From the IMG/VR virus record IMGVR_UViG_2718218129_000003: a stretch of DNA of 38,372 nt; one strand, given 5' to 3'. The stretch comes from a virus (lineage: Duplodnaviria > Heunggongvirae > Uroviricota > Caudoviricetes). The first letter of the stretch is position 1; the number at the start of each line of letters is the position of its first letter. The notes beneath the pieces were generated by a model. The model was not told the origin of the DNA and ran no database searches. It saw only the letters and a program-made list of their open reading frames with translations. Both the position numbers and the translations under genes were made by a program. Shown here one piece after another: positions 1 through 38,372 of this stretch.

Positions 1-258
1 ATGCAAACCGTTATTTTTGGTCGTTCGGGTTGCCCTTACTGTGTGCGTGCAAAAGATCTGGCTGAGAAATTGAGCAATGAACGCGATGATTTTCAGTATC
101 AGTATGTAGATATTCGTGCGGAAGGGATCACTAAAGAAGATCTACAACAAAAGGCAGGTAAACCCGTAGAAACCGTGCCGCAGATTTTTGTCGATCAGCA
201 ACATATCGGCGGCTATACCGATTTTGCTGCATGGGTGAAAGAAAATCTGGACGCCTGA
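1..258 (+). CDS. grxA: Glutaredoxin 1
   Basis: 85-aa ORF with the CPYC redox motif (GCPYCVRAKDL). Sequence is recognisable as E. coli GrxA; synteny with ybjM and ybjL supports this. Confidence 0.9.
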   Translation: MQTVIFGRSGCPYCVRAKDLAEKLSNERDDFQYQYVDIRAEGITKEDLQQKAGKPVETVPQIFVDQQHIGGYTDFAAWVKENLDA

Positions 259-267
259 TCGTCTGAC

Positions 268-300
268 AAGCCCTCGCGTTGAGGGCTTTACTGATTTTTT
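268..300. terminator. Hairpin terminator between convergent grxA and ybjM
   Basis: Stem AAGCCCTC / GAGGGCTT with a 5-nt loop, followed by a T-rich run (TTTACTGATTTTTT). Confidence 0.5.
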
Positions 301-665
301 CTGTGCTGTGGTTTAAACAAACTACTGATAAATAAGAAACACAGTGCCCCCAGCGCACACCAGAACACCGCGCTTAGTAACCATGCCAGCTCTTGCCAGA
401 ATGAGCGCGTCGGTGAAAAAAACAGCCGCATAATGAGCATCGAACAGGGTGCCGCCAGCATTGCGCCAAACAGAGGTTTCAGGACTTCTCTACGCTGTGA
501 AAAGAAGCTGGCGACTGCTCCAGGAAGAATGAAAAATAGCAAGCCGATTTCAGGATGCCCGGCAGCCCGAAAAGCGCCTTTCATGTGCGTCGCCAGAAAA
601 AGGCACACCACAATGAAGAGGACAAAACAGCAGATTGCCCCCGCCCAACGTTGTTTATGTTTCAC
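288..665 (-). CDS. ybjM: Inner membrane protein YbjM
   Basis: 125-aa hydrophobic multi-helix ORF. Size and position between grxA and ybjL match the E. coli arrangement. Confidence 0.7.
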   Translation of the reverse strand: MKHKQRWAGAICCFVLFIVVCLFLATHMKGAFRAAGHPEIGLLFFILPGAVASFFSQRREVLKPLFGAMLAAPCSMLIMRLFFSPTRSFWQELAWLLSAVFWCALGALCFLFISSLFKPQHRKNQ

Positions 666-934
666 TCGTTCCTCCTGACACTGCGTCTATCGAACACATT
701 TTTCGCCAGTGTGGCGTTCAGTAAGATAAAGCCGCTTCGCATTCCATGCTAATATAGGCCAACGCAATTCATATAGCCGTTGATACCTAATGTGATTACA
801 CTAGTAAAATATATTGTTACTTTACTATCGTTTAGGTGCGCTGAATGAATCTGCGCCCTGAATTCTGGTAAAAAACATTATCGTAAATTACCATTTCTTT
901 CAACAGCTTACTAGTAAACAAGAAGTTAGCCTCC

Positions 935-2620
935 GTGAATATAAACGTCGCCGAATTGTTAAATGGGAATTACATTCTGTTATTATTTGTGGTCCTCGCG
1001 CTTGGGCTATGTCTCGGAAAGTTACGACTTGGTTCGATCCAACTGGGTAATTCCATTGGCGTTTTAGTCGTATCGCTGTTATTAGGCCAACAACATTTCA
1101 GCATTAACACCGATGCGCTTAATCTTGGCTTTATGCTGTTTATTTTCTGCGTCGGGGTCGAAGCCGGACCGAACTTTTTTTCCATTTTTTTTCGCGATGG
1201 GAAAAATTACCTAATGTTAGCACTGGTGATGGTTGGCAGTGCGCTGGTGATCGCCTTAGGGTTAGGTAAGCTGTTTGGCTGGGATATTGGCCTGACGGCC
1301 GGTATGTTAGCAGGCTCTATGACGTCGACACCGGTTCTGGTCGGTGCTGGCGATACACTGCGTCATTCCGGCATGGAAAGCAGGCAGCTCTCACTGGCAC
1401 TGGATAATCTGAGCCTCGGGTATGCCTTAACCTATTTAATCGGTCTGGTGAGTTTGATTGTTGGTGCGCGTTACTTGCCGAAATTGCAGCATCAGGACTT
1501 ACAGACCAGCGCCCAGCAAATCGCCCGCGAACGTGGCCTGGACACTGATGCCAACCGTAAGGTTTATTTACCGGTGATCCGCGCCTATCGCGTCGGCCCG
1601 GAGCTGGTGGCCTGGACCGACGGCAAAAATCTGCGTGAACTGGGTATTTATCGACAAACCGGCTGCTACATTGAACGTATTCGACGTAACGGGATTCTGG
1701 CAAATCCAGACGGTGATGCCGTGCTACAAATGGGCGATGAAATAGCGTTGGTAGGCTATCCCGACGCCCATGCCCGACTCGATCCCAGCTTCCGTAACGG
1801 TAAAGAAGTTTTCGATCGTGACCTTCTCGACATGCGTATCGTCACTGAAGAAGTGGTCGTTAAAAACCATAACGCTGTAGGTAAACGTCTCGCACAACTG
1901 AAGTTGACCGATCACGGTTGCTTCCTTAACCGCGTCATTCGTAGCCAGATTGAGATGCCGATAGATGACAACGTCGTGCTTAACAAAGGTGACGTTTTAC
2001 AAGTCAGCGGTGATGCCCGTCGCGTAAAAACCATCGCCGATCGCATCGGCTTTATCTCGATTCACAGCCAGGTCACTGACCTGCTGGCATTTTGCGCCTT
2101 CTTTGTTATTGGGCTGATGATCGGGATGATCACCTTCCAGTTCAGCACATTCAGTTTCGGCATGGGGAACGCTGCCGGGTTGTTATTCGCCGGAATTATG
2201 CTGGGCTTTATGCGTGCTAACCACCCGACCTTCGGTTACATTCCGCAAGGTGCATTAAGCATGGTGAAAGAGTTCGGCTTGATGGTGTTTATGGCAGGCG
2301 TTGGTCTGAGCGCCGGTAGCGGTATTAATAACGGCCTGGGCGCGATTGGCGGTCAGATGTTGATTGCCGGATTAATTGTCAGTCTTGTGCCCGTGGTTAT
2401 CTGTTTCTTGTTCGGTGCTTATGTATTGCGAATGAACCGCGCACTGTTGTTCGGCGCAATGATGGGCGCACGCACCTGCGCGCCGGCAATGGAGATCATC
2501 AGTGATACAGCTCGCAGTAACATCCCTGCGCTGGGCTACGCGGGCACCTACGCAATCGCCAACGTCCTGCTGACGCTGGCAGGGACAATCATCGTCATGG
2601 TATGGCCAGGATTAGGATAA
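935..2620 (+). CDS. ybjL: Putative transport protein YbjL (AAE/YidE-YbjL family, two TrkA-C domains)
   Basis: 561-aa ORF with a GTG start, membrane domains at both ends and a soluble middle region. N-terminus [16 protein letters not shown] is recognisable as YbjL. Confidence 0.85.
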
Positions 2621-2732
2621 AACTGAAGTTGCCCTGAAAATGAAATTTTTTTGCACAACCGCAGAACTTTTCCGCAGGGCATCAGTCTTAATTAGTGCCA
2701 CTGCTTTTCTTTGATGTCCCCATTTTGTGGAG

Positions 2733-2778
2733 CCCATCAACCCCGCCATTTCGGTTCAAGGTTGATGGGTTTTTTGTT
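2733..2778 (+). terminator. Rho-independent terminator downstream of ybjL
   Basis: 10-bp stem CCCATCAACC / GGTTGATGGG with a 17-nt loop, followed by TTTTTTGTT. Confidence 0.5.
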
Positions 2779-2866
2779 GCCTGTTAGATTACTCTCGATA
2801 AAATAATCACTTACTAGCCATATCAGCCTGCAATGGCGACAAAGTGGCGACAGAGAGAGAAAGAGC

Positions 2867-3388
2867 GTGTCCTTATCATTTAGTGACTCAGTAGCAATCG
2901 TCGGAATCATTGTAGGAATTTTGTGTATTGTTGTGGGATTGCCCGCACTTCTAACATTTATCCCACAACGGAAAGAGGCAAAAAGATTACGCAGGGAAAG
3001 ATATGCACAAATTCTAAAAGGTAAAAGTTGGAATAACCTTGGAGTTAACCATGGATTTCCTGAGCCATCACTGGACATACGAATTAACACCGTAGATAAC
3101 GCAGGTACACTTCAAGGTGAGATTATCAACTGCCAAAGTAATGTTATGGATTTAGATAAAATAACATTCCATATCAATGGTAAGCTAACCGATAAAGGAA
3201 CTGCATCAATAACACTATGCACTGCTATCGGATGGCGCCAAGTACCGGTGGGAGTTGCGAAATTACGTTATCGCGAAAAAGATGACACACTAGATTTCAT
3301 CTATCTGCATGATCATAAATTCAATCCAACCTTATCATGGGAACTAAGCCTCCCTCGGTTTACTACCTACGGACTAGTTGGCTGCTAA
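2867..3388 (+). CDS. Hypothetical membrane-anchored protein (N-terminal TM helix), AT-rich cargo gene at the prophage edge
   Basis: 173-aa ORF with a GTG start after a purine-rich stretch. N-terminal hydrophobic helix VAIVGIIVGILCIVVGLPALL followed by a basic stretch. Visibly more AT-rich than flanking host and phage DNA. No family recognised. Confidence 0.5.
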   Translation: MSLSFSDSVAIVGIIVGILCIVVGLPALLTFIPQRKEAKRLRRERYAQILKGKSWNNLGVNHGFPEPSLDIRINTVDNAGTLQGEIINCQSNVMDLDKITFHINGKLTDKGTASITLCTAIGWRQVPVGVAKLRYREKDDTLDFIYLHDHKFNPTLSWELSLPRFTTYGLVGC

Positions 3389-3509
3389 CTCTTTGTATAT
3401 GGTTCATGCCAGTCTGAACCCAAAAGGTAAATGGCTGCATATCCCTTTCTCTGAATTAAACCAGTAAAAACCCTCCAGCGGTGGGTTAATATTAGTAAGC
3501 TAATTGTTC

Positions 3510-3707
3510 TTAAATTCCGTTCGGATGAGGTGGCGCAGCGCTGATTTTTTGCGGGCGGCACACTGACCGCACAAAAGTCTCATGGGTCACGAAGGTATGT
3601 CCACACTCGATGTTAGTGCACTGGTTGTAACGCTCTTTGGTCAATGAAGATACCTGAAAACTGCTGCGAGTATGGGCGGCACTTCCACACAGTGGGCAAA
3701 TCATCAT
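3510..3707 (-). CDS. ogr: Ogr/Delta (186 B) family zinc-finger late transcription activator
   Basis: CPLCGSAAH...C(x4)C zinc-finger pattern typical of P2 Ogr. Located immediately after gene D as in P2 and 186. Start chosen at the internal Met (MICPLCG); the ORF track extends to 3740. Confidence 0.85.
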   Translation of the reverse strand: MMICPLCGSAAHTRSSFQVSSLTKERYNQCTNIECGHTFVTHETFVRSVCRPQKISAAPPHPNGI

Positions 3708-3797
3708 TTTTCGAGTTCTCCCCATTTTTGCTAAATTCATAATAATGATACCGTATTATTCCATTTTGCAAACTTAAAAGTTCTCCATTGCGAAGAA

Positions 3798-4898
3798 TCA
3801 TTCTATTTCGAAATCATCAATCCTCACTTCAAGCTCCAGACTGGTCGTAAAACCGTTATCCGGGCTGACGGTATGTGTCAGAGTCGTAATGGTCCATTCC
3901 GCATCATCTATCGGCTGTTTAAAACCACTGACTTTCACTGGCATTTCCGTGTAGAGATCTGCCCGACCTTCCGCCAGTTGTAGCGAGAATGACGCAACGC
4001 CGCGTTGCAGGCGTTCCCACTGCATTTTCGCTGCCCGTTCAGCGTTGCTCCGGTTGGCATAAGTGCGATTAAGTACCAGCACGTTTTCATCCGTACCCAC
4101 CAGGTAATCGCCCTGCTTCGCTTCCGGCTCTTTCTTCTGCTTCTTAGTCCTGCGCTTACGCTTCACCGTTGTGCTTTCTTTCTTCGCGGGTTCGCGGGTA
4201 TGCAACCAACTGGCAATTACGCCCGTATAGGCTCCGCGATCTGCCAGGGTAAAGCGGTGACTGTCGCCGTCCTTACGTGTGATAGTGATCACCGGCAGTG
4301 GTTTACCGCTGACACTTTTACTCTGTCCCTGTCGGATGAATAACAGATTGCCATTTTTCACCGACGCAATAGCACCGTACTGGCGCGCCAGCCGCATCAG
4401 AAAACTGCCGTCACTCTCATTAGTCTGGTCTATATGCTCCACGGGCTTATCCGACAGGTCTTTACCCAGTGCCATCTTCAGCTTGTGACGTACGGCTATT
4501 TCCTTCACTACTTCCCCGACGGTGGTCTTGTGCCACGACTTTTCACGGCGGGTATTCAGCGTTTCACGAAAATCAGCACTTCGCGCCCGAATAGTCAGGC
4601 GGTCCGGTGCGCCAGTGTGTTCAATCTCGTCCACCGTGAATGCCCCTTTCGGGAAAAGCGGCTGCCCCTTCCAGCCCAGCGCCAGCGTAATGACCGCACC
4701 ACGGCGCGGCAGCACGATTTTTCCATCGGCGTCGTCCAGCTCCAGATCAAGCTGGTCCGCTTCAAATCCCCGGTTATCCGTCAGCGTCAGCCCCATCAGG
4801 CGGTTGTCCAGCACAGTGGTGATATCCCTGCCTTCAATACTGATGCTGAATGCCGGAGTTTTGTTGCCTTTGTTAAGCAGTTCAGAGCTGAAATTCAC
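3798..4898 (-). CDS. D: Late control gene D tail protein
   Basis: 366-aa ORF in the syntenic position after U. Size and position match P2 gpD. Confidence 0.85.
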   Translation of the reverse strand: MNFSSELLNKGNKTPAFSISIEGRDITTVLDNRLMGLTLTDNRGFEADQLDLELDDADGKIVLPRRGAVITLALGWKGQPLFPKGAFTVDEIEHTGAPDRLTIRARSADFRETLNTRREKSWHKTTVGEVVKEIAVRHKLKMALGKDLSDKPVEHIDQTNESDGSFLMRLARQYGAIASVKNGNLLFIRQGQSKSVSGKPLPVITITRKDGDSHRFTLADRGAYTGVIASWLHTREPAKKESTTVKRKRRTKKQKKEPEAKQGDYLVGTDENVLVLNRTYANRSNAERAAKMQWERLQRGVASFSLQLAEGRADLYTEMPVKVSGFKQPIDDAEWTITTLTHTVSPDNGFTTSLELEVRIDDFEIE

Positions 4899-5380
4899 GA
4901 CAGAAGCCCTCCCACCGTTTTACTGATATCGCTTAAGGCAGATGTTGCCGTTCCCTGCAGATTATTCAGTTGCGCACTGAGATCACCGAACATATCGGAC
5001 AGGGATTCATCCACCCGCTTGAGCGACAAGGTGAACTCAATCCGGCGCGGCATACCGTCGCGGAAAAACTCCGTTTTAGTCTGATTCAGTCCCTCAATCA
5101 CATACATGCCGTAAATCGTGCCGCTGCCTTCAATCAGAGGCCATGCTTTCCCCTGTTCTGCCATCTGCTCAAGTGCCAGCAACGACAGCCTGCCGCCTGT
5201 TATCTCCGGCATAAGAACACCGGAAAGCGTCAGCATGTCGTTGTCTGGTCCCAGAAACTGCGTGGACGGACGACGATTTACCCGGCTGTTAGCCGCATGT
5301 CGCCAGCTGCGTTGATACTGCAGTTCCTGATACGGCACGGTGCGCAGCATAAACACGTACAATCCCAGCACCATCATCAT
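4895..5380 (-). CDS. U: Tail protein U
   Basis: 161-aa ORF overlapping the D start by 4 nt. Syntenic with P2 gpU. Confidence 0.85.
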   Translation of the reverse strand: MMMVLGLYVFMLRTVPYQELQYQRSWRHAANSRVNRRPSTQFLGPDNDMLTLSGVLMPEITGGRLSLLALEQMAEQGKAWPLIEGSGTIYGMYVIEGLNQTKTEFFRDGMPRRIEFTLSLKRVDESLSDMFGDLSAQLNNLQGTATSALSDISKTVGGLLS

Positions 5381-8300
5381 GCGTCGTATCCCCCCTGATC
5401 GCTGTAGTTACTCCTGGCTTTTGCCTTCAGCCTGCGTTCACGTTCATCAAGCTGGCGGGCCACCTCCCGCGCAATATCCTGCGCACTTTGTCCTGGCAGT
5501 GTCTGGATGATGATCTGCGTCGGTGCTTCAATCCGGTAAACAGGCGGCACAGTGGCTGCGCGACTCACAATTGCTTCACCGCCTTTCGCGGGAAGCGCCA
5601 AAGGATGCAACGGTGGAAGCTCTGCTGGCGCGGCAGCAACCCCCATCATTCCGGCGACAACGGCAGCCAGTGCAGCTGTATTTCTCCGGCTGGTCACGTT
5701 TGCCGGGCCGTTAACAATTTCCGGCCCGTTTTCACCGACGATGCCAAACTGCCCACGCGGGATATAGCCGCCGCTGTCATACATCCCCGCAAAGCCATAT
5801 CCCCATGACGGAAAACCACCCGATGGAATCATCACTTTACCGTCTGCATTCACCGTCGCAGGTTGCTGACGCGTCACGCTTTCCGGCAGTTTTGCCTTTG
5901 CGGCCTCTTTACTGACAATGCCGAGCTTCTCCAGCAACCAGGAAACGCCGGATTTCAGGGAGTCCAGCGGATGCATGACCATATTCAGCCCTTCCGCCAG
6001 TGCCTCCCCGAATCTCCGCCCCATTGCCGCTGTACTCTGCAGTTCGGCAGAGGTCGACTTAATGGGCGTCAGCAGATCAGTAAACCAGCCCCACAGCGCC
6101 TGTACTTTGTCGCCAATCCACTGGAACACGGGCTTAAGCTGTTCGAATGCTGCACTGACGGGACCTGCCGCCGCTTTGAATCCTTCCACCACGCCACCAA
6201 GAAATGCGGTGATGGGTTGCCAGTATTTCCACACAACCAGCGCCACGCCCGCCAGTGCAGTAACCACAAGACCTATCGGACTGAGCAGAGCACCTAACAG
6301 ACCAGATACGGCATACAGGGCAACGCGCAGCATCGCCAGTGGACCAGATGCCAGTACTCGCAGCACCGTGCCTGCGGCGGCCAGTCCACCGCGCAGTACC
6401 GCCAGAGGATTCATAAACATCACAGCAACAGCACGTAAACCGGATAATCCAGACTGCAAAAGTGCAACCGGCGCACCTGCTACAGTTTTCAGGACATTTC
6501 CCGTCAGTGATGCCGTGCGGCGCAAAGACGACAACGGCGCAGTAAGTAAACCTGCGGCGTTGCCCGATGAAGCAAGCCCGCGTCGCAGCAGTGCCAGTGG
6601 TGCGCCAGCCAGCCAGGACAACGCGTTGCTGGTTCGGGTTACTGCTGCCGTAACGGAAGGTAACGTTTTGATACCCAGCACAGAGAATCCCAGACGGATC
6701 ACTGCCAGCGGCCCCAGAACTGCAGCCAGCGCCACCGCTAAGGTGCCGAGGCCTACGGTAACCGCAGCCACAACAGCCGCTACTTTCATCAGTGTGCCTG
6801 TCAGTTCCGGGTTAGCTTCCACCCAGCGGCGCAACGCCCCCGTGATGCTTTTCACCGTGTACAGAATATCCATCAGCGGCTGGCGCAGCGTTTCGCCCAG
6901 GCTGCTGAAGGTGTTCTGCGCTCCAGTTTTGACCAGCAACCACTGAGCAGAAAGTGAGTCTTTGTTGATGTCGGATTCTTTCTGCATGGAACCGAGCGCA
7001 TCATTGCCCGCTGTCAGTTTTAGCTGGCGCTGCAGTTCCGGCAGGTTGTTTGCCAGTTTCGCCGCGTCATCACCAAACTCTTTACCAAACAACATGGTCA
7101 TGGCAGACAGACGCTTGTCCTGCGGCAGTGCGTTCACCTTCTCCAGCACACGCTGGATAGTTCCCATCGCATCCTTCGTCATCTGCTTTTCAATCACTTC
7201 AGGATTGAGTTTCAGCAGATTCATCCCTTCAAAGAAACTCTTGCTTTGCATGGTGGCAATGGACAATTCACGCACCATCGCGTTTGCTGCACTGGCTGCA
7301 ACCTCCGGCGCAGCACCCAGAGTCAGGAAGGTGGACCCCAGCGCCGCCGCTTTACGATAATCCAGACGGTCAGCCACACCGCCCAGACGTTGCATCACAT
7401 CGATGATGTCCGCCCCTTTCGACATGGCGTTATCATCCAGATAGTTCAGCGCATCACCGAGCTGTTCAATATTGCGGGTAGGTATTTTGTAGAGCTGGGC
7501 GATTTTCCCCAGACTTTCTGACAGTTCATCCGCTGGCAGCTCAAAGGCTGTTGCCGCCTTTGCCGCCGTACTGGCGAAGGCCAGCAGGTCACGTTTCTGG
7601 TCTTCCCAGCTGTCGTCAGGGTTTGCGACGTTCATACGCGCACCACCTTCAACCAGTGCAGCGAAGTCCACCGCACCGTTTTCCATCGGCAACTGTTCGC
7701 TGGCAGCCTTGATGGCATCCTGCATTTCATAAAAACGTGCAGTACGGTTTCCATTATCGTCACGCAGACCATTGACCTGCTTTGCCACACCTTTCATGGC
7801 ATCTTCCATGCTGGTATAGCTTTTTACTGCCGCCATCACTGGCGTCCCCATTGCCAGCCCTGCAGCCGTGGTAGTGGCTCCGGCTCCTGCAATACGATCG
7901 CGCACCTCCAGCGAACGGGCATAACTGGCACGCGCCGCATTCATCCTGCGCTGAGCTTCACCCAGTCGCTTCAGCCGCGCCTCCTGTTTCGACAATTCCT
8001 GGTTATAACGTGATGTTTCACGGGCTAAACGGGCAGTTGCTCCCGCATCATCTTTCGCAGAAATTCCCGCCCGGTACAGTTCTGCACGCACAAGCGCCGT
8101 TTGCTTCTGCAAATATTTTTGTTGTTCTTCCAGGCGTTGGACTGCCAGCGTTTGCCGACCTAAAGCCACAAGGTGCCGTTGTGATGGTTGTTCCATCGCC
8201 TCCAGCTCAGAGCTAAGCAAATTAGCCTTCTGTCTGGCATAGTTCAGCCTGTCGCCTAACTTCTTGTTATCGGCCTGCAGCTTGCGAAATTTTTCCAGGC

Positions 8301-8454
8301 TGTTACCCGCCTGATTGAGTTGCTTTAATGCGTCACGGGAATTTCTGATTGCGCCAGCCAGCTCTTTCGAACTGGCCTGTGCAGCACGGAATGGGCGGGT
8401 GAGTTTGTCAACCGCATTAAGAATGACCTGCAGCCGCAGGTTGTTATCACTCAT
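5377..8454 (-). CDS. T: Tail tape measure protein
   Basis: 1025-aa ORF with coiled-coil N-terminal region and Ala/Gly/Leu-rich internal repeats. Positioned after E/E+E'. Confidence 0.9.
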   Translation of the reverse strand: MSDNNLRLQVILNAVDKLTRPFRAAQASSKELAGAIRNSRDALKQLNQAGNSLEKFRKLQADNKKLGDRLNYARQKANLLSSELEAMEQPSQRHLVALGRQTLAVQRLEEQQKYLQKQTALVRAELYRAGISAKDDAGATARLARETSRYNQELSKQEARLKRLGEAQRRMNAARASYARSLEVRDRIAGAGATTTAAGLAMGTPVMAAVKSYTSMEDAMKGVAKQVNGLRDDNGNRTARFYEMQDAIKAASEQLPMENGAVDFAALVEGGARMNVANPDDSWEDQKRDLLAFASTAAKAATAFELPADELSESLGKIAQLYKIPTRNIEQLGDALNYLDDNAMSKGADIIDVMQRLGGVADRLDYRKAAALGSTFLTLGAAPEVAASAANAMVRELSIATMQSKSFFEGMNLLKLNPEVIEKQMTKDAMGTIQRVLEKVNALPQDKRLSAMTMLFGKEFGDDAAKLANNLPELQRQLKLTAGNDALGSMQKESDINKDSLSAQWLLVKTGAQNTFSSLGETLRQPLMDILYTVKSITGALRRWVEANPELTGTLMKVAAVVAAVTVGLGTLAVALAAVLGPLAVIRLGFSVLGIKTLPSVTAAVTRTSNALSWLAGAPLALLRRGLASSGNAAGLLTAPLSSLRRTASLTGNVLKTVAGAPVALLQSGLSGLRAVAVMFMNPLAVLRGGLAAAGTVLRVLASGPLAMLRVALYAVSGLLGALLSPIGLVVTALAGVALVVWKYWQPITAFLGGVVEGFKAAAGPVSAAFEQLKPVFQWIGDKVQALWGWFTDLLTPIKSTSAELQSTAAMGRRFGEALAEGLNMVMHPLDSLKSGVSWLLEKLGIVSKEAAKAKLPESVTRQQPATVNADGKVMIPSGGFPSWGYGFAGMYDSGGYIPRGQFGIVGENGPEIVNGPANVTSRRNTAALAAVVAGMMGVAAAPAELPPLHPLALPAKGGEAIVSRAATVPPVYRIEAPTQIIIQTLPGQSAQDIAREVARQLDERERRLKAKARSNYSDQGGYDA

Positions 8455-8883
8455 CGTTGGCCCCGCTTCTCTGAATCGCTTTATACCGCCATTCCAGCAC
8501 TTCGGTCAGCGGCATAACGTCAGTAACGGATGGCGGCCAGTGAAAAATGGTGGCGATATCTGCCACCAGATCGTCAACCGTCAGGCTGTCGGTAAACCGG
8601 CAAGCACCGACTTCTTCAACAAAAAAGTGACAACCTCAACCGACATGGCGGTGAGATCTGCCGGGTCCATCTCTGCAATTTCCTGCGCGGTCAGTGCCGG
8701 GCTGGAGATGCGGGGGATCACGGTCATCATCGCGTTCACATCCATATCCATAATGGCCTGCAGGCGTGTACCGCGCAGCGCACCGGACTGCGGTTTACGC
8801 AGCACAATTTCGGTAATTTCTGTTTTACCACGCTTGATAGGGGTATCCAGTTGAATAGTCTTTTCAGTCTGCTTATCGCTCAT
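8447..8883 (-). CDS. Tail assembly chaperone E+E' (-1 programmed frameshift product)
   Basis: After a -1 slip at TTTTTTG (minus-strand 8626..8620), the reading frame stays open for 57 further codons (VEEVGACRFTDSLTVDDLVADIATIFHWPPSVTDVMPLTEVLEWRYKAIQRSGANDE) and stops at a TGA overlapping the T start codon. Same architecture as P2 E/E+E'. Confidence 0.7.
8581..8883 (-). CDS. E: Tail assembly chaperone E
   Basis: 100-aa ORF upstream of T. Contains the slippery heptamer TTTTTTG near its 3' end. Confidence 0.8.
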   Translation of the reverse strand: MSDKQTEKTIQLDTPIKRGKTEITEIVLRKPQSGALRGTRLQAIMDMDVNAMMTVIPRISSPALTAQEIAEMDPADLTAMSVEVVTFLLKKSVLAGLPTA

Positions 8884-8937
8884 TTTATTGTCCTGTAAAT
8901 TGGGTTCTGGCGCGGAATCCCGCGCCGTTCAGATACA

Positions 8938-9453
8938 TCAGAGGCCGAGGGCGTTGCGGTGTGCTTCCATCAGGTCCACACCGTCCACAATTTCCACCAT
9001 GTTGATAAGGTCCACTTCATAGAGCACCTCACCATTGATAGTCAGCTTCGCGTAGCTGTTGGTACTGGTCACTTTGGTGGTGTTGCTTTCGCCCGTCTTC
9101 CACTCGCCGGAATCCACTTCTTTGTGACGTCCACGCACCACAAGCTCCACGGCCTGCACTTCCCCGGTATCGTCACGCTGGATAGAGCCGGTAAAGCGCA
9201 ACTGGATACCATCCACCGTGGCTTTGCCCATCTGCTTAAACAGCAGCAGTTCAGTACCACCAATGGAAAATTCCGTATCCAGTGCGCCGTCATCCAGTCC
9301 CAGATCCACATCCACTGCACCCGGCATTCCGCCGCCGCGATACTTCTCATATTTGCGGGTGAATTTCGGCAGCGTCAGCGACTCAACGATCCCCTGCCAG
9401 TTGTTCCCGTCATTAAACAGGTTCAGGTGTTTTAATTTGCGTGGTAAAGCCAT
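8938..9453 (-). CDS. FII: Major tail tube protein
   Basis: 171-aa ORF between sheath and E. Syntenic with P2 FII. Confidence 0.85.
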   Translation of the reverse strand: MALPRKLKHLNLFNDGNNWQGIVESLTLPKFTRKYEKYRGGGMPGAVDVDLGLDDGALDTEFSIGGTELLLFKQMGKATVDGIQLRFTGSIQRDDTGEVQAVELVVRGRHKEVDSGEWKTGESNTTKVTSTNSYAKLTINGEVLYEVDLINMVEIVDGVDLMEAHRNALGL

Positions 9454-9462
9454 GTTGTCCCC

Positions 9463-10635
9463 TTACGCGCTGACCTGGCTGGCAAAATTCACCAGGTACT
9501 GATCGGTGATGCGCTGACGCAGCATCAGGTTTTCAAGTGGCGGCACTGGCGTGTAGTCGTAGTCGATGGTGAGCTTCCCGGCTTTCAGAGTGTCTTTATC
9601 GTTCACCGACTCATCCAGCCAGCAATCACCACCAATGAGATAGCCCTGACTGACCAGGCTGCGCATTTTGGCGCGGATACCTTCGATAATGTCGCGGGCC
9701 AGCGACGGGTTCAGCGGTTTGTCCACCGCCCACATATGCGCTTCTGCCATCGTGTCCATCAGTACCTGCGCCGTGCGGGTGTAGTTTTCGAAGGCAAAGA
9801 GCGGGTCATCACTCAGGCAGCGGGAACCCCAGAAGCGGAAACCGTCTTTGCGGATAAGCGTGGTGACGTCGTTCTGGTTCAGCAGACCTGCATCGGTTGC
9901 CGGGTCCTGCAGATCCCAGAACACATCAGCAGAAATTCCGGTGACACCGTTCACGCCCACGTTGGACAGGCTTTTGTGCCACCCGGTCTGCTCATCAATT
10001 TTGGCGCGCAGACCGAGCGCACGAGCGGTGGCATATGCCGTTGCTTCGGCATTCAGCAGCGTGTCCCAGCCAGTAAAGTCAGGCCAGATCAGCATCCCTT
10101 CGCGCTGGCTGAAGTTTTCGCGGTAAGTGATCGCCTCCTGCACTGTCTTGCAGCCATACGCTGACAGGTAAGCAAACCCACGCAGGCTTTGCGCCACGCT
10201 CAGCAACTCAGTCGCTACCGCCTTGGTGTCGTGGCCTGGCACGCCGAGAATGCGCGGTTTAACGCCGAGCTGTGACTGGGCAGATAACAGGGCTTTCATA
10301 CCTGTTTTTTTACCTTCAGCAGTCACTGCGCCGATGATATTGGTCGTGGTTTCTTCTTCCGTTTCACCCTGCGGCACACGCACAACAACGGTCACGGGTT
10401 TTGCCTGGTCAGCGATGGCATCCAGCGAGCGGGCCAGTGTGCCGGACTCACCCGCTTTACCGCTGGCAATCAGCACATCAGTGATCAGCACGGGTTTATT
10501 AAGAGGAAACATTTTTGCATCGGCATCATCGCCCGTGCAGACCATACCCACGATGGCGGTGCTCACCGTGGTAATGGATCGGGTGCCTTCGTTGACTTCA
10601 ACAACGCGCACCCCGTGGTGGTAATCCTGAGCCAT
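9463..10635 (-). CDS. FI: Contractile tail sheath protein
   Basis: 390-aa ORF at the head of the FI-FII-E-T-U-D operon. Confidence 0.85.
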
Positions 10636-10711
10636 AGTGGCGAACCTCCTGATTGGATTAGGCTTCGCCCTATGTTGAAGTGATTGTGCCTGACAAACAG
10701 CTAAGCGCAGT

Positions 10712-10729
10712 TGTACCGTTATTCACACA
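10712..10729. promoter_or_regulatory. Candidate Ogr-dependent late promoter dyad (TGT-N12-ACA) upstream of FI
   Basis: TGTACCGTTATTCACACA lies 85 bp upstream of the FI start codon. P2 late promoters carry a TGT-N12-ACA activator site. Confidence 0.35.
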
Positions 10730-10777
10730 AAATGACGGTATTTGTCTACTTGCGGGGATAATCAAAATAATGCTGAT

Positions 10778-11344
10778 TCAGGGGGATTCATTGCTCTTAT
10801 TTGCCGGAAATTTTCTATAAATTGTGGAAACACCCACATCAAAAATCAGTGCAATACGCTGTCTTGATTCTCCGGCCTCGAGTAAGCGCCCAATCTGTGC
10901 CCACTGTTCGGTGGTCAACTTAGGACGGCGTCCACCTACTCTGCCTTTATCACGAGCTGCAGCCAGCCCCGCCCTGGTACGTTCAACTATCAGTTCGCGT
11001 TCCATTTCTGCCAGGGCCCCCATGACATGAAAAAAGAAACGGCCCATTGGGGTGCTGGTATCAATACTGTCAGTCAGGCTTCGGAAATTCACGCCACGCT
11101 GGCGCAACTCTTCTATCAGCGTAACAAGATGCCGCATACTGCGCCCCAACCTGTCCAGCTTCCAGACGACCAGCGTGTCTCCTGCCGATAGTGTCCTGAG
11201 CAGTTTTTTCAGCCCCGGTCTGTCGGACTTAGTGCCACTGATTTTATCCTCAAAAATTCGCTCACATCCCGCGCAGTTCAGTGCATTACGTTGCAAATCG
11301 GTGTTCTGGTCATTTGTTGACACGCGTACATAGCCAATAAGCAT
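10778..11344 (-). CDS. Site-specific DNA invertase (serine recombinase, Gin/Pin/Cin/Hin family)
   Basis: N-terminus MLIGYVRVSTNDQNTDLQ with the catalytic Ser region, and a C-terminal HTH (GVSTIYRKF). Adjacent to inverted 26-bp crossover sites. Confidence 0.9.
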   Translation of the reverse strand: MLIGYVRVSTNDQNTDLQRNALNCAGCERIFEDKISGTKSDRPGLKKLLRTLSAGDTLVVWKLDRLGRSMRHLVTLIEELRQRGVNFRSLTDSIDTSTPMGRFFFHVMGALAEMERELIVERTRAGLAAARDKGRVGGRRPKLTTEQWAQIGRLLEAGESRQRIALIFDVGVSTIYRKFPANKSNESP

Positions 11345-11371
11345 GATCATCCCCCTGAATAAAAACCGGAG

Positions 11372-11872
11372 ATGATGCCAGTTAGCCGTAATCTCTGCAT
11401 TTTCATAAACGTTGGTTTGGGAGAAGGTTCGGCATTACCCGTTGGTGTGCCTGTTCCGTGGCCTTCTGCAACACCGCCTACTGGCTGGCTGAAATGTAAC
11501 GGTGCGGCTTTTTCTGCTGAAGAATACCCGGAACTGGCAAAGGCTTACCCGACAAATAAATTGCCTGATTTACGCGGTGAGTTTATTCGTGGCTGGGATG
11601 ACGGTCGTTCAGTAGATACTGGTCGCAGCGTTATGTCTGCACAGAGCGCGCGTGTTGGTTATATTAAATTTGATATGGGAATTTATGGTATTCCTGCAGG
11701 TACGGGCTCACTTATTTTGTCCAATGATATCTTAATTACGGGTCATGACAGTAATGGCTCAAGCCTATTGCTGAACAACTCTAATGAGCGGGCAATTGGT
11801 GAAATGTATGTCGTTCCTGCCGATACTCGCCCACGGAATATTGCATTTAACTATATCGTGAGGGCTGCATAA
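11372..11872 (+). CDS. Alternative (currently silent) tail-fibre C-terminal receptor-binding cassette
   Basis: The ORF frame passes through the left crossover site encoding NVGLGEGS, matching LGLGEAAK at the right site in gene H. It has no credible independent start and would fuse to the H constant region after inversion. Confidence 0.6.
   Translation: MMPVSRNLCIFINVGLGEGSALPVGVPVPWPSATPPTGWLKCNGAAFSAEEYPELAKAYPTNKLPDLRGEFIRGWDDGRSVDTGRSVMSAQSARVGYIKFDMGIYGIPAGTGSLILSNDILITGHDSNGSSLLLNNSNERAIGEMYVVPADTRPRNIAFNYIVRAA
11400..11425. repeat. Invertase crossover site (gix/hix-like), left
   Basis: TTTTCATAAACGTTGGTTTGGGAGAA resembles gix/hix sites (AAACC..GGTTT core) and is an inverted copy of the site at 13227..13252. 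Confidence 0.75.
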
Positions 11873-12474
11873 TGGATAACGCTGTATTAAATAGCGAGTT
11901 TATTGCTACAAAGGCGGGAAATATTACCGTCTATAACTATGATGGCGAAACACGGGAATATATTTCCACTTCAAATGAATATCTTGCCATTGGTGTCGGT
12001 ATCCCTGCATATTCCTGTTTAGATGCCCCTGGCACACATAAGGCAGGTTATGCTATCTGCCGTTCGATGGATTTAAACTCATGGGAATATGTGCCAGACC
12101 ATCGCGGTGAAATTGTCTATAACACCGAAACGGGAGACGCCAAAGAAATCACAACTCCGGGTGATTACCCCGAAAAAACAACCACTATCGCCCCGTTAAC
12201 GCCATACGATAAATGGGATGGTGAGAAATGGGTGACGGATACCGAGGCACAGCATAGCGCCGCAGTAGACGCGGCAGAAGCACAACGTCAGTCACTGATT
12301 GATACTGCAATGGCTTCCATTAGTCTGATTCAGTTGAAATTGCAGGCCGGACGGAAACTGACGCAGGCAGAAACAACCCGACTTAACGCCATGCTGGATT
12401 ACATTGACGCGGTGACGGCAACAGATACCAGCACCGCGCCGGATGTCATCTGGCCTGAACTGCCGGAGGCGTAG
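11872..12474 (+). CDS. Tail fibre assembly protein (partner of the silent cassette)
   Basis: 200-aa ORF whose C-terminus (LDYIDAVTATDTSTAPDVIWPELP) is related to the C-terminus of the convergent Tfa at 12446..12889. Confidence 0.7.
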   Translation: MDNAVLNSEFIATKAGNITVYNYDGETREYISTSNEYLAIGVGIPAYSCLDAPGTHKAGYAICRSMDLNSWEYVPDHRGEIVYNTETGDAKEITTPGDYPEKTTTIAPLTPYDKWDGEKWVTDTEAQHSAAVDAAEAQRQSLIDTAMASISLIQLKLQAGRKLTQAETTRLNAMLDYIDAVTATDTSTAPDVIWPELPEA

Positions 12475-12889
12475 GCCATTCAATATCTGGCGCACCGGAA
12501 GTATCGACCAGCTCCAGTGCGTCCAGATAATCCAGCCACAAATTATATTGCGCCAGTTCCTCACCTTTCAGACGACCAATAGCCGCTTTACCAGGCCATT
12601 GTTTACTGTTCATGTGTTCGTTGGCCTGATTAAGCAATAATTGTCTTTCTGATTCTGCCTGTTGAATAAGTTCTTCATGTGATGGTTGAGGTATTTCAGC
12701 CCATGTGGGAAAACCATTTACCCCTGCAACTCGGATTTTCCCTTGTGGCGGTTCCGCCATATATTTTACAGAAATGTTATCAGGAATATCTAATGCATCA
12801 GCGGGCCATGTTCCATTTACTTCATAAGTATTTTTTAAATTAACAGCATAAAATGCATTTTCCGAGGGGGAATAAATATATTGATTCAT
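12446..12889 (-). CDS. G: Tail fibre assembly protein (gpG-like, expressed orientation)
   Basis: 147-aa ORF directly downstream of H with the Tfa C-terminal motif WLDYLDALELVDTSGAPDIEWP. Confidence 0.75.
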   Translation of the reverse strand: MNQYIYSPSENAFYAVNLKNTYEVNGTWPADALDIPDNISVKYMAEPPQGKIRVAGVNGFPTWAEIPQPSHEELIQQAESERQLLLNQANEHMNSKQWPGKAAIGRLKGEELAQYNLWLDYLDALELVDTSGAPDIEWPTPPAVQAR

Positions 12890-12890
12890 A

Positions 12891-14288
12891 TTATCTTCCT
12901 ATTGCGATAATCATAGTTCCATACAAACCATTTCCGGTTGATACTTTTAAGGTTACTGATGTCCTTGTTGTCGTGTACCCCATAAGTTTAAAGGTCGGAG
13001 CAGCCGTTAATGTGCCATCAGACCATAAGGCACTAACAGCAAGTGCACCTGAAGGAAATGCAATAGGGAAATTACCAGTAGTTCCGTTAGTGTCCGCCCC
13101 ATAAACATTCATCGAAAACATTTGGACAATATGACCACTTGGTAACTGAAACCAGTTTTTGCCAGATGGGAATGCAGACATATCTGGTATCTGATTTTCC
13201 CCTGTTCCCACATTTCGTTTTGCCGCTTCTCCCAAACCAAGGTATGTGAGAAGACCAGCTACATCCTTTCCACTCAAATTAGTCAGCGTATTGTCCAGCG
13301 GTTGTTTACCTGCCAGCGCATTAAGCATTGTCGTGGCAAAGTTCGGATCATTCCCCAGTGCCGCCGCCAGTTCGTTCAGTGTATCCAGTGCCGCAGGTGC
13401 AGAACCCACCATTCCTGCAATCGCCGATTTCACAAAAGCCGTAGTGGCAATCTGTGTATTATTGACCGACTGCGCCGCCGTAGGGGCTGTTGGCGTTCCG
13501 GTGAGTGCCGGACTCGACAGCGGCGCTTTCAGTGCCAGCGCATTGTTAATGGTGGTACTGAATTTCGGATCATTGTTAATGGCTACGGCTATTTCTTTCA
13601 GCGTGTCCAGCGTGGCTGGCGCACCATTAATAAGAGCCGTCAGTGCCGCCTGAACAAATGCGGTGGTCGCAATCTGCGTGGTGTTATTCCCCTCCGCTGG
13701 CGTTGGCGCTTTGGGTGTTCCGGTCAATGTCGGGCTTTCTTTGGGTGCATACTGTGAATGCGGGTCCGGTGCGGCAAGATGTTTTGCCATCTTATCATCC
13801 ACGAACACCTTCAGCTCCAGTACCTTGTCATCCACATACTTGCGGGTTGCCAGCACGACGGCAGGGTCGATTTTCAGGGTGATATTGTCCGTGCTGCTGG
13901 TAATCAGCACCATGCGCACGGTCTGGGTGCGCCCGCTGCCTTCAGCCAGTTGCGGCTTATAGCTTTCCGGGCAGTTGCCTACGGCAATCAATGCCCCGGA
14001 CTCATCAAACAGACCCACTTCACGTATCCACCAACCACCCTCATTTTCAGGGATCACCTGTTCAGCAATAATCTGGCTGCTGTTCTGCGGGTCGATATAG
14101 AGCATATTCAGCGCAGCCCGGCGTTTCTCATTTACCAGTGCCGTCTGCTTTGCGTCCGGCGCCGACAATGCTCCGCCGCCATCGCCCACCGCCATATGGG
14201 TAATTTTTAGCGGCACACCTAGCGCGGCGGCGCTGGCAAGTTTCGCCGCGCCAATATCCGTCAGCAGGGTATAAAATTTTGTGCTCAT
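12891..14288 (-). CDS. H: Tail fibre protein (constant N-terminal region plus current variable C-terminus)
   Basis: 465-aa ORF following I. Internal Ala/Thr-rich tandem repeats. Crosses the right crossover site. Confidence 0.85.
   Translation of the reverse strand: MSTKFYTLLTDIGAAKLASAAALGVPLKITHMAVGDGGGALSAPDAKQTALVNEKRRAALNMLYIDPQNSSQIIAEQVIPENEGGWWIREVGLFDESGALIAVGNCPESYKPQLAEGSGRTQTVRMVLITSSTDNITLKIDPAVVLATRKYVDDKVLELKVFVDDKMAKHLAAPDPHSQYAPKESPTLTGTPKAPTPAEGNNTTQIATTAFVQAALTALINGAPATLDTLKEIAVAINNDPKFSTTINNALALKAPLSSPALTGTPTAPTAAQSVNNTQIATTAFVKSAIAGMVGSAPAALDTLNELAAALGNDPNFATTMLNALAGKQPLDNTLTNLSGKDVAGLLTYLGLGEAAKRNVGTGENQIPDMSAFPSGKNWFQLPSGHIVQMFSMNVYGADTNGTTGNFPIAFPSGALAVSALWSDGTLTAAPTFKLMGYTTTRTSVTLKVSTGNGLYGTMIIAIGR
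13227..13252. repeat. Invertase crossover site (gix/hix-like), right, inside gene H
   Basis: TTCTCCCAAACCAAGGTATGTGAGAA. Its first 14 bp are identical to the reverse complement of the left site. Confidence 0.75.
13320..13735. repeat. Tandem direct repeat (two units of about 200 bp) inside tail fibre gene H
   Basis: Encodes two copies of a roughly 69-aa unit (…NNTQIATTAFV…APATLDTL…NDP.F.TT…NALA.K.PL…). Visible at both DNA and protein level. Confidence 0.6.
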
Positions 14289-14890
14289 GGATTCACTCTC
14301 ATTGTGTCAATAACATGGACCGCCCCGCCTTCATGCGCGGTGCCGCCGGAAATAATTGTTTCGTTGATATACGGATAGATCGTGATTTCTTCGCCAAGAT
14401 AACTGGCGGCTCCCACCCAATGCGAACCGCTGGTCTGCAGATTGATGGACATGCCGATCATGTGACGGCTACATGGTTTGGCATCGCTTATCAGTCGCTC
14501 AAGTTCCAGATAGGTATCTTCAGTGATGCCCTGGTCCTGCACACCAATGTCCAGACGAAACGTGCCCGGTGTTTCTCCGGTCTGCCACCACTCAATAATG
14601 CGGATCAGGAAGCCGAACGGCTCCACCACCCGCCGTACGGCACTGGTGGTTCCTTTGTGCTGATGAATATAAAAAGCATCCTTCACTACCTGGCGTTTGA
14701 CGCTTTCTGTCCAGCCCTCGTCCCAGCGATCCACAGAGAACGCCCAGGCGAGATAAGGCAGGAAACTGACCGGACAGGTTGCCGGATTCCACAAGTCACG
14801 CAGTGACACCTGCAGATCAGAAATCCCGCTACAGGTTTGCGCCAGTCGGCGCTCCAGTGGCGTTGAACCCGGTGGCAGCAGACTATTCAT
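14285..14890 (-). CDS. I: Baseplate assembly protein I
   Basis: 201-aa ORF between J and H, overlapping the H start by 4 nt. Confidence 0.8.
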   Translation of the reverse strand: MNSLLPPGSTPLERRLAQTCSGISDLQVSLRDLWNPATCPVSFLPYLAWAFSVDRWDEGWTESVKRQVVKDAFYIHQHKGTTSAVRRVVEPFGFLIRIIEWWQTGETPGTFRLDIGVQDQGITEDTYLELERLISDAKPCSRHMIGMSINLQTSGSHWVGAASYLGEEITIYPYINETIISGGTAHEGGAVHVIDTMRVNP

Positions 14891-15791
14891 CCGTTCCCCC
14901 GTTGGTCACGCTCCACTGCGTACATGATGCCGCCTGCGTTTTGTTCAGGACCACATCAGCCAGCGGTGAAGCCAGCTCCACACGTTGAACACCCTCAACA
15001 TGCAGCGCGGCAAAAATAGCACTACGGCGAATATCCCGACCGAGCCGCGTCTGACTGGCGATGTACCTCTGCAGGCTGACTTTTGCCGCTGCCATTACCG
15101 GCTCTGCTTCCGGTCCCGGATAAAGAAAAATGGTAGCTTCCACACGGTACGGGATGATTTCTGCGCTGCGAACCGTCAGACGGTCAGCCACCGGGCGGAC
15201 GTTCTCACTGTTCAGGGCTTTCTCCACCACATCCAGCAAGTCTTTTTCTGCTGTTCCGTCGCCTTCACGACTCAGGACAGTCAGTACCACCTCTGCAGGT
15301 GCCGGACTGGTTGCACTGGCATCCGCCACCCGACCGTCGGCGCTTCGGGCATGAAATTCATAAGCGGCAGTTGGCCCCGCAACAGAAAGCCCTTCAAAGG
15401 CTGCAGGCACACGCAGGCGTAACGCTTCATCGCTTTCCATCACAGCCGCAACGGGTGGCACAGCGTCATTATCAGCAGGCGTCACCGTCAGGCGTTTCAC
15501 GTTGTAGTTGGCAGCGAGCTGGTCAAGATCGCCGCCCATCGCGTAAGCCACCATCACAGCCTGCGCGGCTTCGTTAATGCGCTGGCGCAGAAGCAACTCA
15601 CGGTAAGCGTTCTCCTGCAGCAATTTGGTGACGGGTTCAGATTCCAGTTCCAGCGTGCGGATCACGGCTTCCTGCTCATCTTTCGGATGAAGCACCACAA
15701 ATTCGGCCTTGCGTTCGACAAGCAGCGTCTCAAAGTCCGGCACATCGACAATCTGCGGCGCAGGCAACTGCGAAAGGTCAATCACTGCCAT
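14883..15791 (-). CDS. J: Baseplate assembly protein J
   Basis: Start chosen at the internal Met (MAVIDLSQLPAP), which resembles the P2 J N-terminus. The ORF track extends to 15830. Confidence 0.85.
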   Translation of the reverse strand: MAVIDLSQLPAPQIVDVPDFETLLVERKAEFVVLHPKDEQEAVIRTLELESEPVTKLLQENAYRELLLRQRINEAAQAVMVAYAMGGDLDQLAANYNVKRLTVTPADNDAVPPVAAVMESDEALRLRVPAAFEGLSVAGPTAAYEFHARSADGRVADASATSPAPAEVVLTVLSREGDGTAEKDLLDVVEKALNSENVRPVADRLTVRSAEIIPYRVEATIFLYPGPEAEPVMAAAKVSLQRYIASQTRLGRDIRRSAIFAALHVEGVQRVELASPLADVVLNKTQAASCTQWSVTNGGTDE

Positions 15792-16137
15792 TCTCTGCTC
15801 CTGTTGATACGGAAAGGGAAACAGGCACACCGTTATTACGCCGCCCGGTCAGCCCCACCACCATTGAACCGTCAAAATTGCTGTTGATGGTGATGGAATC
15901 CAGCGTCAGCCGTGGCTCCCAGCGACTCAGCGCCACATACACTGCCGACATGACCTGCAGGCGTAATGCCGGATTTTGTGGCTGGTCTATCAGTGTCGAC
16001 AGCAGGGAACCATATTCACGACGGGCAATGCGGCAACCCTGCGGTGTCAGCAGAATGTCCCGCACCGACTGACGCAGATGGTCAATATCAGTAATGGCTT
16101 TACCGCTGGTATTGTTCATCCCGATATAAAGCGTCAT
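15778..16137 (-). CDS. W: Baseplate wedge protein W
   Basis: 119-aa ORF between V and J. Confidence 0.8.
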   Translation of the reverse strand: MTLYIGMNNTSGKAITDIDHLRQSVRDILLTPQGCRIARREYGSLLSTLIDQPQNPALRLQVMSAVYVALSRWEPRLTLDSITINSNFDGSMVVGLTGRRNNGVPVSLSVSTGAENGSD

Positions 16138-16712
16138 ACCGGGCCTCCGGTTGTATCGCCGCCTTTCAGGACGCCAGTATGCTGATGCGCATCAACCACG
16201 ATCCCGTTAGAACTCATCGCTCCGCCGCCCTGGATAACGCCACCATTGATCACCACTTCGCTGTTAATGCGCGTGCGGTCAGCCTCCAGTACAAACTCAC
16301 TGGTTTTCATAGTGATGTTGTCAGCGGCCTCAATGACCATTGATTTGATGCCCCTGACATACCAGCGCCCGGTGGCGGGTTCGTATTCAAACCAGCCACC
16401 GTCAGGATGTTCTGTCACGCAGGCGTCCGCCGACGTCGACGGTGGTGCGAACTGATTCGAATAGACAGCGGGCAGCGCAAAGGCGGTTTCCAGATTGCCG
16501 CCCAGACTCAGCAGCACCACCTGCTCACCTTCCGATGGTCGCCACCATGTGCGGGCATTCCCGGCACGCAGCGTCAGCCAGCTAATCCAGTTGGTTTCAA
16601 GCTCGCCCGTTTTCACCCGGCAAAGCCAGTTTTCCCTGTCCACTTCGGTGACTACCCCTGTGCGAATCAGGTTGGTGATAAGGCGCATGATTTCGGTTAA
16701 TTGTGCGTTCAT
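16134..16712 (-). CDS. V: Baseplate spike / central hub protein V
   Basis: 192-aa ORF, first gene of the V-W-J-I-H operon. Confidence 0.85.
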   Translation of the reverse strand: MNAQLTEIMRLITNLIRTGVVTEVDRENWLCRVKTGELETNWISWLTLRAGNARTWWRPSEGEQVVLLSLGGNLETAFALPAVYSNQFAPPSTSADACVTEHPDGGWFEYEPATGRWYVRGIKSMVIEAADNITMKTSEFVLEADRTRINSEVVINGGVIQGGGAMSSNGIVVDAHQHTGVLKGGDTTGGPV

Positions 16713-16758
16713 AGGGAAAGGTTGCCATCAGGGGAAGAAAGGCGGCAGTGCTGCAACT

Positions 16759-16776
16759 TGTATCAGTGCTGATACA
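16759..16776. promoter_or_regulatory. Candidate Ogr-dependent late promoter dyad upstream of V
   Basis: TGTATCAGTGCTGATACA, a near-perfect palindrome with the TGT-N12-ACA pattern, sits in the S-V intergenic gap. Confidence 0.4.
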
Positions 16777-16780
16777 AAGA

Positions 16781-17227
16781 TCATCCCGCCAGCCATTGCA
16801 GAATCATGTCGCGGGTCATTGCCTCAACATCATCATTTACACCCAGCAGGCGGCGCTCTGCATAGCGGACCTCCGGTCCTTTGCGACTGACGCGATCGCG
16901 CAGGCCGTAATGGTGAACACGGGCAATACGCTGCACCTTACCTTCAAACTGTACGCTGGCAGAATCAGAGCTGGCGGCAGTTCTCAGGTATTTTGTGGTG
17001 CGCAGCTTTGTAAACATCTGACGTTTGATACGGCCTTTTTTACTGCGTGCTGTTACTCGCCTCGGTTCATAGCGGCTGCCATCAGGATTGCGTTGCATCC
17101 TGATGTTCTGCCGCTGTGTCCGGCGCAGTTCCTGTGCCAGCTGGCGCATCATTCGGCTTCTTGCGGCTGGCTCCAGATTCGCCAGCAAGGCACTCAGCCA
17201 GTCGTCAACTTTCTGCAGTTCAGCCAC
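16781..17227 (-). CDS. S: Tail completion protein S
   Basis: 148-aa ORF in the syntenic position. Confidence 0.8.
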   Translation of the reverse strand: MAELQKVDDWLSALLANLEPAARSRMMRQLAQELRRTQRQNIRMQRNPDGSRYEPRRVTARSKKGRIKRQMFTKLRTTKYLRTAASSDSASVQFEGKVQRIARVHHYGLRDRVSRKGPEVRYAERRLLGVNDDVEAMTRDMILQWLAG

Positions 17228-17672
17228 GTTTCACCGTCCACATTTCTTCAGGTTCATCAGGTTCCGCTACCGCTTCAACACTCGACACACTGCCGTCAGT
17301 GCTGACCAGCACACGCTCCGTCAGTTGCAGGTTCAGGCTGATATCACAGACATCATTGCGCAGAATATCCACCTCAAAGGTGAATAGCTTTTCCCGTAAC
17401 GCCGGGTTCTTGATGGCATCGGGCTGGTTATCCCGCAGCCACAGCAAAACCGGGGCCATCAGCAGATTCTGGTCGCCGCTGAAATCCTCAATCACCGCGT
17501 TCAGGGTGTAACGGTACTCCCACGACATGGAGCTGGCCCCCGTGGCAACCAGCGAACCGTTATCCACAAACAGATGCAGTTTGTCCGGGTTATTGCGGAC
17601 ATAAGGCACCGCTTTATTGAGGGCGTGGCGCAGGGATTGTGGTTTGTTCACTGTTTCGCTCCTGACACGCAA
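17220..17672 (-). CDS. R: Tail completion protein R
   Basis: 150-aa ORF in the syntenic position. Confidence 0.8.
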   Translation of the reverse strand: MRVRSETVNKPQSLRHALNKAVPYVRNNPDKLHLFVDNGSLVATGASSMSWEYRYTLNAVIEDFSGDQNLLMAPVLLWLRDNQPDAIKNPALREKLFTFEVDILRNDVCDISLNLQLTERVLVSTDGSVSSVEAVAEPDEPEEMWTVKRG

Positions 17673-17904
17673 TAATCATGTCCACTTTGTCTGCACAGAC
17701 CGCCCAGGCGGCCTCCGTTTCATCCAGCAATGCGTTCAGATCACCGTTAGTGCGCGGCGCTGTCTGATCCAGCCGACACGGCGTCACTCGCGGACAACCA
17801 CTGACGGTAAGCTGCACCTCCGGTGAGTGCCGGACGTTCCCGCAGCCGGATAATGTCAGCAGGCAAAGGAGTATCAGCCCAGTGGCGTAAATCCTCGTTC
17901 TCAC
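17614..17904 (-). CDS. lysC: LysC, Rz1-like outer-membrane lipoprotein spanin
   Basis: Lipobox LLTLSGC after a signal peptide. Gene is embedded out of frame in the 3' end of lysB. Confidence 0.6.
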   Translation of the reverse strand: MRTRIYATGLILLCLLTLSGCGNVRHSPEVQLTVSGCPRVTPCRLDQTAPRTNGDLNALLDETEAAWAVCADKVDMIIACQERNSEQTTIPAPRPQ

Positions 17905-18175
17905 GTTTCAGTTCCTCGATCCGGCGTTGTCGTTGTCTCAGCTGTGCGCTGGTCTGTTCTGCTTCGGCATAGAGCCGCGCCTGCTCCCGGTTATTGGTTT
18001 CAGTCAGAATGGACAGGCTGATAAGCTGGCTGTTGCTCTTTGCCAGTGCCTGGCTTTTGCTCTGCAGCTCGTTTGCCTGCGTGCTGATGGTCTGGCTGGC
18101 ATCAGCCAGCCGCCACGTCTGCCAGCCCAGCGCCGCCAGTAATAACGCCAGCACAACCAGCAGCAACCGGTTCAT
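17747..18175 (-). CDS. lysB: LysB, Rz-like inner-membrane spanin
   Basis: N-terminal TM helix followed by a coiled-coil, charged region. Confidence 0.7.
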   Translation of the reverse strand: MNRLLLVVLALLLAALGWQTWRLADASQTISTQANELQSKSQALAKSNSQLISLSILTETNNREQARLYAEAEQTSAQLRQRQRRIEELKRENEDLRHWADTPLPADIIRLRERPALTGGAAYRQWLSASDAVSAGSDSAAH

Positions 18176-18549
18176 GCTGCTACCTGTTGCGCCATCTGAT
18201 TACGGGTGATCCAGAAGGCAATAACGGTCAGTAGATAAAAGACCAGGGTAATAGCCCACCCCGTCCATGCGAGACTTACAACAATCAGCAATCGCATCAC
18301 CCAACTGATAAATACGTTTTCTTTTCGGGTAATTGTCTTCAGCAAAGATGCCCTTAACTCCTGCCAGAGCGGGCCATTCTGAATTAACGCAGCCAGTGCT
18401 ACCGGAATTACCGCCCATGTCAGCAAACAGGCTACCCAAACGCCGGACGCTGCCAGTACCGGAAAGATCCCCTGCGGATACACCATTGCTGCGATTAACA
18501 GCGCCATCCATAACATCAGAAACAGTCCGCTGATTAATTTCTTTTTCAT
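18172..18549 (-). CDS. lysA: LysA, lysis timing membrane protein
   Basis: Multi-TM small protein. Start chosen at MKKKLISGL, which overlaps the K stop codon. The ORF track extends to 18621. Confidence 0.6.
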   Translation of the reverse strand: MKKKLISGLFLMLWMALLIAAMVYPQGIFPVLAASGVWVACLLTWAVIPVALAALIQNGPLWQELRASLLKTITRKENVFISWVMRLLIVVSLAWTGWAITLVFYLLTVIAFWITRNQMAQQVAA

Positions 18550-18550
18550 T

Positions 18551-19063
18551 TCAGTTTGCTCCCTGTAAACACCAGGCCATCTCCCGCGCACGGCGGTTAT
18601 CCAGCCCCTGATTAAACACACCTTTTACATAAACCCAGCGCGGCAACTGTCGGCACGCATCCGCCCAGCGCCGCTGATTGAGCAATTTCACCAGCGTGGA
18701 ACTACAGGCATTGCCCGTCCCCACGTTGAAGGCAAACGACACCGTAGCGTCATACACCTTCTGTGGTGGCTGTTGCTTCACACACCTTTCCAGTGCCCGC
18801 TCCACACGCAGCACGTTGGAGATCAGCCCTTCTGCTGCCTGTCGTTCCGTGATTGTTTTGCCGGGAATGACGCCCGATGTATTACCAATGCCGTCGGTCC
18901 AGACACCCGCGCTGCACTGATACGGCTGCAGACGACAGCCCTCGTAATCGGCAATCAGTTTCAGCCCCTCCACGGAGGTGTGAAGCTGCTGAAAACCCGG
19001 CAGCGTGGCAGCAATAGCCAGCACGGCCCCGACAAGGCAGCGTTTAACGATTGATGGATTCAT
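18551..19063 (-). CDS. K: Endolysin (lysozyme, P2 gpK-like) with N-terminal signal-anchor
   Basis: 170-aa ORF with N-terminal hydrophobic segment and a lysozyme-like region (EGCRLQPYQCSAGVWTDGIGNT). Confidence 0.85.
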   Translation of the reverse strand: MNPSIVKRCLVGAVLAIAATLPGFQQLHTSVEGLKLIADYEGCRLQPYQCSAGVWTDGIGNTSGVIPGKTITERQAAEGLISNVLRVERALERCVKQQPPQKVYDATVSFAFNVGTGNACSSTLVKLLNQRRWADACRQLPRWVYVKGVFNQGLDNRRAREMAWCLQGAN

Positions 19064-19259
19064 AGTCCTCCCGCGAGATCTGCCCGTCGCGCAGAAGCTG
19101 GTAGGCTTTGTGTTTGTAGTACCAGTTGATAGCCAGCATCAGCACACCGATCATCAGGCCGCCCAGCGTTGAGGCATCCTTGATGGACAAATCGCCCAGC
19201 CAGGCCAGCACGACGGCGATGCAATACGTGATAAAGGCGCTGATTCGCTCAAGCGTCAT
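19044..19259 (-). CDS. Y: Holin
   Basis: 71-aa protein with two TM helices and a charged C-terminus, directly upstream of the endolysin. Confidence 0.75.
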   Translation of the reverse strand: MTLERISAFITYCIAVVLAWLGDLSIKDASTLGGLMIGVLMLAINWYYKHKAYQLLRDGQISREDYESINR

Positions 19260-19262
19260 AAT

Positions 19263-19466
19263 TCAGTCCCATAGCTGGACGGTCTGCACGGTGGTGGTGG
19301 TCGGAATGTCCGGCAGCTCCACCTGCAGCCCTTGAGGTAAAAAGGGGCCGTATTCGGCAAGCCCCGGATTTGCCTTCAGTACCTGCTCCGTGACACCCTG
19401 CGTGCGCCCGTAATGACGCCAGCAAAGCGCGTCCACCGTGTCATACTGATGCGCACGCACTTTCAT
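19263..19466 (-). CDS. X: Tail protein X
   Basis: 67-aa ORF between L and the holin. Same size and position as P2 gpX. Confidence 0.8.
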   Translation of the reverse strand: MKVRAHQYDTVDALCWRHYGRTQGVTEQVLKANPGLAEYGPFLPQGLQVELPDIPTTTTVQTVQLWD

Positions 19467-19993
19467 CAGATAAGCTCCACAGTGCAGTGCGGCGCATCCT
19501 GTACCCGGCTGATGGCCCAGCGGGCGTCACGCCATAAATCACCGCTGGCTTCCGCCAGTTCCTCGCCCCGCTTCACACCGGATGCCGTGGCGTCATAGTC
19601 CTGGTAACGTTCGTTGAGCATGGCGCGTGCCCAGCAGTAAACCGCGTTGAAATAGTGCTGAATGCGCTCACTTTTCCCATCCAGCTGTTCTGCCGGAACC
19701 TCTGCCAGCGAGGCATATCCCAGCATCTGCTGGCGTCTGCGAAACTCATACAGCTCTGCGTTGACCTCCGAAATTGCCGACAGGGCAACCTGTTTTAAAC
19801 GCGGCTGCGTCACCGTGCCGTCAGTGCGCATCACACTGCGAAACTCCGACAGGTCCACATCAGGCCAGAACGGCGTATTTCTGATGATTTCCGCCTGTTC
19901 CGGTGCCTGTTCTGGCGCAACAAACATCATGCGGCTTTCTCCTGAAATAGAGGGCGGTGGACGGGGTTTTGATGTGGCAGTGCCTTTCGCCAC
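19466..19993 (-). CDS. L: Head completion / stabilisation protein L
   Basis: Syntenic ORF; the true start may be an internal Met. Confidence 0.8.
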   Translation of the reverse strand: MAKGTATSKPRPPPSISGESRMMFVAPEQAPEQAEIIRNTPFWPDVDLSEFRSVMRTDGTVTQPRLKQVALSAISEVNAELYEFRRRQQMLGYASLAEVPAEQLDGKSERIQHYFNAVYCWARAMLNERYQDYDATASGVKRGEELAEASGDLWRDARWAISRVQDAPHCTVELI

Positions 19994-20025
19994 CCCGTGC
20001 CGCCCGTGCGCGGGGGCACGTTCTG

Positions 20026-20676
20026 TCAGCGGCTGTCATTGCGCAGTCTGCGCTCCAGCTGCTGTTTGTCTTTTTTCACGCCACAGCGGGGATCGAGCTG
20101 TAACGCATGGTTGAGATGATTAAGGGCGGAAGCCGGGTTGCTTTCACTCAGGACAGCGCCAATCGCTTTATGCAGACGCGCCCGTGACTGGTCCGGCATA
20201 TCCAGACCGTCTGTCAGCTCCAGCGTCTGCAGCAACAGATCGGCATCAAAGCCGGTGGCGGCAAGCATTGCGCTCTGCGCCGCGTCTGCCATTTCCTCTG
20301 CCAGCACGGTCTGCACATTGCGATTACCCAGCGGCATCACCCAGCCATGACGCAGGGCATGACGCCCGATCTCCAGCGCCCCGGCATAATCTCCGGCATC
20401 AATGCGCCACAGCATCACGTACATCAGCACGTCATCCTGTTGAGCGCCTCCGGCAGCCAGGACACCCTCTGCCCAGGCGACGTATTTCGGCAGCAGCTCC
20501 ACCTTGATTTCCGCTTTTTTGACCGTGGACTGAACGCCCTTGAGACGGCGGCGGTCTTCCGCCAGTTGCAGCAGCATCAGGTCATAGCCCGACGCGTGGC
20601 GAACACTGCCGCCCTCACGGGCGGCCTGTTCAGCCTGAACGCGCAGGCGATGCTGCCGTGCGGGACTCAGGCTCAT
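20026..20676 (-). CDS. M: Terminase endonuclease (small) subunit M
   Basis: 216-aa ORF downstream of the capsid gene. Confidence 0.8.
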   Translation of the reverse strand: MSLSPARQHRLRVQAEQAAREGGSVRHASGYDLMLLQLAEDRRRLKGVQSTVKKAEIKVELLPKYVAWAEGVLAAGGAQQDDVLMYVMLWRIDAGDYAGALEIGRHALRHGWVMPLGNRNVQTVLAEEMADAAQSAMLAATGFDADLLLQTLELTDGLDMPDQSRARLHKAIGAVLSESNPASALNHLNHALQLDPRCGVKKDKQQLERRLRNDSR

Positions 20677-20679
20677 GAA

Positions 20680-21738
20680 TTACGCTCCGGCTTCTGCTGC
20701 AGCGGCGCTGAAATCGCCAATCTGGATGTTTTCCACCAGTGCGGCGCAGCGGTAGTCCTCAACCACATAGGCTTCGTTAACGGATTCAAAGTTTTCAATC
20801 CGGTCACGTTTCGGGTTGTCGATAACTGAACGGCGGCGGGTGTCTTCCTGCCAGTAGATGGACAGGTTATCCAGGCGGGTGATCAGCAGCGCATTCGGCG
20901 GGAAGAACGGCGCACGCACGGCCTGCAGGCCCCCCATGCGTTTCTGACTGATGATCATATCGGCAGCCAGTTTTTCACTGTTTTCCTGCTCTTTGTTGAC
21001 CAGCGGGAAATACTTGTCAGACAACAGTTCACGACCGCAAATCACCACCAGATCGTCATCGTCCTGGTAAACCACGTCGATAAGCTCATTGACCGCATCC
21101 ATCACCACAGCGTCCAGGTTGGCATATTCGCCACCTTTCCCGACTTTCACCGCACCCGGTGTGGTTTCACCGCCCGTGGTGGTACTGCCCATGACGTGAT
21201 CCGGTGCATCCTCACGGATTTTCTGCAGCCAGCCTTTGTTCACATCCTGCAGCAGCGGGTTTTCGCTACGGTTGGAGGTTTTCGCACGCTTCACGCCGTT
21301 AAAGCCGATCATGATGCGGTCCAGTGCCTGACGTTTCACGATGGCGTTACGGATACGCACCTGGAAATCCTGAAACTTCGCCCACAGGTCCAGCTTCGCG
21401 TAGGTCAGCACCGTGTCAAAGTTGGTCTGCTCGCATTTATATTCCACATCGACCATCAGCGTCGGATCGACAGGCTCACGCTCTTTTGCGGTGGTATCAG
21501 TGGTTCCGGCAATGGTGCTGCCAACCCCCAGCCCCAGCAACTGCCCAGACTGCTCAGTCACTGGCGTGACGTTAATCAGCGTCAGGAAAGCGGCGGACTG
21601 CTGGATCTGGTCTTCCAGCGTCTGCTGTACAGACGGCTCCACGGTGAACTTGCTGGACAGTTCTTCAACTGCCACACCGTTCAGACGCGCCAGCTGCTGC
21701 AGGTAAGCGTTAAAAGCAAAGCGGGTATTCTTCTTCAT
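20680..21738 (-). CDS. N: Major capsid protein N
   Basis: 352-aa ORF in the syntenic position. Confidence 0.85.
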   Translation of the reverse strand: MKKNTRFAFNAYLQQLARLNGVAVEELSSKFTVEPSVQQTLEDQIQQSAAFLTLINVTPVTEQSGQLLGLGVGSTIAGTTDTTAKEREPVDPTLMVDVEYKCEQTNFDTVLTYAKLDLWAKFQDFQVRIRNAIVKRQALDRIMIGFNGVKRAKTSNRSENPLLQDVNKGWLQKIREDAPDHVMGSTTTGGETTPGAVKVGKGGEYANLDAVVMDAVNELIDVVYQDDDDLVVICGRELLSDKYFPLVNKEQENSEKLAADMIISQKRMGGLQAVRAPFFPPNALLITRLDNLSIYWQEDTRRRSVIDNPKRDRIENFESVNEAYVVEDYRCAALVENIQIGDFSAAAAEAGA

Positions 21739-21754
21739 CAGGTTTTGTGCTCCA

Positions 21755-22588
21755 TCAGCAATTGGTCAGAGTGTCAGCGGGGGCGTTACCGCCTGTTGCA
21801 CGCTGGCGGTAGTCCTGGCGGCTGTCTTCATGGCTCAGCTTATTCACCAGTTCGTTAAAGGCGGTTTGCTGCTCCTGCAGAGCAGTCTCCAGCTCAGACA
21901 GGCGTTCTTCCTGCTCAGACAGGGATTTTTCGGTGCGTGCGCTCAGGTTCTGCTGCTCAGTGGCGACCAGCTCCACGGCTTTATGCACATCAGAGAACCG
22001 GGCATCGTCTGACTGCTCTTTTTTGGTGAACAGCGCCGTGACGCGGGCAAACAGGGACGGTTTGTCATCCTGGATTTCTTCCAGTTCGATCACCGTTTCC
22101 TCTGCAGCGGTAAAGAGATTGGCGGGATTCTGCTTGCGGTTTGCCAGCGGGTTATGGGCTGCACTGGCGCTGAATGTCAGCATTTCCGTACCCAGACTGG
22201 CAGGGTCATCAGTGGCAGCCAGGCCGACCAGGTAGGCTTTGCCCGTATCAGCGAACTTCGGGCTGACTTCCATAGAGGTGAATAATTTCTGGCCTTTTTT
22301 CACCAGTTCCACCAGGGACTCCGTTGGCTCAACATCGGCATACAGCGCCATCTTGCCTGCCAGCGGACCTTCCGTGATTTCTTCAGCAAACAGCGCCGTC
22401 ACCTTGCCGTAGCGGTTAAAGGTGCTGTCCGGCAGATAAGACTTGATGTGCTCAAGGTTAATCAGCGCGGTATACACCGCCGGGTTGTAGCTGGCTGCCA
22501 TCTGTTCCAGCCATTCACGCTGGATTTCGCGTCCGTCGGTGGTGGCACCTTCCACCCCGATGCGAAAACGCTTTGCTTTCACTGTCAT
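21755..22588 (-). CDS. O: Capsid scaffolding protein O
   Basis: 277-aa ORF with an acidic, coiled-coil C-terminal region. Confidence 0.85.
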   Translation of the reverse strand: MTVKAKRFRIGVEGATTDGREIQREWLEQMAASYNPAVYTALINLEHIKSYLPDSTFNRYGKVTALFAEEITEGPLAGKMALYADVEPTESLVELVKKGQKLFTSMEVSPKFADTGKAYLVGLAATDDPASLGTEMLTFSASAAHNPLANRKQNPANLFTAAEETVIELEEIQDDKPSLFARVTALFTKKEQSDDARFSDVHKAVELVATEQQNLSARTEKSLSEQEERLSELETALQEQQTAFNELVNKLSHEDSRQDYRQRATGGNAPADTLTNC

Positions 22589-22666
22589 GAGCCGTGCTCC
22601 GTTAGAAAAAACTTACTGGAGCCTTATGGTTGCGGTGATGGGGGCAGTGAAACAATGCGCGGTATT

Positions 22667-22684
22667 TGTACCGACAACCACACA
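22667..22684. promoter_or_regulatory. Candidate Ogr-dependent late promoter dyad in the divergent O/P control region
   Basis: TGTACCGACAACCACACA (TGT-N12-ACA) in the 142-bp gap between divergent O and P. Confidence 0.35.
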
Positions 22685-22730
22685 AACCGCAGGCGGGGAA
22701 AGCCTTCATTCAAGGCTGTAGGTTTGTGCC

Positions 22731-24497
22731 ATGAACACCACACTGACACCCGCAGATCTCGATCCCCGTCGGCAGGCCATGCTGCTGTACTTTCAGGGAT
22801 ACCGCGTAGCCCGCATTGCTGAAATGCTGGGCGAGAAAGTTGCAACCGTTCACAGCTGGAAAAAACGCGACAAGTGGGGTGACTATGGGCCGCTGGATCA
22901 GATGCAGCTCACCACCGCCGCACGCTACTGCCAGCTCATTATGAAGGAGCACAAAGAAGGGAAAGATTTCAAAGAGATTGACCTGCTGGCGCGCCAGTCG
23001 GAGCGCCATGCGCGGATCGGCAAGTTTAACAATGGCGGCAACGAAGCCGACTTAAACCCTAACGTCGCCAACCGCAACAAAGGCCCGCGCCGTCAGCCGG
23101 AAAAGAACGTTTTCACCGATGAACAGATTGAGAAGCTGGAAGAAATCTTCCATTCCTCCATGTTCAACTACCAGCGCCACTGGTGGGAAGCCGGAAAAAC
23201 CAACCGCATCCGCAACCTGCTGAAGTCACGCCAGATCGGCGCGACCTTTTACTTTGCCCGTGAAGCCCTGATTGACGCCCTGCTTACCGGACGTAACCAG
23301 ATTTTCCTTTCTGCCAGTAAGGCACAGGCTCACGTCTTTAAGCAGTACATCATAGACTTCGCCAAAGAAGTCGAGGTGGAGCTGAAAGGCGATCCGATGG
23401 TGCTTCCTAACGGAGCCACGCTTTACTTCCTCGGCACCAATGCCCGCACGGCCCAGAGTTATCACGGCAACCTGTATCTGGATGAATATTTCTGGATACC
23501 GAAATTCCAGGAGCTGCGCAAAGTGGCTTCCGGTATGGCTATTCACAAAAAATGGCGACAAACCTATTTTTCCACGCCATCCAGCCTGACACACAGTGCT
23601 TATCCGTTCTGGTCCGGTGCGCTATTCAACCGTGGGCGCAACAAAGCCGATAAGGTGGACATCGACCTGTCCCACAGCAATCTGGCCCCCGGCCTGCTGT
23701 GCGCAGACGGGCAATACCGCCAGATAGTCACCGTGGAAGATGCGGTGCGCGGCGGCTGTAACCTGTTCGACCTTGACCAGTTGCGCATGGAGTACAGCCC
23801 GGACGAATACCAGAACCTGCTGATGTGCGAGTTTGTGGACGATCTCGCGTCCGTGTTTCCGCTCAGCGAGCTGCAGGCGTGCATGGTGGACAGCTGGGAA
23901 GTCTGGACCGACTTTCATGCACTGGCGCTGCGCCCGTTTGGCTGGCGCGAGGTGTGGATCGGTTATGACCCGGCAAAAGGTACGCAGAACGGCGATAGTG
24001 CCGGATGCGTGGTGGTGGCTCCGCCAGCCGTGCCGGGTGGTAAGTTCCGCATTCTTGAGCGTCACCAGTGGCGCGGGATGGACTTCCGCGCCCAGGCTGA
24101 CGCCATCAAAAAACTGACCGAACAGTATAACGTGACCTATATCGGCATCGACTCGACCGGCGTCGGTCACGGGGTTTACGAGAACGTGAAAGCGTTTTTT
24201 CCTGCCGTCAGGGAGTTTGTCTACAACCCCAACGTTAAAAACGCCCTGGTACTCAAGGCCTACGACATTATCAGCCACCGCCGTCTGGAGTTTGACGCCG
24301 GGCACACCGACATTGCGCAGTCATTTATGGCAATCCGTCGCGCTACCACTGCCAGTGGCAACCGCCCGACCTATGAAGCCAGCCGCAGCGAAGAAGCCAG
24401 CCATGCCGATCTGGCCTGGGCAACAATGCACGCACTGTTTAACGAACCGCTGCAGGGCGAATACGCCAATACCAGCAATATTGTGGAGATTTTTTGA
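22731..24497 (+). CDS. P: Terminase ATPase (large) subunit P
   Basis: 588-aa ORF divergent from O. N-terminus …LDPRRQAMLLYFQGYRVARIAEMLG… resembles P2 gpP. Confidence 0.9.
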   Translation: MNTTLTPADLDPRRQAMLLYFQGYRVARIAEMLGEKVATVHSWKKRDKWGDYGPLDQMQLTTAARYCQLIMKEHKEGKDFKEIDLLARQSERHARIGKFNNGGNEADLNPNVANRNKGPRRQPEKNVFTDEQIEKLEEIFHSSMFNYQRHWWEAGKTNRIRNLLKSRQIGATFYFAREALIDALLTGRNQIFLSASKAQAHVFKQYIIDFAKEVEVELKGDPMVLPNGATLYFLGTNARTAQSYHGNLYLDEYFWIPKFQELRKVASGMAIHKKWRQTYFSTPSSLTHSAYPFWSGALFNRGRNKADKVDIDLSHSNLAPGLLCADGQYRQIVTVEDAVRGGCNLFDLDQLRMEYSPDEYQNLLMCEFVDDLASVFPLSELQACMVDSWEVWTDFHALALRPFGWREVWIGYDPAKGTQNGDSAGCVVVAPPAVPGGKFRILERHQWRGMDFRAQADAIKKLTEQYNVTYIGIDSTGVGHGVYENVKAFFPAVREFVYNPNVKNALVLKAYDIISHRRLEFDAGHTDIAQSFMAIRRATTASGNRPTYEASRSEEASHADLAWATMHALFNEPLQGEYANTSNIVEIF

Positions 24498-25531
24498 TGG
24501 GAAAGAGTAAGAAGAACCGAGCTGCGGCGACGAAACAGATCCAGCTTAAAAGTCAAACTACAGCCGAAGCATTCAGCTTCGGCGATCCCGTTCCTGTTCT
24601 GGACCGCCGTGAACTGCTGGACTATGTGGAATGCGTACAGATGGACCGTTGGTATGAGCCGCCCGTCAGCTTTGACGGACTGGCGCGCACCTTCCGCGCC
24701 GCCGTGCATCACAGTTCCCCGATTGCAGTAAAGTGCAACATTCTGACCAGTACCTATATCCCTCATCCGCTGCTCAGCCAGCAGGCTTTTTCGCGTTTTG
24801 TGCAGGACTATCTGGTATTTGGTAACGCCTACCTGGAGAAACGCACGAACCGATTCGGTGAAGTTATCGCTCTTGAGCCTGCGCTTGCAAAATACACCCG
24901 ACGCGGATTAGACCTGGATACCTACTGGTTTGTGCAATACGGTATGACAACCCTGCCGTATCAGTTCACGAAAGGCAGCATTTTTCATCTGATGGAACCG
25001 GACATCAACCAGGAGATCTACGGCCTGCCCGGTTATCTTTCTGCCATTCCGTCAGCCCTGCTCAACGAGTCCGCCACGCTGTTCCGCCGCAAGTATTACA
25101 TTAACGGTAGCCATGCAGGCTTCATCATGTATATGACCGATGCCGCGCAGAACCAGGAAGATGTGAACAACCTCCGCAACGCAATGAAAAGCGCCAAAGG
25201 CCCTGGCAACTTCCGCAATCTGTTTATGTACTCGCCTAACGGCAAAAAGGACGGACTTCAGATTATCCCGTTGTCAGAGGTCGCAGCGAAAGATGAGTTT
25301 TTGAATATCAAGAACGTGAGTCGGGATGACATGATGGCAGCACATCGTGTGCCGCCGCAAATGATGGGGATTATGCCGAGTAATGTTGGGGGGTTTGGGG
25401 ATGTGGAGAAAGCCAGCCGCGTCTTTGTTCGCAACGAGTTGATACCTCTGCAGAAGCGCCTTCAGGAATTGAACGACTGGCTTGGAGAAGAAGTCATGCG
25501 TTTTGAAGATTATAATTTAGGTATTGAATGA
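24494..25531 (+). CDS. Q: Portal protein Q
   Basis: 345-aa ORF overlapping the P stop by 4 nt. Confidence 0.9.
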   Translation: MMGKSKKNRAAATKQIQLKSQTTAEAFSFGDPVPVLDRRELLDYVECVQMDRWYEPPVSFDGLARTFRAAVHHSSPIAVKCNILTSTYIPHPLLSQQAFSRFVQDYLVFGNAYLEKRTNRFGEVIALEPALAKYTRRGLDLDTYWFVQYGMTTLPYQFTKGSIFHLMEPDINQEIYGLPGYLSAIPSALLNESATLFRRKYYINGSHAGFIMYMTDAAQNQEDVNNLRNAMKSAKGPGNFRNLFMYSPNGKKDGLQIIPLSEVAAKDEFLNIKNVSRDDMMAAHRVPPQMMGIMPSNVGGFGDVEKASRVFVRNELIPLQKRLQELNDWLGEEVMRFEDYNLGIE

Positions 25532-25536
25532 TATTT

Positions 25537-25567
25537 AAAAGCCTGTACAAACAGGCTTTTATTCTTT
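25537..25567. terminator. Bidirectional hairpin terminator between Q and the cargo operon
   Basis: AAAAGCCTGT-ACAA-ACAGGCTTTT, with A-runs on one side and T-runs on the other. Confidence 0.55.
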
Positions 25568-25600
25568 AGTTTAAAATCACCAAGACATGAGCATTAAAAC

Positions 25601-26266
25601 TTAAAGATCCGGATCTACAGGCTCATGATATAGATTTACAGGGTAATGAATAACTTCATAATTCAGTTGAGTAACTGTGTGAACATGCTGGCTATAAAAA
25701 ACCAATGGATTTTTTTGACAAGGAGTAATCGTTATAGATTTACAGGCATGAATTCTTGGTGCGAATTTATCTAAATGCGCCTTCCAGTTGCTCATCATTT
25801 CATTACATTTTCTATTACGAGTATAGATAATCAATCCACCACTTGCGCTGTCTACGGTCCCTGTACTATATCGTTCAGTGAGTTGAGCATACCCTTTAAA
25901 TAAATAACTATATGAAGATGTATGTTTTTTGGCTTCGCCATGCCAAATATAATCCTTTAGTTTTATTGTAATATCACAATGTCCGCGCTGATTATTTTCA
26001 TGAAATGCTTCAATGCCCATATCTTTATTTTTGATATTGGCCAATAAAATTAAAGTAAGCTGATCTTCTGTTAAATCGAAGTTTAACTTATTTGAATTCT
26101 CTTCTATTTCCTTTACAGCAGAATCAAGTTCAATCCTGACAAATTGTTTGAAATTATCGTACGATTGAAGTGCAAATCTAACACGAGTAATAGAAGCATT
26201 AATACGCTGAAGAAAAATATCATTATCAATATCAGCCAAACTCATTGCTGCAGACATTTTTAACAT
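25601..26266 (-). CDS. Hypothetical protein, third gene of an AT-rich three-gene cargo operon
   Basis: 221-aa ORF sharing one nucleotide with the upstream gene. No recognised family. Contains a D-x13-E-x-K pattern (HCDITIKLKDYIWHGEAKK). Confidence 0.6.
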   Translation of the reverse strand: MLKMSAAMSLADIDNDIFLQRINASITRVRFALQSYDNFKQFVRIELDSAVKEIEENSNKLNFDLTEDQLTLILLANIKNKDMGIEAFHENNQRGHCDITIKLKDYIWHGEAKKHTSSYSYLFKGYAQLTERYSTGTVDSASGGLIIYTRNRKCNEMMSNWKAHLDKFAPRIHACKSITITPCQKNPLVFYSQHVHTVTQLNYEVIHYPVNLYHEPVDPDL

Positions 26267-26712
26267 CAGATAATATCCTTTGATTTAGATTCATCTAATG
26301 TAAAAAAAGGAAATACGAATGACTTATAGTCATACATAAGCTCCCCTGTAAATGGGTTTACTAAAGATTGACTGATTTCCGCCTCAATAACTTCCTCTAT
26401 TTCAAGTTCTACAGGGTCATGAAAATCATCAATGAACCAATAATTGAGTTTTAAAAAATCAACCTTTGGGCTACAAAGAATTTGTATGGCCGGATAGATA
26501 ACCTGCTCATACGTTTCTGGCTGTAAAACCTTATTATAACCACCAGCTATATTAAATAAATCCTTATAACTTAAAGCTATATTTGATGATTTTTTAGCCC
26601 TTGCCTCGATTTCATCGTACAAATAGCAAGCTAACGCCCCAATTTCAGGGCGTTCTGCACACATTTCTTTGATGATCTTGGGCATATCACCATCCTTCAT
26701 TGCTGACTCCAA
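26266..26712 (-). CDS. Hypothetical acidic protein, second gene of the cargo operon
   Basis: 148-aa ORF whose start abuts the stop of the 371-aa gene. No recognised family. Confidence 0.6.
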   Translation of the reverse strand: MESAMKDGDMPKIIKEMCAERPEIGALACYLYDEIEARAKKSSNIALSYKDLFNIAGGYNKVLQPETYEQVIYPAIQILCSPKVDFLKLNYWFIDDFHDPVELEIEEVIEAEISQSLVNPFTGELMYDYKSFVFPFFTLDESKSKDII

Positions 26713-27819
26713 TTATAATATCAGCTTTGTGAGGGTTTCGAAATCATCTTTGGATATACATTTACTTAATATAGCATAGTTAACAGGAGAGCAACTACTC
26801 CCTCCTAGATGCCTGCGGAGTGTTCCCGGAATGATAAGCTCTACGTTATCCGCTAATTGCAGTTTTGGATTATTTCTATCAACTCTAATTCCAATACGAT
26901 ACAAACCAATACTGCCTACTGCTTTGATGCCTTCCTTATTAAACAAATCATCACGTAAGTCTTTAGTGGCCACATTTTTCTTTTCTTTATGCGTAGTCCC
27001 CTCATTCGTCAAAAATGACAAATCAAAGACTTTATAGCTTAATTTTGAATAAGGCAATGAATTTTGTTTGAAAATTGGCTCAATTAACGGATAAAAATCT
27101 TTTTCCGATGATTTAAATTCATAACCGACATGATTATACAATTCACGAATAATGTTACTCTTTGCAAAAGTAACATTATCACCAATAATATTACCATTAG
27201 TATCTACCAAAACATGAATTTTATTAGTAACAGAGTCTAATATACAGACATCAAAACATTGTCGCTTTTCTTTTCGCTTTGCAATAATTTCATCAAACTG
27301 CTTGTATTGCGCAAGTGCTGACGGGGGAATTTTTTCTCTTACAACTAATTCTCTGACAGATGAAAAAACAAGTATTGACTGGGTGTTTTGAATAGAATAA
27401 TTAACAAGTTCAGGTTGATTTTTTACAGCATTTTGCAATTGGACATCATCAAGGATCGAATCAACCAATAATGATGGTTGATTCATCAAATTCCATTGAA
27501 AACTAAATCTGTCATTTAGTGTTTTAATTACACTATTATCTACAGTCAAACTAAATATTGCTTTTTCACCATAAACGACCTGACCAAAAATTAGGTCATT
27601 TACGTTTGCCATAATGCCATCAAACTTTTGCCTATCTTTACTTTTAAGATCAATGAGGCTTTCTAGTATTTTTTCGTTTGTTGCTTCACGCCCCCTACCT
27701 GTTGGCAGCCCTAAAGACGCAATAATTGGCCTTGCAACGTTCCATGTGAAACGTTCAGTTAAGGTCAAGATCGACTTTAACTCAGACTCAGAAAGCACTA
27801 CTGGGACACTACCTGTCAT
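26713..27819 (-). CDS. Hypothetical protein, first gene of the cargo operon
   Basis: Start placed at the ATG preceded by AGGTG (the ORF track starts at GTG 27828). About 368 aa, no Walker A motif, no recognised family. Confidence 0.6.
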   Translation of the reverse strand: MTGSVPVVLSESELKSILTLTERFTWNVARPIIASLGLPTGRGREATNEKILESLIDLKSKDRQKFDGIMANVNDLIFGQVVYGEKAIFSLTVDNSVIKTLNDRFSFQWNLMNQPSLLVDSILDDVQLQNAVKNQPELVNYSIQNTQSILVFSSVRELVVREKIPPSALAQYKQFDEIIAKRKEKRQCFDVCILDSVTNKIHVLVDTNGNIIGDNVTFAKSNIIRELYNHVGYEFKSSEKDFYPLIEPIFKQNSLPYSKLSYKVFDLSFLTNEGTTHKEKKNVATKDLRDDLFNKEGIKAVGSIGLYRIGIRVDRNNPKLQLADNVELIIPGTLRRHLGGSSCSPVNYAILSKCISKDDFETLTKLIL

Positions 27820-27978
27820 AACTTGCACCTAGTCATCCAAAAAGCAATAAGAATTTGCTCTTGTCTTAATTTATCCTTCGATACCTAACAAATTACCTCA
27901 ATGTTGAAAAAATTTGCAAGCCATTTGCTTCTAAAAAGCGACCTTACTCAGAGTGTTACAAAACTAAGCGAGCGCGCG

Positions 27979-27997
27979 CTCGTATCCCCGCCACGCC
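27979..27997. other. Candidate cos (cohesive end) site
   Basis: The reverse complement GGCGTGGCGGGGATACGAG matches the first 13 nt of the P2/186 19-nt cohesive end as I recall it (GGCG(A/T)GGCGGGGAAAGCA.). Adjacent palindrome CGAGCGCGCGCTCG. Confidence 0.4.
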
Positions 27998-28549
27998 TGC
28001 CCGCTTTATGCAGTGATTTTCATGCACCTGCATGACATAAGCGAAAGCCCGCCAGTTCTGGGGGGCCTCAGCAAAAACGATCCTCAAACGATCATGCAAT
28101 TTCATGCAGCATAGTCATGCACAGCCAAGAGAAGTGAAAATCCGTATCTGAATGACCACTTAAAAAACGAAATATACGGGTTTACAAACATGGAGGTTCA
28201 CTGTGAGCGAAGAGCGGAAGTTGCCTTAATTAGGTTACATGGGGGACAAATGTTACTAGCATGATTATGCGGGATACTTACAATACCACGCCTTAATTGC
28301 TTTGTTATCCCACCAGAAAGTCATGGAGCCGCAACTGATAAGAAAATTGTTGTAAAAGTGCCAGTTGGTTACTCTGAATTTCTGCTTAGCCAGGAGAGTG
28401 CCTGCGTTGTCAGCGAATGCGTAAGTTGATCCTTCAATGCAGAAATAGTTCAATTTATTAAACAACACTCCTGGCGGGATTAACGCCGCATCTATAATGC
28501 GTGAGAGTGTGCATGCGCAATTTCAGCAAAAAAATTGAAAATAGCGCTA

Positions 28550-29521
28550 CTAACTTCCCTTTATTTTTAGTTCGTTAAAAATATCTTCGATTACCAATCC
28601 ATTTTTAATTAAATGCTGCACAATATTTTCATATTCTTTGAAATTGTCAATATGCAAGCCATGATCTTTTTCTTTAGCAATTCTCGTGATCACATGTACG
28701 CTATCTGTATAATCAATCTTATTTTTAAGAGCATTGAGCAAACTTATACTTGGATTTAAAGTTGAGATTAGTTTACCAAACTCGGTTTGTAACTCTTTGG
28801 ATTGATGAGTATTAATATAATCTTCAATAAAAGCATCAAAATCTCCTTGCAACTCAACTTTAAGGTTTGCTATATCCTTCATAATATTTTCTAACTCAGA
28901 AGAGTATGGCCGACCATGTTTAAAATCGAATAAAAAAAGATTTGCTTTCTCAATACATTCGCAAATATAAAAAACTGTATAAAGGGAATATTTTTGCTTA
29001 ACTTTTAATTTTCCATAGGCGTAGTGAACCAAAAGATGCTTAGCATTAATAACATTTTTATTTTTTGAAAGTTGATTGTTAGTTGCAGGCGGATAAATTA
29101 CCACATCAACATTATCTAAATTTTGAAAAGTTTTTAAAATAAGAGCCTCAACCTTATTCCAATCGAGGCCCCCATTACCACAGCCTAAAGGTGGTATTGA
29201 TATTGATGTAATTTTTTTTTCATCTATAATTTTTGCTAAAGATTCAAGGCCTTGCGAGATAAAATCATATGTTGATTTTTTTCTCCAACTATCTTTAGTG
29301 GGAAAGTTTACAATTATTTTTCCCTTTTCCTCTACAATTAAAACCTGTCCAATTTTCATTGTACCAGTGGCGCATGCTCTCTTATAAACTTCGAAATTAT
29401 AGGGAAAAGTTTCTTTAAAAGCCAAAGCAATACCCTTTCCCATGACTCCTTGGCAGTTTACAGCATTCACAAGAGCTTGCGATGTAGAGTTTAGAAGATT
29501 TCCGCTTGCATACTTAATCAT
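28550..29521 (-). CDS. darG: DarG-like antitoxin (N-terminal macrodomain ADP-ribosyl hydrolase)
   Basis: Macrodomain motifs GNLL…ALVNAVNCQGVMGKGIALAFK…NFPTK…IPPLGCGNGGLDW. Directly downstream of the DarT gene. Confidence 0.8.
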   Translation of the reverse strand: MIKYASGNLLNSTSQALVNAVNCQGVMGKGIALAFKETFPYNFEVYKRACATGTMKIGQVLIVEEKGKIIVNFPTKDSWRKKSTYDFISQGLESLAKIIDEKKITSISIPPLGCGNGGLDWNKVEALILKTFQNLDNVDVVIYPPATNNQLSKNKNVINAKHLLVHYAYGKLKVKQKYSLYTVFYICECIEKANLFLFDFKHGRPYSSELENIMKDIANLKVELQGDFDAFIEDYINTHQSKELQTEFGKLISTLNPSISLLNALKNKIDYTDSVHVITRIAKEKDHGLHIDNFKEYENIVQHLIKNGLVIEDIFNELKIKGS

Positions 29522-29525
29522 AGAA

Positions 29526-30107
29526 TTAGAACATATAAGTGTTGATCGTTATCAATATACTTAATCCTTGTTGTTTTATCAACCCTTCAACATATTTTTT
29601 TTCGTTATCATTTTTGACAAAGATGCAATGGAAATTTTTCGGCTCGACCGTTACACTTGATAAACACTCAGCCATACATACAGATTTGCATTCTGCATTT
29701 TTATAATCCCTTATATTCATTAGCTCCCAGTCAATTTGGGCCATTCCTTGTTCATAATCTAAGAGGTCTATAACAGAACTGGTGGATAATGGATGTTTAG
29801 GGATAACTTTCCAACCATTTTCTTTGGCAAATGCCCGACAAACCGAAATAATACAAAATGATTTTTCCTTATGATCTTTCAGGACTCTTCCATCAAATGG
29901 ATTCTTAGTAAAGAAATGAAAAGGAACCATTGTTTGCAAATTTAATGCTTCGCGACCTGTTATTATTTCACCGTCGGCCACATCAACAAACTCACCTTTT
30001 ACTGATGCACGAGATCTTAATCCTGTATCTAAAATACTAGGTAGATTATCCATACATGTTAAATGATAGAGAAGATACTGATCTTCAATTCTTTTCCTTT
30101 CGCTCAT
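29526..30107 (-). CDS. darT: DarT-like DNA ADP-ribosyltransferase toxin (DUF4433)
   Basis: N-terminal LLYHLTCMDNLPSILDTGL, plus VPFHFF and a C-terminal AEC motif. Tightly linked upstream of the macrodomain gene. Confidence 0.8.
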   Translation of the reverse strand: MSERKRIEDQYLLYHLTCMDNLPSILDTGLRSRASVKGEFVDVADGEIITGREALNLQTMVPFHFFTKNPFDGRVLKDHKEKSFCIISVCRAFAKENGWKVIPKHPLSTSSVIDLLDYEQGMAQIDWELMNIRDYKNAECKSVCMAECLSSVTVEPKNFHCIFVKNDNEKKYVEGLIKQQGLSILITINTYMF

Positions 30108-30574
30108 TTCAACTCATCCTTTCAAATTCGTAAGTCTATTTATAGAACCAAACCTCACTGGCAGTCAAGGTTTTTAAGATTATTCACATTGCCTTCTGCC
30201 TGTCGATCTAATTATTTTCGATTTTTTGGGTATGATTTGGCATTATTGATATACAAGGTAAAACAATTTTTCAGTAGTTTACTGACGCTGAGTGATTACG
30301 ATAGCTAGCTTGGGAAGGAAATGGCCATAGTGCATGTGCTGAACAAAATGAAAAAGGCAGGGACATTCTGGTCTTCCCCATGAGTATGGATTTTCATTGC
30401 ATCGATGGGTATGAGCAACGTCCCCTTGATTAAGGATAGCGTTGCATCGACCCGTTGAACTCACAACACAAATCGTACAATCACTTATCAAAATGGCCGC
30501 CCACCTTACGCCTCGTTTCACTCGCTACCCAAACTAGCCCCCATCAGAATGAATCCTCCTGGGGGCAATGTTTC

Positions 30575-30808
30575 TTAATGCAGCCAGCTGTCGTCCTCCC
30601 ACACCTTCTGCATAATTTTCATCACTTGTTTTCTTTCTTCATCCAGTTGCAGTCCGGTTAGTTCCACACCGTTAGAGCTACCTTTGCGAATGCGAATTAC
30701 CGTTTTGGGATACAGGGGGCGCAGATTGCGGTAAAGCTCGGATTCAAGGGCGTCCAGGGTAGACTGGCTAATCTTCTGCTCTTTATCGATCATTATTTCA
30801 ATGCGCAT
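30575..30808 (-). CDS. DinI-like protein
   Basis: 77-aa product MRIEIMIDKEQ…WEDDSWLH, similar in length and pattern to E. coli DinI (MRIEVTIAK…WESADDWF). GGTGA ribosome-binding site; start 10 nt after the stop of the upstream ORF. Confidence 0.7.
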   Translation of the reverse strand: MRIEIMIDKEQKISQSTLDALESELYRNLRPLYPKTVIRIRKGSSNGVELTGLQLDEERKQVMKIMQKVWEDDSWLH

Positions 30809-30818
30809 AAAAGTCACC

Positions 30819-31007
30819 TCAGCTGATGACATCCATTGAGCGGTTGTATTCGTGGCTTCTGATTTTTGCCATGAGTTCATCTGTCAGTTCAGAAACCCAC
30901 TGCAGAGCCAGCCCTTTCTCTTCATCACTACACTCACTAGCCGCTACAAGCTTAAGAAAAAAATCAATGCGCTGGAGCTTCAAAGACTCCAAAAAATAGT
31001 CCTGCAT
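30819..31007 (-). CDS. Small hypothetical protein, first gene of the LexA-box module
   Basis: 62-aa ORF with a strong AGGAGGA ribosome-binding site, translationally coupled to the DinI-like gene. Confidence 0.5.
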   Translation of the reverse strand: MQDYFLESLKLQRIDFFLKLVAASECSDEEKGLALQWVSELTDELMAKIRSHEYNRSMDVIS

Positions 31008-31049
31008 CTTTCCTCCTATGACACCAAAGCAATACTGTATACATAACCA

Positions 31050-31065
31050 CTGTTTATATTTACAG
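31050..31065. promoter_or_regulatory. LexA (SOS) box
   Basis: CTGTTTATATTTACAG fits the CTGT-N8-ACAG consensus. Lies 43 bp upstream of the 62-aa ORF start in an AT-rich promoter region. Confidence 0.6.
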
Positions 31066-31159
31066 TATATAATAATCTTACTGATGTAAAACGTTTTTTT
31101 ACGTTCATCAGCCTGATATGCCTAGTATTATTAAGAGCACGAATTGTTAACCCGCGTAA

Positions 31160-33574
31160 TTAATACAGATCCCGCCACTTATCATCTTCCTGCAAACGCT
31201 GGTTCCGATAGAAGATACGCAGGCCTGCTCCTGACGGAATACTGCCACCGCGAAGGAGTAAATCGACCTCTTTCTCGCTTCCATCAAATCCTCTGGACTT
31301 CAGTTCATAGACGAGCTGCTGTCGCTGATGATCTGTAATTCGCTGTTTGTAGTCTCTACGCCGTTTCGGTTTCACCAGGCGTAACCTTGCAGCCAGTTCC
31401 CGGCGCTCTTTTTTGTTCATACTGTGCAGGTAATCGTGCAATTCCTTGTCATCCATGCAGGTGATATCCGTTCTGGTATCCCCATCAGCTGATTTGTCTT
31501 TCCCTTGTTGGTACAAATTTTCAGCAAGGGGACAGTTATTGCCACGAGTCCAAGGGGCGCAAGCGCCCTGGTCGGCTGCCGCCTCCTGAACGTCAACGGC
31601 TTTACGAACCATTTTCCACTTCACTGCATGAGTGCAGATCTTGCCCTCTGCAATGGGTGACCAGATGCCATAAATACGAATGCCGTGATCGCCATAGGCG
31701 GTCGGCTCTTCGTTGATTTCATAAGCGGTTCTGATGAGGTGATATTTACGGGGAACCAGTACGCCGCCCTGCGTCATGATGTAGGTGGCAAAACAACCAG
31801 CATCAGCAGCAGCCAGGATGGCATCAAGGCGCGGGTTATCCAGTACCGGCGCACCTGCTTTTTTGTCCCCCTTTTGCCTTACCGCCTGACCAGCCAGCAA
31901 TCGCAGTTCACGGTAAGCCTGACGCCCCGGAATGCCAAAGAAGCGGAATTGCTGAACACGATGCAAAGACGCCCAGGCATTCACGTATTCAGCGTTATCA
32001 CGCAGAGATTTACCCGTTTCCTTGCTGATCTCGCCAGCCAGACCACGCCCGTCAATGTTCTTACTGATGTATTTCGCTATGTAGCTTGTCGGCGTTCCTT
32101 TGCGCGGGTTAATCAGCTCAGACTTAAAGCGCGGCCCCGTGTTATTGCCCAGCTCCTCGCGGTCTTCACGGATAGCAAACTTACGCAACAATGCTGTAAT
32201 GGCGCGGCGGTCTTTTTTGCGCATGAAACACAACAGGTGCCAGTGAACTGTGCCGTCGTGATGCGGCTCAGCCACCCGCACGCCATACCAGCGCAACCCG
32301 GCTTTGTGCATCGCCTTACGAAATGCAGCAAACATACCGACCAGATAATCGCTGCTTTGTCTTACCGTCGCATTTGTCCAGGTCGGGTTGGGCCTGCCGT
32401 TATTTAGCGTGGAATGGAAACGTGACGGACAGGTGATGGTGTAGAAAACGGCGCAGTCACCGCGCATTTCCGCGATAAGCTCCAGACCTTTAACACAGGC
32501 CATCATCTCATTGCGGCGATGCGCAGGGTTGCTGCTGCTGGCGTTTACCACATCCTCCATGTCTAGCGTGTCGCCGTCTTCGTTCACCAGTTCATGAGAA
32601 CGGAAAAACTCCAGCGACTTACGGCGCTGCTCACGTTTATGCAACACGGCTTCATAGCTGACATAGGGAGATGCTTTTTTGCTGACAAGGCAGACAGCAC
32701 GCAACTGCTCTTCCCGCCATTCGCAACGCATCTTCCATAATTTCCGATACCACCAGTCGGCGCACAACATACGCGCCAGCGAACCCGGAATGAGTTCATA
32801 GGGCACGGGTTTACGGCGGTTTCTTTTCCGACGGAGTTGCTCAAACGCAGGCGGGATGACATCCAGACGCAGGGTTTCCGCTGCCACCCTTTCCCATGTA
32901 TTGCGGATTTCTTCTGGCTTAACGTCATCGGTGGCATACAAATCGCCACAAGCGGCATCAAGGCACATACTCATATGCGCAGCTACCAGGGTGGACAGGC
33001 GTTTCACCTGATCCTGACTCATTTCAGGCAGGATCAGCAGGCCGTCCAGCCCTTCATGGCTTGCCATAAAGCGAAAAGATGCAGATAGCTGACTGTCGCG
33101 TACATGCTCCAGTCGTTCCAGACATGGCTTAATCGTCTCACGTAAATAGCGGGAATAAGCCTTTGGCCTGCCCAGGCTGCTGAAGTATTCAATACGTTGC
33201 ATCAGCGGCTTGCTGATATGGGAAGGCTGGGCGTTGACGTCCGCCAGAATGACCATATCCGGATTAAAACGCTGCTGCTCATGCGCCAGCTTTGCCCGAC
33301 TAATGAGCTTATCCTGTTCCATTTCGCGCTGGACAGGATCACGGGATTCATTAAAGAAATAACGCTCCCAGACCTGATCACTCAGCGCCTCACGGCGCAG
33401 CTGTTCCTGCTCGTTATCGGCAGCGTACAGAGTGATCAGGTTTGAAAGCGTAGAAACCGGCGCAACTTCCACCGGGTCCAGATAAGGGTTAATGGCCTTT
33501 TTCGAGCTGTTCCATGAGAACGATGCGGCAGCTTCGTTAAAGCCGCAGCAGTTGTTCATATCGGCATGACTCAT
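31160..33574 (-). CDS. A: Replication initiation endonuclease (P2 gpA-like rolling-circle initiator)
   Basis: 804-aa ORF with the tyrosine motif YIAKYISK typical of rolling-circle Rep proteins. Located at the end of the early operon. Confidence 0.85.
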
Positions 33575-34428
33575 GCACGTACTCCGTACACGGCAGAACT
33601 ATCCACGCCACGCGAATAATCAAATCCCACCCAGCAGCGCGGCCCGGAAACAGCAATGATTTCTGTTGCTGATTTACCCTCGCCAGCTGCCACACCGATG
33701 CTGCGTTTTGCCTTGATGTAGTGGTGAGTAAAATTGCGATACAGCGAACGGATCAGGGATGTGTCACTGTTAGAAACAATGACCGGATGTCCTTCTGATA
33801 ACCGATGTTCAAGAACAGATGCCAGGTGATACTGGTCATCTTCAGTGAAGCCGTCAGTGTGATAGCCGGAAAACGTACCGTCATACGGCGGATCGCAATA
33901 CACCACATCCCCCGCCTTCAACATCGCCAGCGTTTCATCAAAGCTGGCGCAGATAAACGTTGCTCGCTGGGCCTTTTCTGCAAATGCGCGAATTTCTTTT
34001 TCAGGGAAATATGGATTTTTATAATTACCGTAGGGAATGTTGAAATGCCCGCTCTTGTTATAGCGACATAAACCACGGTAACCGTGACGATTGAGATACA
34101 GGAAATATACCGCTTTCATGAAATCAGTAATTTCAGTTGAGTAATTAAACTCCTGCCTTATATTGTAATAAGCCACCTCCCTGTTTGCGATCTCAAATAA
34201 AACTCTGGCGCGAGATATAAACGATTCACAATCAGCGGCAACCTTTTTATAGAGGTTGATTAAATCAGGATTAATATCCGCAACCAGATAGCTGGGATAA
34301 TCCGTCTCCATCATCACAGCACAGGAACCCGCGAAAGGTTCAACCAGTCGCGGGCCAGCAGGAAGATGTTTTTTTAGTTCGGACATTATGGCAGTTTTAT
34401 TTCCCGCCCATTTCAGGATGGTGCTCAT
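33571..34428 (-). CDS. DNA adenine methyltransferase (Dam family)
   Basis: Motifs EPFAGSCAV (AdoMet binding) and CDPPY (catalytic). Start chosen at [11 protein letters not shown]; the ORF track extends to 34488. Confidence 0.85.
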
Positions 34429-34652
34429 ACAGCACCTCCGTTGTAATGTTTGCCTTTCAGCTCTGCGATTTCCTGACAGGTAATGCAAAGCTGCACACCC
34501 GGAATGGCACGGCGGCGTGCTGGCGGAATTGGCGCTTCACACTCAATGCAAAGCACGCGGGACACGCCCGGCGTTTTGGCACGGGCAGCACGGATATGGC
34601 GTTGGCGTTCTTCTTCAACGCGCTGCTGTACGAGATCCATTGCATCAGCCAT
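34425..34652 (-). CDS. TraR/DksA-family C4 zinc-finger protein
   Basis: CIECEAPI…CITCQ double CxxC motif in a 75-aa ORF. Confidence 0.65.
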   Translation of the reverse strand: MADAMDLVQQRVEEERQRHIRAARAKTPGVSRVLCIECEAPIPPARRRAIPGVQLCITCQEIAELKGKHYNGGAV

Positions 34653-34891
34653 TAGTGGATCTCCTGCGCTTCGTTCTGGATTGCTTCAGCAGTCACACGA
34701 AGCAGTTCTGCCGCTTCGACGTGGGTTAGCTGGCGGGATGTGATATGACACGCCAGGCTATCAAGGCGAGCTGCCATTGCTTCAGCCCTTGCCCGGCGTT
34801 CTTCCAGACGAGCCTCTGTCAGTAAAATATTAAGCCCTGCGTCATCCGGTCCGGTTTTGGTCGAGAGGGTTTCAATATTACGCATAATCAA
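34652..34891 (-). CDS. Hypothetical early protein
   Basis: 79-aa ORF in the early operon, coupled to the downstream gene. Confidence 0.5.
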   Translation of the reverse strand: MIMRNIETLSTKTGPDDAGLNILLTEARLEERRARAEAMAARLDSLACHITSRQLTHVEAAELLRVTAEAIQNEAQEIH

Positions 34892-34952
34892 TTCTCCTGA
34901 ATTTAGATAAAGGGATGCCCGGCGGGTTTACGCCATTAATTTCATTAGTTGG

Positions 34953-35294
34953 TTAATTCGGCATGGTTAGCCGTCTGGGAAATAAGCTCACCACTGCACG
35001 AAAATGATTCATTGCTTTAATCAACTCCCGCTTTTCGTCAGTGGTCAGCTCATTAATGCTGATGCTATGACGTTCAGCTGGAATTTTTGCCATAAAGAAT
35101 ATGGCAGCCAGTGCCCGTTTATTTTGTTCGCTATTAATATCCCGTGAATCACGCATATCTTTAATAAACCGCTCAAGCTCTGACTCAATATTCAGGCCAA
35201 AAACTTTCGCCCTTAACTCCGCAATGTGATTAAGTCCATTCAGGCGTTCACCGGGGCTTAATGGAACAGTCGCCGCAGTGCCTTCAATAGCCAT
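34953..35294 (-). CDS. Hypothetical early protein
   Basis: 113-aa ORF in the early operon. Confidence 0.5.
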   Translation of the reverse strand: MAIEGTAATVPLSPGERLNGLNHIAELRAKVFGLNIESELERFIKDMRDSRDINSEQNKRALAAIFFMAKIPAERHSISINELTTDEKRELIKAMNHFRAVVSLFPRRLTMPN

Positions 35295-35457
35295 TTGTTC
35301 CCCCGTTTTTTCGTAGATAGTTCTGCCAGCAATTCATCTTGTGAACGGCACGGATGCCAGCGTTTACCATCCTCCCCCATGATCCAGCCGTGACCGTAAT
35401 GCATTGCCGGGCTTTGTTTAACCAGCAGCGATGCAAATGATGGTTCTTTCGTCAGCA
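35258..35457 (-). CDS. Hypothetical small early protein
   Basis: Start chosen at MLTKEP with a GAGGTG ribosome-binding site overlapping the upstream stop. Position corresponds to 186 fil/dhr-type early genes. Confidence 0.45.
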
Positions 35458-35465
35458 TAAGCACC

Positions 35466-35981
35466 TCACAGCAAACCAAATGAAGCACCGAGGCCAGTCA
35501 CGGTATCAACTGCACTCGCCATCGCAGGATTAGCCTGTAAACGGGCCTGCAATGAAACAGCCGCCAGCGCCATCAGTCGTGTTACAGAGTTAATGCTGCT
35601 GATAGCATCACGACGACCGGCACAGGTTTTTACATCGCCAGACACCGCACCTGCAGCAACACGCCCGATCTCTGCGGTTGCACTCATGACGTAATGTGGC
35701 AGTTTCTCTTTTGCCACCTCATTAATCGGTACACATGGCAGACAATGAATCTGTGCCAGAAAACCATCTACCAGCGTTGAATCTTCAGTCAGATCGGTAA
35801 GCAGCCAGATTTCTGGTGCGGTTAATAAATGAGGCTGAGCTGGGTTCAGCTTGTTCCGCAGAATCTGCACATTCATGCCTGCACGTTCTGCCAGTTGCAC
35901 CAGATTGTGGCGCAGTGCAAATGCACGACAGGCTTCATCAAAATGTGGATGTTTGGAAACTTGGTAATCAAACATGGTCAA
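35466..35981 (-). CDS. cII: CII-like transcriptional activator (186 CII family)
   Basis: 171-aa ORF with an HTH region ([16 protein letters not shown]). Second gene of the rightward early operon after the Apl-like gene, as in phage 186. Confidence 0.6.
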
Positions 35982-36007
35982 TGCCTCTGATGTATTTCAG
36001 AATCGAA

Positions 36008-36229
36008 CTAATTAAGGTTTAGATTGCATTCTGAAAGCGCATCAACGGTCATTGCTGCTATGTTGATCATCACTTTTTCGCGTTTTTTATCTTTGCGCAG
36101 ACGGTGACGGATAAGGCGTCCATCAGCCAACATGTCATTGATGGTATCGATGGATAGCCCTGTCAGCTCGCTATAGCGTTCAATAGTCACATGAGGCGTG
36201 GTAAGAGTGATTGAAATGTTAGGTCTCAT
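36008..36229 (-). CDS. Apl/Cox-like small DNA-binding protein (excision and lytic-switch regulator)
   Basis: 73-aa basic protein, first gene divergent from the repressor gene. Confidence 0.5.
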
Positions 36230-36348
36230 GATGCAACATTCCTCGTTTAATGATGATTAATCAGGACGAATACGGATCGTTTGTATTTTGTGAACACCAT
36301 AAACATACGATCGCACGGTGAAATCGTCAAGATAAAAGTTCACTTGGA
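36230..36348. promoter_or_regulatory. Immunity switch region (operators and promoters for the repressor and lytic operons)
   Basis: 119-bp AT-rich gap between divergent Apl-like and CI-like genes. Confidence 0.45.
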
Positions 36349-36924
36349 GTGACCATGAATTTGGAGAAAGGCGGACGAGGCGCCATAGAGCGCATGGTAG
36401 AAGCTTATGGATTCAAGACTCGACAGGCGTTGTGCGATCATTTAGGAATCTCTAAAAGTACACTCGCCACACGCTACATGCGTGACTCATTCCCAGCAGA
36501 ATGGGTAATCCAGTGCGCCCTTGAAACAGGCACCTCGCTTAATTGGCTCACAACCGGGCATGGTTCAAAGCAAACTTCAGGTAATACAAATACTATGGAA
36601 GTTGCTAAATATGTATTATCTGATGGGGCCTTGTGTGAAGACGGTTTTTATATTTTCGATAGAGAATTTCTACCGTCGGCATTCAAGAATCTTTTTGTAA
36701 TCACAGATAATAATTCTGAATTTATTTGTGATAAGGAATTTGATGATATACGTGATGGTAAATGGGTAATAAGTATTGATGGCGAAATAACGATCCGTGA
36801 CATTACTCGTTTACCCGGTGGAAGAATCTTCGTCGAGGGTGGAAACAGAGCCTTTGAATGTAAGATAGAAGACATTGAAATAATTGGTAAAATTATAAGT
36901 TTAACAGTCAAGTATGTTAAATAG
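36349..36924 (+). CDS. cI: CI-type immunity repressor (186 CI-like)
   Basis: 191-aa ORF with an N-terminal HTH (TRQALCDHLGISKSTLATRY) and a C-terminal oligomerisation-type domain. Upstream of int in the same orientation. Confidence 0.7.
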   Translation: MTMNLEKGGRGAIERMVEAYGFKTRQALCDHLGISKSTLATRYMRDSFPAEWVIQCALETGTSLNWLTTGHGSKQTSGNTNTMEVAKYVLSDGALCEDGFYIFDREFLPSAFKNLFVITDNNSEFICDKEFDDIRDGKWVISIDGEITIRDITRLPGGRIFVEGGNRAFECKIEDIEIIGKIISLTVKYVK

Positions 36925-36939
36925 TACCGGGAGGAAATT

Positions 36940-37131
36940 ATGCTTGGTAAGGTATTTTTTGTGGTTTTGTCATGTTCTTTGTTATTAAACCCACTAGCTA
37001 CCTATGCTAGAAATTATCCCTGCTCAGGGAAAAAGGGAGGTGTTTCTCACTGTACCTCTGATGGCAAATTCGTTTGCAATGATGGAACTATTAGTAAATC
37101 CAAAAAAATCTGTACTAAAAACTCACGATAA
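36940..37131 (+). CDS. Small secreted Cys-rich hypothetical protein
   Basis: 63-aa ORF with a strong GGGAGG ribosome-binding site, an N-terminal signal peptide (…NPLATYA) and four Cys in the mature part. AT-rich. Confidence 0.45.
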
Positions 37132-37319
37132 CTTTTGCTTTTATATCTGCGCCTAAAATAAAAATGAGCCACAGGTTAACCGCAAAAGTTACATGATCAC
37201 ATAGCAAAAAGAATAGCCTACTTCATTATGGCTTCAGTGAGATGTATGGTCGCAGGATTTCATACATTGACACTGGTTATACATACAGTAAAAATGCTCT
37301 CTATTGGAGGGCATTTTTT

Positions 37320-38372
37320 ATGGCTGTACGAAAACTCACCACAGGAAAATGGCTTTGCGAATGTTACCCCGCCGGACGTAGTGGGCGTCGTGTGCGTAAA
37401 CAATTCGCCACCAAAGGCGAAGCACTGGCTTTTGAGCGTCACACGATGGAAGAAACCGAAGCAAAGCCCTGGCTAGGTGAATCAGTGGATCGTCGAACAC
37501 TGAAAGACGTGGTTGAGCTATGGTTCAAACTACATGGTAAATCACTGACTGCTGGGCAGCATGTCTATGACAAATTGCTGCTGATGGTTGACGCTCTGGG
37601 CAATCCCCTTGCAACTGATCTAACCTCTAAAATGTTTGCCCACTATCGAGATAAACGCCTGACAGGTGAGATCTACTTCAGCGAGAAATGGAAGAAAGGA
37701 GCAAGCCCGGTCACCATTAACCTGGAGCAAAGCTATCTAAGTAGTGTTTTTAGCGAACTATCCCGCCTGGGCGAATGGTCGTATCCGAACCCACTGGAGA
37801 ACATGCGAAAATTCACCATCGCAGAAAAAGAGATGGCATGGCTTACCCATGAGCAGATTGTTGAATTACTGGCTGATTGCAAACGTCAGGACCCAATTCT
37901 GGCACTGGTAGTTAAGATATGCTTAAGCACAGGCGCACGCTGGCGAGAAGCCGTAAATCTTACTCGTTCACAGGTGACCAAATACCGAATTACCTTTGTA
38001 AGAACGAAGGGGAAGAAAAACAGAAGCATCCCTATCAGTAAAGAGCTTTACGAAGAGATCATGGCGCTTGATGGGTTCAATTTCTTCACAGACTGCTATT
38101 TTCAATTTTTATCCGTGATGGAAAAAACGTCTATCGTGCTCCCTCGCGGTCAACTCACACACGTTCTGCGCCATACGTTTGCGGCGCACTTCATGATGTC
38201 GGGTGGAAACATTCTGGCCTTACAAAAAATTCTCGGACACCACGATATAAAAATGACTATGCGTTACGCACATCTGGCACCGGATCATCTGGAAACGGCG
38301 CTCCGTTTCAATCCTCTGGCAACGCTGCCAAGTGGCGACAAAGTGGCGGCAGCGGTTGGCATTACCCCGTAA
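37320..38372 (+). CDS. int: Tyrosine integrase (P2/186 family)
   Basis: Start chosen at MAVRKLTTGKW with a GGAGG ribosome-binding site. C-terminal catalytic region has R…HVLRHTFA…LGHHDIKMTMRYAHL, the R-H-R-Y signature. Stop codon is at the window end. Confidence 0.85.
   Translation: MAVRKLTTGKWLCECYPAGRSGRRVRKQFATKGEALAFERHTMEETEAKPWLGESVDRRTLKDVVELWFKLHGKSLTAGQHVYDKLLLMVDALGNPLATDLTSKMFAHYRDKRLTGEIYFSEKWKKGASPVTINLEQSYLSSVFSELSRLGEWSYPNPLENMRKFTIAEKEMAWLTHEQIVELLADCKRQDPILALVVKICLSTGARWREAVNLTRSQVTKYRITFVRTKGKKNRSIPISKELYEEIMALDGFNFFTDCYFQFLSVMEKTSIVLPRGQLTHVLRHTFAAHFMMSGGNILALQKILGHHDIKMTMRYAHLAPDHLETALRFNPLATLPSGDKVAAAVGITP

Follow-up and report, generated by a model that had tools for sequence, protein, structure and literature searches.

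A rare accessory gene with a predicted membrane-anchored beta-barrel product beside the rybB attachment site of a 186-type prophage

The open reading frame (ORF) at positions 2867..3388 (+ strand; GTG start, 173 aa) of the analysed window (the whole stretch of 38,372 nucleotides of viral DNA) is best explained as a functional accessory (“moron”) gene of a 186-type phage of the P2 family that is integrated at the 3' end of rybB. The gene is genuine, well delimited and rare, and it represents a new family within a familiar category. An earlier description of the window made from its letters alone (hereafter the sequence-only reading) had reported at this site an ORF of 173 codons with one N-terminal transmembrane (TM) helix that is convergent with ogr; ORF listing and hydropathy analysis recovered it as described, and the ogr gene is indeed located on the - strand (3707..3510).

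The left boundary of the prophage was mapped by comparison of attL with the attR of a complete relative, AR_452 (L001), with two empty sites of prophage-free E. coli (L003, L004), in which rcdA directly follows rybB, and with BLR(DE3) (L002). The hairpin that had been taken for the ybjL terminator proved to be the host gene of the RybB sRNA (2700..2778, + strand; Rfam RF00110, 105.3 bits, E 8e-21, full length 1-79); the attB core resides in its terminator, and the phage attachment core coincides with the 3' end of the gene. According to the attL/attR/empty-site comparison, the attL core and overlap region (2765..2791) consists of the 14 nt ATGGGTTTTTTGTT at the end of the RybB terminator (2765-2778), identical in attL, attR and the empty sites, followed by approximately 13 imperfectly matching nt; this core is present in a single copy in the window. 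On the phage side, two tandem integrase arm-type sites form the P' arm (2834..2853; TGGCGACA-N3-TGGCGACA), and the same pair with the same 11-nt spacing recurs as the P arm (38333-38352) inside the 3' end of the integrase gene int (37242..38372, + strand; the annotated homologue starts at approximately 37320). Read on the other strand (reverse complement), the arm sites match the 186-type integrase consensus tgccGCCActt (PMC3448106), and they are conserved in BLR, in L014 and in all loci that carry a homologue of the ORF. The regulatory genes of the prophage (CI with a Phage_CI_repr domain, CII, Fil and a DinI-like protein) are likewise in agreement with a 186-type phage.

The att core (2765-2778) and the arm sites (2834-2853) therefore place the ORF within the prophage: its start codon is located 88 nt inside the prophage and 13 nt past the P'-arm sites, and in the circular phage it would follow int in the same direction at a distance of approximately 180 nt. 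The sequence-only reading had left this assignment to a comparison with the empty locus downstream of ybjL and had named the presence of the ORF in prophage-free strains as the observation that would speak against it; the ORF is absent from both empty sites. The same reading had also considered a remnant of an older insertion at the same site. The AT-rich composition of the ORF, which resembles neither flank, would agree with a relic of a former rybB insertion or with a host gene outside the present prophage. This origin is nevertheless very improbable: the ORF is missing from the empty sites; it is flanked by the att core on one side and ogr on the other, and a second core or hybrid att site was not found in the window; the arm sites directly precede it in all loci, with a distance of 88-90 nt from core to start; it travels with 186-type prophages in five genera; and the same arrangement of ORF and att recurs outside Escherichia. 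Judged by these junctions, both a host gene and a leftover from an earlier insertion are ruled out.

Two further observations concern the attachment site itself. The 13 nt that follow the core (compare window positions 2779-2791) exist in two versions in prophage-free E. coli, ATCTAAAACTTAT and GCCTGAAATTTAT; the latter is identical to the phage side of the BLR(DE3) attL, occurs in roughly half of the sampled rows and looks like a scar from the excision of a P2-like phage. In the attR of AR_452 (L001 37217-37259), a hairpin of the phage's own, AACCCATTTACATAAATGGGTTTTTTGTT, ends in the att core; attP thus holds a RybB-like terminator, at which the transcription of int probably ends.

The phage that carries the insertion is common, and the insertion is rare. 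The ogr gene was detected at an identity of at least 90% in 1,153 of 5,426 complete E. coli genomes, and all five ogr loci examined (BLR(DE3) and four sampled loci, L013-L016) are situated at rybB. In these five, ogr ends 3-5 nt from the arm sites with no gene in between, as opposed to an insertion of approximately 650 nt between the P'-arm sites and ogr in the window. The ORF was present in only nine of the 5,426 genomes, with 100% identity throughout and always in combination with this version of the P' arm. Presence or absence at a precise junction among collinear relatives is a distinguishing mark of morons, as is a base composition unlike that of the phage backbone, and the ORF, a horizontally mobile cargo gene, exhibits both. 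Homology to the common phage resumes within ogr, at approximately position 3562; the module made up of the P' arm, the ORF and the 3' end of ogr therefore stems from a different lineage. Apart from base 3512, the sole difference within the first 4 kb, AR_452 matches the window exactly in the host flank, the ORF and ogr, and the tail genes of the two diverge by 3-5%; this pattern is ordinary mosaicism. The substitution at 3512 generates an earlier stop codon in the late activator gene ogr/B (3510..3707, - strand), which encodes 65 aa in the window and 71 aa in AR_452. A purine-rich run together with the first codons of the ORF (2856-2873) was also considered as a relic of the ancestral ogr 3' end; its similarity to L014 is short and of low complexity, and this candidate was rejected.

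The deviating base composition noted in the sequence-only reading was borne out by the GC content of 40.2% (GC3 31.6%), compared with 50-57% for the neighbors: 51% for ybjL, 54% for gpD, 56% for the tape measure gene, 50.5% for ogr and 50% for the whole prophage. The homologues have 38-40% GC whatever the host. Pairwise dN/dS values of 0.27, 0.16 and 0.11 between the ORF and the three closest homologue loci point to purifying selection, and the reading frame, the TM helix and the barrel described below are preserved across homologues of 25-92% identity. Given this conservation of frame and architecture and the dN/dS range of 0.11-0.27, the ORF is a real coding gene. Its GTG start aligns with the ATG of the homologues in Klebsiella aerogenes and L012. 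Some gene callers start the homologues at an upstream ATG and thereby add the residues “MATKWRQR”, which are simply translated arm sites; in the window, this ATG is out of frame owing to a difference of 2 nt.

In the databases searched, the family is tiny, limited to prophages of Enterobacteriaceae and unannotated. A profile search of 1.84 billion representative proteins returned eight proteins, two of which (P0010, 1602 aa; P0012, 1079 aa) were spurious, BspA-type leucine-rich repeats having summed their scores against a profile stretch of 40 residues. Among 185,579 species-representative genomes, a single one, that of Huaxiibacter chinensis, contains the ORF, at the same rybB-ORF-ogr locus; the GenBank phage set (INPHARED genomes; blastn, distant mode) gave no match to the ORF, and IMG/VR no relative. 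The 90% cluster comprises Escherichia (199 contigs), Enterobacter, Citrobacter, Klebsiella and Huaxiibacter, all five with intact copies of more than 90% identity, and every member is labelled “hypothetical protein”; a literature search by RefSeq accession found no paper. In addition, a predicted protein of 305 aa (P0019), encoded on a Logan contig of 4 kb, matches 42% of the query with 100% identity and otherwise consists of PQQ-like repeats; it is probably a chimera of assembly or gene calling.

In the close relatives, the gene is the first inside attL, with a core-to-start distance of 88-90 nt and an aligned GTG or ATG start, and one locus (L011) is organized alike at a tRNA att site. When the search was repeated with a broader profile, roughly twelve clusters from Salmonella, Enterobacter, Kluyvera and Siccibacter emerged as a distant branch. 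Its homology to the branch of the window is solid at the level of sequence profiles (hhalign probability 98.9%, E 2e-17; E 3e-7 in an earlier profile search built without it). The gene of the distant branch is located between int and the att core, downstream of cI; its overlap with the int stop codon, which amounts to 4 or 14 nt, makes it part of the cI-int lysogenic operon. Both branches thus always occupy the int-att-ogr interval in the same direction as int, on opposite sides of the crossover point. Two loci with additional peculiarities were encountered. In Enterobacter sp. (L022, 1-8528), two tandem 186-type immunity/int modules are present, the second followed by int-ORF-[tRNA 3' fragment]-ogr, i.e. 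by an attP-like junction inside the chromosome, which suggests a tandem or rearranged prophage. In Siccibacter colletis (L023, 6420-6971; int-linked branch), a gene with bPH_3/SHOCT domains between CI and int is another small cargo in the lysogenic operon.

Homologues also reside in decayed prophages. In K. aerogenes (L006), the homologue is intact in a rybB remnant that lacks ogr, int and the structural genes and has kept GmrSD and CI; the remnant (10001-16215) holds only the ORF homologue, a portal fragment, the GmrSD-type enzyme, CI and an unannotated protein of 488 aa. Locus L012 is eroded to a similar extent, again with an intact homologue; the losses in these prophages concern int, ogr or the tail genes. 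Such retention would fit a function that benefits the host, an argument weakened by the persistence of ogr next to att in remnants as well.

The prophage of the window carries further cargo. The hotspot between gpA and gpQ contains a DarT/DarG toxin-antitoxin pair (28550-30107, - strand; 31-34% GC; PADLOC E 2e-36 and 3e-80; Pfam DarT and Macro), adjoined by three tightly packed AT-rich ORFs (25601-27828, - strand; 371, 148 and 221 aa; 33-35% GC) that have no Pfam or PADLOC match and constitute a candidate defence operon in the main P2 hotspot. At 10778-12474, a Cin/Gin-type serine invertase (Resolvase and HTH_7) has as its neighbors, on the opposite strand, an alternative C-terminus of the tail fibre and genes for tail-fibre assembly; judging from this gene arrangement, the region is an invertible host-range segment.

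With regard to expression, a sigma-70-like promoter candidate (TTGCCT-16 nt-TAAAAT; 2777..2804, + strand; 9/12 in a consensus scan) is entirely phage-encoded and located approximately 60 nt upstream of the start codon; a score of 9/12 is not above the shuffle expectation for this region, and among five loci the -35 element is conserved and the -10 element partly so. A scan for the Ogr-type late promoter motif TGT-N12-ACA gave no occurrence near or upstream of the ORF, and control by a late promoter was ruled out on this ground. The hairpin between the ORF and ogr (3460..3496) possesses a U-run on the - strand, where it would serve as the ogr terminator, and is weak on the + strand (-9.7/-10.6 kcal/mol with a z of only -1.1); L008 and L012 exhibit a better GC hairpin at the matching position. 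In phage 186, cI and int form the lysogenic pL operon. The gene of the distant branch is coupled to int and should therefore be expressed in lysogens; in the window, integration separates the ORF from int, so that a promoter of its own would be needed. Morons possess their own promoter and terminator and are expressed from the repressed prophage; for the ORF, the promoter-like site (2777-2804) and the hairpin (3460-3496) are candidates at consensus level for these two elements.

The N-terminal hydrophobic segment (residues ~9-32; 2891..2962, + strand) was recognized from hydropathy, charge distribution and the predicted structure: the mean Kyte-Doolittle value is 2.95 over 19 residues from residue 11, the preceding tail MSLSFSDS has no lysine or arginine, and the 23 residues past the helix carry a net charge of +7. 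Application of the positive-inside rule predicts an N-out/C-in anchor, with the barrel in the cytoplasm, for all members. AlphaFold2, run on an alignment of seven sequences (pLDDT 79, pTM 0.69), modeled one long helix (residues 5-50) that includes the TM segment and a basic juxtamembrane part; the remainder (residues 53-173; 3023..3385, + strand) forms an up-and-down beta-barrel of eight strands. In the model, the eight antiparallel strands are arranged in up-and-down order and the barrel is closed, as is characteristic of calycin-like folds. Accordingly, the product is predicted to cross the inner membrane once, exposing a short N-terminus to the periplasm and an avidin/lipocalin-like barrel to the cytoplasm.

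Conserved in both branches are W55, N57, G59, the GWR motif (122-124), Y146, L147, N153, R164 and F165; according to the strand order of the model, these residues should be situated at strand ends at the same mouth of the barrel. The predicted fold is of a ligand- or peptide-binding type, and the domain looks like a binding module. An HDH motif (148-150) was considered as a metal or catalytic site and dismissed; it is not conserved in the distant, int-linked branch, and catalysis is therefore unlikely.

The database searches offered no assignment. At E<=10, Pfam assigned no family to the window protein; for 12 members, it yielded none of relevance, and NCBIfam gave nothing meaningful for either; the sole PHROGs match was a holin-like one (E 0.05) confined to the TM segment, and PADLOC returned only PglZ (0.045), PycTM (0.031) and MTase (0.037), each for one member only. 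Similarity to known superinfection-exclusion (Sie), abortive-infection (Abi) or defence families was thus not detected in Pfam, PHROGs, NCBIfam or PADLOC. Matches to PglZ, holin, CtaJ, PycTM, RepB, HIRAN and LapA were discarded, all having E>0.03 and covering only the TM or basic helix, as was that to the third/fourth domain of TcaA (PF22820), reached by P0011 alone (23.9 bits versus a cut-off of 27) and by none of the 11 other members. A profile sequence search of the PDB produced only noise (E~1), and Foldseek against BFVD and the PDB nothing at E<=0.001.

The sequence-only reading had regarded the product as a possible superinfection-exclusion or abortive-infection factor. This idea, still putative, becomes more plausible through the position of the gene as att-side cargo, the lack of a late-promoter motif in the scan and the overlap with int in the distant branch. 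As a tentative assignment, short of an even chance, the ORF may encode an exclusion factor that is expressed in the lysogen and acts at the inner membrane from its cytoplasmic side. The prophage would make the protein during lysogeny, and the protein would shield the lysogen from other phages: its barrel might bind a conserved partner, either a host inner-membrane protein used for entry or an entry protein of the incoming phage, and this binding would block productive genome entry, i.e. result in superinfection exclusion.

Exclusion is favored because single-pass membrane proteins encoded adjacent to int or the repressor gene are the classical signature of Sie genes. The lactococcal Sie2009-type proteins, HK97 gp15 and T4 Imm are likewise products of small genes (about 80-200 aa) located beside the integration/immunity module, and they share with the ORF the AT-rich character of the cargo, the N-terminal membrane anchor and, likely, the expression in the lysogen. 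The same comparison applies to the prophage-borne P22 SieA (PMC10883804). The ORF product agrees with this group in its prophage-internal gene and predicted membrane location; it differs in that homology or sequence similarity to a characterized Sie protein was not detected, and in that its soluble domain is predicted to be a cytoplasmic, calycin-like barrel. Classical entry-blocking Sie proteins act mostly in the periplasm or within the membrane, and a cytoplasmic domain is atypical for them; the predicted cytoplasmic rather than periplasmic position of the soluble domain therefore restricts the conceivable mechanisms of exclusion. A second reason for favoring exclusion is that membrane-anchored, cytoplasmic proteins of the SNIPE type, a defence protein facing the cytoplasm and associating with the injection machinery, engage that machinery.

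A third reason lies in the genomic position. P2-like phages possess hotspots for accessory and defence genes (Rousset 2022, PMC9122126; PMC13586616), and in the accessible part of the latter source the int-att interval is reported as a minor defence hotspot with 3% of the systems. The ORF resembles the variable cargo of these hotspots, and its distant branch occupies the listed int-att interval; the copy of the window is located on the opposite side of the att core, in the att-ogr interval, which is not among the hotspots listed in that part of PMC13586616. None of the five related E. coli loci examined has a gene in this interval, and PADLOC did not recognize the ORF. Speaking against exclusion, the retention in decayed prophages could be merely positional, and the polar residues that are conserved suggest a ligand that is conserved too, not a fast-evolving phage target, and agree equally well with a sensor.

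The barrel also invites comparison with the S-2TMbeta proteins (Cap15 of CBASS, OptE of Panoptes). A stand-alone abortive-infection effector that works like Cap15/OptE by disrupting the membrane is conceivable and rather unlikely; the barrel would gain or lose a small molecule on infection, the anchors would oligomerize and the inner membrane would be depolarized before the invader's cycle ends, a sequence of events of the same low probability. The resemblance to Cap15 is at the fold level only: S-2TMbeta proteins have two TM helices versus one in the ORF product, HMM matches (Pfam S_2TMBeta, PADLOC CBASS effector models) were not obtained, and the modeled barrel seems to be closer to avidins and de novo barrels than to Cap15. 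A CD-NTase/mCpol partner is lacking as well, the neighbors being rybB/att and ogr, or int and att in the distant branch, and a second-messenger synthase was absent from the ten scanned cargo ORFs of the prophage (DarTG, DinI, CI, invertase, tail proteins); the ORF product thus shows neither the two-pass element nor the profile match nor the synthase operon of that class. Less probable still, and a long shot, is that the family represents a minimal one-gene immune sensor whose barrel monitors a small molecule or N-terminal peptide of host or phage and which permeabilizes the inner membrane upon a change of ligand; it would be a stand-alone, synthase-free counterpart of Cap15/OptE in the 186-type int-att-ogr interval.

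The 8-stranded barrels of avidin/streptavidin, lipocalins and Gid4 share 7-17% identity with that of the ORF and have no sequence-level relationship to it; in contrast to the ORF product, anchored by its N-terminal TM helix, these proteins are soluble or secreted. Barrels of the calycin type typically bind small hydrophobic ligands or peptides, which would suit a lysogenic-conversion factor unrelated to defence, i.e. a tethered binding protein that alters host physiology (metabolite, lipid or transporter). The retention of the gene in grounded prophages and its position 88 nt past the RybB terminator agree with such a role; integration puts the gene directly downstream of the sigma-E-dependent rybB, and a tie to envelope stress is possible. 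On the other hand, members of the family are also located away from rybB, at a tRNA att site or behind int, so that linkage to rybB is not a family trait, and its extreme rarity (9/5,426 E. coli genomes, 1/185,579 species genomes) contrasts with what is expected of a generally useful host trait; lysogenic conversion is considered unlikely.

Slightly less credence still is given to a role in the phage cycle itself, be it the establishment of lysogeny together with Int, a holin/antiholin-like timing of lysis or the countering of host defence. The orientation shared with int, the translational coupling to int in the distant branch, the distance of approximately 180 nt from int in the circular phage and the weak holin-like PHROG match would be compatible with it. 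However, this match is limited to the TM segment, the gene is located outside the lysis cassette with no late promoter motif upstream, it is missing from the vast majority of viable relatives, and it is intact in prophages that are no longer able to make virions.

For the P2/186 phages, the gene represents a clean and small candidate for a defence screen, which will not surprise the specialist. If the proposed reading is true, the int-att-ogr interval serves as a cargo slot along its entire length, on either side of the att core; and if the protein excludes phages, an unannotated single-gene system would be added to the P2/186 defence repertoire. To our knowledge, the predicted combination of a one-helix anchor with a cytoplasmic calycin-like barrel has no characterized counterpart among exclusion proteins, and its mechanism could therefore be informative.

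Follow-up and report, generated by a model that had tools for sequence, protein, structure and literature searches.

A probable Pin/Gin-type inversion switch for the tail fibre in a P2/186-like prophage of Escherichia coli

Organization of the locus

The stretch of viral DNA analysed here in its full length of 38,372 nucleotides (the window; IMG/VR record IMGVR_UViG_2718218129_000003) has the open-reading-frame layout of a P2-like prophage, with Q/P divergent from O-N-M-L, the genes R, S, V, W, J, I and H, and the further hallmarks FI, FII, E, T, U, D, ogr and a gene for replication protein A. P2-type Pfam matches (Tail_P2_I, the sheath domains, GPD, GPA, portal, terminase, GpR and Phage_tail_S) accompany this gene order, and the immunity region is of the 186 type, with CI and CII/CP76. 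The P2 gene sets for tail, head, lysis and replication are all intact, so that the prophage looks complete and functional for virion production. The RefSeq annotation of a sister prophage in AR_452, located at ybjL, which is also the site of the present prophage, agrees with the P2-like assignment.

The fibre gene H comes after the P2-type baseplate gene I (14285–14890), and the locus around its 3′ part contains the full set of structural parts of a Gin/Pin-type invertible tail-fibre segment, all of them intact (Table 1).

Table 1. Features of the invertible tail-fibre locus (window coordinates)
Feature	Position	Strand	Basis or remark
Serine DNA invertase, Pin/Gin type, 188 aa from MLIGYVRVS	10778..11344	-	Domain and homology matches
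Putative Fis-dependent recombinational enhancer in the invertase gene (coding nt 19–90)	11255..11326	-	Homology to P1 cin
Left (invertase-proximal) 26-bp recombination site	11400..11425		Crossover dinucleotide TT at 11412–11413
Alternative, presumably silent H C-terminal cassette (Sv′), tail-collar domain	11426..11872	+	Pfam Collar 1.1e-15
TfaE-like chaperone for the silent cassette, 200 aa	11872..12474	+	Pfam Caudo_TAP 5e-32
Tfa chaperone for the expressed cassette, 147 aa	12446..12889	-	Pfam Caudo_TAP 7.8e-33
Expressed variable H C-terminus (Sv, about 115 aa)	12891..13226	-	Pfam Gp53-like_C 2.1e-07, H residues 382–465
Right 26-bp recombination site inside H	13227..13252		Crossover dinucleotide AA at 13239–13240
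Constant N-terminal part of H (about aa 1–350), outside the invertible segment	13253..14288	-	Pfam Phage_tail_fib N-terminal 1.6e-64

The longest inverted repeat identified by the repeat tool in the region 10600–14400 has arms of 27 nt at 11400–11426 and 13226–13252 (85% complementary, 1799 nt apart) and corresponds to the two recombination sites. These are inverted copies of each other with 22/26 identical positions, sharing a perfect run, TTGGTTTGGGAGAA(G), that covers 14 nt within the 26-bp frames, the number given in the original prediction, and 15 nt when the next base is included. The central dinucleotides, TT on the left and AA on the right, are complementary, which is a requirement for inversion. 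Each site combines one good inner half-site (TTCTCCCAAACC) with one degenerate outer half-site; of the AAACC..GGTTT core that had been proposed, the good inner half-site is found in each, but the core is perfect in neither (AAACG-TT-GGTTT on the left and AAACC-AA-GGTAT on the right). Matches to the 14-mer with at most two mismatches occur at these two positions only in 38 kb (0.23 expected), and a 26-bp gix/pix-type consensus allowing up to three mismatches matches nothing else in the window and nothing in 100 shuffles, which excludes a chance origin of the pair. The same consensus scan gave no third site in the window of the kind present in a four-variant enteropathogenic E. coli (EPEC) locus. 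The segment between the cores (11413–13239) is 1827 bp long.

The right site falls within H, where it encodes …YLGLGEAAK…, and the left site is in frame in the mechanically called open reading frame 11372–11872, where it encodes …NVGLGEGS…, both as originally read. The boundary between the constant and variable parts of H is at …LLTYLGLGE. Inversion of the segment in silico bears out the predicted exchange of the H C-terminus: the constant part becomes fused in frame to the second C-terminus, with the junction changing from …YLGLGE/AAK… to …YLGLGE/GSA… and no stop codon arising there, and the native protein of 465 aa is replaced by an H′ of 502 aa that ends in a tail-collar domain and has its own Tfa gene directly after it. 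Long H-type reading frames matching this fusion are called by RefSeq in relatives carrying the flipped orientation. The two tips come from domain families that are unrelated to each other (gp53-like C and tail collar); the second also matches the PHROG 523 tail collar fiber protein (3.6e-65). For the gp53-like tip, none of the phage-collection matches listed exceeds roughly 61% identity. That each cassette is served by its own Tfa gene, the two being convergent with overlapping 3′ ends, likewise holds, with two Caudo_TAP proteins encoded by genes that share 29 bp. Separately, H contains two 74-aa repeats that are apparent at the protein level only; Tandem Repeats Finder reported no DNA repeat in this gene.

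Invertase, enhancer and promoter signals

The serine recombinase gene (open reading frame 10778–11350, which includes an alternative start two codons upstream, at 11350) begins 49 bp from the left site, confirming the adjacency that had been described. Its product matches the Pfam resolvase N-terminal domain (7e-53, aa 5–137) and HTH_7 (1.5e-15, aa 140–183), PHROG 125 'DNA invertase' (3.5e-100) and the structures of Mu Gin (3uj3/4m6f; 3e-93 over residues 1–184), and is identical to e14 Pin, P1 Cin and Mu Gin at 86, 79 and 74.6% of positions, respectively; the invertase of phage KP12 is 100% identical. In NCBIfam the invertase had only sub-threshold matches and the fibre and Tfa proteins had none, and the invertase is absent from the PADLOC listing of defence genes. 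The active-site residues Arg7, Ser9, Arg42, Asp64, Arg65 and Arg68, counterparts of Arg8, Ser10, Arg45, Asp67, Arg68 and Arg71 of γδ resolvase as mapped through the HMMER alignment to γδ resolvase and Gin, are all present. A mutated catalytic serine had been named as an example of what would make the invertase inactive; Ser9 is in place and the reading frame is intact.

In Hin, contacts to Fis and the enhancer are made by Lys47, Lys/Arg48, Lys/Arg51, Gln151, Arg154 and Leu155, and the basic helix-B residues together with the Q-x-x-R-L motif are conserved only in Fis/enhancer-dependent invertases (McLean et al., 2013; PMC3798978). The corresponding residues Lys46, Lys47, Arg50, Gln150, Arg153 and Leu154 (Hin numbering minus 1, from alignment to the Hin DNA-binding-domain chain 1hcr) are all found in the present enzyme. 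The P1 record annotates cin nt 19–90 as the enhancer of Cin-mediated inversion, and the equivalent stretch here is 57/72 (79%) identical to it, compared with 69% across the rest of the gene; among four invertase genes, third-codon-position identity peaks in codons 1–24. Two Fis-like 15-mers, GTGTCAACAAATGAC and GCGCGGGATGTGAGC, lie at the two ends of this putative enhancer, 49 bp apart, compared with a spacing of 47 bp between the Fis sites of the hin enhancer (PMC3798978) and of about 47–48 bp for this class of enhancer. A scan of the invertase 5′ region with the strict Fis consensus (GNNYRNNWNNYRNNC) returned one of the two expected sites, fitting GCGCGGGATGTGAGC but not GTGTCAACAAATGAC; the enhancer is thus not definable by consensus alone and was assigned through its homology to that of P1. 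Inversion would be expected to depend on Fis and on this element.

Scans for σ70 promoters gave no invertase promoter between the invertase gene and the left site and no promoter upstream of the silent cassette and its short reading frame. Since the total of 8 hits does not stand above the 5.4 obtained in shuffles, the scan says little about either the description of the cassette as promoterless or autoregulation of the invertase. By analogy, the unfused cassette is presumably silent and without a promoter of its own.

Natural inversion and alternative readings

Both orientations of closely related loci are found in E. coli genomes. LS4 and NQ3 are identical over 9.7 kb except that the exact segment between the same repeats is reverse-complemented, with 0 mismatches, and OkiPb01698 and OkiPb01682 differ by the same exact flip in 9.7 kb that are otherwise identical, again with 0 mismatches. 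The invertases of the two pairs match that of the window at 186/188 and 187/188 residues, and each window site differs by 1 nt from the sites of these loci. Among complete E. coli genomes with at least 80% coverage of the locus, 67 have the orientation of the window and 97 the flipped one. A search for an exact flipped copy of the locus gave none, the closest flipped loci having 97% identity and 94% coverage. The genome pairs show that prophages with 99%-identical invertases have undergone exact inversion in nature between these repeats, and the segment of the present strain would be expected to invert as well.

It is conceivable, although improbable, that the segment has become fixed in this lineage through changes in the outer half-sites, loss of the enhancer or failure to express the invertase, with the second cassette persisting as a silent relic. 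The single assembled window displays one orientation, the two relatives with 100% coverage (98.1% identity) in complete genomes share it, the outer half-sites are each one base away from sites proven to flip and no clear invertase promoter was found. However, the agreement between only two close relatives is uninformative, the left site is identical at 26/26 positions to the experimentally active Pin-proximal site of the e14 P segment (the e14 repeat is given as TTGGTTTGGGAGAAGG; PMC12529663), and the intact invertase, with its complete set of catalytic and Fis-contact residues, is 1–2 residues from the enzymes at loci that do flip. Neither of the cassettes and neither of the Tfa genes is interrupted, an argument that selection has been maintained.

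A second alternative accepts the switch as real but assigns it a role in the lysogen, in host defence or superinfection exclusion, rather than in phage host range. Inversion would then also fuse the leader of the reading frame starting at 11372 to the gp53-like tip, yielding an analogue of StfE2 that blocks adsorption of other phages. In e14, StfE2 is reported to arise when the homologous P segment inverts at this repeat, and to block adsorption of T2 (PMC12529663); RefSeq calls a 'gp53-like domain-containing protein' of roughly 130 aa beside the invertase in flipped relatives, and the Sv tip of the window is 32% identical to the StfP C-terminus from which StfE2 is formed. This similarity is low, however, no promoter was detected for the short reading frame, and the prophage looks complete for virion production; given the intact P2 gene sets described above, the classical fibre-switch role is sufficient, and defence as the principal role is unlikely. 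The two roles are compatible and not mutually exclusive. An extension of this idea, to which we attach an equally low probability, is that the invertase and sites cross-react, as parts of one network, with e14-type segments and further Pin segments in the same cell and that the flipped lysogen makes a short StfE2-like chimeric fibre fragment excluding T-even-type phages, in which case the host-range switch would double as a recombinase-activated host defence.

Least credible is that the flips in the sister genomes reflect RecA-dependent recombination between short repeats or assembly errors: the breakpoints can be placed only somewhere in the 15-bp identical repeat, so that sequence alone leaves a crossover at the central dinucleotide unfixed, but an identity of 15 bp falls below the length that RecA generally requires to recombine efficiently, the repeats are built as 26-bp dyads like gix/pix sites and adjoin a Gin/Pin orthologue, and the same flip is seen independently in two lineages with 9.7 kb otherwise unchanged. 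In e14, moreover, mutation of pinE, alone or together with pinQ, locks the segment in one orientation (PMC12529663).

Relation to known systems and proposed function

Tail-fibre inversion is a textbook class of phase variation, represented by the Mu G, P1 C and e14 P segments. The locus had been described as a Mu/P1-style inversion system; the mechanistic class (Gin/Pin) stands, but the closest relative is neither Mu nor P1 but the e14 P segment of E. coli K-12 with its invertase Pin (stfP-tfaP/tfaE-stfE, pinE). The architecture is the same, and beyond the similarity of the invertases the TfaE-like chaperone is 89% identical over 200 aa, the StfE-like cassette is nearly identical to StfE in its first roughly 80 aa, the core-to-core lengths are equal, the 29-bp tfa overlap is identical in sequence to the tfaP/tfaE overlap, and the C-terminal 78 aa of the 147-aa Tfa are 65% identical to TfaP. 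The distance from the centre of the left site to the invertase ATG, 68.5 bp, is the same in e14 and in Mu. Experiments on the e14 copy of the repeat found the two orientations side by side in culture, in dependence on Pin enzymes (PMC4272514; PMC12529663). In contrast to e14, a defective lambdoid remnant with a truncated fibre gene, the present module belongs to a P2/186-type myovirus prophage that is apparently complete, and the H gene to which it is joined is of the P2 type and full-length, with an N-terminal baseplate-attachment domain; the expressed gp53-like tip has only the low identity to StfP noted above, and the StfE-like cassette differs from StfE in its distal half.

The Mu G (Gin) and P1/P7 C (Cin) segments share with this locus a constant fibre N-terminus with two C-termini, each with its Tfa (U/U′), 26-bp sites encoding an …NLGL… motif, and an adjacent invertase gene with an internal enhancer, putative in the present case. 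The Mu segment, however, measures 3 kb as opposed to 1.8 kb here and has GA rather than AA as the core dinucleotide, and in P1 it is the 3′ end of the invertase gene, rather than the 5′ end as here, that faces the site. The suggested alignment of the cassettes with Mu S/S′ leads nowhere: when H and the two cassettes were compared by BLASTP with Mu S, S′v, U and U′, the fibre parts showed no significant similarity, and one Tfa weakly matches U′.

The late-gene order and the H N-terminal domain are those of P2, in which fun(Z) lies between G and FI, as had been stated, and the module fills the interval between the fibre genes and FI. P2 differs in that it has only one H/G pair, carries fun(Z), a gene for T5 exclusion, at this position and lacks an invertase, and the AR_452 prophage at ybjL has a plain H and Tfa pair, also without an invertase; the inversion module is thus swappable cargo. 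Coexisting orientations were described in two P2-like prophages of EPEC E2348/69, in which phase-variable inversions alternate the tail-fibre C-termini (Goldberg et al., 2014; PMC4272514), one of these loci having three repeats and four variants as opposed to the two sites here. The Z/fun hotspot often encodes a DNA invertase, with inversion of adjacent genes (bioRxiv 10.1101/2024.10.15.618418), and in Salmonella Fels-2 fin adjoins a 2.7-kb invertible fragment (PMC3535392). These systems share the phage family and genomic position with the present locus but differ in the pair of tips. Many sequenced P2-like phages, among them Cartapus, 500465-1, KP12 and pro483, carry annotations for an invertase and for two fibre and two Tfa genes.

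The device is already known. Inversions in P2-like prophages and frequent invertases at the Z/fun hotspot have been published, so that the arrangement is not unusual for the family (PMC4272514; bioRxiv 10.1101/2024.10.15.618418), and loci of this type are frequent among E. coli genomes and have annotations in RefSeq as well as in GenBank phage records; with earlier reports of such inversion for both the phage family and the locus, its discovery value is small. For annotation, H and the 'extra' fibre reading frame are best treated as one gene with two alternative 3′ ends, and assemblies of such strains may carry either orientation. For phage therapy or tailocin engineering, the locus offers two ready-made pairs of tip and chaperone on one P2-type fibre scaffold.

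Taken together, the locus is very probably a switch of the Pin/Gin type, by which a P2/186-like E. coli prophage changes its tail fibre through site-specific inversion. In the proposed mechanism, dimers of the serine invertase would bind the two inverted 26-bp sites and host Fis, bound to the enhancer in the 5′ end of the invertase gene, would promote assembly of an invertasome on supercoiled DNA. Ser9 would cut at the central TT/AA, one pair of subunits would rotate by 180° and religation would invert the 1827-bp segment. The constant part of H would always be transcribed from the late operon V-W-J-I-H. In the orientation of the window it would continue into the 115-aa gp53-like tip, followed by the 147-aa Tfa, and after inversion it would read through, still in frame, to the tail-collar tip of 152 aa, with the 200-aa TfaE-like chaperone next in line. 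The virions released by a population of lysogens would thus carry one or the other of two receptor-binding tips, and the phage would hedge its bets on host range. By analogy with the known fibre switches, the two orientations would be expected to differ in host range, and exchange of the tip probably changes the range of bacteria that the phage can infect.

Prophage setting and gene layout

The window is a piece of Escherichia coli chromosome, the first 3.8 kb being 100% identical to several complete genomes. The genes grxA-ybjM-ybjL stand at its start, and a P2/186-type prophage occupies all of the remaining sequence in the order ogr, D, U, T, E/E', FII, FI, inversion region, H, I, J, W, V, S, R, lysis genes, X, L, M, N, O, divergent P and Q, accessory hotspot, A, dam, CII, CI and int. 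Immunity and induction are 186-like and not P2-like, as marked by a DinI-like protein, Dam and the 186-type CI and CII; the DinI-like protein of the early region is possibly an antirepressor of the 186 Tum type.

Features of the inversion region and of the surrounding prophage
Feature	Coordinates	Strand	Remarks
173-aa ORF	2867-3388	plus	flanked by ybjL (host) and ogr (phage)
Sheath gene FI	9463-10635	minus	
TGT-N12-ACA dyad	10712-10729		77-94 bp upstream of FI start
Serine recombinase gene	10778-11344/11350	minus	
Putative recombinational enhancer	11255-11326		within invertase gene
Weak terminator-like hairpin and T-run	11364-11383	minus	between left site and invertase start codon
Tail-collar-domain ORF	11372-11872	plus	
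Left repeat arm	11400-11426		central TT, 11412-11413
Tfa gene of tail-collar cassette	11872-12474	plus	
Convergent second Tfa gene	12446-12889	minus	29-bp overlap with Tfa gene 11872-12474
Tail-fibre gene H	12891-14288	minus	P2-type N-terminal fibre domain, gp53-like C-terminal domain
Right repeat arm	13226-13252		central AA, 13239-13240
Tandem 74-aa repeats of H	13253-13733		residues 186-333
Baseplate gene I	14285-14890	minus	
Three successive ORFs	25601-27828	minus	221, 148 and 371 aa
DarG macro-domain protein	28550-29521	minus	
DarT	29526-30107	minus	
DinI-like protein	30575-30880	minus	early region
D12-class Dam methyltransferase	33571-34488	minus	early region

A DarTG toxin-antitoxin defence pair (PADLOC, DarT 2e-36 and DarG 3e-80; Pfam, DarT and Macro) lies in the P2 'old/tin' hotspot, which is flanked by the replication gene A and the portal gene Q. 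The three ORFs in the same hotspot adjoin the portal gene; they gave no match in Pfam or PADLOC and match only the unknown-function PHROGs 9664, 11490 and 12777, and are candidate accessory or defence cargo. The 173-aa ORF sits in a third P2-like hotspot, close to the attachment site; it is without a match in Pfam and is named a hypothetical protein in the RefSeq annotation of E. coli AR_452.

Recombination sites, invertase and putative enhancer

The two inverted 26-bp copies proposed originally are real, with 22/26 identity in the frames first chosen, and the slightly longer arms (23/27) form the longest inverted repeat within 10600-14400. Their uninterrupted identical run is TTGGTTTGGGAGAA(G) and their central dinucleotides are complementary; in both sites the inner half is well conserved (TTCTCCCAAACC) and the outer half degenerate. 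A 14-mer allowing up to two mismatches found these two sites alone in the window (0.23 expected), as did a 26-bp gix/pix-type consensus allowing up to three (0 in 100 shuffles), and the repeat is thus not a chance match; the consensus scan detected no third recombination site in the window. The hairpin beside the left site is not conserved, by eye, in e14, the defective prophage of E. coli K-12.

The 188-aa invertase matches the Mu Gin crystal-structure sequences across residues 1-184 (3e-93), with identities of 86% to e14 Pin, 74.6% to Gin and ~79% to P1 Cin. The enzyme is intact: the catalytic Ser9 is kept, as are the active-site residues R7, R42, D64, R65 and R68, and a fossil switch, one that has ceased to invert, is unlikely. 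Also present are K46, K47, R50, Q150, R153 and L154, the counterparts of Hin residues 47, 48, 51, 151, 154 and 155, which McLean et al. (PMC3798978) describe as shared by the Fis/enhancer-dependent invertases and lacking conservation among resolvases.

The GenBank record of P1 annotates the inversion enhancer at cin coding nt 19-90. The homologous segment of the window is identical at 57/72 positions, compared with 69% over the remainder of the gene, and across the invertase genes of P1, Mu, e14 and the window third-codon-position identity peaks in codons 1-24 (0.58 versus 0.35-0.49 elsewhere). Fis-like 15-mers lie at each end of this segment, 49 bp apart, the corresponding spacing in hin being reported as 47 bp (PMC3798978). 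The segment is probably a recombinational enhancer, and inversion would presumably depend on Fis. Invertase dimers at the two sites, together with Fis at the enhancer, would form an invertasome in which Ser9 cuts at the AA/TT cores, with subunit rotation and religation inverting the 1827-bp segment. The late operon would then transcribe the constant part of H joined to one tip or the other, and each tip has a chaperone of its own.

Predicted products of inversion, and natural flips in related loci

Inversion in silico (reverse complement of 11412-13240) does not alter the first ~350 codons of H, which then read in frame into the tail-collar cassette. The resulting H' has 502 residues (...LLTYLGLGE/GSALPVG..., junction at the slash), and the 200-aa Tfa gene comes directly after it; in the window orientation H has 465 residues (...LLTYLGLGE/AAKRNVG...) and the 147-aa Tfa comes next. 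The alternative tips fall in different Pfam families. Among the phage-collection matches listed, the gp53-like tip reaches a top identity of ~61%; for the tail-collar tip, the collar domain alone is common to many fibres, T4 gp37 among them. Protein comparison revealed no likeness of either cassette to Mu S or S'. Exchange of the tips would be expected to alter host range, with the unfused cassette presumably silent. The two tandem repeats in constant H (identity 44/74) follow the pattern PxLTGTPxAPT...TQIATTAFV...LDTL...NDPxF...NALA and are seen at the protein level only, Tandem Repeats Finder detecting nothing in the DNA.

When the 3.7-kb sequence, native or flipped in silico, was searched against 5,426 complete E. 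coli genomes, the native version matched 67 genomes at a coverage of at least 80% and the flipped version 97. Two sister pairs, the yak isolates LS4 and NQ3 (chromosomes of 5,196,956 and 5,196,957 bp) and the bovine isolates OkiPb01698 and OkiPb01682, demonstrate decisively that such loci flip. Within each pair ~9.7 kb around the locus is the same base for base, apart from a segment bounded by TTGGTTTGGGAGAAG and CTTCTCCCAAACCAA, which is an exact reverse complement (0 mismatches in both pairs). The invertases of these pairs are identical to that of the window at 186/188 and 187/188 residues, and each site departs from its window counterpart at a single position, which lies in the outer half. 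Both orientations also coexist in sequenced cultures for e14 and two P2-like prophages of EPEC E2348/69 (PMC4272514). That the flips are RecA-mediated or artefactual is improbable.

The closest relative is the e14 P segment, to which the locus is homologous. The invertase-proximal site (26/26), the core-to-core length (1827 bp) and the sequence of the 29-bp tfa overlap are the same in e14, and the distance from site centre to invertase ATG (68.5 bp) is shared with both e14 and Mu. TfaE is 89% identical to the window chaperone, StfE matches the first ~80 residues of the tail-collar cassette, and the published e14 inversion repeat, TTGGTTTGGGAGAAGG (PMC12529663), is the repeat found here. A defence role resembling that of StfE2, the fibre fragment made by e14 inversion, is unlikely. 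Elsewhere, Klebsiella phage KP12 has a 100% identical invertase, and fin adjoins the invertible fragment in Salmonella Fels-2 (PMC3535392).

A classical Fis/invertasome tail-fibre switch, of a kind already known, is the best-supported explanation, and is presumably active in this strain. The sequence establishes its anatomy and an intact enzyme, and systems that are 99% identical have flipped in nature. The original prediction of a Gin/Pin-type invertible segment was correct in both feature and interpretation.

Position in the P2 genome and module exchange

The P2 order is H, G, terminator, fun(Z), pF, FI, and the locus was rightly assigned to the place of fun(Z), between G and FI. The dyad (TGTACCGTTATTCACACA) falls within the 142-bp gap from the invertase stop to FI and has the shape of Ogr/Delta-dependent activator sites of P2 late promoters; if it is one, the invertase module has the V operon's end on one side and an intact pF promoter on the other. 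Many sequenced P2-like phages have an annotated invertase with duplicate fibre and Tfa genes, and according to a 2024 preprint this P2 hotspot frequently carries an invertase gene, with inversion of the neighbouring genes (bioRxiv 10.1101/2024.10.15.618418).

In E. coli AR_452 the same ybjL site is occupied by a sister prophage (100% over the first 3.8 kb), with 97% identity to window 7700-10636, through FI. Its fibre module consists of a plain 576-aa H and a single Tfa gene, without an invertase; the fibre-tip/Tfa/invertase block is therefore an exchangeable module. The AR_452 prophage differs further in an additional 1.2-kb ORF that separates V from S, in its CI/int region and in its hotspot cargo, where a TIGR02391 protein takes the place of DarTG. 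These differences show that modules are swapped between otherwise related P2-like prophages.

Follow-up and report, generated by a model that had tools for sequence, protein, structure and literature searches.

Do the three genes that lie between the cos site and the portal gene Q of this P2-like phage form an anti-phage system, and is it one that has already been described? We addressed this question for the window, i.e. the complete stretch of 38,372 nucleotides of the IMG/VR record IMGVR_UViG_2718218129_000003, for which an initial annotation had suggested an accessory and possibly undescribed defence system at this position. As a candidate, such a system is supported by the predicted folds and the catalytic motif of the proteins, the mobility of the genes, their neighbours and the fusions of their domains in related proteins.

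A compact operon between cos and the portal gene

Three genes, designated A (26713..27819), B (26266..26700) and C (25601..26266), fill the interval from cos to Q, all on the minus strand and at the coordinates initially assigned, and they run convergently with Q (24494..25531, plus strand). The initial sizes of about 368, 148 and 221 aa were borne out for A and C, while 144 aa is the better value for B. For gene A, a GTG at 27828 would give a protein of 371 aa; the ATG at 27819, which yields the mildly basic protein of 368 aa (pI 8.5), is the RefSeq start and is common to all homologs. Three starts are on offer for gene B, namely a TTG at 26712 (148 aa, from the list of open reading frames), an ATG at 26700 (144 aa) and the RefSeq ATG at 26685 (139 aa). 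Judging from 35 related loci (consensus MKDGDM..) and from a GGAG that precedes it by 7 nt, the ATG at 26700 is the most likely start of this small acidic protein (pI 4.4). Translational coupling, as originally proposed, is apparent from the overlap of the B stop with the C start (TGATG), which is kept in most loci, and from the 12 nt that separate the A stop from the B start. The hairpin expected on the Q side was found at 25536..25561 as an 11-bp stem with the sequence TAAAAGCCTGT-ACAA-ACAGGCTTTTA. As this hairpin, which resembles an intrinsic terminator, carries a T-run on the plus strand and an A-run upstream, it would act on both strands and is common to Q and the operon.

On the other side, an AT-rich leader of 156 nt (27829..27984, minus strand) connects gene A with the cos core and is the presumed location of the operon promoter; a consensus scan of this leader with a threshold of 9/12 detected no sigma-70 promoter. 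The cos core itself, the 22-mer AAGCGGGCAGGCGTGGCGGGGA (27985-28006, minus strand), lies outside the system and marks the boundary of the cargo slot. Almost every related locus has an identical or nearly identical 22-mer ahead of A, and the distance of 150–220 nt between cos and the start of A is conserved in about 30 loci. The P2 cos consensus GGCGAGGCGGGGAAAGCAC is absent from the window even if up to 3 mismatches are allowed; the window carries another variant, the same as in the E1114 clone of Rousset et al. Across cos, the presence of DarTG was confirmed for both DarT and DarG by PADLOC and Pfam. The slot had been assigned to the region where old and tin reside, but in P2 these two genes are located on the opposite side of cos; as the hotspot in its published definition extends from gpA to gpQ, the slot between cos and Q is nevertheless a part of it.

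The AT-rich character attributed to the block is pronounced, with a GC content of 0.341 for the operon versus 0.548 for the phage backbone, and the block could be silenced. The three open reading frames exceed chance, as 2000 shuffles of the segment gave a longest open frame of 198 codons and a mean of 84. Comparison with alleles of 84–90% identity, leaving out one out-of-frame comparison for gene A, revealed dN/dS values of 0.12 for A, 0.13 for B and 0.07–0.08 for C; values of about 0.1 indicate that all three genes are under purifying selection, gene B being the quickest to evolve.

Sequence searches recover only uncharacterised families

At the sequence level, the description of the three proteins as unrecognisable proved correct; it does not extend to the predicted folds of A and C, which can be recognised. 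Searches with the window proteins returned zero matches to the PADLOC-DB v2.0.0 HMMs at E<=1 and none to Pfam and NCBIfam, while PHROGs matched the operon only with three families of unknown function. PDB sequence-profile searches with A and C gave no matches. Among deposited phages, megablast found no match and tblastn found divergent copies. A motif check agreed with the reported lack of a Walker A motif in all three proteins, and transmembrane segments were found in none of them. Distant variants of A and B reached a best E of 0.035 in PADLOC, with single weak matches to Cas models, and distant C homologs weakly matched the C-terminal part of the PADLOC candidate PDC-S54 (E 1.6e-8 to 9e-6). 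In the absence of a PADLOC v2 match, nothing links the system of the window directly to a validated one. Literature searches with accessions and PHROG identifiers retrieved no mention of the system, and it is not mentioned in the text and supplements of DefensePredictor, a 2026 survey of P2/P4 elements and the iLund4u preprint.

Protein A resembles RdgC in fold

Structure prediction assigned protein A to the RdgC DNA-clamp fold, with 10% sequence identity to RdgC and low TM-scores of 0.30–0.45. RdgC is encoded by a stand-alone gene, whereas A is always encoded together with B and the nuclease. As neither the window protein nor any of the 40 family members matched the Pfam RdgC model (PF04381) at E<=1, we refer to A as RdgC-like by fold and not as a member of the RdgC family. 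Compared with E. coli RdgC (PDB 2OWL) and the RdgC-type proteins of phages, A carries about 85 additional residues at its N-terminus, which form a helical region. The model of A represents a monomer, the ring-shaped dimer encircling dsDNA being a feature of RdgC. Kiwa KwaB/DUF4868 was considered as a precedent for an RdgC-like protein in defence and discarded, as the Kiwa paper gives no support for it. The literature searched contains no precedent for an RdgC-like immune sensor.

Protein C is a putative PD-(D/E)xK nuclease

For protein C, the predicted structure shows the alpha/beta core of PD-(D/E)xK restriction endonucleases, similar to that of BamHI and OkrAI. All 36 sequences compared retain the motif D98...E111-x-K113 unchanged, and the same holds for E67, D68, E90 and Q128; D98 is placed just before the strand 99-103 and E111-x-K113 within the strand 106-115. 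Best structural matches were type II restriction endonucleases and not enzymes of the lambda-Exo or RecB type. The structural neighbours include HamA, SduA, McrC and CdiA-CT toxin DNases, with recombination exonucleases and resolvases at lower ranks; the PD-(D/E)xK fold is also found in proteins with recombination, repair and toxin functions. We infer that C is probably a Mg2+-dependent nuclease. The C family comprises 568 clusters at 50% identity, and its named members belong to Gammaproteobacteria, Alphaproteobacteria and Cyanobacteria.

Modules of B and C recur in TIR and NACHT proteins

One relative carries, adjoining a C homolog, a gene for a TIR-TM protein fused to the B domain: the B profile matched the C-terminus of this protein with 45.6 bits, compared to a maximum of 3.5 in 2000 shuffles. 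The C domain forms the C-terminus of NACHT-HEAT and NB-ARC-TPR STAND NTPases in other relatives. A P-loop STAND NTPase is carried by these fused relatives of C only; the window proteins have neither a Walker A motif nor a NACHT or NB-ARC match in Pfam. Designed armadillo proteins were also matched by the B profile, repeatedly but weakly (whole-sequence E 3.6e-6, no single repeat significant), a weak hint that B may be related to HEAT/ARM repeats. Kinship of B with the repeats that precede C in the NACHT fusions was rejected, as the B profile found no match in these pre-C regions.

The cassette is accessory and mobile

The order A-B-C was found in 35 of the 36 loci collected first and for all distant C homologs that were sampled, and profiles of A and B detect the genes adjoining C homologs. 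As had been recommended, occupancy of the locus was compared across relatives: A-B-C recurs beside cos in P2-like elements, and it is accessory and mobile. The cassette is rare, with 28 carriers among 5426 complete E. coli genomes (0.5%), and P2 itself lacks it; in one related locus the terminase beside the cassette is 100% identical and the cassette itself 52–66%. Carriers include P2-like phages, P4-like satellites and Stx1a phages, where A-B-C lies between Q and stx1. On a 6.1-kb Col plasmid, which also holds a RelE/ParE toxin-antitoxin (TA) pair, the cassette forms the principal cargo, and it is present in an ArdC/recombinase element and in an integrase island. Prophages of clinical E. coli and Klebsiella strains carry it as well. 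Genes of defence type next to A-B-C include DarTG in the window, HamA plus Ppl (Hachiman/Ppl), a PRTase-CE/NADAR pair and a divergent WYL-WCX regulator, in a sample of about a dozen non-P2 loci viewed without a statistical control.

Proposed function and alternative explanations

Taken together, we consider A-B-C to be probably a new, self-contained and horizontally mobile anti-phage (anti-MGE) cassette with a nuclease effector, in which A is the sensor, B an adaptor or inhibitor and C the effector. Several observations argue for defence: the restriction-endonuclease fold of C with its intact catalytic motif, the retention of the triplet across many kinds of mobile element, the defence-island neighbours and the location in the gpA-gpQ defence hotspot of P2, and the occurrence of B and C modules as fusions with TIR and NACHT proteins among relatives. 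In the proposed mechanism, A would be a non-enzymatic, RdgC-like DNA binder that senses some property of phage DNA as it invades or replicates, with free ends and recombination or replication intermediates as candidate triggers. B, co-translated with C, would dock on C and either keep it inactive or connect it to the sensor. Upon recognition, A would license cutting by C, presumably an Mg2+-dependent PD-(D/E)xK DNA endonuclease of BamHI-like fold, and either the invader might be restricted directly or the infection might be abortive. A broader reading, in which A-B-C would be the first known member of a widespread and so far undescribed immune family that combines an RdgC-fold clamp sensor with a portable B-C effector module also used by TIR and NACHT/NB-ARC proteins, is put forward as a tentative one.

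The same genes could be read as an addiction cassette that stabilises its carrier element instead of excluding phages, with C as a DNase toxin, B as its acidic antitoxin and A as a regulator. In most loci the small gene B lies directly upstream of C and overlaps it in the classic layout of type II TA systems, CdiA-CT toxin DNases are among the structural neighbours of C, and the triplet is the chief cargo of the small Col plasmid. This plasmid, however, already has a TA pair of its own, the larger gene A is strictly conserved with the B-C pair, and the B domain fused to a TIR-TM protein is not a free labile antitoxin; we therefore regard the TA explanation as rather unlikely, and it overlaps with defence, since many TA systems themselves defend. 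Improbable, too, is a module serving the DNA metabolism of the element, in which an RdgC-like modulator of RecA and a structure-specific nuclease would act in replication, recombination or the processing of cos ends. Many phages encode RdgC-type proteins annotated as recombination-associated, exonucleases and resolvases of recombination are found among the PD-(D/E)xK nucleases, and the constant position of the operon in P2-like elements, always 150–220 nt from cos, could in principle reflect a role related to packaging. A rare gene set that P2 can do without, and that also occurs far from cos in Stx phages, plasmids and chromosomal islands, does not fit such a task well; C is closest to type II restriction endonucleases rather than to lambda-Exo or RecB-type enzymes, and the C-NACHT/NB-ARC and B-TIR fusions point to immunity.

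E. coli RdgC antagonises RecA, and instead of protecting the host in general the cassette might inhibit host immunity linked to RecA or RecBCD, or else serve as a weapon, for example against P4-type satellites or rival P2-like phages. Cargo of the P2 hotspot does act between related phages, as the AC1 system does against P2, and B shares its acidity with many DNA-mimic anti-defence proteins. Yet P4-like satellites carry the triplet themselves and it is found in chromosomal defence islands, P2/P4 elements seldom carry anti-defence genes (28 P2 elements), and an intact nuclease motif is atypical of anti-defence proteins, which makes counter-defence highly improbable.

If the defence function is confirmed, a widespread family would join the catalogue of bacterial immune systems, and the RdgC fold, the cellular function of which remains a matter of debate, would gain its first immune role. 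Confirmation would also establish a reusable adaptor-nuclease module common to TIR and NLR-like proteins and identify the short interval between cos and Q of P2-like phages as a separate cargo slot. As Stx1-converting phages, small Col plasmids and prophages of clinical E. coli and Klebsiella are among the carriers, the system could affect the host range in phage therapy and the traffic of mobile elements.

Comparison with known systems

Whether the operon is the three-hypothetical-protein system Rst_3HP or something new had been left open initially. Rst_3HP (PMC9122126) is likewise a co-directional cassette of three genes for hypothetical proteins, located in the P2-like gpA-gpQ hotspot and accompanied by the same cos sequence. 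Its proteins comprise 333/359/227 aa compared to 368/144/221 aa here, and no similarity was detected in any pairing: identity with the validated Rst_3HP (pFR109) was rejected, with a best blastp E of 0.42, matches of 5–50 residues and negative or near-zero bits in phmmer --max. In E. coli E1114, Rst_3HP occupies the old/tin side of cos, which is the side of DarTG in the window, whereas A-B-C occupies the Q side. The two cassettes thus have a common location and not a common ancestry. A-B-C is not among the systems tested by Rousset et al. 2022, whose list of P2-locus genes names the accession of protein C as hypothetical (PMC9122126).

Type II restriction endonucleases of the BamHI/OkrAI/BstYI/BglII fold share the fold of C at only 6–9% sequence identity. 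They differ from C further in that C has two obligate partner genes and A-B-C has no cognate methyltransferase: none is encoded in the operon, the only one in the vicinity, a Dam-like gene of the phage, lies at a distance of about 6 kb on the far side of phage gene A (replication endonuclease), and none is adjacent to relatives of A-B-C in other contexts.

Closer in logic are Hachiman (HamA/HamB), KELShedu (KELA/KELB) and McrBC, which also combine a nuclease effector with a separate partner that senses nucleic acids. In those systems the partner is a helicase, a GTPase or a protein of another fold that has NTPase motifs; A-B-C has no NTPase, no PADLOC match, a partner of predicted RdgC fold and an obligatory third small protein. 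With STAND/NLR-like proteins (Avs, bNACHT) and TIR proteins, finally, A-B-C is linked by the modules that relatives of C and B have in common with them, rather than by membership in these groups.

Organisation of the operon

The window comes from an E. coli chromosome, contains a P2-like prophage and is 100% identical to strain S40 (NZ_CP010235). The genes of terminase ATPase P (22731-24497) and portal protein Q (24494-25531) read rightward on the plus strand, and the three ORFs placed between Q and cos by the initial annotation are indeed present, reading leftwards on the minus strand and convergent with Q. The RefSeq start of gene A (27819..26713), an ATG at 27819 that is also common to its homologs, gives a protein of 368 aa. 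The most likely start of B (26700..26266, 144 aa) is the ATG at 26700, which has GGAG 7 nt upstream and yields an N-terminus (MKDGDM...) kept in related loci. Gene C (26266..25601) encodes 221 aa. The proposed translational coupling agrees with TGATG, in which the stop of B overlaps the start of C, and with the gap of 12 nt between A and B. On the Q side, as annotated, a hairpin with an 11-bp stem (25536-25561), shaped like a bidirectional terminator, lies between gene C and the convergent gene Q. At the other end of the operon, the cos core (27985-28006) precedes the start of A by 166 nt. The block was also correctly described as AT-rich, with 34.1% GC compared to 54.8% in the backbone. As the longest open frame obtained by shuffling (n=2000) was 198 codons, chance is no explanation for the three ORFs. 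Values of dN/dS between 0.07 and 0.13, determined for A, B and C against alleles 84-90% identical, indicate purifying selection on all three.

Structure prediction assigned an RdgC fold to A and a PD-(D/E)xK restriction-endonuclease fold to C. Protein B is small and acidic (pI 4.4); it evolves faster than A and C and matched no known family. In the PDB, the profile of its own family weakly and repeatedly matched designed armadillo-repeat proteins (whole-sequence E 3.6e-6, single repeats each not significant), a hint of a short helical-repeat protein.

Elsewhere in the window, a gene for a DNA invertase of the Hin/Gin/Cin type (10778-11350, minus strand) adjoins ORFs of opposed orientation (11372-12474, plus; 12446-12889, minus) resembling tail-fibre C-terminal and assembly genes. 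GC falls to 0.40-0.43 at 10778-12889, and this region looks like an invertible host-range switch. A 173-aa ORF (2867-3388; GC 0.40) with a hydrophobic N-terminus is flanked by a chromosomal transporter gene resembling ybjL (935-2620) and by the first tail gene (3798-4898); it may represent cargo where the prophage borders its attachment site.

Conservation and mobility of the gene triplet

With word-indexed searches, no more than about 40 clusters were found, almost all of them from enterobacteria. When the C profile was searched exhaustively, the number was 568 (clustered at 50% identity; E<=1e-10 for 445), with members from Aeromonas, Citrobacter, Bradyrhizobium and Fischerella. Every stand-alone C homolog with a readable neighbourhood sits in a triplet of the same order, with proteins of about 350-380, 133-150 and 202-221 aa; the adjoining genes are recognised by the A and B profiles, and B and C genes overlap in most sampled triplets. 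Judged from these sequences, A-B-C is a conserved, widespread and mobile unit.

In P2-like phages and prophages, including Klebsiella phage KP12, the triplet is invariably convergent with Q, at a distance of 150-220 nt from cos. Further carriers are P4-like satellites of Providencia and Rouxiella, an ArdC/recombinase element of Pantoea, an integrase island of Citrobacter and a variable chromosomal site of Aeromonas. The Stx1a-converting lambdoid phage Stx1_499 (LC567825; L047, 3475-5582) carries a divergent triplet of 350, 130 and 221 aa whose C is 35% identical; in seven such phages it is located between antiterminator Q and stx1AB, in opposite orientation to stx. The Klebsiella pneumoniae plasmid pRGF99-1-6115bp (NZ_CP075557; 6.1 kb, mobilizable, Col(Ye4449) type) has the full triplet as its main cargo and additionally encodes a RelE/ParE toxin-antitoxin pair; gene A spans the record origin and is absent from the PLSDB gene table.

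Cassette alleles diverge strongly within near-identical P2 backbones: at the related locus L032, terminase and Q are 100% and 93% identical, and A, B and C 63%, 52% and 66%. This matches the allele swapping described for hotspot cargo. The operon is also present at 99.8% identity in E. coli MS 115-1 (NZ_CP146665, 3090726-3093176), the model strain for CBASS/NucC; a ready native host for operon knock-outs is thus available.

Modules shared with immune proteins

On a JGI metagenome phage contig (L002, 2765-4764) we identified a 458-aa protein composed of a TIR_2 domain, a predicted membrane segment and a C-terminal B domain (45.6 bits; 2000 shuffles reached 3.5 at most). The gene that follows overlaps this one and encodes a C-like nuclease (38% identical), and this two-gene variant may be a distinct TIR-based system with the same B-C docking pair. 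C domains also stand at the C-terminal end of NACHT-HEAT proteins (six clusters within the best 150 matches) and of one NB-ARC-TPR protein. Distant homologs of C show weak matches to PDC-S54, a candidate defence family of PADLOC. In the metagenomic protein P0220 (356 aa), a C-like domain (residues 27-214) is followed by a C-terminal Peptidase_S24 domain of the LexA/CI autoprotease type, which suggests either that the nuclease exists in a form under SOS control or that the domain is used for DNA binding.

Function of the cassette

Defence effectors are most commonly PD-(D/E)xK nucleases, several of which are structural neighbours of C. Defence-related neighbours of the triplet are DarTG in the window and, at locus L043, HamA and a Ppl-like ATPase. 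A PRTase-CE and NADAR gene pair, likely another defence pair of the same hotspot, is found just across cos from the triplet in a P2-like remnant of Serratia ureilytica (L004, 4262-5900). In Citrobacter, a WYL-WCX regulator is encoded divergently next to the triplet, and Pyocin_S and CdiI genes lie farther downstream. The published gpA-gpQ defence hotspot includes the A-B-C slot; in the corresponding P4-satellite hotspot, six of eight randomly picked loci of unknown function were protective in a recent survey. Because of the effector type, the defence-related neighbours, the modules shared with immune proteins and the hotspot location, defence is the best reading: on balance A-B-C is probably an anti-phage cassette, and the corresponding hypothesis of the initial annotation is supported as a candidate.

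A pure addiction or toxin-antitoxin role would fit the B/C gene layout and carriage by a Col plasmid, but leaves unexplained the obligatory third gene and the fusions of the B domain with TIR and of the C domain with NACHT/NB-ARC. The predicted RdgC fold and the closeness to cos agree with a role in phage DNA metabolism, which is contradicted by the rarity and dispensability of the cassette and by copies far from any cos. Carriage by satellites and presence in chromosomal defence islands likewise contradict counter-defence or anti-satellite activity.

For a defence cassette, we infer every step of the following mechanism. The gene overlap would provide B and C in fixed proportion, and B would bind C. 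The B-TIR fusion argues for B as a docking domain of C rather than a labile antitoxin; alternatively, B may be an inhibitor of C. RdgC, a DNA-binding dimer of ring shape, is an antagonist of RecA. By analogy, A might bind a DNA feature arising from infection and, via B, recruit or release C, leading to DNA cleavage that may either be confined to the invader or sacrifice the cell. The absence of a methyltransferase with the operon in the window and with its relatives in other contexts disfavours a classical restriction-modification system; a type IV-like, modification-dependent version of the scheme is possible.

Comparison with known systems

A complete DarT/DarG pair (28550-30107, minus strand; PADLOC E 2e-36 and 3e-80) is present across cos from the operon, as initially annotated; this is the old/tin side of cos. 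Between cos and DarG, RefSeq lists a truncated IS5/IS1182 transposase pseudogene (IS5 remnant, 28286-28393), indicating insertion activity on this side of the hotspot.

The possibility that the operon is the 3HP system (hp+hp+hp; Rousset et al. 2022, PMC9122126) was ruled out: none of the three pFR109 proteins (333, 359 and 227 aa) resembles A, B or C. In E. coli E1114, 3HP lies across the same cos sequence from the A-B-C slot, at the position held by DarTG in the window. At its start, about 200 nt from cos in the direction of Q, the pFR109 clone (Table S2A) reads GGTTTTCAT, which is ATGAAAACC in reverse complement; a further gene, reading towards Q, seems to start there, which makes the cos-Q interval a possible cargo slot in further P2-like phages. 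In most Rousset clones, and in P2 itself, cos follows within about 250 nt of the Q stop.

None of the other systems in Tables S2A/B of Rousset et al. is the A-B-C operon, although C (WP_016239485) is listed among their P2 loci as 'hypothetical'. The proteins had no match in PADLOC v2, NCBIfam and Pfam; they fall into three PHROGs families of unknown function and are hypothetical proteins in all 28 E. coli genomes in RefSeq carrying a version. Literature searches on the operon accessions, PHROG ids and RdgC-related proteins gave nothing relevant, and the operon is unmentioned in the DefensePredictor paper and supplements, a 2026 survey of P2/P4 hotspots and the iLund4u hotspot preprint. Within PADLOC v2 (2023) and the open literature searched, the A-B-C system is undescribed; its novelty would be the combination of a predicted RdgC-fold partner without precedent and a portable B-C module in a candidate nuclease-effector defence cassette.

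Follow-up and report, generated by a model that had tools for sequence, protein, structure and literature searches.

Gene C (25601..26266, minus strand) of the window, by which we mean the whole 38,372-nucleotide stretch of DNA analysed here, encodes a 221 aa protein that, judging from its predicted structure, is very probably a PD-(D/E)xK (restriction-endonuclease-type) nuclease. We consider it probable that this protein is the Mg2+-dependent effector of a self-contained operon, A-B-C, carried in the anti-phage hotspot of a P2-like prophage. The RefSeq-annotated counterpart of the locus is 99.9% identical to the window, and the protein is entered there as WP_016239485, 'hypothetical protein'. 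What follows on the fold, catalytic residues, synteny of the operon and domain fusions was computed in silico.

A preliminary description of this DNA had pointed to an Asp followed 13 residues later by E-x-K in the gene C protein. The translation agrees exactly: the segment from H96 to K114, HCDITIKLKDYIWHGEAKK, contains D98, then E111 and, two residues further on, K113. The segment occupies 25925..25981 on the minus strand (codons: D98, 25973-25975; E111, 25934-25936; K113, 25928-25930); the span first given, 25925-25985, was right at its start but ran 4 nt past the segment at its end. The same description warned that a short pattern is weak evidence, and the warning was justified. When the gene C protein was shuffled 5000 times, D-x(8-25)-[DE]-x-K appeared in 72% of the shuffles and the exact spacing in 5.6%, and the bare D...(D/E)xK pattern is not above chance. 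The motif does rise above chance because D98, E111 and K113 are conserved: all three are invariant in 36/36 close homologues and in 149/149 representatives of a diverse set in which pairwise identity is at most 50%. E67 (147/149), Q128 (148/149) and R132 (148/149) are near-invariant in the diverse set, and Y133 is present in all 149 sequences. E67 (codon at 26066..26068, minus strand) is the probable first-helix catalytic or metal-site glutamate, and Q128-L-T-E-R-Y133 (25868..25885, minus strand) is a conserved motif in the helix that follows strand 3. The signature of the family reads G-G-H-x-D-[IV] ... W-[LI]-[GA]-E-A-K ... G-[FY]-x-Q-L-x-T-R-Y.

The AlphaFold2 model of the gene C protein (mean pLDDT 89.9, pTM 0.85, from a 36-sequence alignment) has an alpha-beta-beta-beta-alpha-beta core, in which DSSP assigns, in order, a helix (67-76), three strands (85-88, 99-103 and 106-115), a helix (120-133) and a strand (142-149). 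Structure prediction had been proposed as a check on whether the Asp and the E-x-K lie on adjacent strands, and in the model they do: D98 heads the second strand, just before residue 99, and E111 and K113 lie within the adjacent third strand. E67 is at the start of the first core helix and Q128 is in the helix after strand 3. The best Foldseek match is McrC (6hz4_M; E 3.6e-3, prob 0.82, TM 0.28), and the top 50 matches in the PDB are rich in PD-(D/E)xK proteins (McrC, Bax1, Cdn1, AF1548, Nt.BspD6I, HincII, Hjc, Cap4, Can2, Cas4 and cap-snatching endonucleases). A search of BFVD gave a similar picture, with PD-(D/E)xK nucleases dominating. These are remote matches, none being below E 1e-3 in the PDB or BFVD, with TM-scores of 0.2-0.3. 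The initial reading of the motif as PD-(D/E)xK-like is supported in silico by residue invariance, the predicted core and the nuclease-dominated fold matches. We infer that C is active as a nuclease, with an active site that would consist of E67, D98 and E111-x-K113, and with Q128 on the following helix.

Gene C had no match in Pfam, NCBIfam or PADLOC, and Pfam was also blank for 56 diverse members of the family. We discounted two Pfam matches, to Rep3_C (E 0.0027) and DUF7628 (E 0.046), that fell short of the curated thresholds. For the A and B proteins of the window, Pfam, NCBIfam and PADLOC were equally blank. The PDB yielded nothing for any of the three proteins, whether searched by sequence or by profile, and in PHROGs they fall only into families of 'unknown function' (12777, 11490 and 9664). 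An exhaustive search with the C profile recovered 568 representative clusters at 50% identity. The in silico data support the view that these constitute a new nuclease family, for which E67, D98, E111 and K113 now provide a candidate catalytic centre where there is no Pfam, NCBIfam or PADLOC model.

Among known nucleases, we propose that the catalytic layout of C is closest to those of McrC and Hjc. When C was aligned by hhalign with the single E. coli McrC sequence, D98 was placed in register with McrC D244 and E111-A-K113 with D257-A-K259, and the downstream QL and GGLIIY/GGLLIY stretches were also aligned, although the statistics of the alignment are weak (P=0.018, probability 2.5%). The McrC residues concerned are reportedly the catalytic ones. 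Like McrC, C appears to be without a recognition module of its own and may depend on its partners. The differences are substantial. McrC, the nuclease subunit of the type IV restriction enzyme McrBC, has 348 aa, whereas C has 221 aa with an N-terminal two-helix hairpin; HMMER detects no similarity between them and neither the window protein nor the 56 diverse members match Pfam McrBC. In addition, McrC works with the GTPase McrB, whereas the operon of C has no GTPase and pairs it with an RdgC-like protein and an acidic adaptor. Membership of the McrC family was rejected on the lack of a family-model match and of an McrB-like GTPase partner. The archaeal Holliday-junction resolvase Hjc has the catalytic set E12-D42-E55-K57, and C shares these four residues with nearly the spacing of Hjc (E67, D98, E111 and K113 follow one another at distances of 31, 13 and 2 residues). 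Hjc (PDB 1ob8/1ob9) is among the fold matches of C, but with a weak score (E ~0.3); C has extra N- and C-terminal elements, and the genomic context differs.

The two genes upstream of C are on the same strand. Gene B (26266..26712, minus strand) encodes a putative acidic adaptor. Read from a TTG start the protein has 148 aa, whereas the later ATG starts adopted by RefSeq and Rousset give 139-144 aa; the stop codon of the gene overlaps the start of C (TGATG). The protein has a pI of 4.4 and a net charge of -13, and the median pI of the B family is 4.7. An HMM built from standalone short B proteins delimits a C-terminal domain of ~70 aa (B residues 70-137; 26302..26505, minus strand; E 5e-23). 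Gene A (26713..27828, minus strand) encodes 371 aa from a GTG at 27828 or, with the RefSeq start (ATG, 27819), 368 aa. The AlphaFold2 model of A (pLDDT 86.3, pTM 0.84) has one strong fold match, RdgC of E. coli and P. aeruginosa (2owl/2owy; Foldseek E 1.4e-5 to 7.8e-5, prob 1.00), over ~320-350 aligned columns. The likeness is at the level of the fold only (10% identity, TM 0.30-0.38), and A has an additional N-terminal helical region relative to RdgC. Among 39 diverse A members there was no match to Pfam, RdgC included, and PADLOC gave nothing beyond two isolated single-member matches. We therefore describe A as having an RdgC-like fold and not as a member of the RdgC family; on the basis of the model, it is a putative DNA-binding or sensor subunit. 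Kiwa KwaB (DUF4868) was also checked as a relative of A and no link was found.

Bacteria with the A-B-C triad belong to the Proteobacteria, Cyanobacteria and Bacteroidota, and IMG/VR has it in at least 123 viral contigs. A degenerate DNA pattern encoding WxGEAK-x13-QLxxRY was used to locate loci, and a C homologue was encoded in 120/120 and 145/145 of them. Where genome loci had enough upstream DNA, 68/90 had the order A-B-C, and in 14/90 C was preceded by a large protein with the B C-terminal domain at its end; the informative IMG/VR loci had A-B-C in 96/96 cases. The cassette, present in 20/5,426 complete genomes, is scattered and integrase-associated. Its immediate neighbours at other loci are unrelated genes, of which integrases are the commonest. 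We infer that C is the effector of the three-gene system, as the preliminary description had suggested, because A-B-C synteny is strict in hundreds of loci and because C is fused to STAND NTPases. On this reading, the C family is the likely effector of a small three-gene cassette that is widespread among prophages from many phyla.

The B C-terminal domain is also found outside B. The HMM, which was built from standalone B proteins only, matches seven Type ISP enzymes, two HsdR proteins, one EF-Tu and one FeeM-like protein (E 5e-17 to 1e-8; partners identified by Pfam). The matches are at the extreme C-termini of these large proteins, which are always encoded immediately upstream of C. In 9/120 genome loci the domain is fused to the C-terminus of a Type ISP enzyme or a Type I R subunit and C comes directly after it, and the EF-Tu partner is a full-length EF-Tu paralogue. 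The fusions arose several times independently. C itself forms the terminal domain of STAND NTPases of the NACHT/NB-ARC plus HEAT/TPR type in at least nine proteins. STAND/Avs (NLR-like) sensor NTPases that carry nuclease effectors are built in this way. There are points of difference: in these fusions the C domain is at the C-terminus, after the repeats, and there is no B domain, and the system in the window does not have an NTPase. A further protein, P0182 (2761 aa, 18 stretches), was rejected as a C homologue, the match being a spurious coiled-coil one to the N-terminal helices. Taken together, the adaptor domain and the fusions point to modularity, with one nuclease apparently wired to partners as different as restriction enzymes, STAND sensors and an EF-Tu paralogue. 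A link between EF-Tu and phage sensing has been documented for Avs7 (PMC13581612).

In the window, the cassette is located beside the portal gene Q, in the variable hotspot between gpQ and cos/gpA of an E. coli P2-like prophage. This hotspot has been shown experimentally to be a home of defence systems (PMC9122126). DarTG adjoins the cassette, and a search of PADLOC-DB v2.0.0 that gave no match for A, B or C matched the neighbouring DarT and DarG strongly, which served as a positive control. The canonical P2 cos 19-mer was not found with three mismatches allowed; a cos-like sequence near the cassette, similar to the one at other P2-like loci, was recognised by visual inspection. The triad is System #91 of Rousset 2022, where it was catalogued only, in 36/18,150 E. 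coli P2 hotspot loci. It is given a candidate explanation here, having previously only been counted. The location is not in itself proof of defence. Partition genes are found in about one in four P2 hotspots. The hotspot also houses Rst_3HP ('hp + hp + hp', E. coli E1114), which likewise consists of three hypothetical proteins without Pfam matches and has been validated against phage P1 (Rousset et al. 2022). The Rst_3HP proteins (341, 363 and 227 aa) are unrelated to A, B and C, and identity with that system was rejected (best BLASTP E 0.41; all HMM scores <4 bits against Hp1-3). A literature search that took in RdgC-like defence proteins, Type ISP and EF-Tu fusions and a 2025 modularity screen found no paper on the cassette.

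The data support in silico the description of the triad as a modular sensor-adaptor-nuclease candidate defence system. Its workings can be sketched from gene order and fusions alone. The ~70 aa C-terminal domain of B may dock on C, hold the nuclease latent and tether it to a partner, which would be A in the window and, elsewhere, whichever restriction enzyme (Type ISP or Type I), EF-Tu paralogue or FeeM-like enzyme carries the domain. The cue for A might be foreign DNA or replication intermediates and that for the other partners an anti-restriction or EF-Tu-binding phage protein; in either case C would be released or activated. Activated C would then cut nucleic acid, most likely DNA, and the invader would be destroyed or the infection aborted.

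A similar arrangement is known from PrrC-EcoprrI and RloC, in which a latent nuclease is physically coupled to a type I restriction enzyme, and by analogy we propose that the same logic may apply to C. In the loci with a fused Type ISP enzyme or Type I R subunit it is as though C stood guard over the restriction enzyme, to be fired once a phage neutralises it, on the PrrC paradigm. The likeness does not extend to the proteins themselves, PrrC being an ABC-ATPase-like anticodon nuclease and not a PD-(D/E)xK enzyme as is predicted for C, nor to the partner, since there is no restriction enzyme in the window and the RdgC-like A is in its place. More speculatively, the B domain and C may form a portable 'retaliation' module that has been bolted repeatedly onto proteins which phages have to engage or overcome (Type ISP and Type I restriction enzymes, an EF-Tu paralogue and an RdgC-like DNA binder), with phage interference unleashing a McrC-like nuclease. 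We put this forward tentatively and would not be surprised if it proved wrong. If true, it would represent a general PrrC-like guard strategy built from an adaptor domain and a nuclease family that had both escaped notice, which the P2-like prophage carries as a stand-alone three-gene immune system. It may also indicate a further layer of defence that comes into action once restriction has been disabled, a long-standing idea for which there are few molecular examples. If the system is validated, the cassette belongs in defence-system annotation tools.

There are other ways to read gene C. The motif could be a coincidence, in which case C would have an unrelated fold or be a degenerate DNA-binding domain without catalysis. 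The frequency of the bare pattern in shuffled sequences would allow this, as would the absence of any curated family or solved structure matched by sequence and of any Foldseek E value at or below 1e-3. However, E67, D98, E111, K113 and Q128 are kept in 147-149 of the 149 diverse sequences, which is unexpected for an inactivated site, and a confident model puts the catalytic residues at canonical positions; we regard coincidence as extremely improbable. It is also conceivable that C is active and has the nuclease fold but cuts tRNA, rRNA or mRNA, arresting translation as anticodon nucleases do. RNA is the substrate of some PD-(D/E)xK enzymes, and the fold matches of C include cap-snatching endonucleases; the EF-Tu paralogue partner binds aminoacyl-tRNA, which hints at the translation machinery; and PrrC, the analogous restriction-linked nuclease, cuts tRNA. 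Nevertheless, DNA nucleases (McrC, Bax1, Hjc and nicking enzymes) head the fold and profile matches and most of the partners (the RdgC-like A, Type ISP and HsdR) are DNA enzymes or binders, and we give an RNA substrate only a small chance.

The cassette as a whole could instead be a toxin-antitoxin or addiction module that mainly stabilises the prophage or the fused gene and does not sense phage, C being a nuclease toxin, the acidic B a DNA-mimic-like inhibitor and A a regulator. B is indeed small, very acidic, directly upstream of C and translationally coupled to it, the pair of B domain and C moves as a unit onto unrelated genes, and the cassette is scattered and integrase-associated. A two-gene toxin-antitoxin system would not need A, however, yet A is nearly always there (in 68/90 loci from genomes and 96/96 from viruses), which argues for more than such a pair. 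The fusion of C to NACHT-HEAT sensors that have no B is likewise an effector architecture and not one of toxin and antitoxin. We think addiction unlikely as the explanation, while noting that toxin-antitoxin and abortive-infection defence are not mutually exclusive. The fold that A shares with RdgC, a recombination-associated DNA-binding ring, raises a different idea, namely a phage DNA-metabolism module in which an RdgC-like modulator and an Hjc/resolvase-like nuclease act in prophage replication, recombination or packaging near cos. The E-D-E-K layout of C is that of Hjc, which is among the fold matches, and the cassette has the portal gene on one side and the cos-like sequence on the other. 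Against this, the cassette must be dispensable for P2-like phages because only 36/18,150 E. coli P2 hotspot loci and 20/5,426 complete genomes have it, and outside phages the same module is found attached to STAND NTPases, to restriction enzymes and to an EF-Tu paralogue. A role in phage DNA metabolism is accordingly very unlikely, and the three-gene defence operon with C as its nuclease effector remains the reading that we favour.

Finally, a hairpin with an 11-bp stem and T/A tracts was found by a terminator scan at 25536..25561. Gene C and the portal gene converge on it with their 3' ends, and it is likely to be a bidirectional terminator closing the A-B-C operon.

The cassette genes A (26713-27828, 371 aa), B (26266-26712, 148 aa) and C (25601-26266, 221 aa) all lie on the minus strand, where they occupy the gap that separates portal gene Q from a cos-like sequence (~27966-28040). 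The stop codon of B overlaps the start codon of C (TGATG) and there is a hairpin terminator 3' of C. In silico, A-B-C is shown to be a strictly syntenic and translationally coupled operon. A P2-like Escherichia coli prophage makes up the window. Strain 2022CK-00450 has a stretch of 99.9% identity that is annotated in the order terminase, portal, three 'hypothetical proteins', IS5 fragment, macro-domain protein and DarT, DinI, gpA (the replication endonuclease) and, further on, integrase. The gpQ-gpA interval is a diversity hotspot in which the anti-phage systems of P2-like phages have been shown to reside (Rousset et al., 2022; PMC9122126). The cassette lies in a prophage defence hotspot defined by experiment and adjoins DarTG. 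It is System #91 in Table S5B of that survey (36 occurrences, no domains listed), was not among the systems tested there, and we found no paper on it in the later literature. Identity with Rst_3HP, a validated three-hypothetical-protein system of the same hotspot, was considered and rejected.

The preliminary description of this DNA had pointed to a possible PD-(D/E)xK motif in C, an Asp followed 13 residues later by E-x-K. Positions 25925-25981 of the minus strand translate to HCDITIKLKDYIWHGEAKK, residues 96-114 of C, and the motif can be read there as D98 and E111-A-K113; the end of the segment had been placed at 25985, 4 nt too far. The bare pattern had been called weak evidence, and rightly so, as D-x(8-25)-[DE]-x-K occurs in 72% of 5000 shuffles of the C protein and the exact D/E-x-K spacing in 5.6%.

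A word-indexed search with C gave only 37 clusters, all from Enterobacterales and none with a Pfam domain. D98, E111, K113, E67, H89, E90, G95, H96, W108, Q128, R132 and Y133 are invariant in an alignment of these close homologues. When 1.84 billion representatives were searched exhaustively with a HMMER profile, 568 proteins matched at E<=1e-3, 445 of them at E<=1e-10. In the best 149 representatives, no two of which share more than 50% identity, D98, E111, K113, G95, G125 and Y133 are present in every protein, Q128 and R132 in 148, and E67 and H207 in 147. The family can be recognised by the signature G-G-H-x-D-[IV] ... W-[LI]-[GA]-E-A-K ... G-[FY]-x-Q-L-x-T-R-Y. Judged from the alignment, this pattern of invariance has the look of a catalytic site. 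Further conserved residues are H96 (131/149), W108 (146/149), H196 (134/149) and H207 (147/149), with C97/C183 frequent; these may constitute an additional site for a metal or the substrate, which would be atypical for PD-(D/E)xK enzymes.

The AlphaFold2 model of C, built on a 36-sequence alignment, has a mean pLDDT of 89.9 and a pTM of 0.85. Its elements run H10-32, H36-56, H67-76, E85-88, E99-103, E106-115, H120-133, E142-149 and H154-172, after which come three further strands. The alpha-beta-beta-beta-alpha-beta core of PD-(D/E)xK enzymes corresponds in the model to helix 67-76, strands 85-88, 99-103 and 106-115, helix 120-133 and strand 142-149, with E67 in the first helix, D98 at the head of strand 2, E111 and K113 in strand 3 and Q128 in the next helix. 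The structural check that had been proposed, that the Asp and the E-x-K should fall on adjacent strands of a restriction-endonuclease-like core, thus agrees with the prediction, and at this level the nuclease interpretation is supported. The reading of the motif as a chance match is essentially excluded because it is contradicted by both the conservation and the predicted fold.

Foldseek found no close relative of C in the PDB (best match McrC 6hz4_M, E 3.6e-3, probability 0.82), but the weak list is dominated by PD-(D/E)xK nucleases: Bax1, Cdn1, AF1548, Nt.BspD6I, HincII, Hjc, Cap4, Can2, Cas4, cap-snatching endonucleases and the R2 restriction-like endonuclease. Matches in BFVD were equally weak, several being labelled restriction endonuclease or PD-(D/E)XK nuclease. 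In an hhalign comparison of the family profile with E. coli McrC, which scored poorly (P=0.018, probability 2.5%), D98 aligned with D244 and EAK111-113 with DAK257-259, the catalytic residues of McrC, followed by QL and GGLIIY/GGLLIY stretches. The E-D-E-K spacing of C (31, 13, 2) is nearly that of Hjc, whose catalytic set is E12, D42, E55 and K57. No Pfam, NCBIfam or PADLOC model matched C or 56 diverse members, and no PDB chain matched C by sequence. C thus represents a new and divergent family within the known PD-(D/E)xK superfamily; in silico, its predicted nuclease fold has an active site that is both intact and invariant.

The word-indexed search placed A homologues two locus tags from C homologues in Rosenbergiella, Rouxiella and Serratia genomes. 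Scanning GTDB genomes with a degenerate DNA pattern for WxGEAK-x13-QLxxRY, designed to catch distant C relatives, gave at least 120 loci, and a C homologue is encoded in all 120 listed. The taxa among these are Alpha-, Beta- and Gammaproteobacteria, Cyanobacteria, two Bacteroidota and one Arthrobacter. Among the listed matches, 90 have at least 1.7 kb upstream of C: 68 are A-B-C, 14 have a large protein with a B-like domain and then C, four are A-C with a B too divergent for detection, and four have C only, two of them as NACHT-HEAT-C fusions. The same pattern matched 145 viral contigs in IMG/VR, with A-B-C in all 96 informative ones, and all three genes are present in the isolated Klebsiella phage KP12. 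The immediate neighbours of the triad differ from locus to locus (113 flanking proteins, 113 different Pfam families, integrases being commonest), and A-B-C is therefore a self-contained mobile unit.

B is very acidic, and its conservation is concentrated in the last ~70 residues (70-137 of the B protein in the window), with the C-terminal consensus ...FEFID....EL...E...A...G.L.HP.TGE...DF...V..YF. An HMM of this domain, built from standalone short B proteins only, matches the extreme C-terminus of large proteins (E 5e-17 to 1e-8) that we classified with Pfam. Seven are Type ISP restriction-modification enzymes (Mrr_cat_2-helicase-coupler-methylase-Type_ISP_C; loci L095, L115, L055, L079, L046, L039 and L087), two are Type I HsdR subunits (L030 and L013), one is a full-length EF-Tu with all three Pfam domains (L038:4575-6924, Litoreibacter roseus) and one is a FeeM-type N-acyl amino-acid synthase (L120:4562-6741, Bradyrhizobium semiaridum). 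The C gene is directly downstream of every fusion, often with a 4-nt overlap. In the L095 enzyme the Mrr_cat_2 nuclease domain is retained, so C adds a second nuclease there and does not replace the first. The C genes that accompany Type ISP enzymes group in a single clade, and the C genes next to HsdR, EF-Tu and FeeM each resemble triad-type C genes most, so fusion took place several times. The in silico comparison thus shows B as a small acidic domain, invariably found ahead of the nuclease gene, that can be joined to very different proteins. The notable feature of the system is this portable, putative adaptor domain, by which C would be wired to partners that include restriction enzymes, an EF-Tu paralogue and the RdgC-like A. 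The FeeM-type partner fits neither the DNA-enzyme nor the translation-factor theme.

C is also the terminal domain of at least nine NACHT/NB-ARC STAND NTPases with HEAT/TPR repeats (P0063, P0095, P0112, P0123, P0128, P0129, P0176, L008:1652-4693 and L056:309-3902), and the B domain is absent from these fusions. The STAND fusions are mostly cyanobacterial at the loci seen, and their order is unusual in that the nuclease follows the repeats and is not N-terminal. In P0169 (356 aa) a C domain (residues 27-214) is fused to a LexA-like Peptidase_S24 domain at the C-terminus (E 3.2e-25), which points to self-cleavage triggered by RecA/ssDNA as a further means of controlling the nuclease.

RdgC is a toroidal recombination-associated DNA-binding protein. 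The AlphaFold2 model of A (pLDDT 86.3, pTM 0.84) matched RdgC in Foldseek (E 1.4e-5 to 7.8e-5, probability 1.00, TM 0.30-0.38), the next match being CENP-N, and no Pfam or PADLOC family matched among 39 diverse A members. A is therefore described no further than as a protein with an RdgC-like fold and a probable DNA binder.

The system appears to be a new variant of the sensor-adaptor-nuclease theme, for which we infer the mechanism beyond fold and synteny. The C-terminal domain of B would bind the nuclease, hold it silent and tether it to a sensor partner; infection would perturb the partner and license C, which would then cut DNA and stop the phage or the cell. RNA is a less likely substrate. 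In the window the sensor would be A, perhaps recognising phage DNA or replication/recombination intermediates. The rival readings are that B and C are a plain toxin-antitoxin pair, or that the cassette is a phage recombination module. PrrC-EcoprrI is a precedent for a nuclease coupled to a restriction enzyme, and the sensor-adaptor-nuclease reading proposes the same logic where the partners of B and C are restriction enzymes. The EF-Tu fusion, which has a C-terminal extension of ~177 aa with the B domain at its end, is not part of a ribosomal operon; its island also encodes an HD-domain protein, a GHKL (HATPase_c_3) ATPase and an integrase. The fusion may be an EF-Tu-based phage sensor. Together with C, it recalls Avs7, in which the use of EF-Tu in capsid sensing was recently described (PMC13581612).

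Of 5,426 complete E. coli genomes, 20 carry the cassette, which comes in two sequence variants. Compared with window positions 25400-28400, these are clearly separated at ~99% (8 genomes) and ~84% (12 genomes) nucleotide identity, and the portal gene adjoins the cassette in all 20 carriers, strain MS 115-1 among them. The cos-like sequence reads GCGCGCTCGTATCCCCGCCACGCCTGCCCGCTTTATGCAG...CATGCACCTGCATGA and is very similar to its counterpart in the P2-like locus of E1114, which Rousset et al. cloned; even with 3 mismatches allowed, the window does not contain the canonical P2 19-mer of cos. The cassette would be at the portal-proximal end of the packaged genome. Across the cos-like sequence lies its hotspot neighbour, the DarTG toxin-antitoxin/defence pair (28550-30107, minus strand), comprising the DarG macro-domain protein (28550-29521, PADLOC E 2.8e-80) and DarT (29526-30107, PADLOC E 2.2e-36), so that two cassettes flank cos in the prophage. 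An IS5/IS1182 transposase fragment (28286-28393, minus strand) separates A-B-C from DarG. In NZ_CP104681, the closest complete genome, DarT is followed by an IS1A insertion that is absent from the window (~30239-30248), and the blastn alignment blocks at this junction share a 10-base overlap.

Follow-up and report, generated by a model that had tools for sequence, protein, structure and literature searches.

A tum-like, LexA-controlled SOS module carried on two genes in a Fels-2-type P2/186-like prophage

How a P2/186-like prophage can be inducible by the SOS response despite a repressor that RecA does not cleave, and which of two small genes behind a LexA box would be responsible, are the questions raised by a short region of the viral DNA analysed here (a stretch of 38,372 nucleotides, called the window below). 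A preliminary description of this region proposed a LexA-controlled module in which the function of Tum, the antirepressor of phage 186, is divided between a 62-amino-acid protein and a DinI-like protein of 77 amino acids, and which may link the SOS response to prophage induction or modulate RecA. The analysis indicates, with high confidence, that the module is the SOS operon, equivalent to p95-tum, of a Fels-2-type P2/186-like prophage, in which the 62-residue protein, TumA, is the switch and the DinI-like protein, TumB, is an accessory. A module of this kind is already described, being the DNA-damage trigger of the Fels-2/186 type.

The module is encoded on the minus strand, 3' of replication gene A, and all elements claimed for it were found where the preliminary description had placed them. 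The features of the region are the following.

33574..31160, minus strand: replication gene A (Pfam Phage_GPA, E 1.7e-127)
31085..31090, minus strand: -35 hexamer TTTACA of the tum promoter (p95-like), read from the sequence, 17 nt upstream of TACTGT
31062..31067, minus strand: -10 hexamer TACTGT of the tum promoter, inside LexA box 1, as in 186 p95
31048..31067: LexA box 1, a 20-mer, gene strand TACTGTAAATATAAACAGTG, with the core CTGT-N8-ACAG at 31050-31065
31033..31052: LexA box 2, gene strand CAGTGGTTATGTATACAGTA; its 16-nt core and box 1 have one base in common
31012..31017, minus strand: Shine-Dalgarno sequence of tumA, AGGAGG, read from the sequence and kept as AGGAGG(G) in relatives
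31007..30819, minus strand: tumA, the 62-aa ORF with an ATG start, homologous to the N-terminal region of 186 Tum; antirepressor
30815..30820, minus strand: Shine-Dalgarno sequence of tumB, GAGGTG, read from the sequence and overlapping the tumA stop codon
30808..30575, minus strand: tumB, the 77-aa DinI-like ORF (Pfam DinI PF06183)
30107..29526, minus strand: DarT (Pfam and PADLOC, E 2e-36)
29521..28550, minus strand: DarG (Pfam and PADLOC, E 3e-80)

The module thus lies between gene A (33574..31160) and DarTG (30107..28550), as had been proposed, and its agreement with the map of 186 holds as well, since 186 carries tum at the same site after gene A. The order gene A followed by tumA is common to the window, 186, PSP3, Fels-2 and the P2-like prophage of E. 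coli HS. In the window the spacer from gene A (end at 31160) to tumA (start at 31007) is 152 nt long. The tumA and tumB genes are closely spaced and do not overlap, the gap being 10 nt (TGA ggtgactttt ATG), and in relatives a gap of 9–12 nt and a G-rich Shine-Dalgarno sequence for tumB are kept. The translational coupling attributed to the two ORFs is not demonstrable, and tumB is preceded by its own GAGGTG. A hairpin that would hide the Shine-Dalgarno sequence of tumB and so impose coupling was considered and rejected, having a z-score of -0.9 and not being kept in relatives. A search of 29900-31300 against Rfam returned no RNA family.

On the gene strand the promoter and operator read TTTACA-17 nt-TACTGTAAATATAAACAGTGGTTATGTATACAGTA, and TACTGT serves both as -10 hexamer and as left arm of LexA box 1. 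Promoter p95 of phage 186 is annotated as TTCACA-18-TACTGT with a LexA site over the -10; the TTTACA of the window corresponds to the annotated p95 -35, and the -10 hexamer and its overlap with the LexA site are the same. A generic sigma-70 promoter scan did not call the tum promoter because its -10 is poor, with only three of six positions matching, and the promoter was assigned from the 186 annotation together with conservation.

Directly past gene A, positions 31080-31112 can form a hairpin (CUGAUGAACGU...ACGUUUUACAUCAG) of -12.3 kcal/mol (z -3.7). The -35 hexamer of the tum promoter falls in its 3' arm; a clear U-tract is lacking, and conservation in more distant relatives is not obvious. 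By analogy with the Gifsy prophages (PMC3121763), the hairpin may insulate the SOS promoter against read-through from the early operon.

A single CTGT-N8-ACAG LexA box had been placed in the promoter region of the 62-aa ORF. This box is present, as CTGTTTATATTTACAG at 31050-31065 overlapping the -10, and no other perfect CTGT-N8-ACAG occurs in the window. The bare pattern is not significant by itself, with 0.44 occurrences expected in the window and at least one site in 35 of 100 shuffles. The 20-mer at 31048-31067, in contrast, differs from the LexA consensus TACTGTATATATATACAGTA at three positions, is the sole such site in the window and has no equal in any of the 100 shuffles. What had to be revised is the number of boxes, which is two. 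Box 2 (GTGGTTATGTATACAG, 31050..31035; GTGG-N8-ACAG) has one base in common with box 1, and its left half-site is GTG instead of the canonical CTG. The dual pattern CTG-N10-CAG-N-G-N10-CAG, in which the boxes overlap by one base pair, occurs once in the window against 0.11 expected. LexA is predicted to bind this sequence at both boxes, and by sequence and conservation the LexA box overlaps the putative tum promoter.

The two-box arrangement is that of colicin operators of the N, R and E1 type, which also consist of two boxes sharing one base, the distal one with a GTG left half-site. The 46-nt operator region of the window is 86–88% identical to the colicin N and colicin R promoters and has the same two-box layout. 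In the colicin promoters, however, both boxes are located downstream of a separate -10, whereas in the window box 1 contains the -10, and the controlled genes are unrelated. The dual boxes of colicins bind two LexA dimers, which blocks a lethal untimely expression (PMC2994835). By analogy with these operators, two LexA dimers on the overlapping boxes of the tum promoter would be expected to give very tight repression, and such a logic may fit a gene that triggers prophage lysis.

Conservation of the module was followed in related loci from phage records and 40 GTDB species genomes, of genera that include Escherichia, Salmonella, Klebsiella, Citrobacter, Enterobacter, Serratia, Yersinia, Pantoea, Erwinia and Tatumella. 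The promoter set consists of 49 distinct sequences (48 relatives and the window) from more than 15 genera. Throughout this set the -35 is found as TT[TC]ACA at a fixed distance from box 1, while the spacer and the leader or flanks diverge, and in the relatives the -10 TACTGT is nearly invariant. A CTG-N10-CAG box is present in the 49 distinct promoters, 186 and PSP3 included, and is degenerate only at one locus (L050). The dual-box pattern, scored by regular expression, occurs in 28 of 51 loci and is present in most Enterobacteriaceae versions; the second box is missing from 186, PSP3, ESSI-2 and the Pantoea/Erwinia group. Within E. coli, a query of 801 nt spanning the module (window 30400-31200) matches in 1,628 of 5,426 complete genomes.

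The downstream gene is less constant. As counted by tblastn, because scoring of ORFs gives too low a number, tumB follows tumA in 27 of the 48 related loci, in three of them truncated or frameshifted, and it is absent from the other 21, ESSI-2 and ESSI2_ev015 among them, which keep tumA and the LexA box. Since tumB is absent from these 21 loci and the -35 and box 1 are kept, the conserved core comprises the LexA box and the 62-aa gene, and tumB appears from these comparisons to be optional or dispensable.

TumA belongs to phrog_698 (E 5.9e-38), and no family for the 62-aa protein was found in Pfam or NCBIfam. Pairwise BLASTP gave no alignment of TumA with 186 Tum or with PSP3 TumA, so the homology of TumA to Tum rests on profiles. 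An alignment of a 30-sequence TumA family was matched to 186 Tum by hhalign with a probability of 95% and E 3.4e-8, covering residues 3-46 on both sides. Residues 1-70 of 186 Tum match phrog_698 (E 6.7e-6), and both the 62-aa protein and 186 Tum match phrog_698, phrog_8554 and phrog_1993 in the same register. The two have in common a hydrophobic helix, a Cys-containing turn and the motif x-[LI]-A-[LI]-x-[WL]-[VIL]-[SA]-E-[LI]. The similarity of the 62-aa ORF to Tum, one of the comparisons that had been called for, is supported by these results. PSP3 TumA can hardly be recognised as related to the window protein, its match to the TumA family profile being weak (E 0.0047, probability 7.5%).

The AlphaFold model of TumA is a two-helix hairpin with a pLDDT of 88.6, a confident yet generic fold, and Foldseek found nothing at E <= 0.001 for it among viral structures. 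An exhaustive search with the TumA profile of 1.84 billion representatives returned only 86 members, all of them short stand-alone proteins, and no fused protein of Tum length was among these matches. A protein of 1205 residues with NACHT and HEAT-repeat regions (P0172), which gave nine weak, repeated matches to the TumA profile through the repeat AIDALVKLIADSNVDDxTK, was rejected as a relative and judged to be a false positive of compositional or helical-repeat origin.

The tumA gene is labelled in many phage and genome records as “hypothetical protein” or “levan regulatory (domain) protein”, and some records extend it to 96–98 residues, across its own promoter and LexA boxes. Such labels and extensions look like annotation errors. 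The value of the present assignment for annotation is that the 62-aa ORF, to which most records give the name “hypothetical protein” or, wrongly, “levan regulatory protein”, should be named TumA antirepressor.

TumB matches the complete Pfam DinI profile (PF06183, positions 1-63 of 63) with E 6.6e-23 and 81.3 bits at a cut-off of 24.2, as well as positions 71-148 of the 151 in phrog_189. Its sequence identity is 41% with residues 71-145 of 186 Tum (E 3e-24) and 78% with PSP3 TumB, and it matches the structure of DinI (PDB code 1GHH) with E 2.7e-6. A WEDDSW motif at the C-terminus is common to TumB and 186 Tum. The DinI-like character of the 77-aa ORF and that of the C-terminal half of 186 Tum, the latter mentioned in the preliminary description, are thereby both borne out. 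TumB does not reach the cut-off of the NCBIfam equivalog for chromosomal DinI, NF007893 (42.7 vs 111 bits), and its sequence places it with the DinI-like paralogues of the Tum C-terminal type, apart from the host DinI.

The function of the module can be judged from E. coli HS, whose P2-like prophage encodes a TumA (ECHS_RS04495) and a TumB that are 100% identical to the proteins of the window. An in-frame deletion of “tum” in this prophage was described in the Phollow preprint (PMC11195241). The deletion primers join ATAGGAGGAAAGATG to TGAGGTGACTTTTATGCGCATTG, the sequences around the start and the stop of the 62-aa ORF; both strings occur once in the window, exactly and at the expected places, and the deletion spares tumB and its Shine-Dalgarno sequence. 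With mitomycin C, lysis and virion foci are both lost in delta-tum and likewise in lexA(Ind-); in delta-tum the SOS reporter continues to fire (PMC11195241). Experiments on the identical module have thus shown that induction needs the TumA ORF and a cleavable LexA. The link between the SOS response and prophage induction is supported in this way, through an identical module, and the deletion and lexA(Ind-) checks that had been proposed for it are in effect published (PMC11195241).

These data also bear on the division of labour between the two proteins. That Tum function is carried by two separate proteins instead of one fused protein stands; that the function itself is split does not, as antirepressor activity belongs to the upstream gene alone according to the literature (PMC3121763) and the HS deletion. 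A stricter reading would be that both proteins are needed, the antirepressor being truly divided, with TumA working only together with TumB or TumB being the effector. The two parts are indeed on one polypeptide in 186, the genes are adjacent with a gap of 9–12 nt in the 27 loci that have both, and an internal GTG start in 186 additionally yields a separate DinI-like part, with the annotation “modulates SOS induction”. The HS deletion, however, takes out only the 62-aa ORF and leaves tumB intact, and induction is still abolished; the upstream gene is the one to which antirepressor activity has been ascribed (PMC3121763); and tumB is missing from the 21 loci that keep tumA and the LexA box and has decayed in three more. 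As a requirement, this reading is largely refuted, and we consider it very improbable.

The preliminary description had also mentioned modulation of RecA, and the module could on that ground be taken mainly for a host-directed modulator of SOS and RecA, a DinI function borne by a prophage, and not for an induction switch. The 77-aa protein is a bona fide member of the DinI family, DinI binds RecA filaments (references within PMC3121763), and some records label TumB “SOS induction modulator”. It is tumA with the LexA box, not tumB, that forms the conserved core, however, and induction in HS depends on tumA (PMC11195241), while the score of TumB falls well short of the DinI equivalog cut-off given above; the probability of this explanation is close to negligible. 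Modulation of RecA is plausible as a secondary role of TumB alone, which by analogy with DinI probably acts on RecA filaments and tunes the SOS signal. Such a RecA-directed role is weakly grounded, because induction of Gifsy prophages was not measurably changed when their DinI homologues were removed by non-polar deletion (PMC3121763).

The reading of the module as an induction switch operated by TumA is in accord with what has been reported for its relatives. Tum was noted by Lemire et al. (2011) to resemble an antirepressor fused to DinI, and a stop codon was described as dividing tum in two in Fels-2 and PSP3, where the antirepressor is the product of the upstream gene (PMC3121763). In 186, Tum is an anti-CI factor made from the LexA-regulated promoter p95, and its derepression in the SOS response leads to CI inactivation (PMC7708051). 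The PSP3 record annotates tumA as “similar to 5' end 186 tum; UV induction of prophage” and tumB as “similar to dinI and 3' end of 186 tum”, and the Fels-2 record refers its DinI-family gene to PSP3 TumB. The primary source for the split tum of Fels-2 is reportedly Bunny et al. 2002 (Bunny, Liu and Roth, J Bacteriol 184:6235).

The closest relatives of the module are those of Fels-2 (STM2728 / STM2726.1) and of the HS prophage (ECHS_RS04495 / ECHS_RS04500), which have the same two genes, promoter and dual LexA operator at the same position after gene A. Over the module the DNA of Fels-2 is 96.6% identical to the window. The HS prophage, located at the same ybjL-adjacent site, is 96–98% identical in its DNA. 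The difference from both lies only in the cargo downstream of tumB, which comprises DarTG and three unknown genes in the window and other genes in HS and Fels-2. PSP3 likewise carries a small upstream gene and a separate DinI-like gene after gene A, behind a LexA box of the form TACTGT-N8-ACAGTA, but differs from the window in having a single box and an intergenic gap of 3 nt.

Phage 186 is similar to the window in having a promoter repressed by LexA whose box covers a TACTGT -10, in the location of this promoter after gene A and in a 186-type CI. Its Tum begins with an antirepressor module homologous to TumA and ends with a DinI-like one, but unlike in the window the two are fused in a protein of 146 residues, although internal starts also give the DinI-like part alone. 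In addition, 186 has one LexA box, its next gene is orf97 in place of the defence hotspot, and its CI is only 33% identical. In the more remote dinI-gfoA/gftA modules of the Gifsy prophages, a LexA box drives a DinI homologue and a small antirepressor that acts against a non-cleavable repressor (PMC3121763); there dinI comes first, the antirepressor and repressor are of other families, and the phages are lambdoid.

The presumed target of TumA is encoded in the window together with the remaining components of the lysis-lysogeny switch.

36355..36924, plus strand: cI, 186-type immunity repressor (Phage_CI_repr, E 2.8e-33; Phage_CI_C, E 2.7e-27)
36229..36008: Apl/Cox-like gene (phrog_575), flanking cI
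35981..35466: CII, near cI

Phage_CI_repr and Phage_CI_C are the only Pfam families matched by the CI protein, which is 33% identical to 186 CI (E 7e-38) and identical to HS CI at 189 of 189 residues. The window also contains an integrase, and the 186-type CI/Apl/CII switch is thus complete. From the Pfam architecture and the example of 186, CI would have no self-cleavage activity, and by analogy with 186 it would be the target of TumA. Direct binding of CI has been reported for 186 Tum only (Shearwin 1998, as cited in PMC3121763 and PMC7708051), and on this precedent TumA is likely to bind CI directly. Taken with the promoter, the homologies and the map position, the switch supports the identification made in the preliminary description, namely a tum-like LexA-controlled SOS module whose counterparts of 186 Tum are on two genes. 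The module explains how P2/186-like prophages of this type are SOS-inducible even though their repressor is not cleavable by RecA.

The sequence of events proposed is as follows. In an undamaged lysogen LexA would occupy the two overlapping boxes, covering the -10 and the start region and keeping the promoter shut. DNA damage would activate RecA, LexA would cleave itself and the tum promoter would fire. TumA, a putative helical hairpin, would then bind the non-cleavable 186-type CI and free the lytic promoter, so that Apl, CII and the replication genes could be expressed and lytic growth could follow. TumB would be an accessory that acts on RecA filaments and tunes the SOS signal, and the switch should work without it.

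Beyond the Fels-2 and 186 precedents, the refinements offered here are small, a colicin-type dual LexA operator and an optional DinI-like gene, and otherwise little is new. It is conceivable, though in our estimate short of an even chance, that the tum promoter of the Fels-2 type acquired a colicin-style double LexA operator and that TumB provides an optional feedback on RecA filaments, shaping the threshold of induction. If so, the double operator would make these prophages high-threshold, late responders to SOS with near-zero spontaneous induction, and threshold shaping by TumB would explain its repeated loss. Neither the operator acquisition nor the TumB feedback was found stated in the literature read, Bunny et al. 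2002 aside.

Downstream of the module, homology to HS and to most phages breaks off two bases beyond the stop codon of tumB, at 30577, and returns at the portal gene; for HS it resumes at 25440. P2-like phages have a variable defence hotspot between gpA and gpQ (PMC9122126), which in the window is the region 25601-30576, from tumB to the portal gene Q; tumB, the last conserved gene before it, marks its exact left border. DarTG has an apparent promoter of its own, TTGACT-18-TATAAA at about 30170..30141 on the minus strand, and nothing therefore suggests that it belongs to the SOS operon. Only 8 of 5,426 complete E. coli genomes contain the full spacer between tumB and DarT. Within this spacer a stretch of about 77 nt (30411-30487) has about 86% identity to transposase-annotated sequences in about 600 E. 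coli genomes and is probably an IS remnant that marks the arrival of the cargo. Three further ORFs of the hotspot abut each other in the same orientation.

27828..26713, minus strand: ORF of 371 aa (phrog_12777)
26712..26266, minus strand: ORF of 148 aa (phrog_11490)
26266..25601, minus strand: ORF of 221 aa (phrog_9664)

Their PHROGs are all of unknown function, and Pfam and PADLOC gave no match for the three proteins; located beside DarTG, they are a candidate for an uncharacterised defence system.

The tail-fibre region at 10778-14288 is another segment in which the window differs from the HS prophage.

10778..11350: Hin/Gin-type serine invertase (Resolvase and HTH_7)
11372-12474, opposite strand: alternative C-terminus of the tail fibre (Collar domain) and a tail-fibre assembly gene
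14288..12446: expressed fibre and assembly genes, faced by the genes at 11372-12474

The whole of 10778-14288 resembles the invertible switches for host range of the Mu G / P1 C type. At its left end (1-2783) the window consists of host DNA, grxA-ybjM-ybjL, which is 99.4% identical to E. coli HS, and at its right end (37242-38372) it stops inside the prophage integrase, so that nearly the whole prophage is covered, at the site of the P2-like prophage of HS.

Follow-up and report, generated by a model that had tools for sequence, protein, structure and literature searches.

A YdcA-family cargo gene directly behind the cI repressor gene of a 186-like Escherichia coli prophage

A reading frame of 63 codons between the repressor and integrase genes of a prophage raises two questions: whether it is a gene at all and, if it is, what its product might do in a lysogen. 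The frame lies in a stretch of 38,372 nucleotides (IMG/VR record IMGVR_UViG_2718218129_000003), hereafter called the window, and an earlier note on this DNA had proposed that it specifies a small secreted protein, possibly an exclusion or host-interaction factor. A P2/186-like prophage takes up the window from about 3.4 kb rightward to its end, and the left end (1-3400) is host chromosome carrying ybjM (288-665) and ybjL (935-2620). Related genomes have rcdA/ybjJ directly adjoining the prophage int, which places the element in the ybjL-rcdA interval. The lysis-lysogeny switch forms the right end of the window, where the genes and the parts of the reading frame are arranged as follows:

35466-35981, minus strand: cII
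36008-36229, minus strand: Apl/Cox-like gene
36355-36924, plus strand: cI repressor gene of the 186/HP1 type (PF07022 and PF16452; RefSeq coordinates)
36928-36933, plus strand: Shine-Dalgarno sequence GGGAGG, 6 nt upstream of the ATG (direct reading of the sequence)
36940-37131, plus strand, stop codon included: YdcA-family gene for a precursor of 63 aa (ORF list, NF007463, phrog_6000, PF27300 and pN/pS)
36940-37008, plus strand: predicted Sec signal peptide, residues 1-23, of which 5-16 form the hydrophobic core (putative cleavage between TYA and RN)
37009-37128, plus strand: predicted mature four-cysteine basic domain of 40 aa (4.3 kDa, pI 9.7, net charge +7)
37320-38372, plus strand: tyrosine integrase gene, int (PF24624 and PF00589; RefSeq coordinates)

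The reading frame and its family

The frame opens with the ATG at 36940 and closes with the TAA at 37129-37131, and the same coordinates are called in RefSeq for identical loci. Its GGGAGG, placed 6 nt before the start codon, bears out the strong ribosome-binding site that had been ascribed to it. The N-terminus of the product is laid out in n, h and c regions like a Sec signal peptide. When 29 homologues are aligned, the alanine at -1 is invariant, while the remaining leader is highly variable and the domain that follows is nearly invariant, a pattern from which we infer cleavage after Ala23 at an A-x-A type site. All four cysteines of the mature part (C28, C38, C46 and C58) are invariant in this alignment, as are P27, S29, K32, G33, G34, F44, D48, G49, S52, S54 and K55; a fifth cysteine, C12, falls within the leader and is not conserved among the homologues. 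In a larger alignment of 150 sequences these positions are either invariant or conserved to at least 90%, and every one of these residues is present in the window protein. Layout and conservation thus agree with the earlier description of a signal peptide followed by a roughly 40-aa mature part with four cysteines. AF2 models of the protein (pLDDT 77-79; 79 for the mature domain) predict a short beta-hairpin and loops.

The product matches the NCBIfam model NF007463 with 114.6 bits against a curated cutoff of 93, residues 5-63 covering profile positions 1-58 of 58, and the PHROGs family phrog_6000 with E = 3e-34, which together argue that the frame is more than a chance ORF. A precomputed Pfam label assigns it to PF27300, 'YdcA'; the local copy of Pfam-A predates this entry and gave no match for the ORF. 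In RefSeq, identical loci carry the name 'hypothetical protein' in older records and 'YdcA family protein' in newer ones. The exact protein is already in public databases and is ordinary as a sequence feature; the earlier note had not placed it in this family. The equivalog model for K-12 YdcA, NF007462, is matched below its cutoff (68.5 bits against 118, E = 4e-19), and by these scores the product is a prophage-borne paralogue within a catalogued family rather than the orthologue of the K-12 protein. K-12 YdcA (57 aa; PF27300, NF007463/PRK10040) is a predicted periplasmic protein of unknown function (PMC11340327). It shares with the window protein a predicted signal peptide and the four-cysteine domain PCSGxKGGxxHC...FxCxDGxxSxSKKxC, and differs in context, since the window gene is prophage-borne and stands directly after cI under what would be the lysogenic promoter.

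A profile search of 1.84 billion representative proteins recovered 466 clusters at 50% identity with E <= 0.001, and a second profile search, in a collection at 90% identity, recovered 721 proteins. The domain is almost invariant across Enterobacterales, Moraxella, Haemophilus and betaproteobacteria, with a mean net charge of +3.4 in the family domains against +7 in the mature peptide of the window protein. The family also has chromosomal members, namely K-12 ydcA and the Moraxella and Herbaspirillum loci; the flanks displayed for Moraxella bovoculi and Herbaspirillum consist of ordinary cellular genes and include none of phage type, and the neighbours in the Herbaspirillum locus are devoid of recognizable domains. 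In Moraxella and Acinetobacter phages the homologues lie among head and tail genes, outside the lysogeny module, so the family as a whole is not tied to exclusion. No conserved partner gene was found for it, the gene orf1(S) of Haemophilus phage HP2 and the downstream gene in Moraxella being unrelated to each other.

The comparison of alleles points firmly to purifying selection. Between the window and BL21 we counted 11 synonymous and 2 non-synonymous changes, and for more divergent pairs among E. coli alleles, which are up to 7% apart in DNA, pN/pS is 0.03-0.1. The only amino-acid changes among the alleles are N17S and A20T in the leader and R24K, which affects the first residue of the mature part; the cysteine domain is invariant across the E. 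coli alleles compared. The cassette occurs, at 93-100% identity, in 589 of 5426 complete E. coli genomes including E. coli B/BL21 (the cI type of the window is found in 647 genomes), and it is retained in the degraded prophage remnants of BL21 and ETEC4068. The frame is also intact in all of the 80 most similar copies retrieved from IMG/VR, a selection that makes this count for little; the matches there are near-identical copies of the same prophage and hence add no diversity. In the phage genome collection, none carries the E. coli gene at a coverage of at least 80%; the matches there come from Moraxella, Acinetobacter, Haemophilus and Pseudomonas phages and are distant homologues. It is close to certain that the frame is a real, conserved gene.

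The interval between cI and int

A gap of 15 nt separates the start of the gene from the cI stop codon on the same strand, and its place is the one that had been given, between cI and int on the lysogenic strand. The further expectation that 186-like prophages have a small ORF at this position is untrue for phage 186 itself: there the cI stop and the int start share position 22433, with no ORF between the two genes, and the small orf69 is found downstream of int. Relative to 186, the window has about 395 bp of additional DNA between cI and int. As for base composition, the GC content is indeed low across the ORF and the spacer behind it (0.35-0.37, against 0.45-0.51 in int), as had been remarked, but this is no property of the ORF as such. 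The C-terminal half of cI is also AT-rich (0.33-0.34), and a single low-GC tract at 36600-37300 (0.33-0.37) takes in the cI C-terminal domain, the ORF and the spacer, which suggests a history common to the YdcA gene and this half of cI.

Each of the eight distinct E. coli locus types inspected has a YdcA gene that starts 15-23 nt behind the cI stop codon, with cI alleles that go down to 84% DNA identity and with differing Apl partners. The loci of the most divergent cI group (L014, 5001-6529; L105, 3559-5086) hold a second YdcA paralogue, about 67% identical and with a different leader, which is followed by a KAP-family NTPase of 443 aa that matches PDC-S20, a candidate defence family, with E = 1e-171. 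The Haemophilus phages HP2 and S2 have an unannotated YdcA-family ORF of 60 aa that overlaps the cI stop codon (TAATG). In HP2 (2944-3126 of locus L001; 2489-2671 of NC_003315, minus strand) its product consists of the leader MKKLISTVLIASSFFMVANMADA and a 37-residue remainder, and the next genes in order are orf1(S), whose secreted product has a tRNA_anti-like (OB-fold) domain, and int. The CI protein of the window is 33% identical to that of 186 and 32% identical to that of HP2, and the YdcA proteins of the window and HP2 are 51% identical. The linkage of cI and YdcA is thus conserved from the E. coli prophage clade to a Haemophilus phage.

Where int is the same and cI is a different one, the gap of the relatives is filled by other cargo, namely PD-Lambda-1 in phage vB_EcoM-813R9, a protein of 323 aa in CFT073 and one of 349 aa in Klebsiella phage 4LV2017. 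The gap between cI and int is a cargo site in P2-related prophages, and a hotspot at this position has been described for K139-like Vibrio phages (PMC9122126). The window resembles such cargo or defence hotspots in that its relatives share int together with the promoter and hairpin next to it (see below), the gap being occupied by PD-Lambda-1, the PDC-S20 KAP NTPase or proteins of unknown nature. It differs in that YdcA is the constant first gene after cI, to which other cargo is added downstream. It is close to certain that a 186-like E. coli prophage carries the ORF as a cargo gene ('moron'). Its product matches no defence family of PADLOC-DB 2.0 at E <= 0.01.

Between cI and the ORF no terminator-like site was predicted on the plus strand. 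Behind the ORF the following elements were delineated:

37132-37266, plus strand: AT-rich spacer with a long-range stem, AACUUUUGC...GCAAAAGUU, which is not a canonical terminator; no plus-strand terminator-like site
37267-37295, plus strand: promoter-like TTGACA-17-AAAAAT ahead of int, shared by every cargo variant compared
37290-37317, plus strand: hairpin with a U-run directly before the int ATG (dG -17.5 kcal/mol, z = -6.45)

A long-range inverted repeat, AACTTTTGC...GCAAAAGTT, occupies 37131-37191, just past the ORF stop, and has no U-run; the fold of the spacer region at 37120-37325 has z = -4.97. Irrespective of the cargo, some 60 bases immediately ahead of int are conserved. The stem of the hairpin is maintained through compensatory changes (GCTCTCT/GGAGGGC, GCCCTC/GAGGGC and GTCCTC/GAGGAC), the 813R9 and L014 loci included, and the ribosome-binding site of int lies within its 3' arm. 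The hairpin looks like a terminator-like or sequestering element, and the promoter-hairpin module as a whole (37267-37319) like a means of keeping int uncoupled from the lysogenic transcript. An Rfam scan of 35900-38372 returned nothing relevant. The record of phage 186 annotates a lysogenic promoter, pL, that drives cI-int. The lysogenic transcript of the window prophage would cover cI and the YdcA gene and would either stop at the hairpin or have int made untranslatable there, and transcripts from the int-proximal promoter, which would start inside the hairpin, would escape it. Given the distance of 15 nt from cI, the lack of a predicted terminator between the two genes and the placement of the hairpin only after the ORF, expression of the ORF in the lysogen can reasonably be expected, and cI and the ORF are probably co-transcribed.

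A likely structural relative and fusions to nucleases

A Foldseek search of the PDB with a model of the mature part retrieved as its top match chain AN of 7MUC/7MUD (7muc_AN), the Legionella protein Dis2 (Lpg0823), with a probability of 0.96, E = 0.13, a TM score of 0.64 and 38% identity, the next match having a probability of 0.06. The comparison with viral predicted structures returned nothing credible. Profile comparison with Dis2 gave E = 1.4e-4 with the leader included and 0.026 for the 35-residue domain freed of its signal peptide, and hhalign against the two Dis2 lobes gave probabilities of 81% and 70%. In the profile search of the PDB with the mature part, LDL-receptor class A modules and lysozyme were set aside as compositional matches of cysteine and glycine, at a level at which Dis2 also appeared; weak matches to protease inhibitors (E = 0.45) were discarded for the same compositional reason. 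Each lobe of Dis2 bears the motif of the YdcA domain, as CCSKMGGINYC..GRLVCNNGFYS and GGV...GLVLCNDGSIS. Family members with two repeats bridge the YdcA and Dis2 sequences, and P0228, a Dis2-like metagenomic protein, carries PF27300. As far as predicted models allow, a Dis2 lobe is the only credible structural relative of the ORF product, and the Dis2 lobes are likely to be homologous to the YdcA domain, on statistics that are modest for so short a domain.

Dis2 adjoins the outer membrane in the Dot/Icm core complex (PMC8486379); it has no known function, is dispensable and has been described as Legionella-specific and free of obvious homologues (PMC12716638). It differs from the window protein in having two lobes and five disulfides and in being part of a secretion machine, whereas the window protein is a single domain with four cysteines. 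The prophage itself has no type IV or type VI secretion-system genes.

Among 34 longer family members, six have a nuclease after the leader and the YdcA domain (three with Endonuclease_NS, two with SNase and one PLD-like), and one further member, P0118, is fused to a VasL domain of type VI secretion. Additional SNase and Endonuclease_NS fusions came from the search of the 90%-identity collection. The fusions are represented by P0116, P0220 and P0305 for SNase, by P0172, P0164 and P0319 for Endonuclease_NS and by P0180 for the PLD-like type, and proteins with two or three tandem YdcA repeats by P0079-P0083. The three fused nuclease families are mutually unrelated, and the YdcA domain stands directly behind the predicted signal peptide. 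Such an arrangement fits a role in anchoring or localisation equally well as one in DNA binding.

The linkage of cI and YdcA (with the unannotated HP2 gene), the likely homology to Dis2 and the recurrent nuclease fusions were not found described in the literature searched, and we offer them as leads rather than as results. They provide handles on the YdcA family through its context, and the linkage, the Dis2 likeness and the fusions make its function open to test. As the first gene after cI in this prophage clade, and likewise adjacent to cI in HP2, the gene is predicted to yield its product in every lysogen, a prediction that is easy to test. The shared fold and motif, if they reflect homology as is likely, would moreover connect the family to a component of type IV secretion that is structurally solved and functionally an orphan.

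Possible roles of the product in the lysogen

The reading that we prefer runs as follows. Transcription from the lysogenic promoter would take in the YdcA gene along with cI, and a strong ribosome-binding site of its own would serve for translation. Export by Sec would be followed by cleavage after Ala23, and oxidation in the periplasm would turn the product into a strongly cationic mini-domain of 40 residues with two disulfides. This mini-domain may act as a small binding module near the inner face of the outer membrane, with a polyanion (DNA or envelope phosphates) or an envelope machine as its ligand. The lysogen phenotype would then be seated at the envelope, most plausibly as interference with incoming foreign DNA or phage, that is, superinfection exclusion. 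The idea of a binding module draws on the net charge of +7, the invariant GxKGG and SxSK, the nuclease fusions and the Dis2 neighbour. That of exclusion draws on the position of Glo in Vibrio phage K139, on PD-Lambda-1 and PDC-S20 at the same site and on the OB-fold neighbour in HP2. While the gene, the family and the context are close to certain, the ligand and the phenotype are guesses; taken whole, the chain from a lysogen-expressed cargo gene through a periplasmic binding module to interference with incoming DNA or phage is put forward tentatively, as a plausible reading that we would stop short of calling probable.

An exclusion or host-interaction role, as the earlier note had suggested, is possible, and its best support is the positional precedent of Glo. 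The K139 gene is located between cI and int, and its record annotates the product as periplasmic and concerned with phage exclusion. The two genes are alike in their cI-int position on the lysogenic strand, in belonging to related phage families, and in the signal peptide and periplasmic location of their products (both predicted for the window protein). Glo differs in its length of 137 aa and in lacking the four-cysteine motif, so that the resemblance is one of position and possibly of role. Homology between the two was ruled out (BLASTP E = 0.17).

A bolder version of the binding module would make the YdcA/Dis2 mini-domain a small cationic periplasmic 'DNA trap', binding DNA or phosphate under the outer membrane and coupled to the repressor gene by temperate phages of the P2/186/HP1 group, so that in each lysogen it would block entry of the DNA of superinfecting phages, of conjugative DNA or of transforming DNA. 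In secreted nucleases it would act as a tether to the substrate, and in Legionella it would have become part of Dot/Icm. We consider this a long shot. If it were true, it would represent a new, very small, single-gene class of entry-level defence, and would provide a function for the orphan YdcA of K-12 and for Dis2.

The main alternative to the binding module that interferes with incoming DNA is a fitness factor, which like chromosomal YdcA would aid the envelope under acid or organic-acid stress, the prophage supplying an extra, constitutive copy. In K-12/W, ydcA is reported to be acid-induced under the control of YdcI, and its deletion rendered E. coli W sensitive to 300 mM 3-hydroxypropionate (PMC7642389). 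The prophage protein has the whole conserved domain of the K-12 type, as the NF007462 match indicates, and the persistence of the cassette in defective prophage remnants is in keeping with a benefit of this kind. However, the 3-hydroxypropionate phenotype is a single observation and is fully suppressed by deletion of yieP (PMC7642389), the prophage copy falls into a paralogous subfamily by its score against that model, and the explanation accounts neither for the nuclease fusions nor for the tight linkage to cI. We regard it as unlikely, though not negligible.

Another possibility is an adaptor or inhibitor that docks on an outer-membrane lipoprotein, a secretin-type complex or a phage receptor, and changes the activity of this envelope machine without binding nucleic acid. 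Here the analogy is with Dis2, the only credible structural neighbour, which works through protein-protein contacts near the outer membrane and binds DotC, DotD and DotK; the VasL fusion points the same way, as does the UniRef name of the identical protein, 'Conjugal transfer protein', an automatic label of unknown basis. Against such an adaptor, the domain is near-invariant from Enterobacterales through Moraxella and Haemophilus to betaproteobacteria, for which a universal small ligand is a better fit than lineage-specific partners, and the prophage carries no genes for type IV or type VI secretion. We would not expect an adaptor to be the answer, though it deserves some weight.

That the gene is a passenger, not selected for any part in the phage life cycle, and hitch-hiked with the AT-rich C-terminal segment of cI would fit the low-GC tract that spans this half of cI, the ORF and the spacer together, and the fact that phage 186 works without such a gene. 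The low pN/pS and the invariance of the mature domain argue otherwise, as do the intactness of the ORF in all loci inspected and its adjacency to cI, which E. coli and Haemophilus phages share despite an identity of only 32% between their cI proteins; we consider a mere passenger quite improbable. Lastly, a lipoprotein exclusion factor of the Cor/Llp type lipidated at Cys12 (VLSC), or a secreted pro-peptide of the arbitrium kind, is very improbable: FVVLSC loosely resembles a lipobox and a small, predictedly secreted product is encoded beside a repressor gene, but Cys12 lies only 12 residues from the N-terminus with more hydrophobic residues and the conserved A-x-A type site after it, most homologues have no leader cysteine (the ground of conservation on which the Cor/Llp reading was rejected), and the conserved part is a folded four-cysteine domain that recurs in nuclease fusions and on chromosomes rather than a signalling peptide.

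Elsewhere in the window, three ORFs at 25601-27828 have no Pfam or PADLOC match. They lie beside a toxin-antitoxin defence pair on the minus strand, DarT (29526-30107) and DarG (28550-29521), which is placed in the classical P2 hotspot, with the portal gene on one side and the replication genes on the other.
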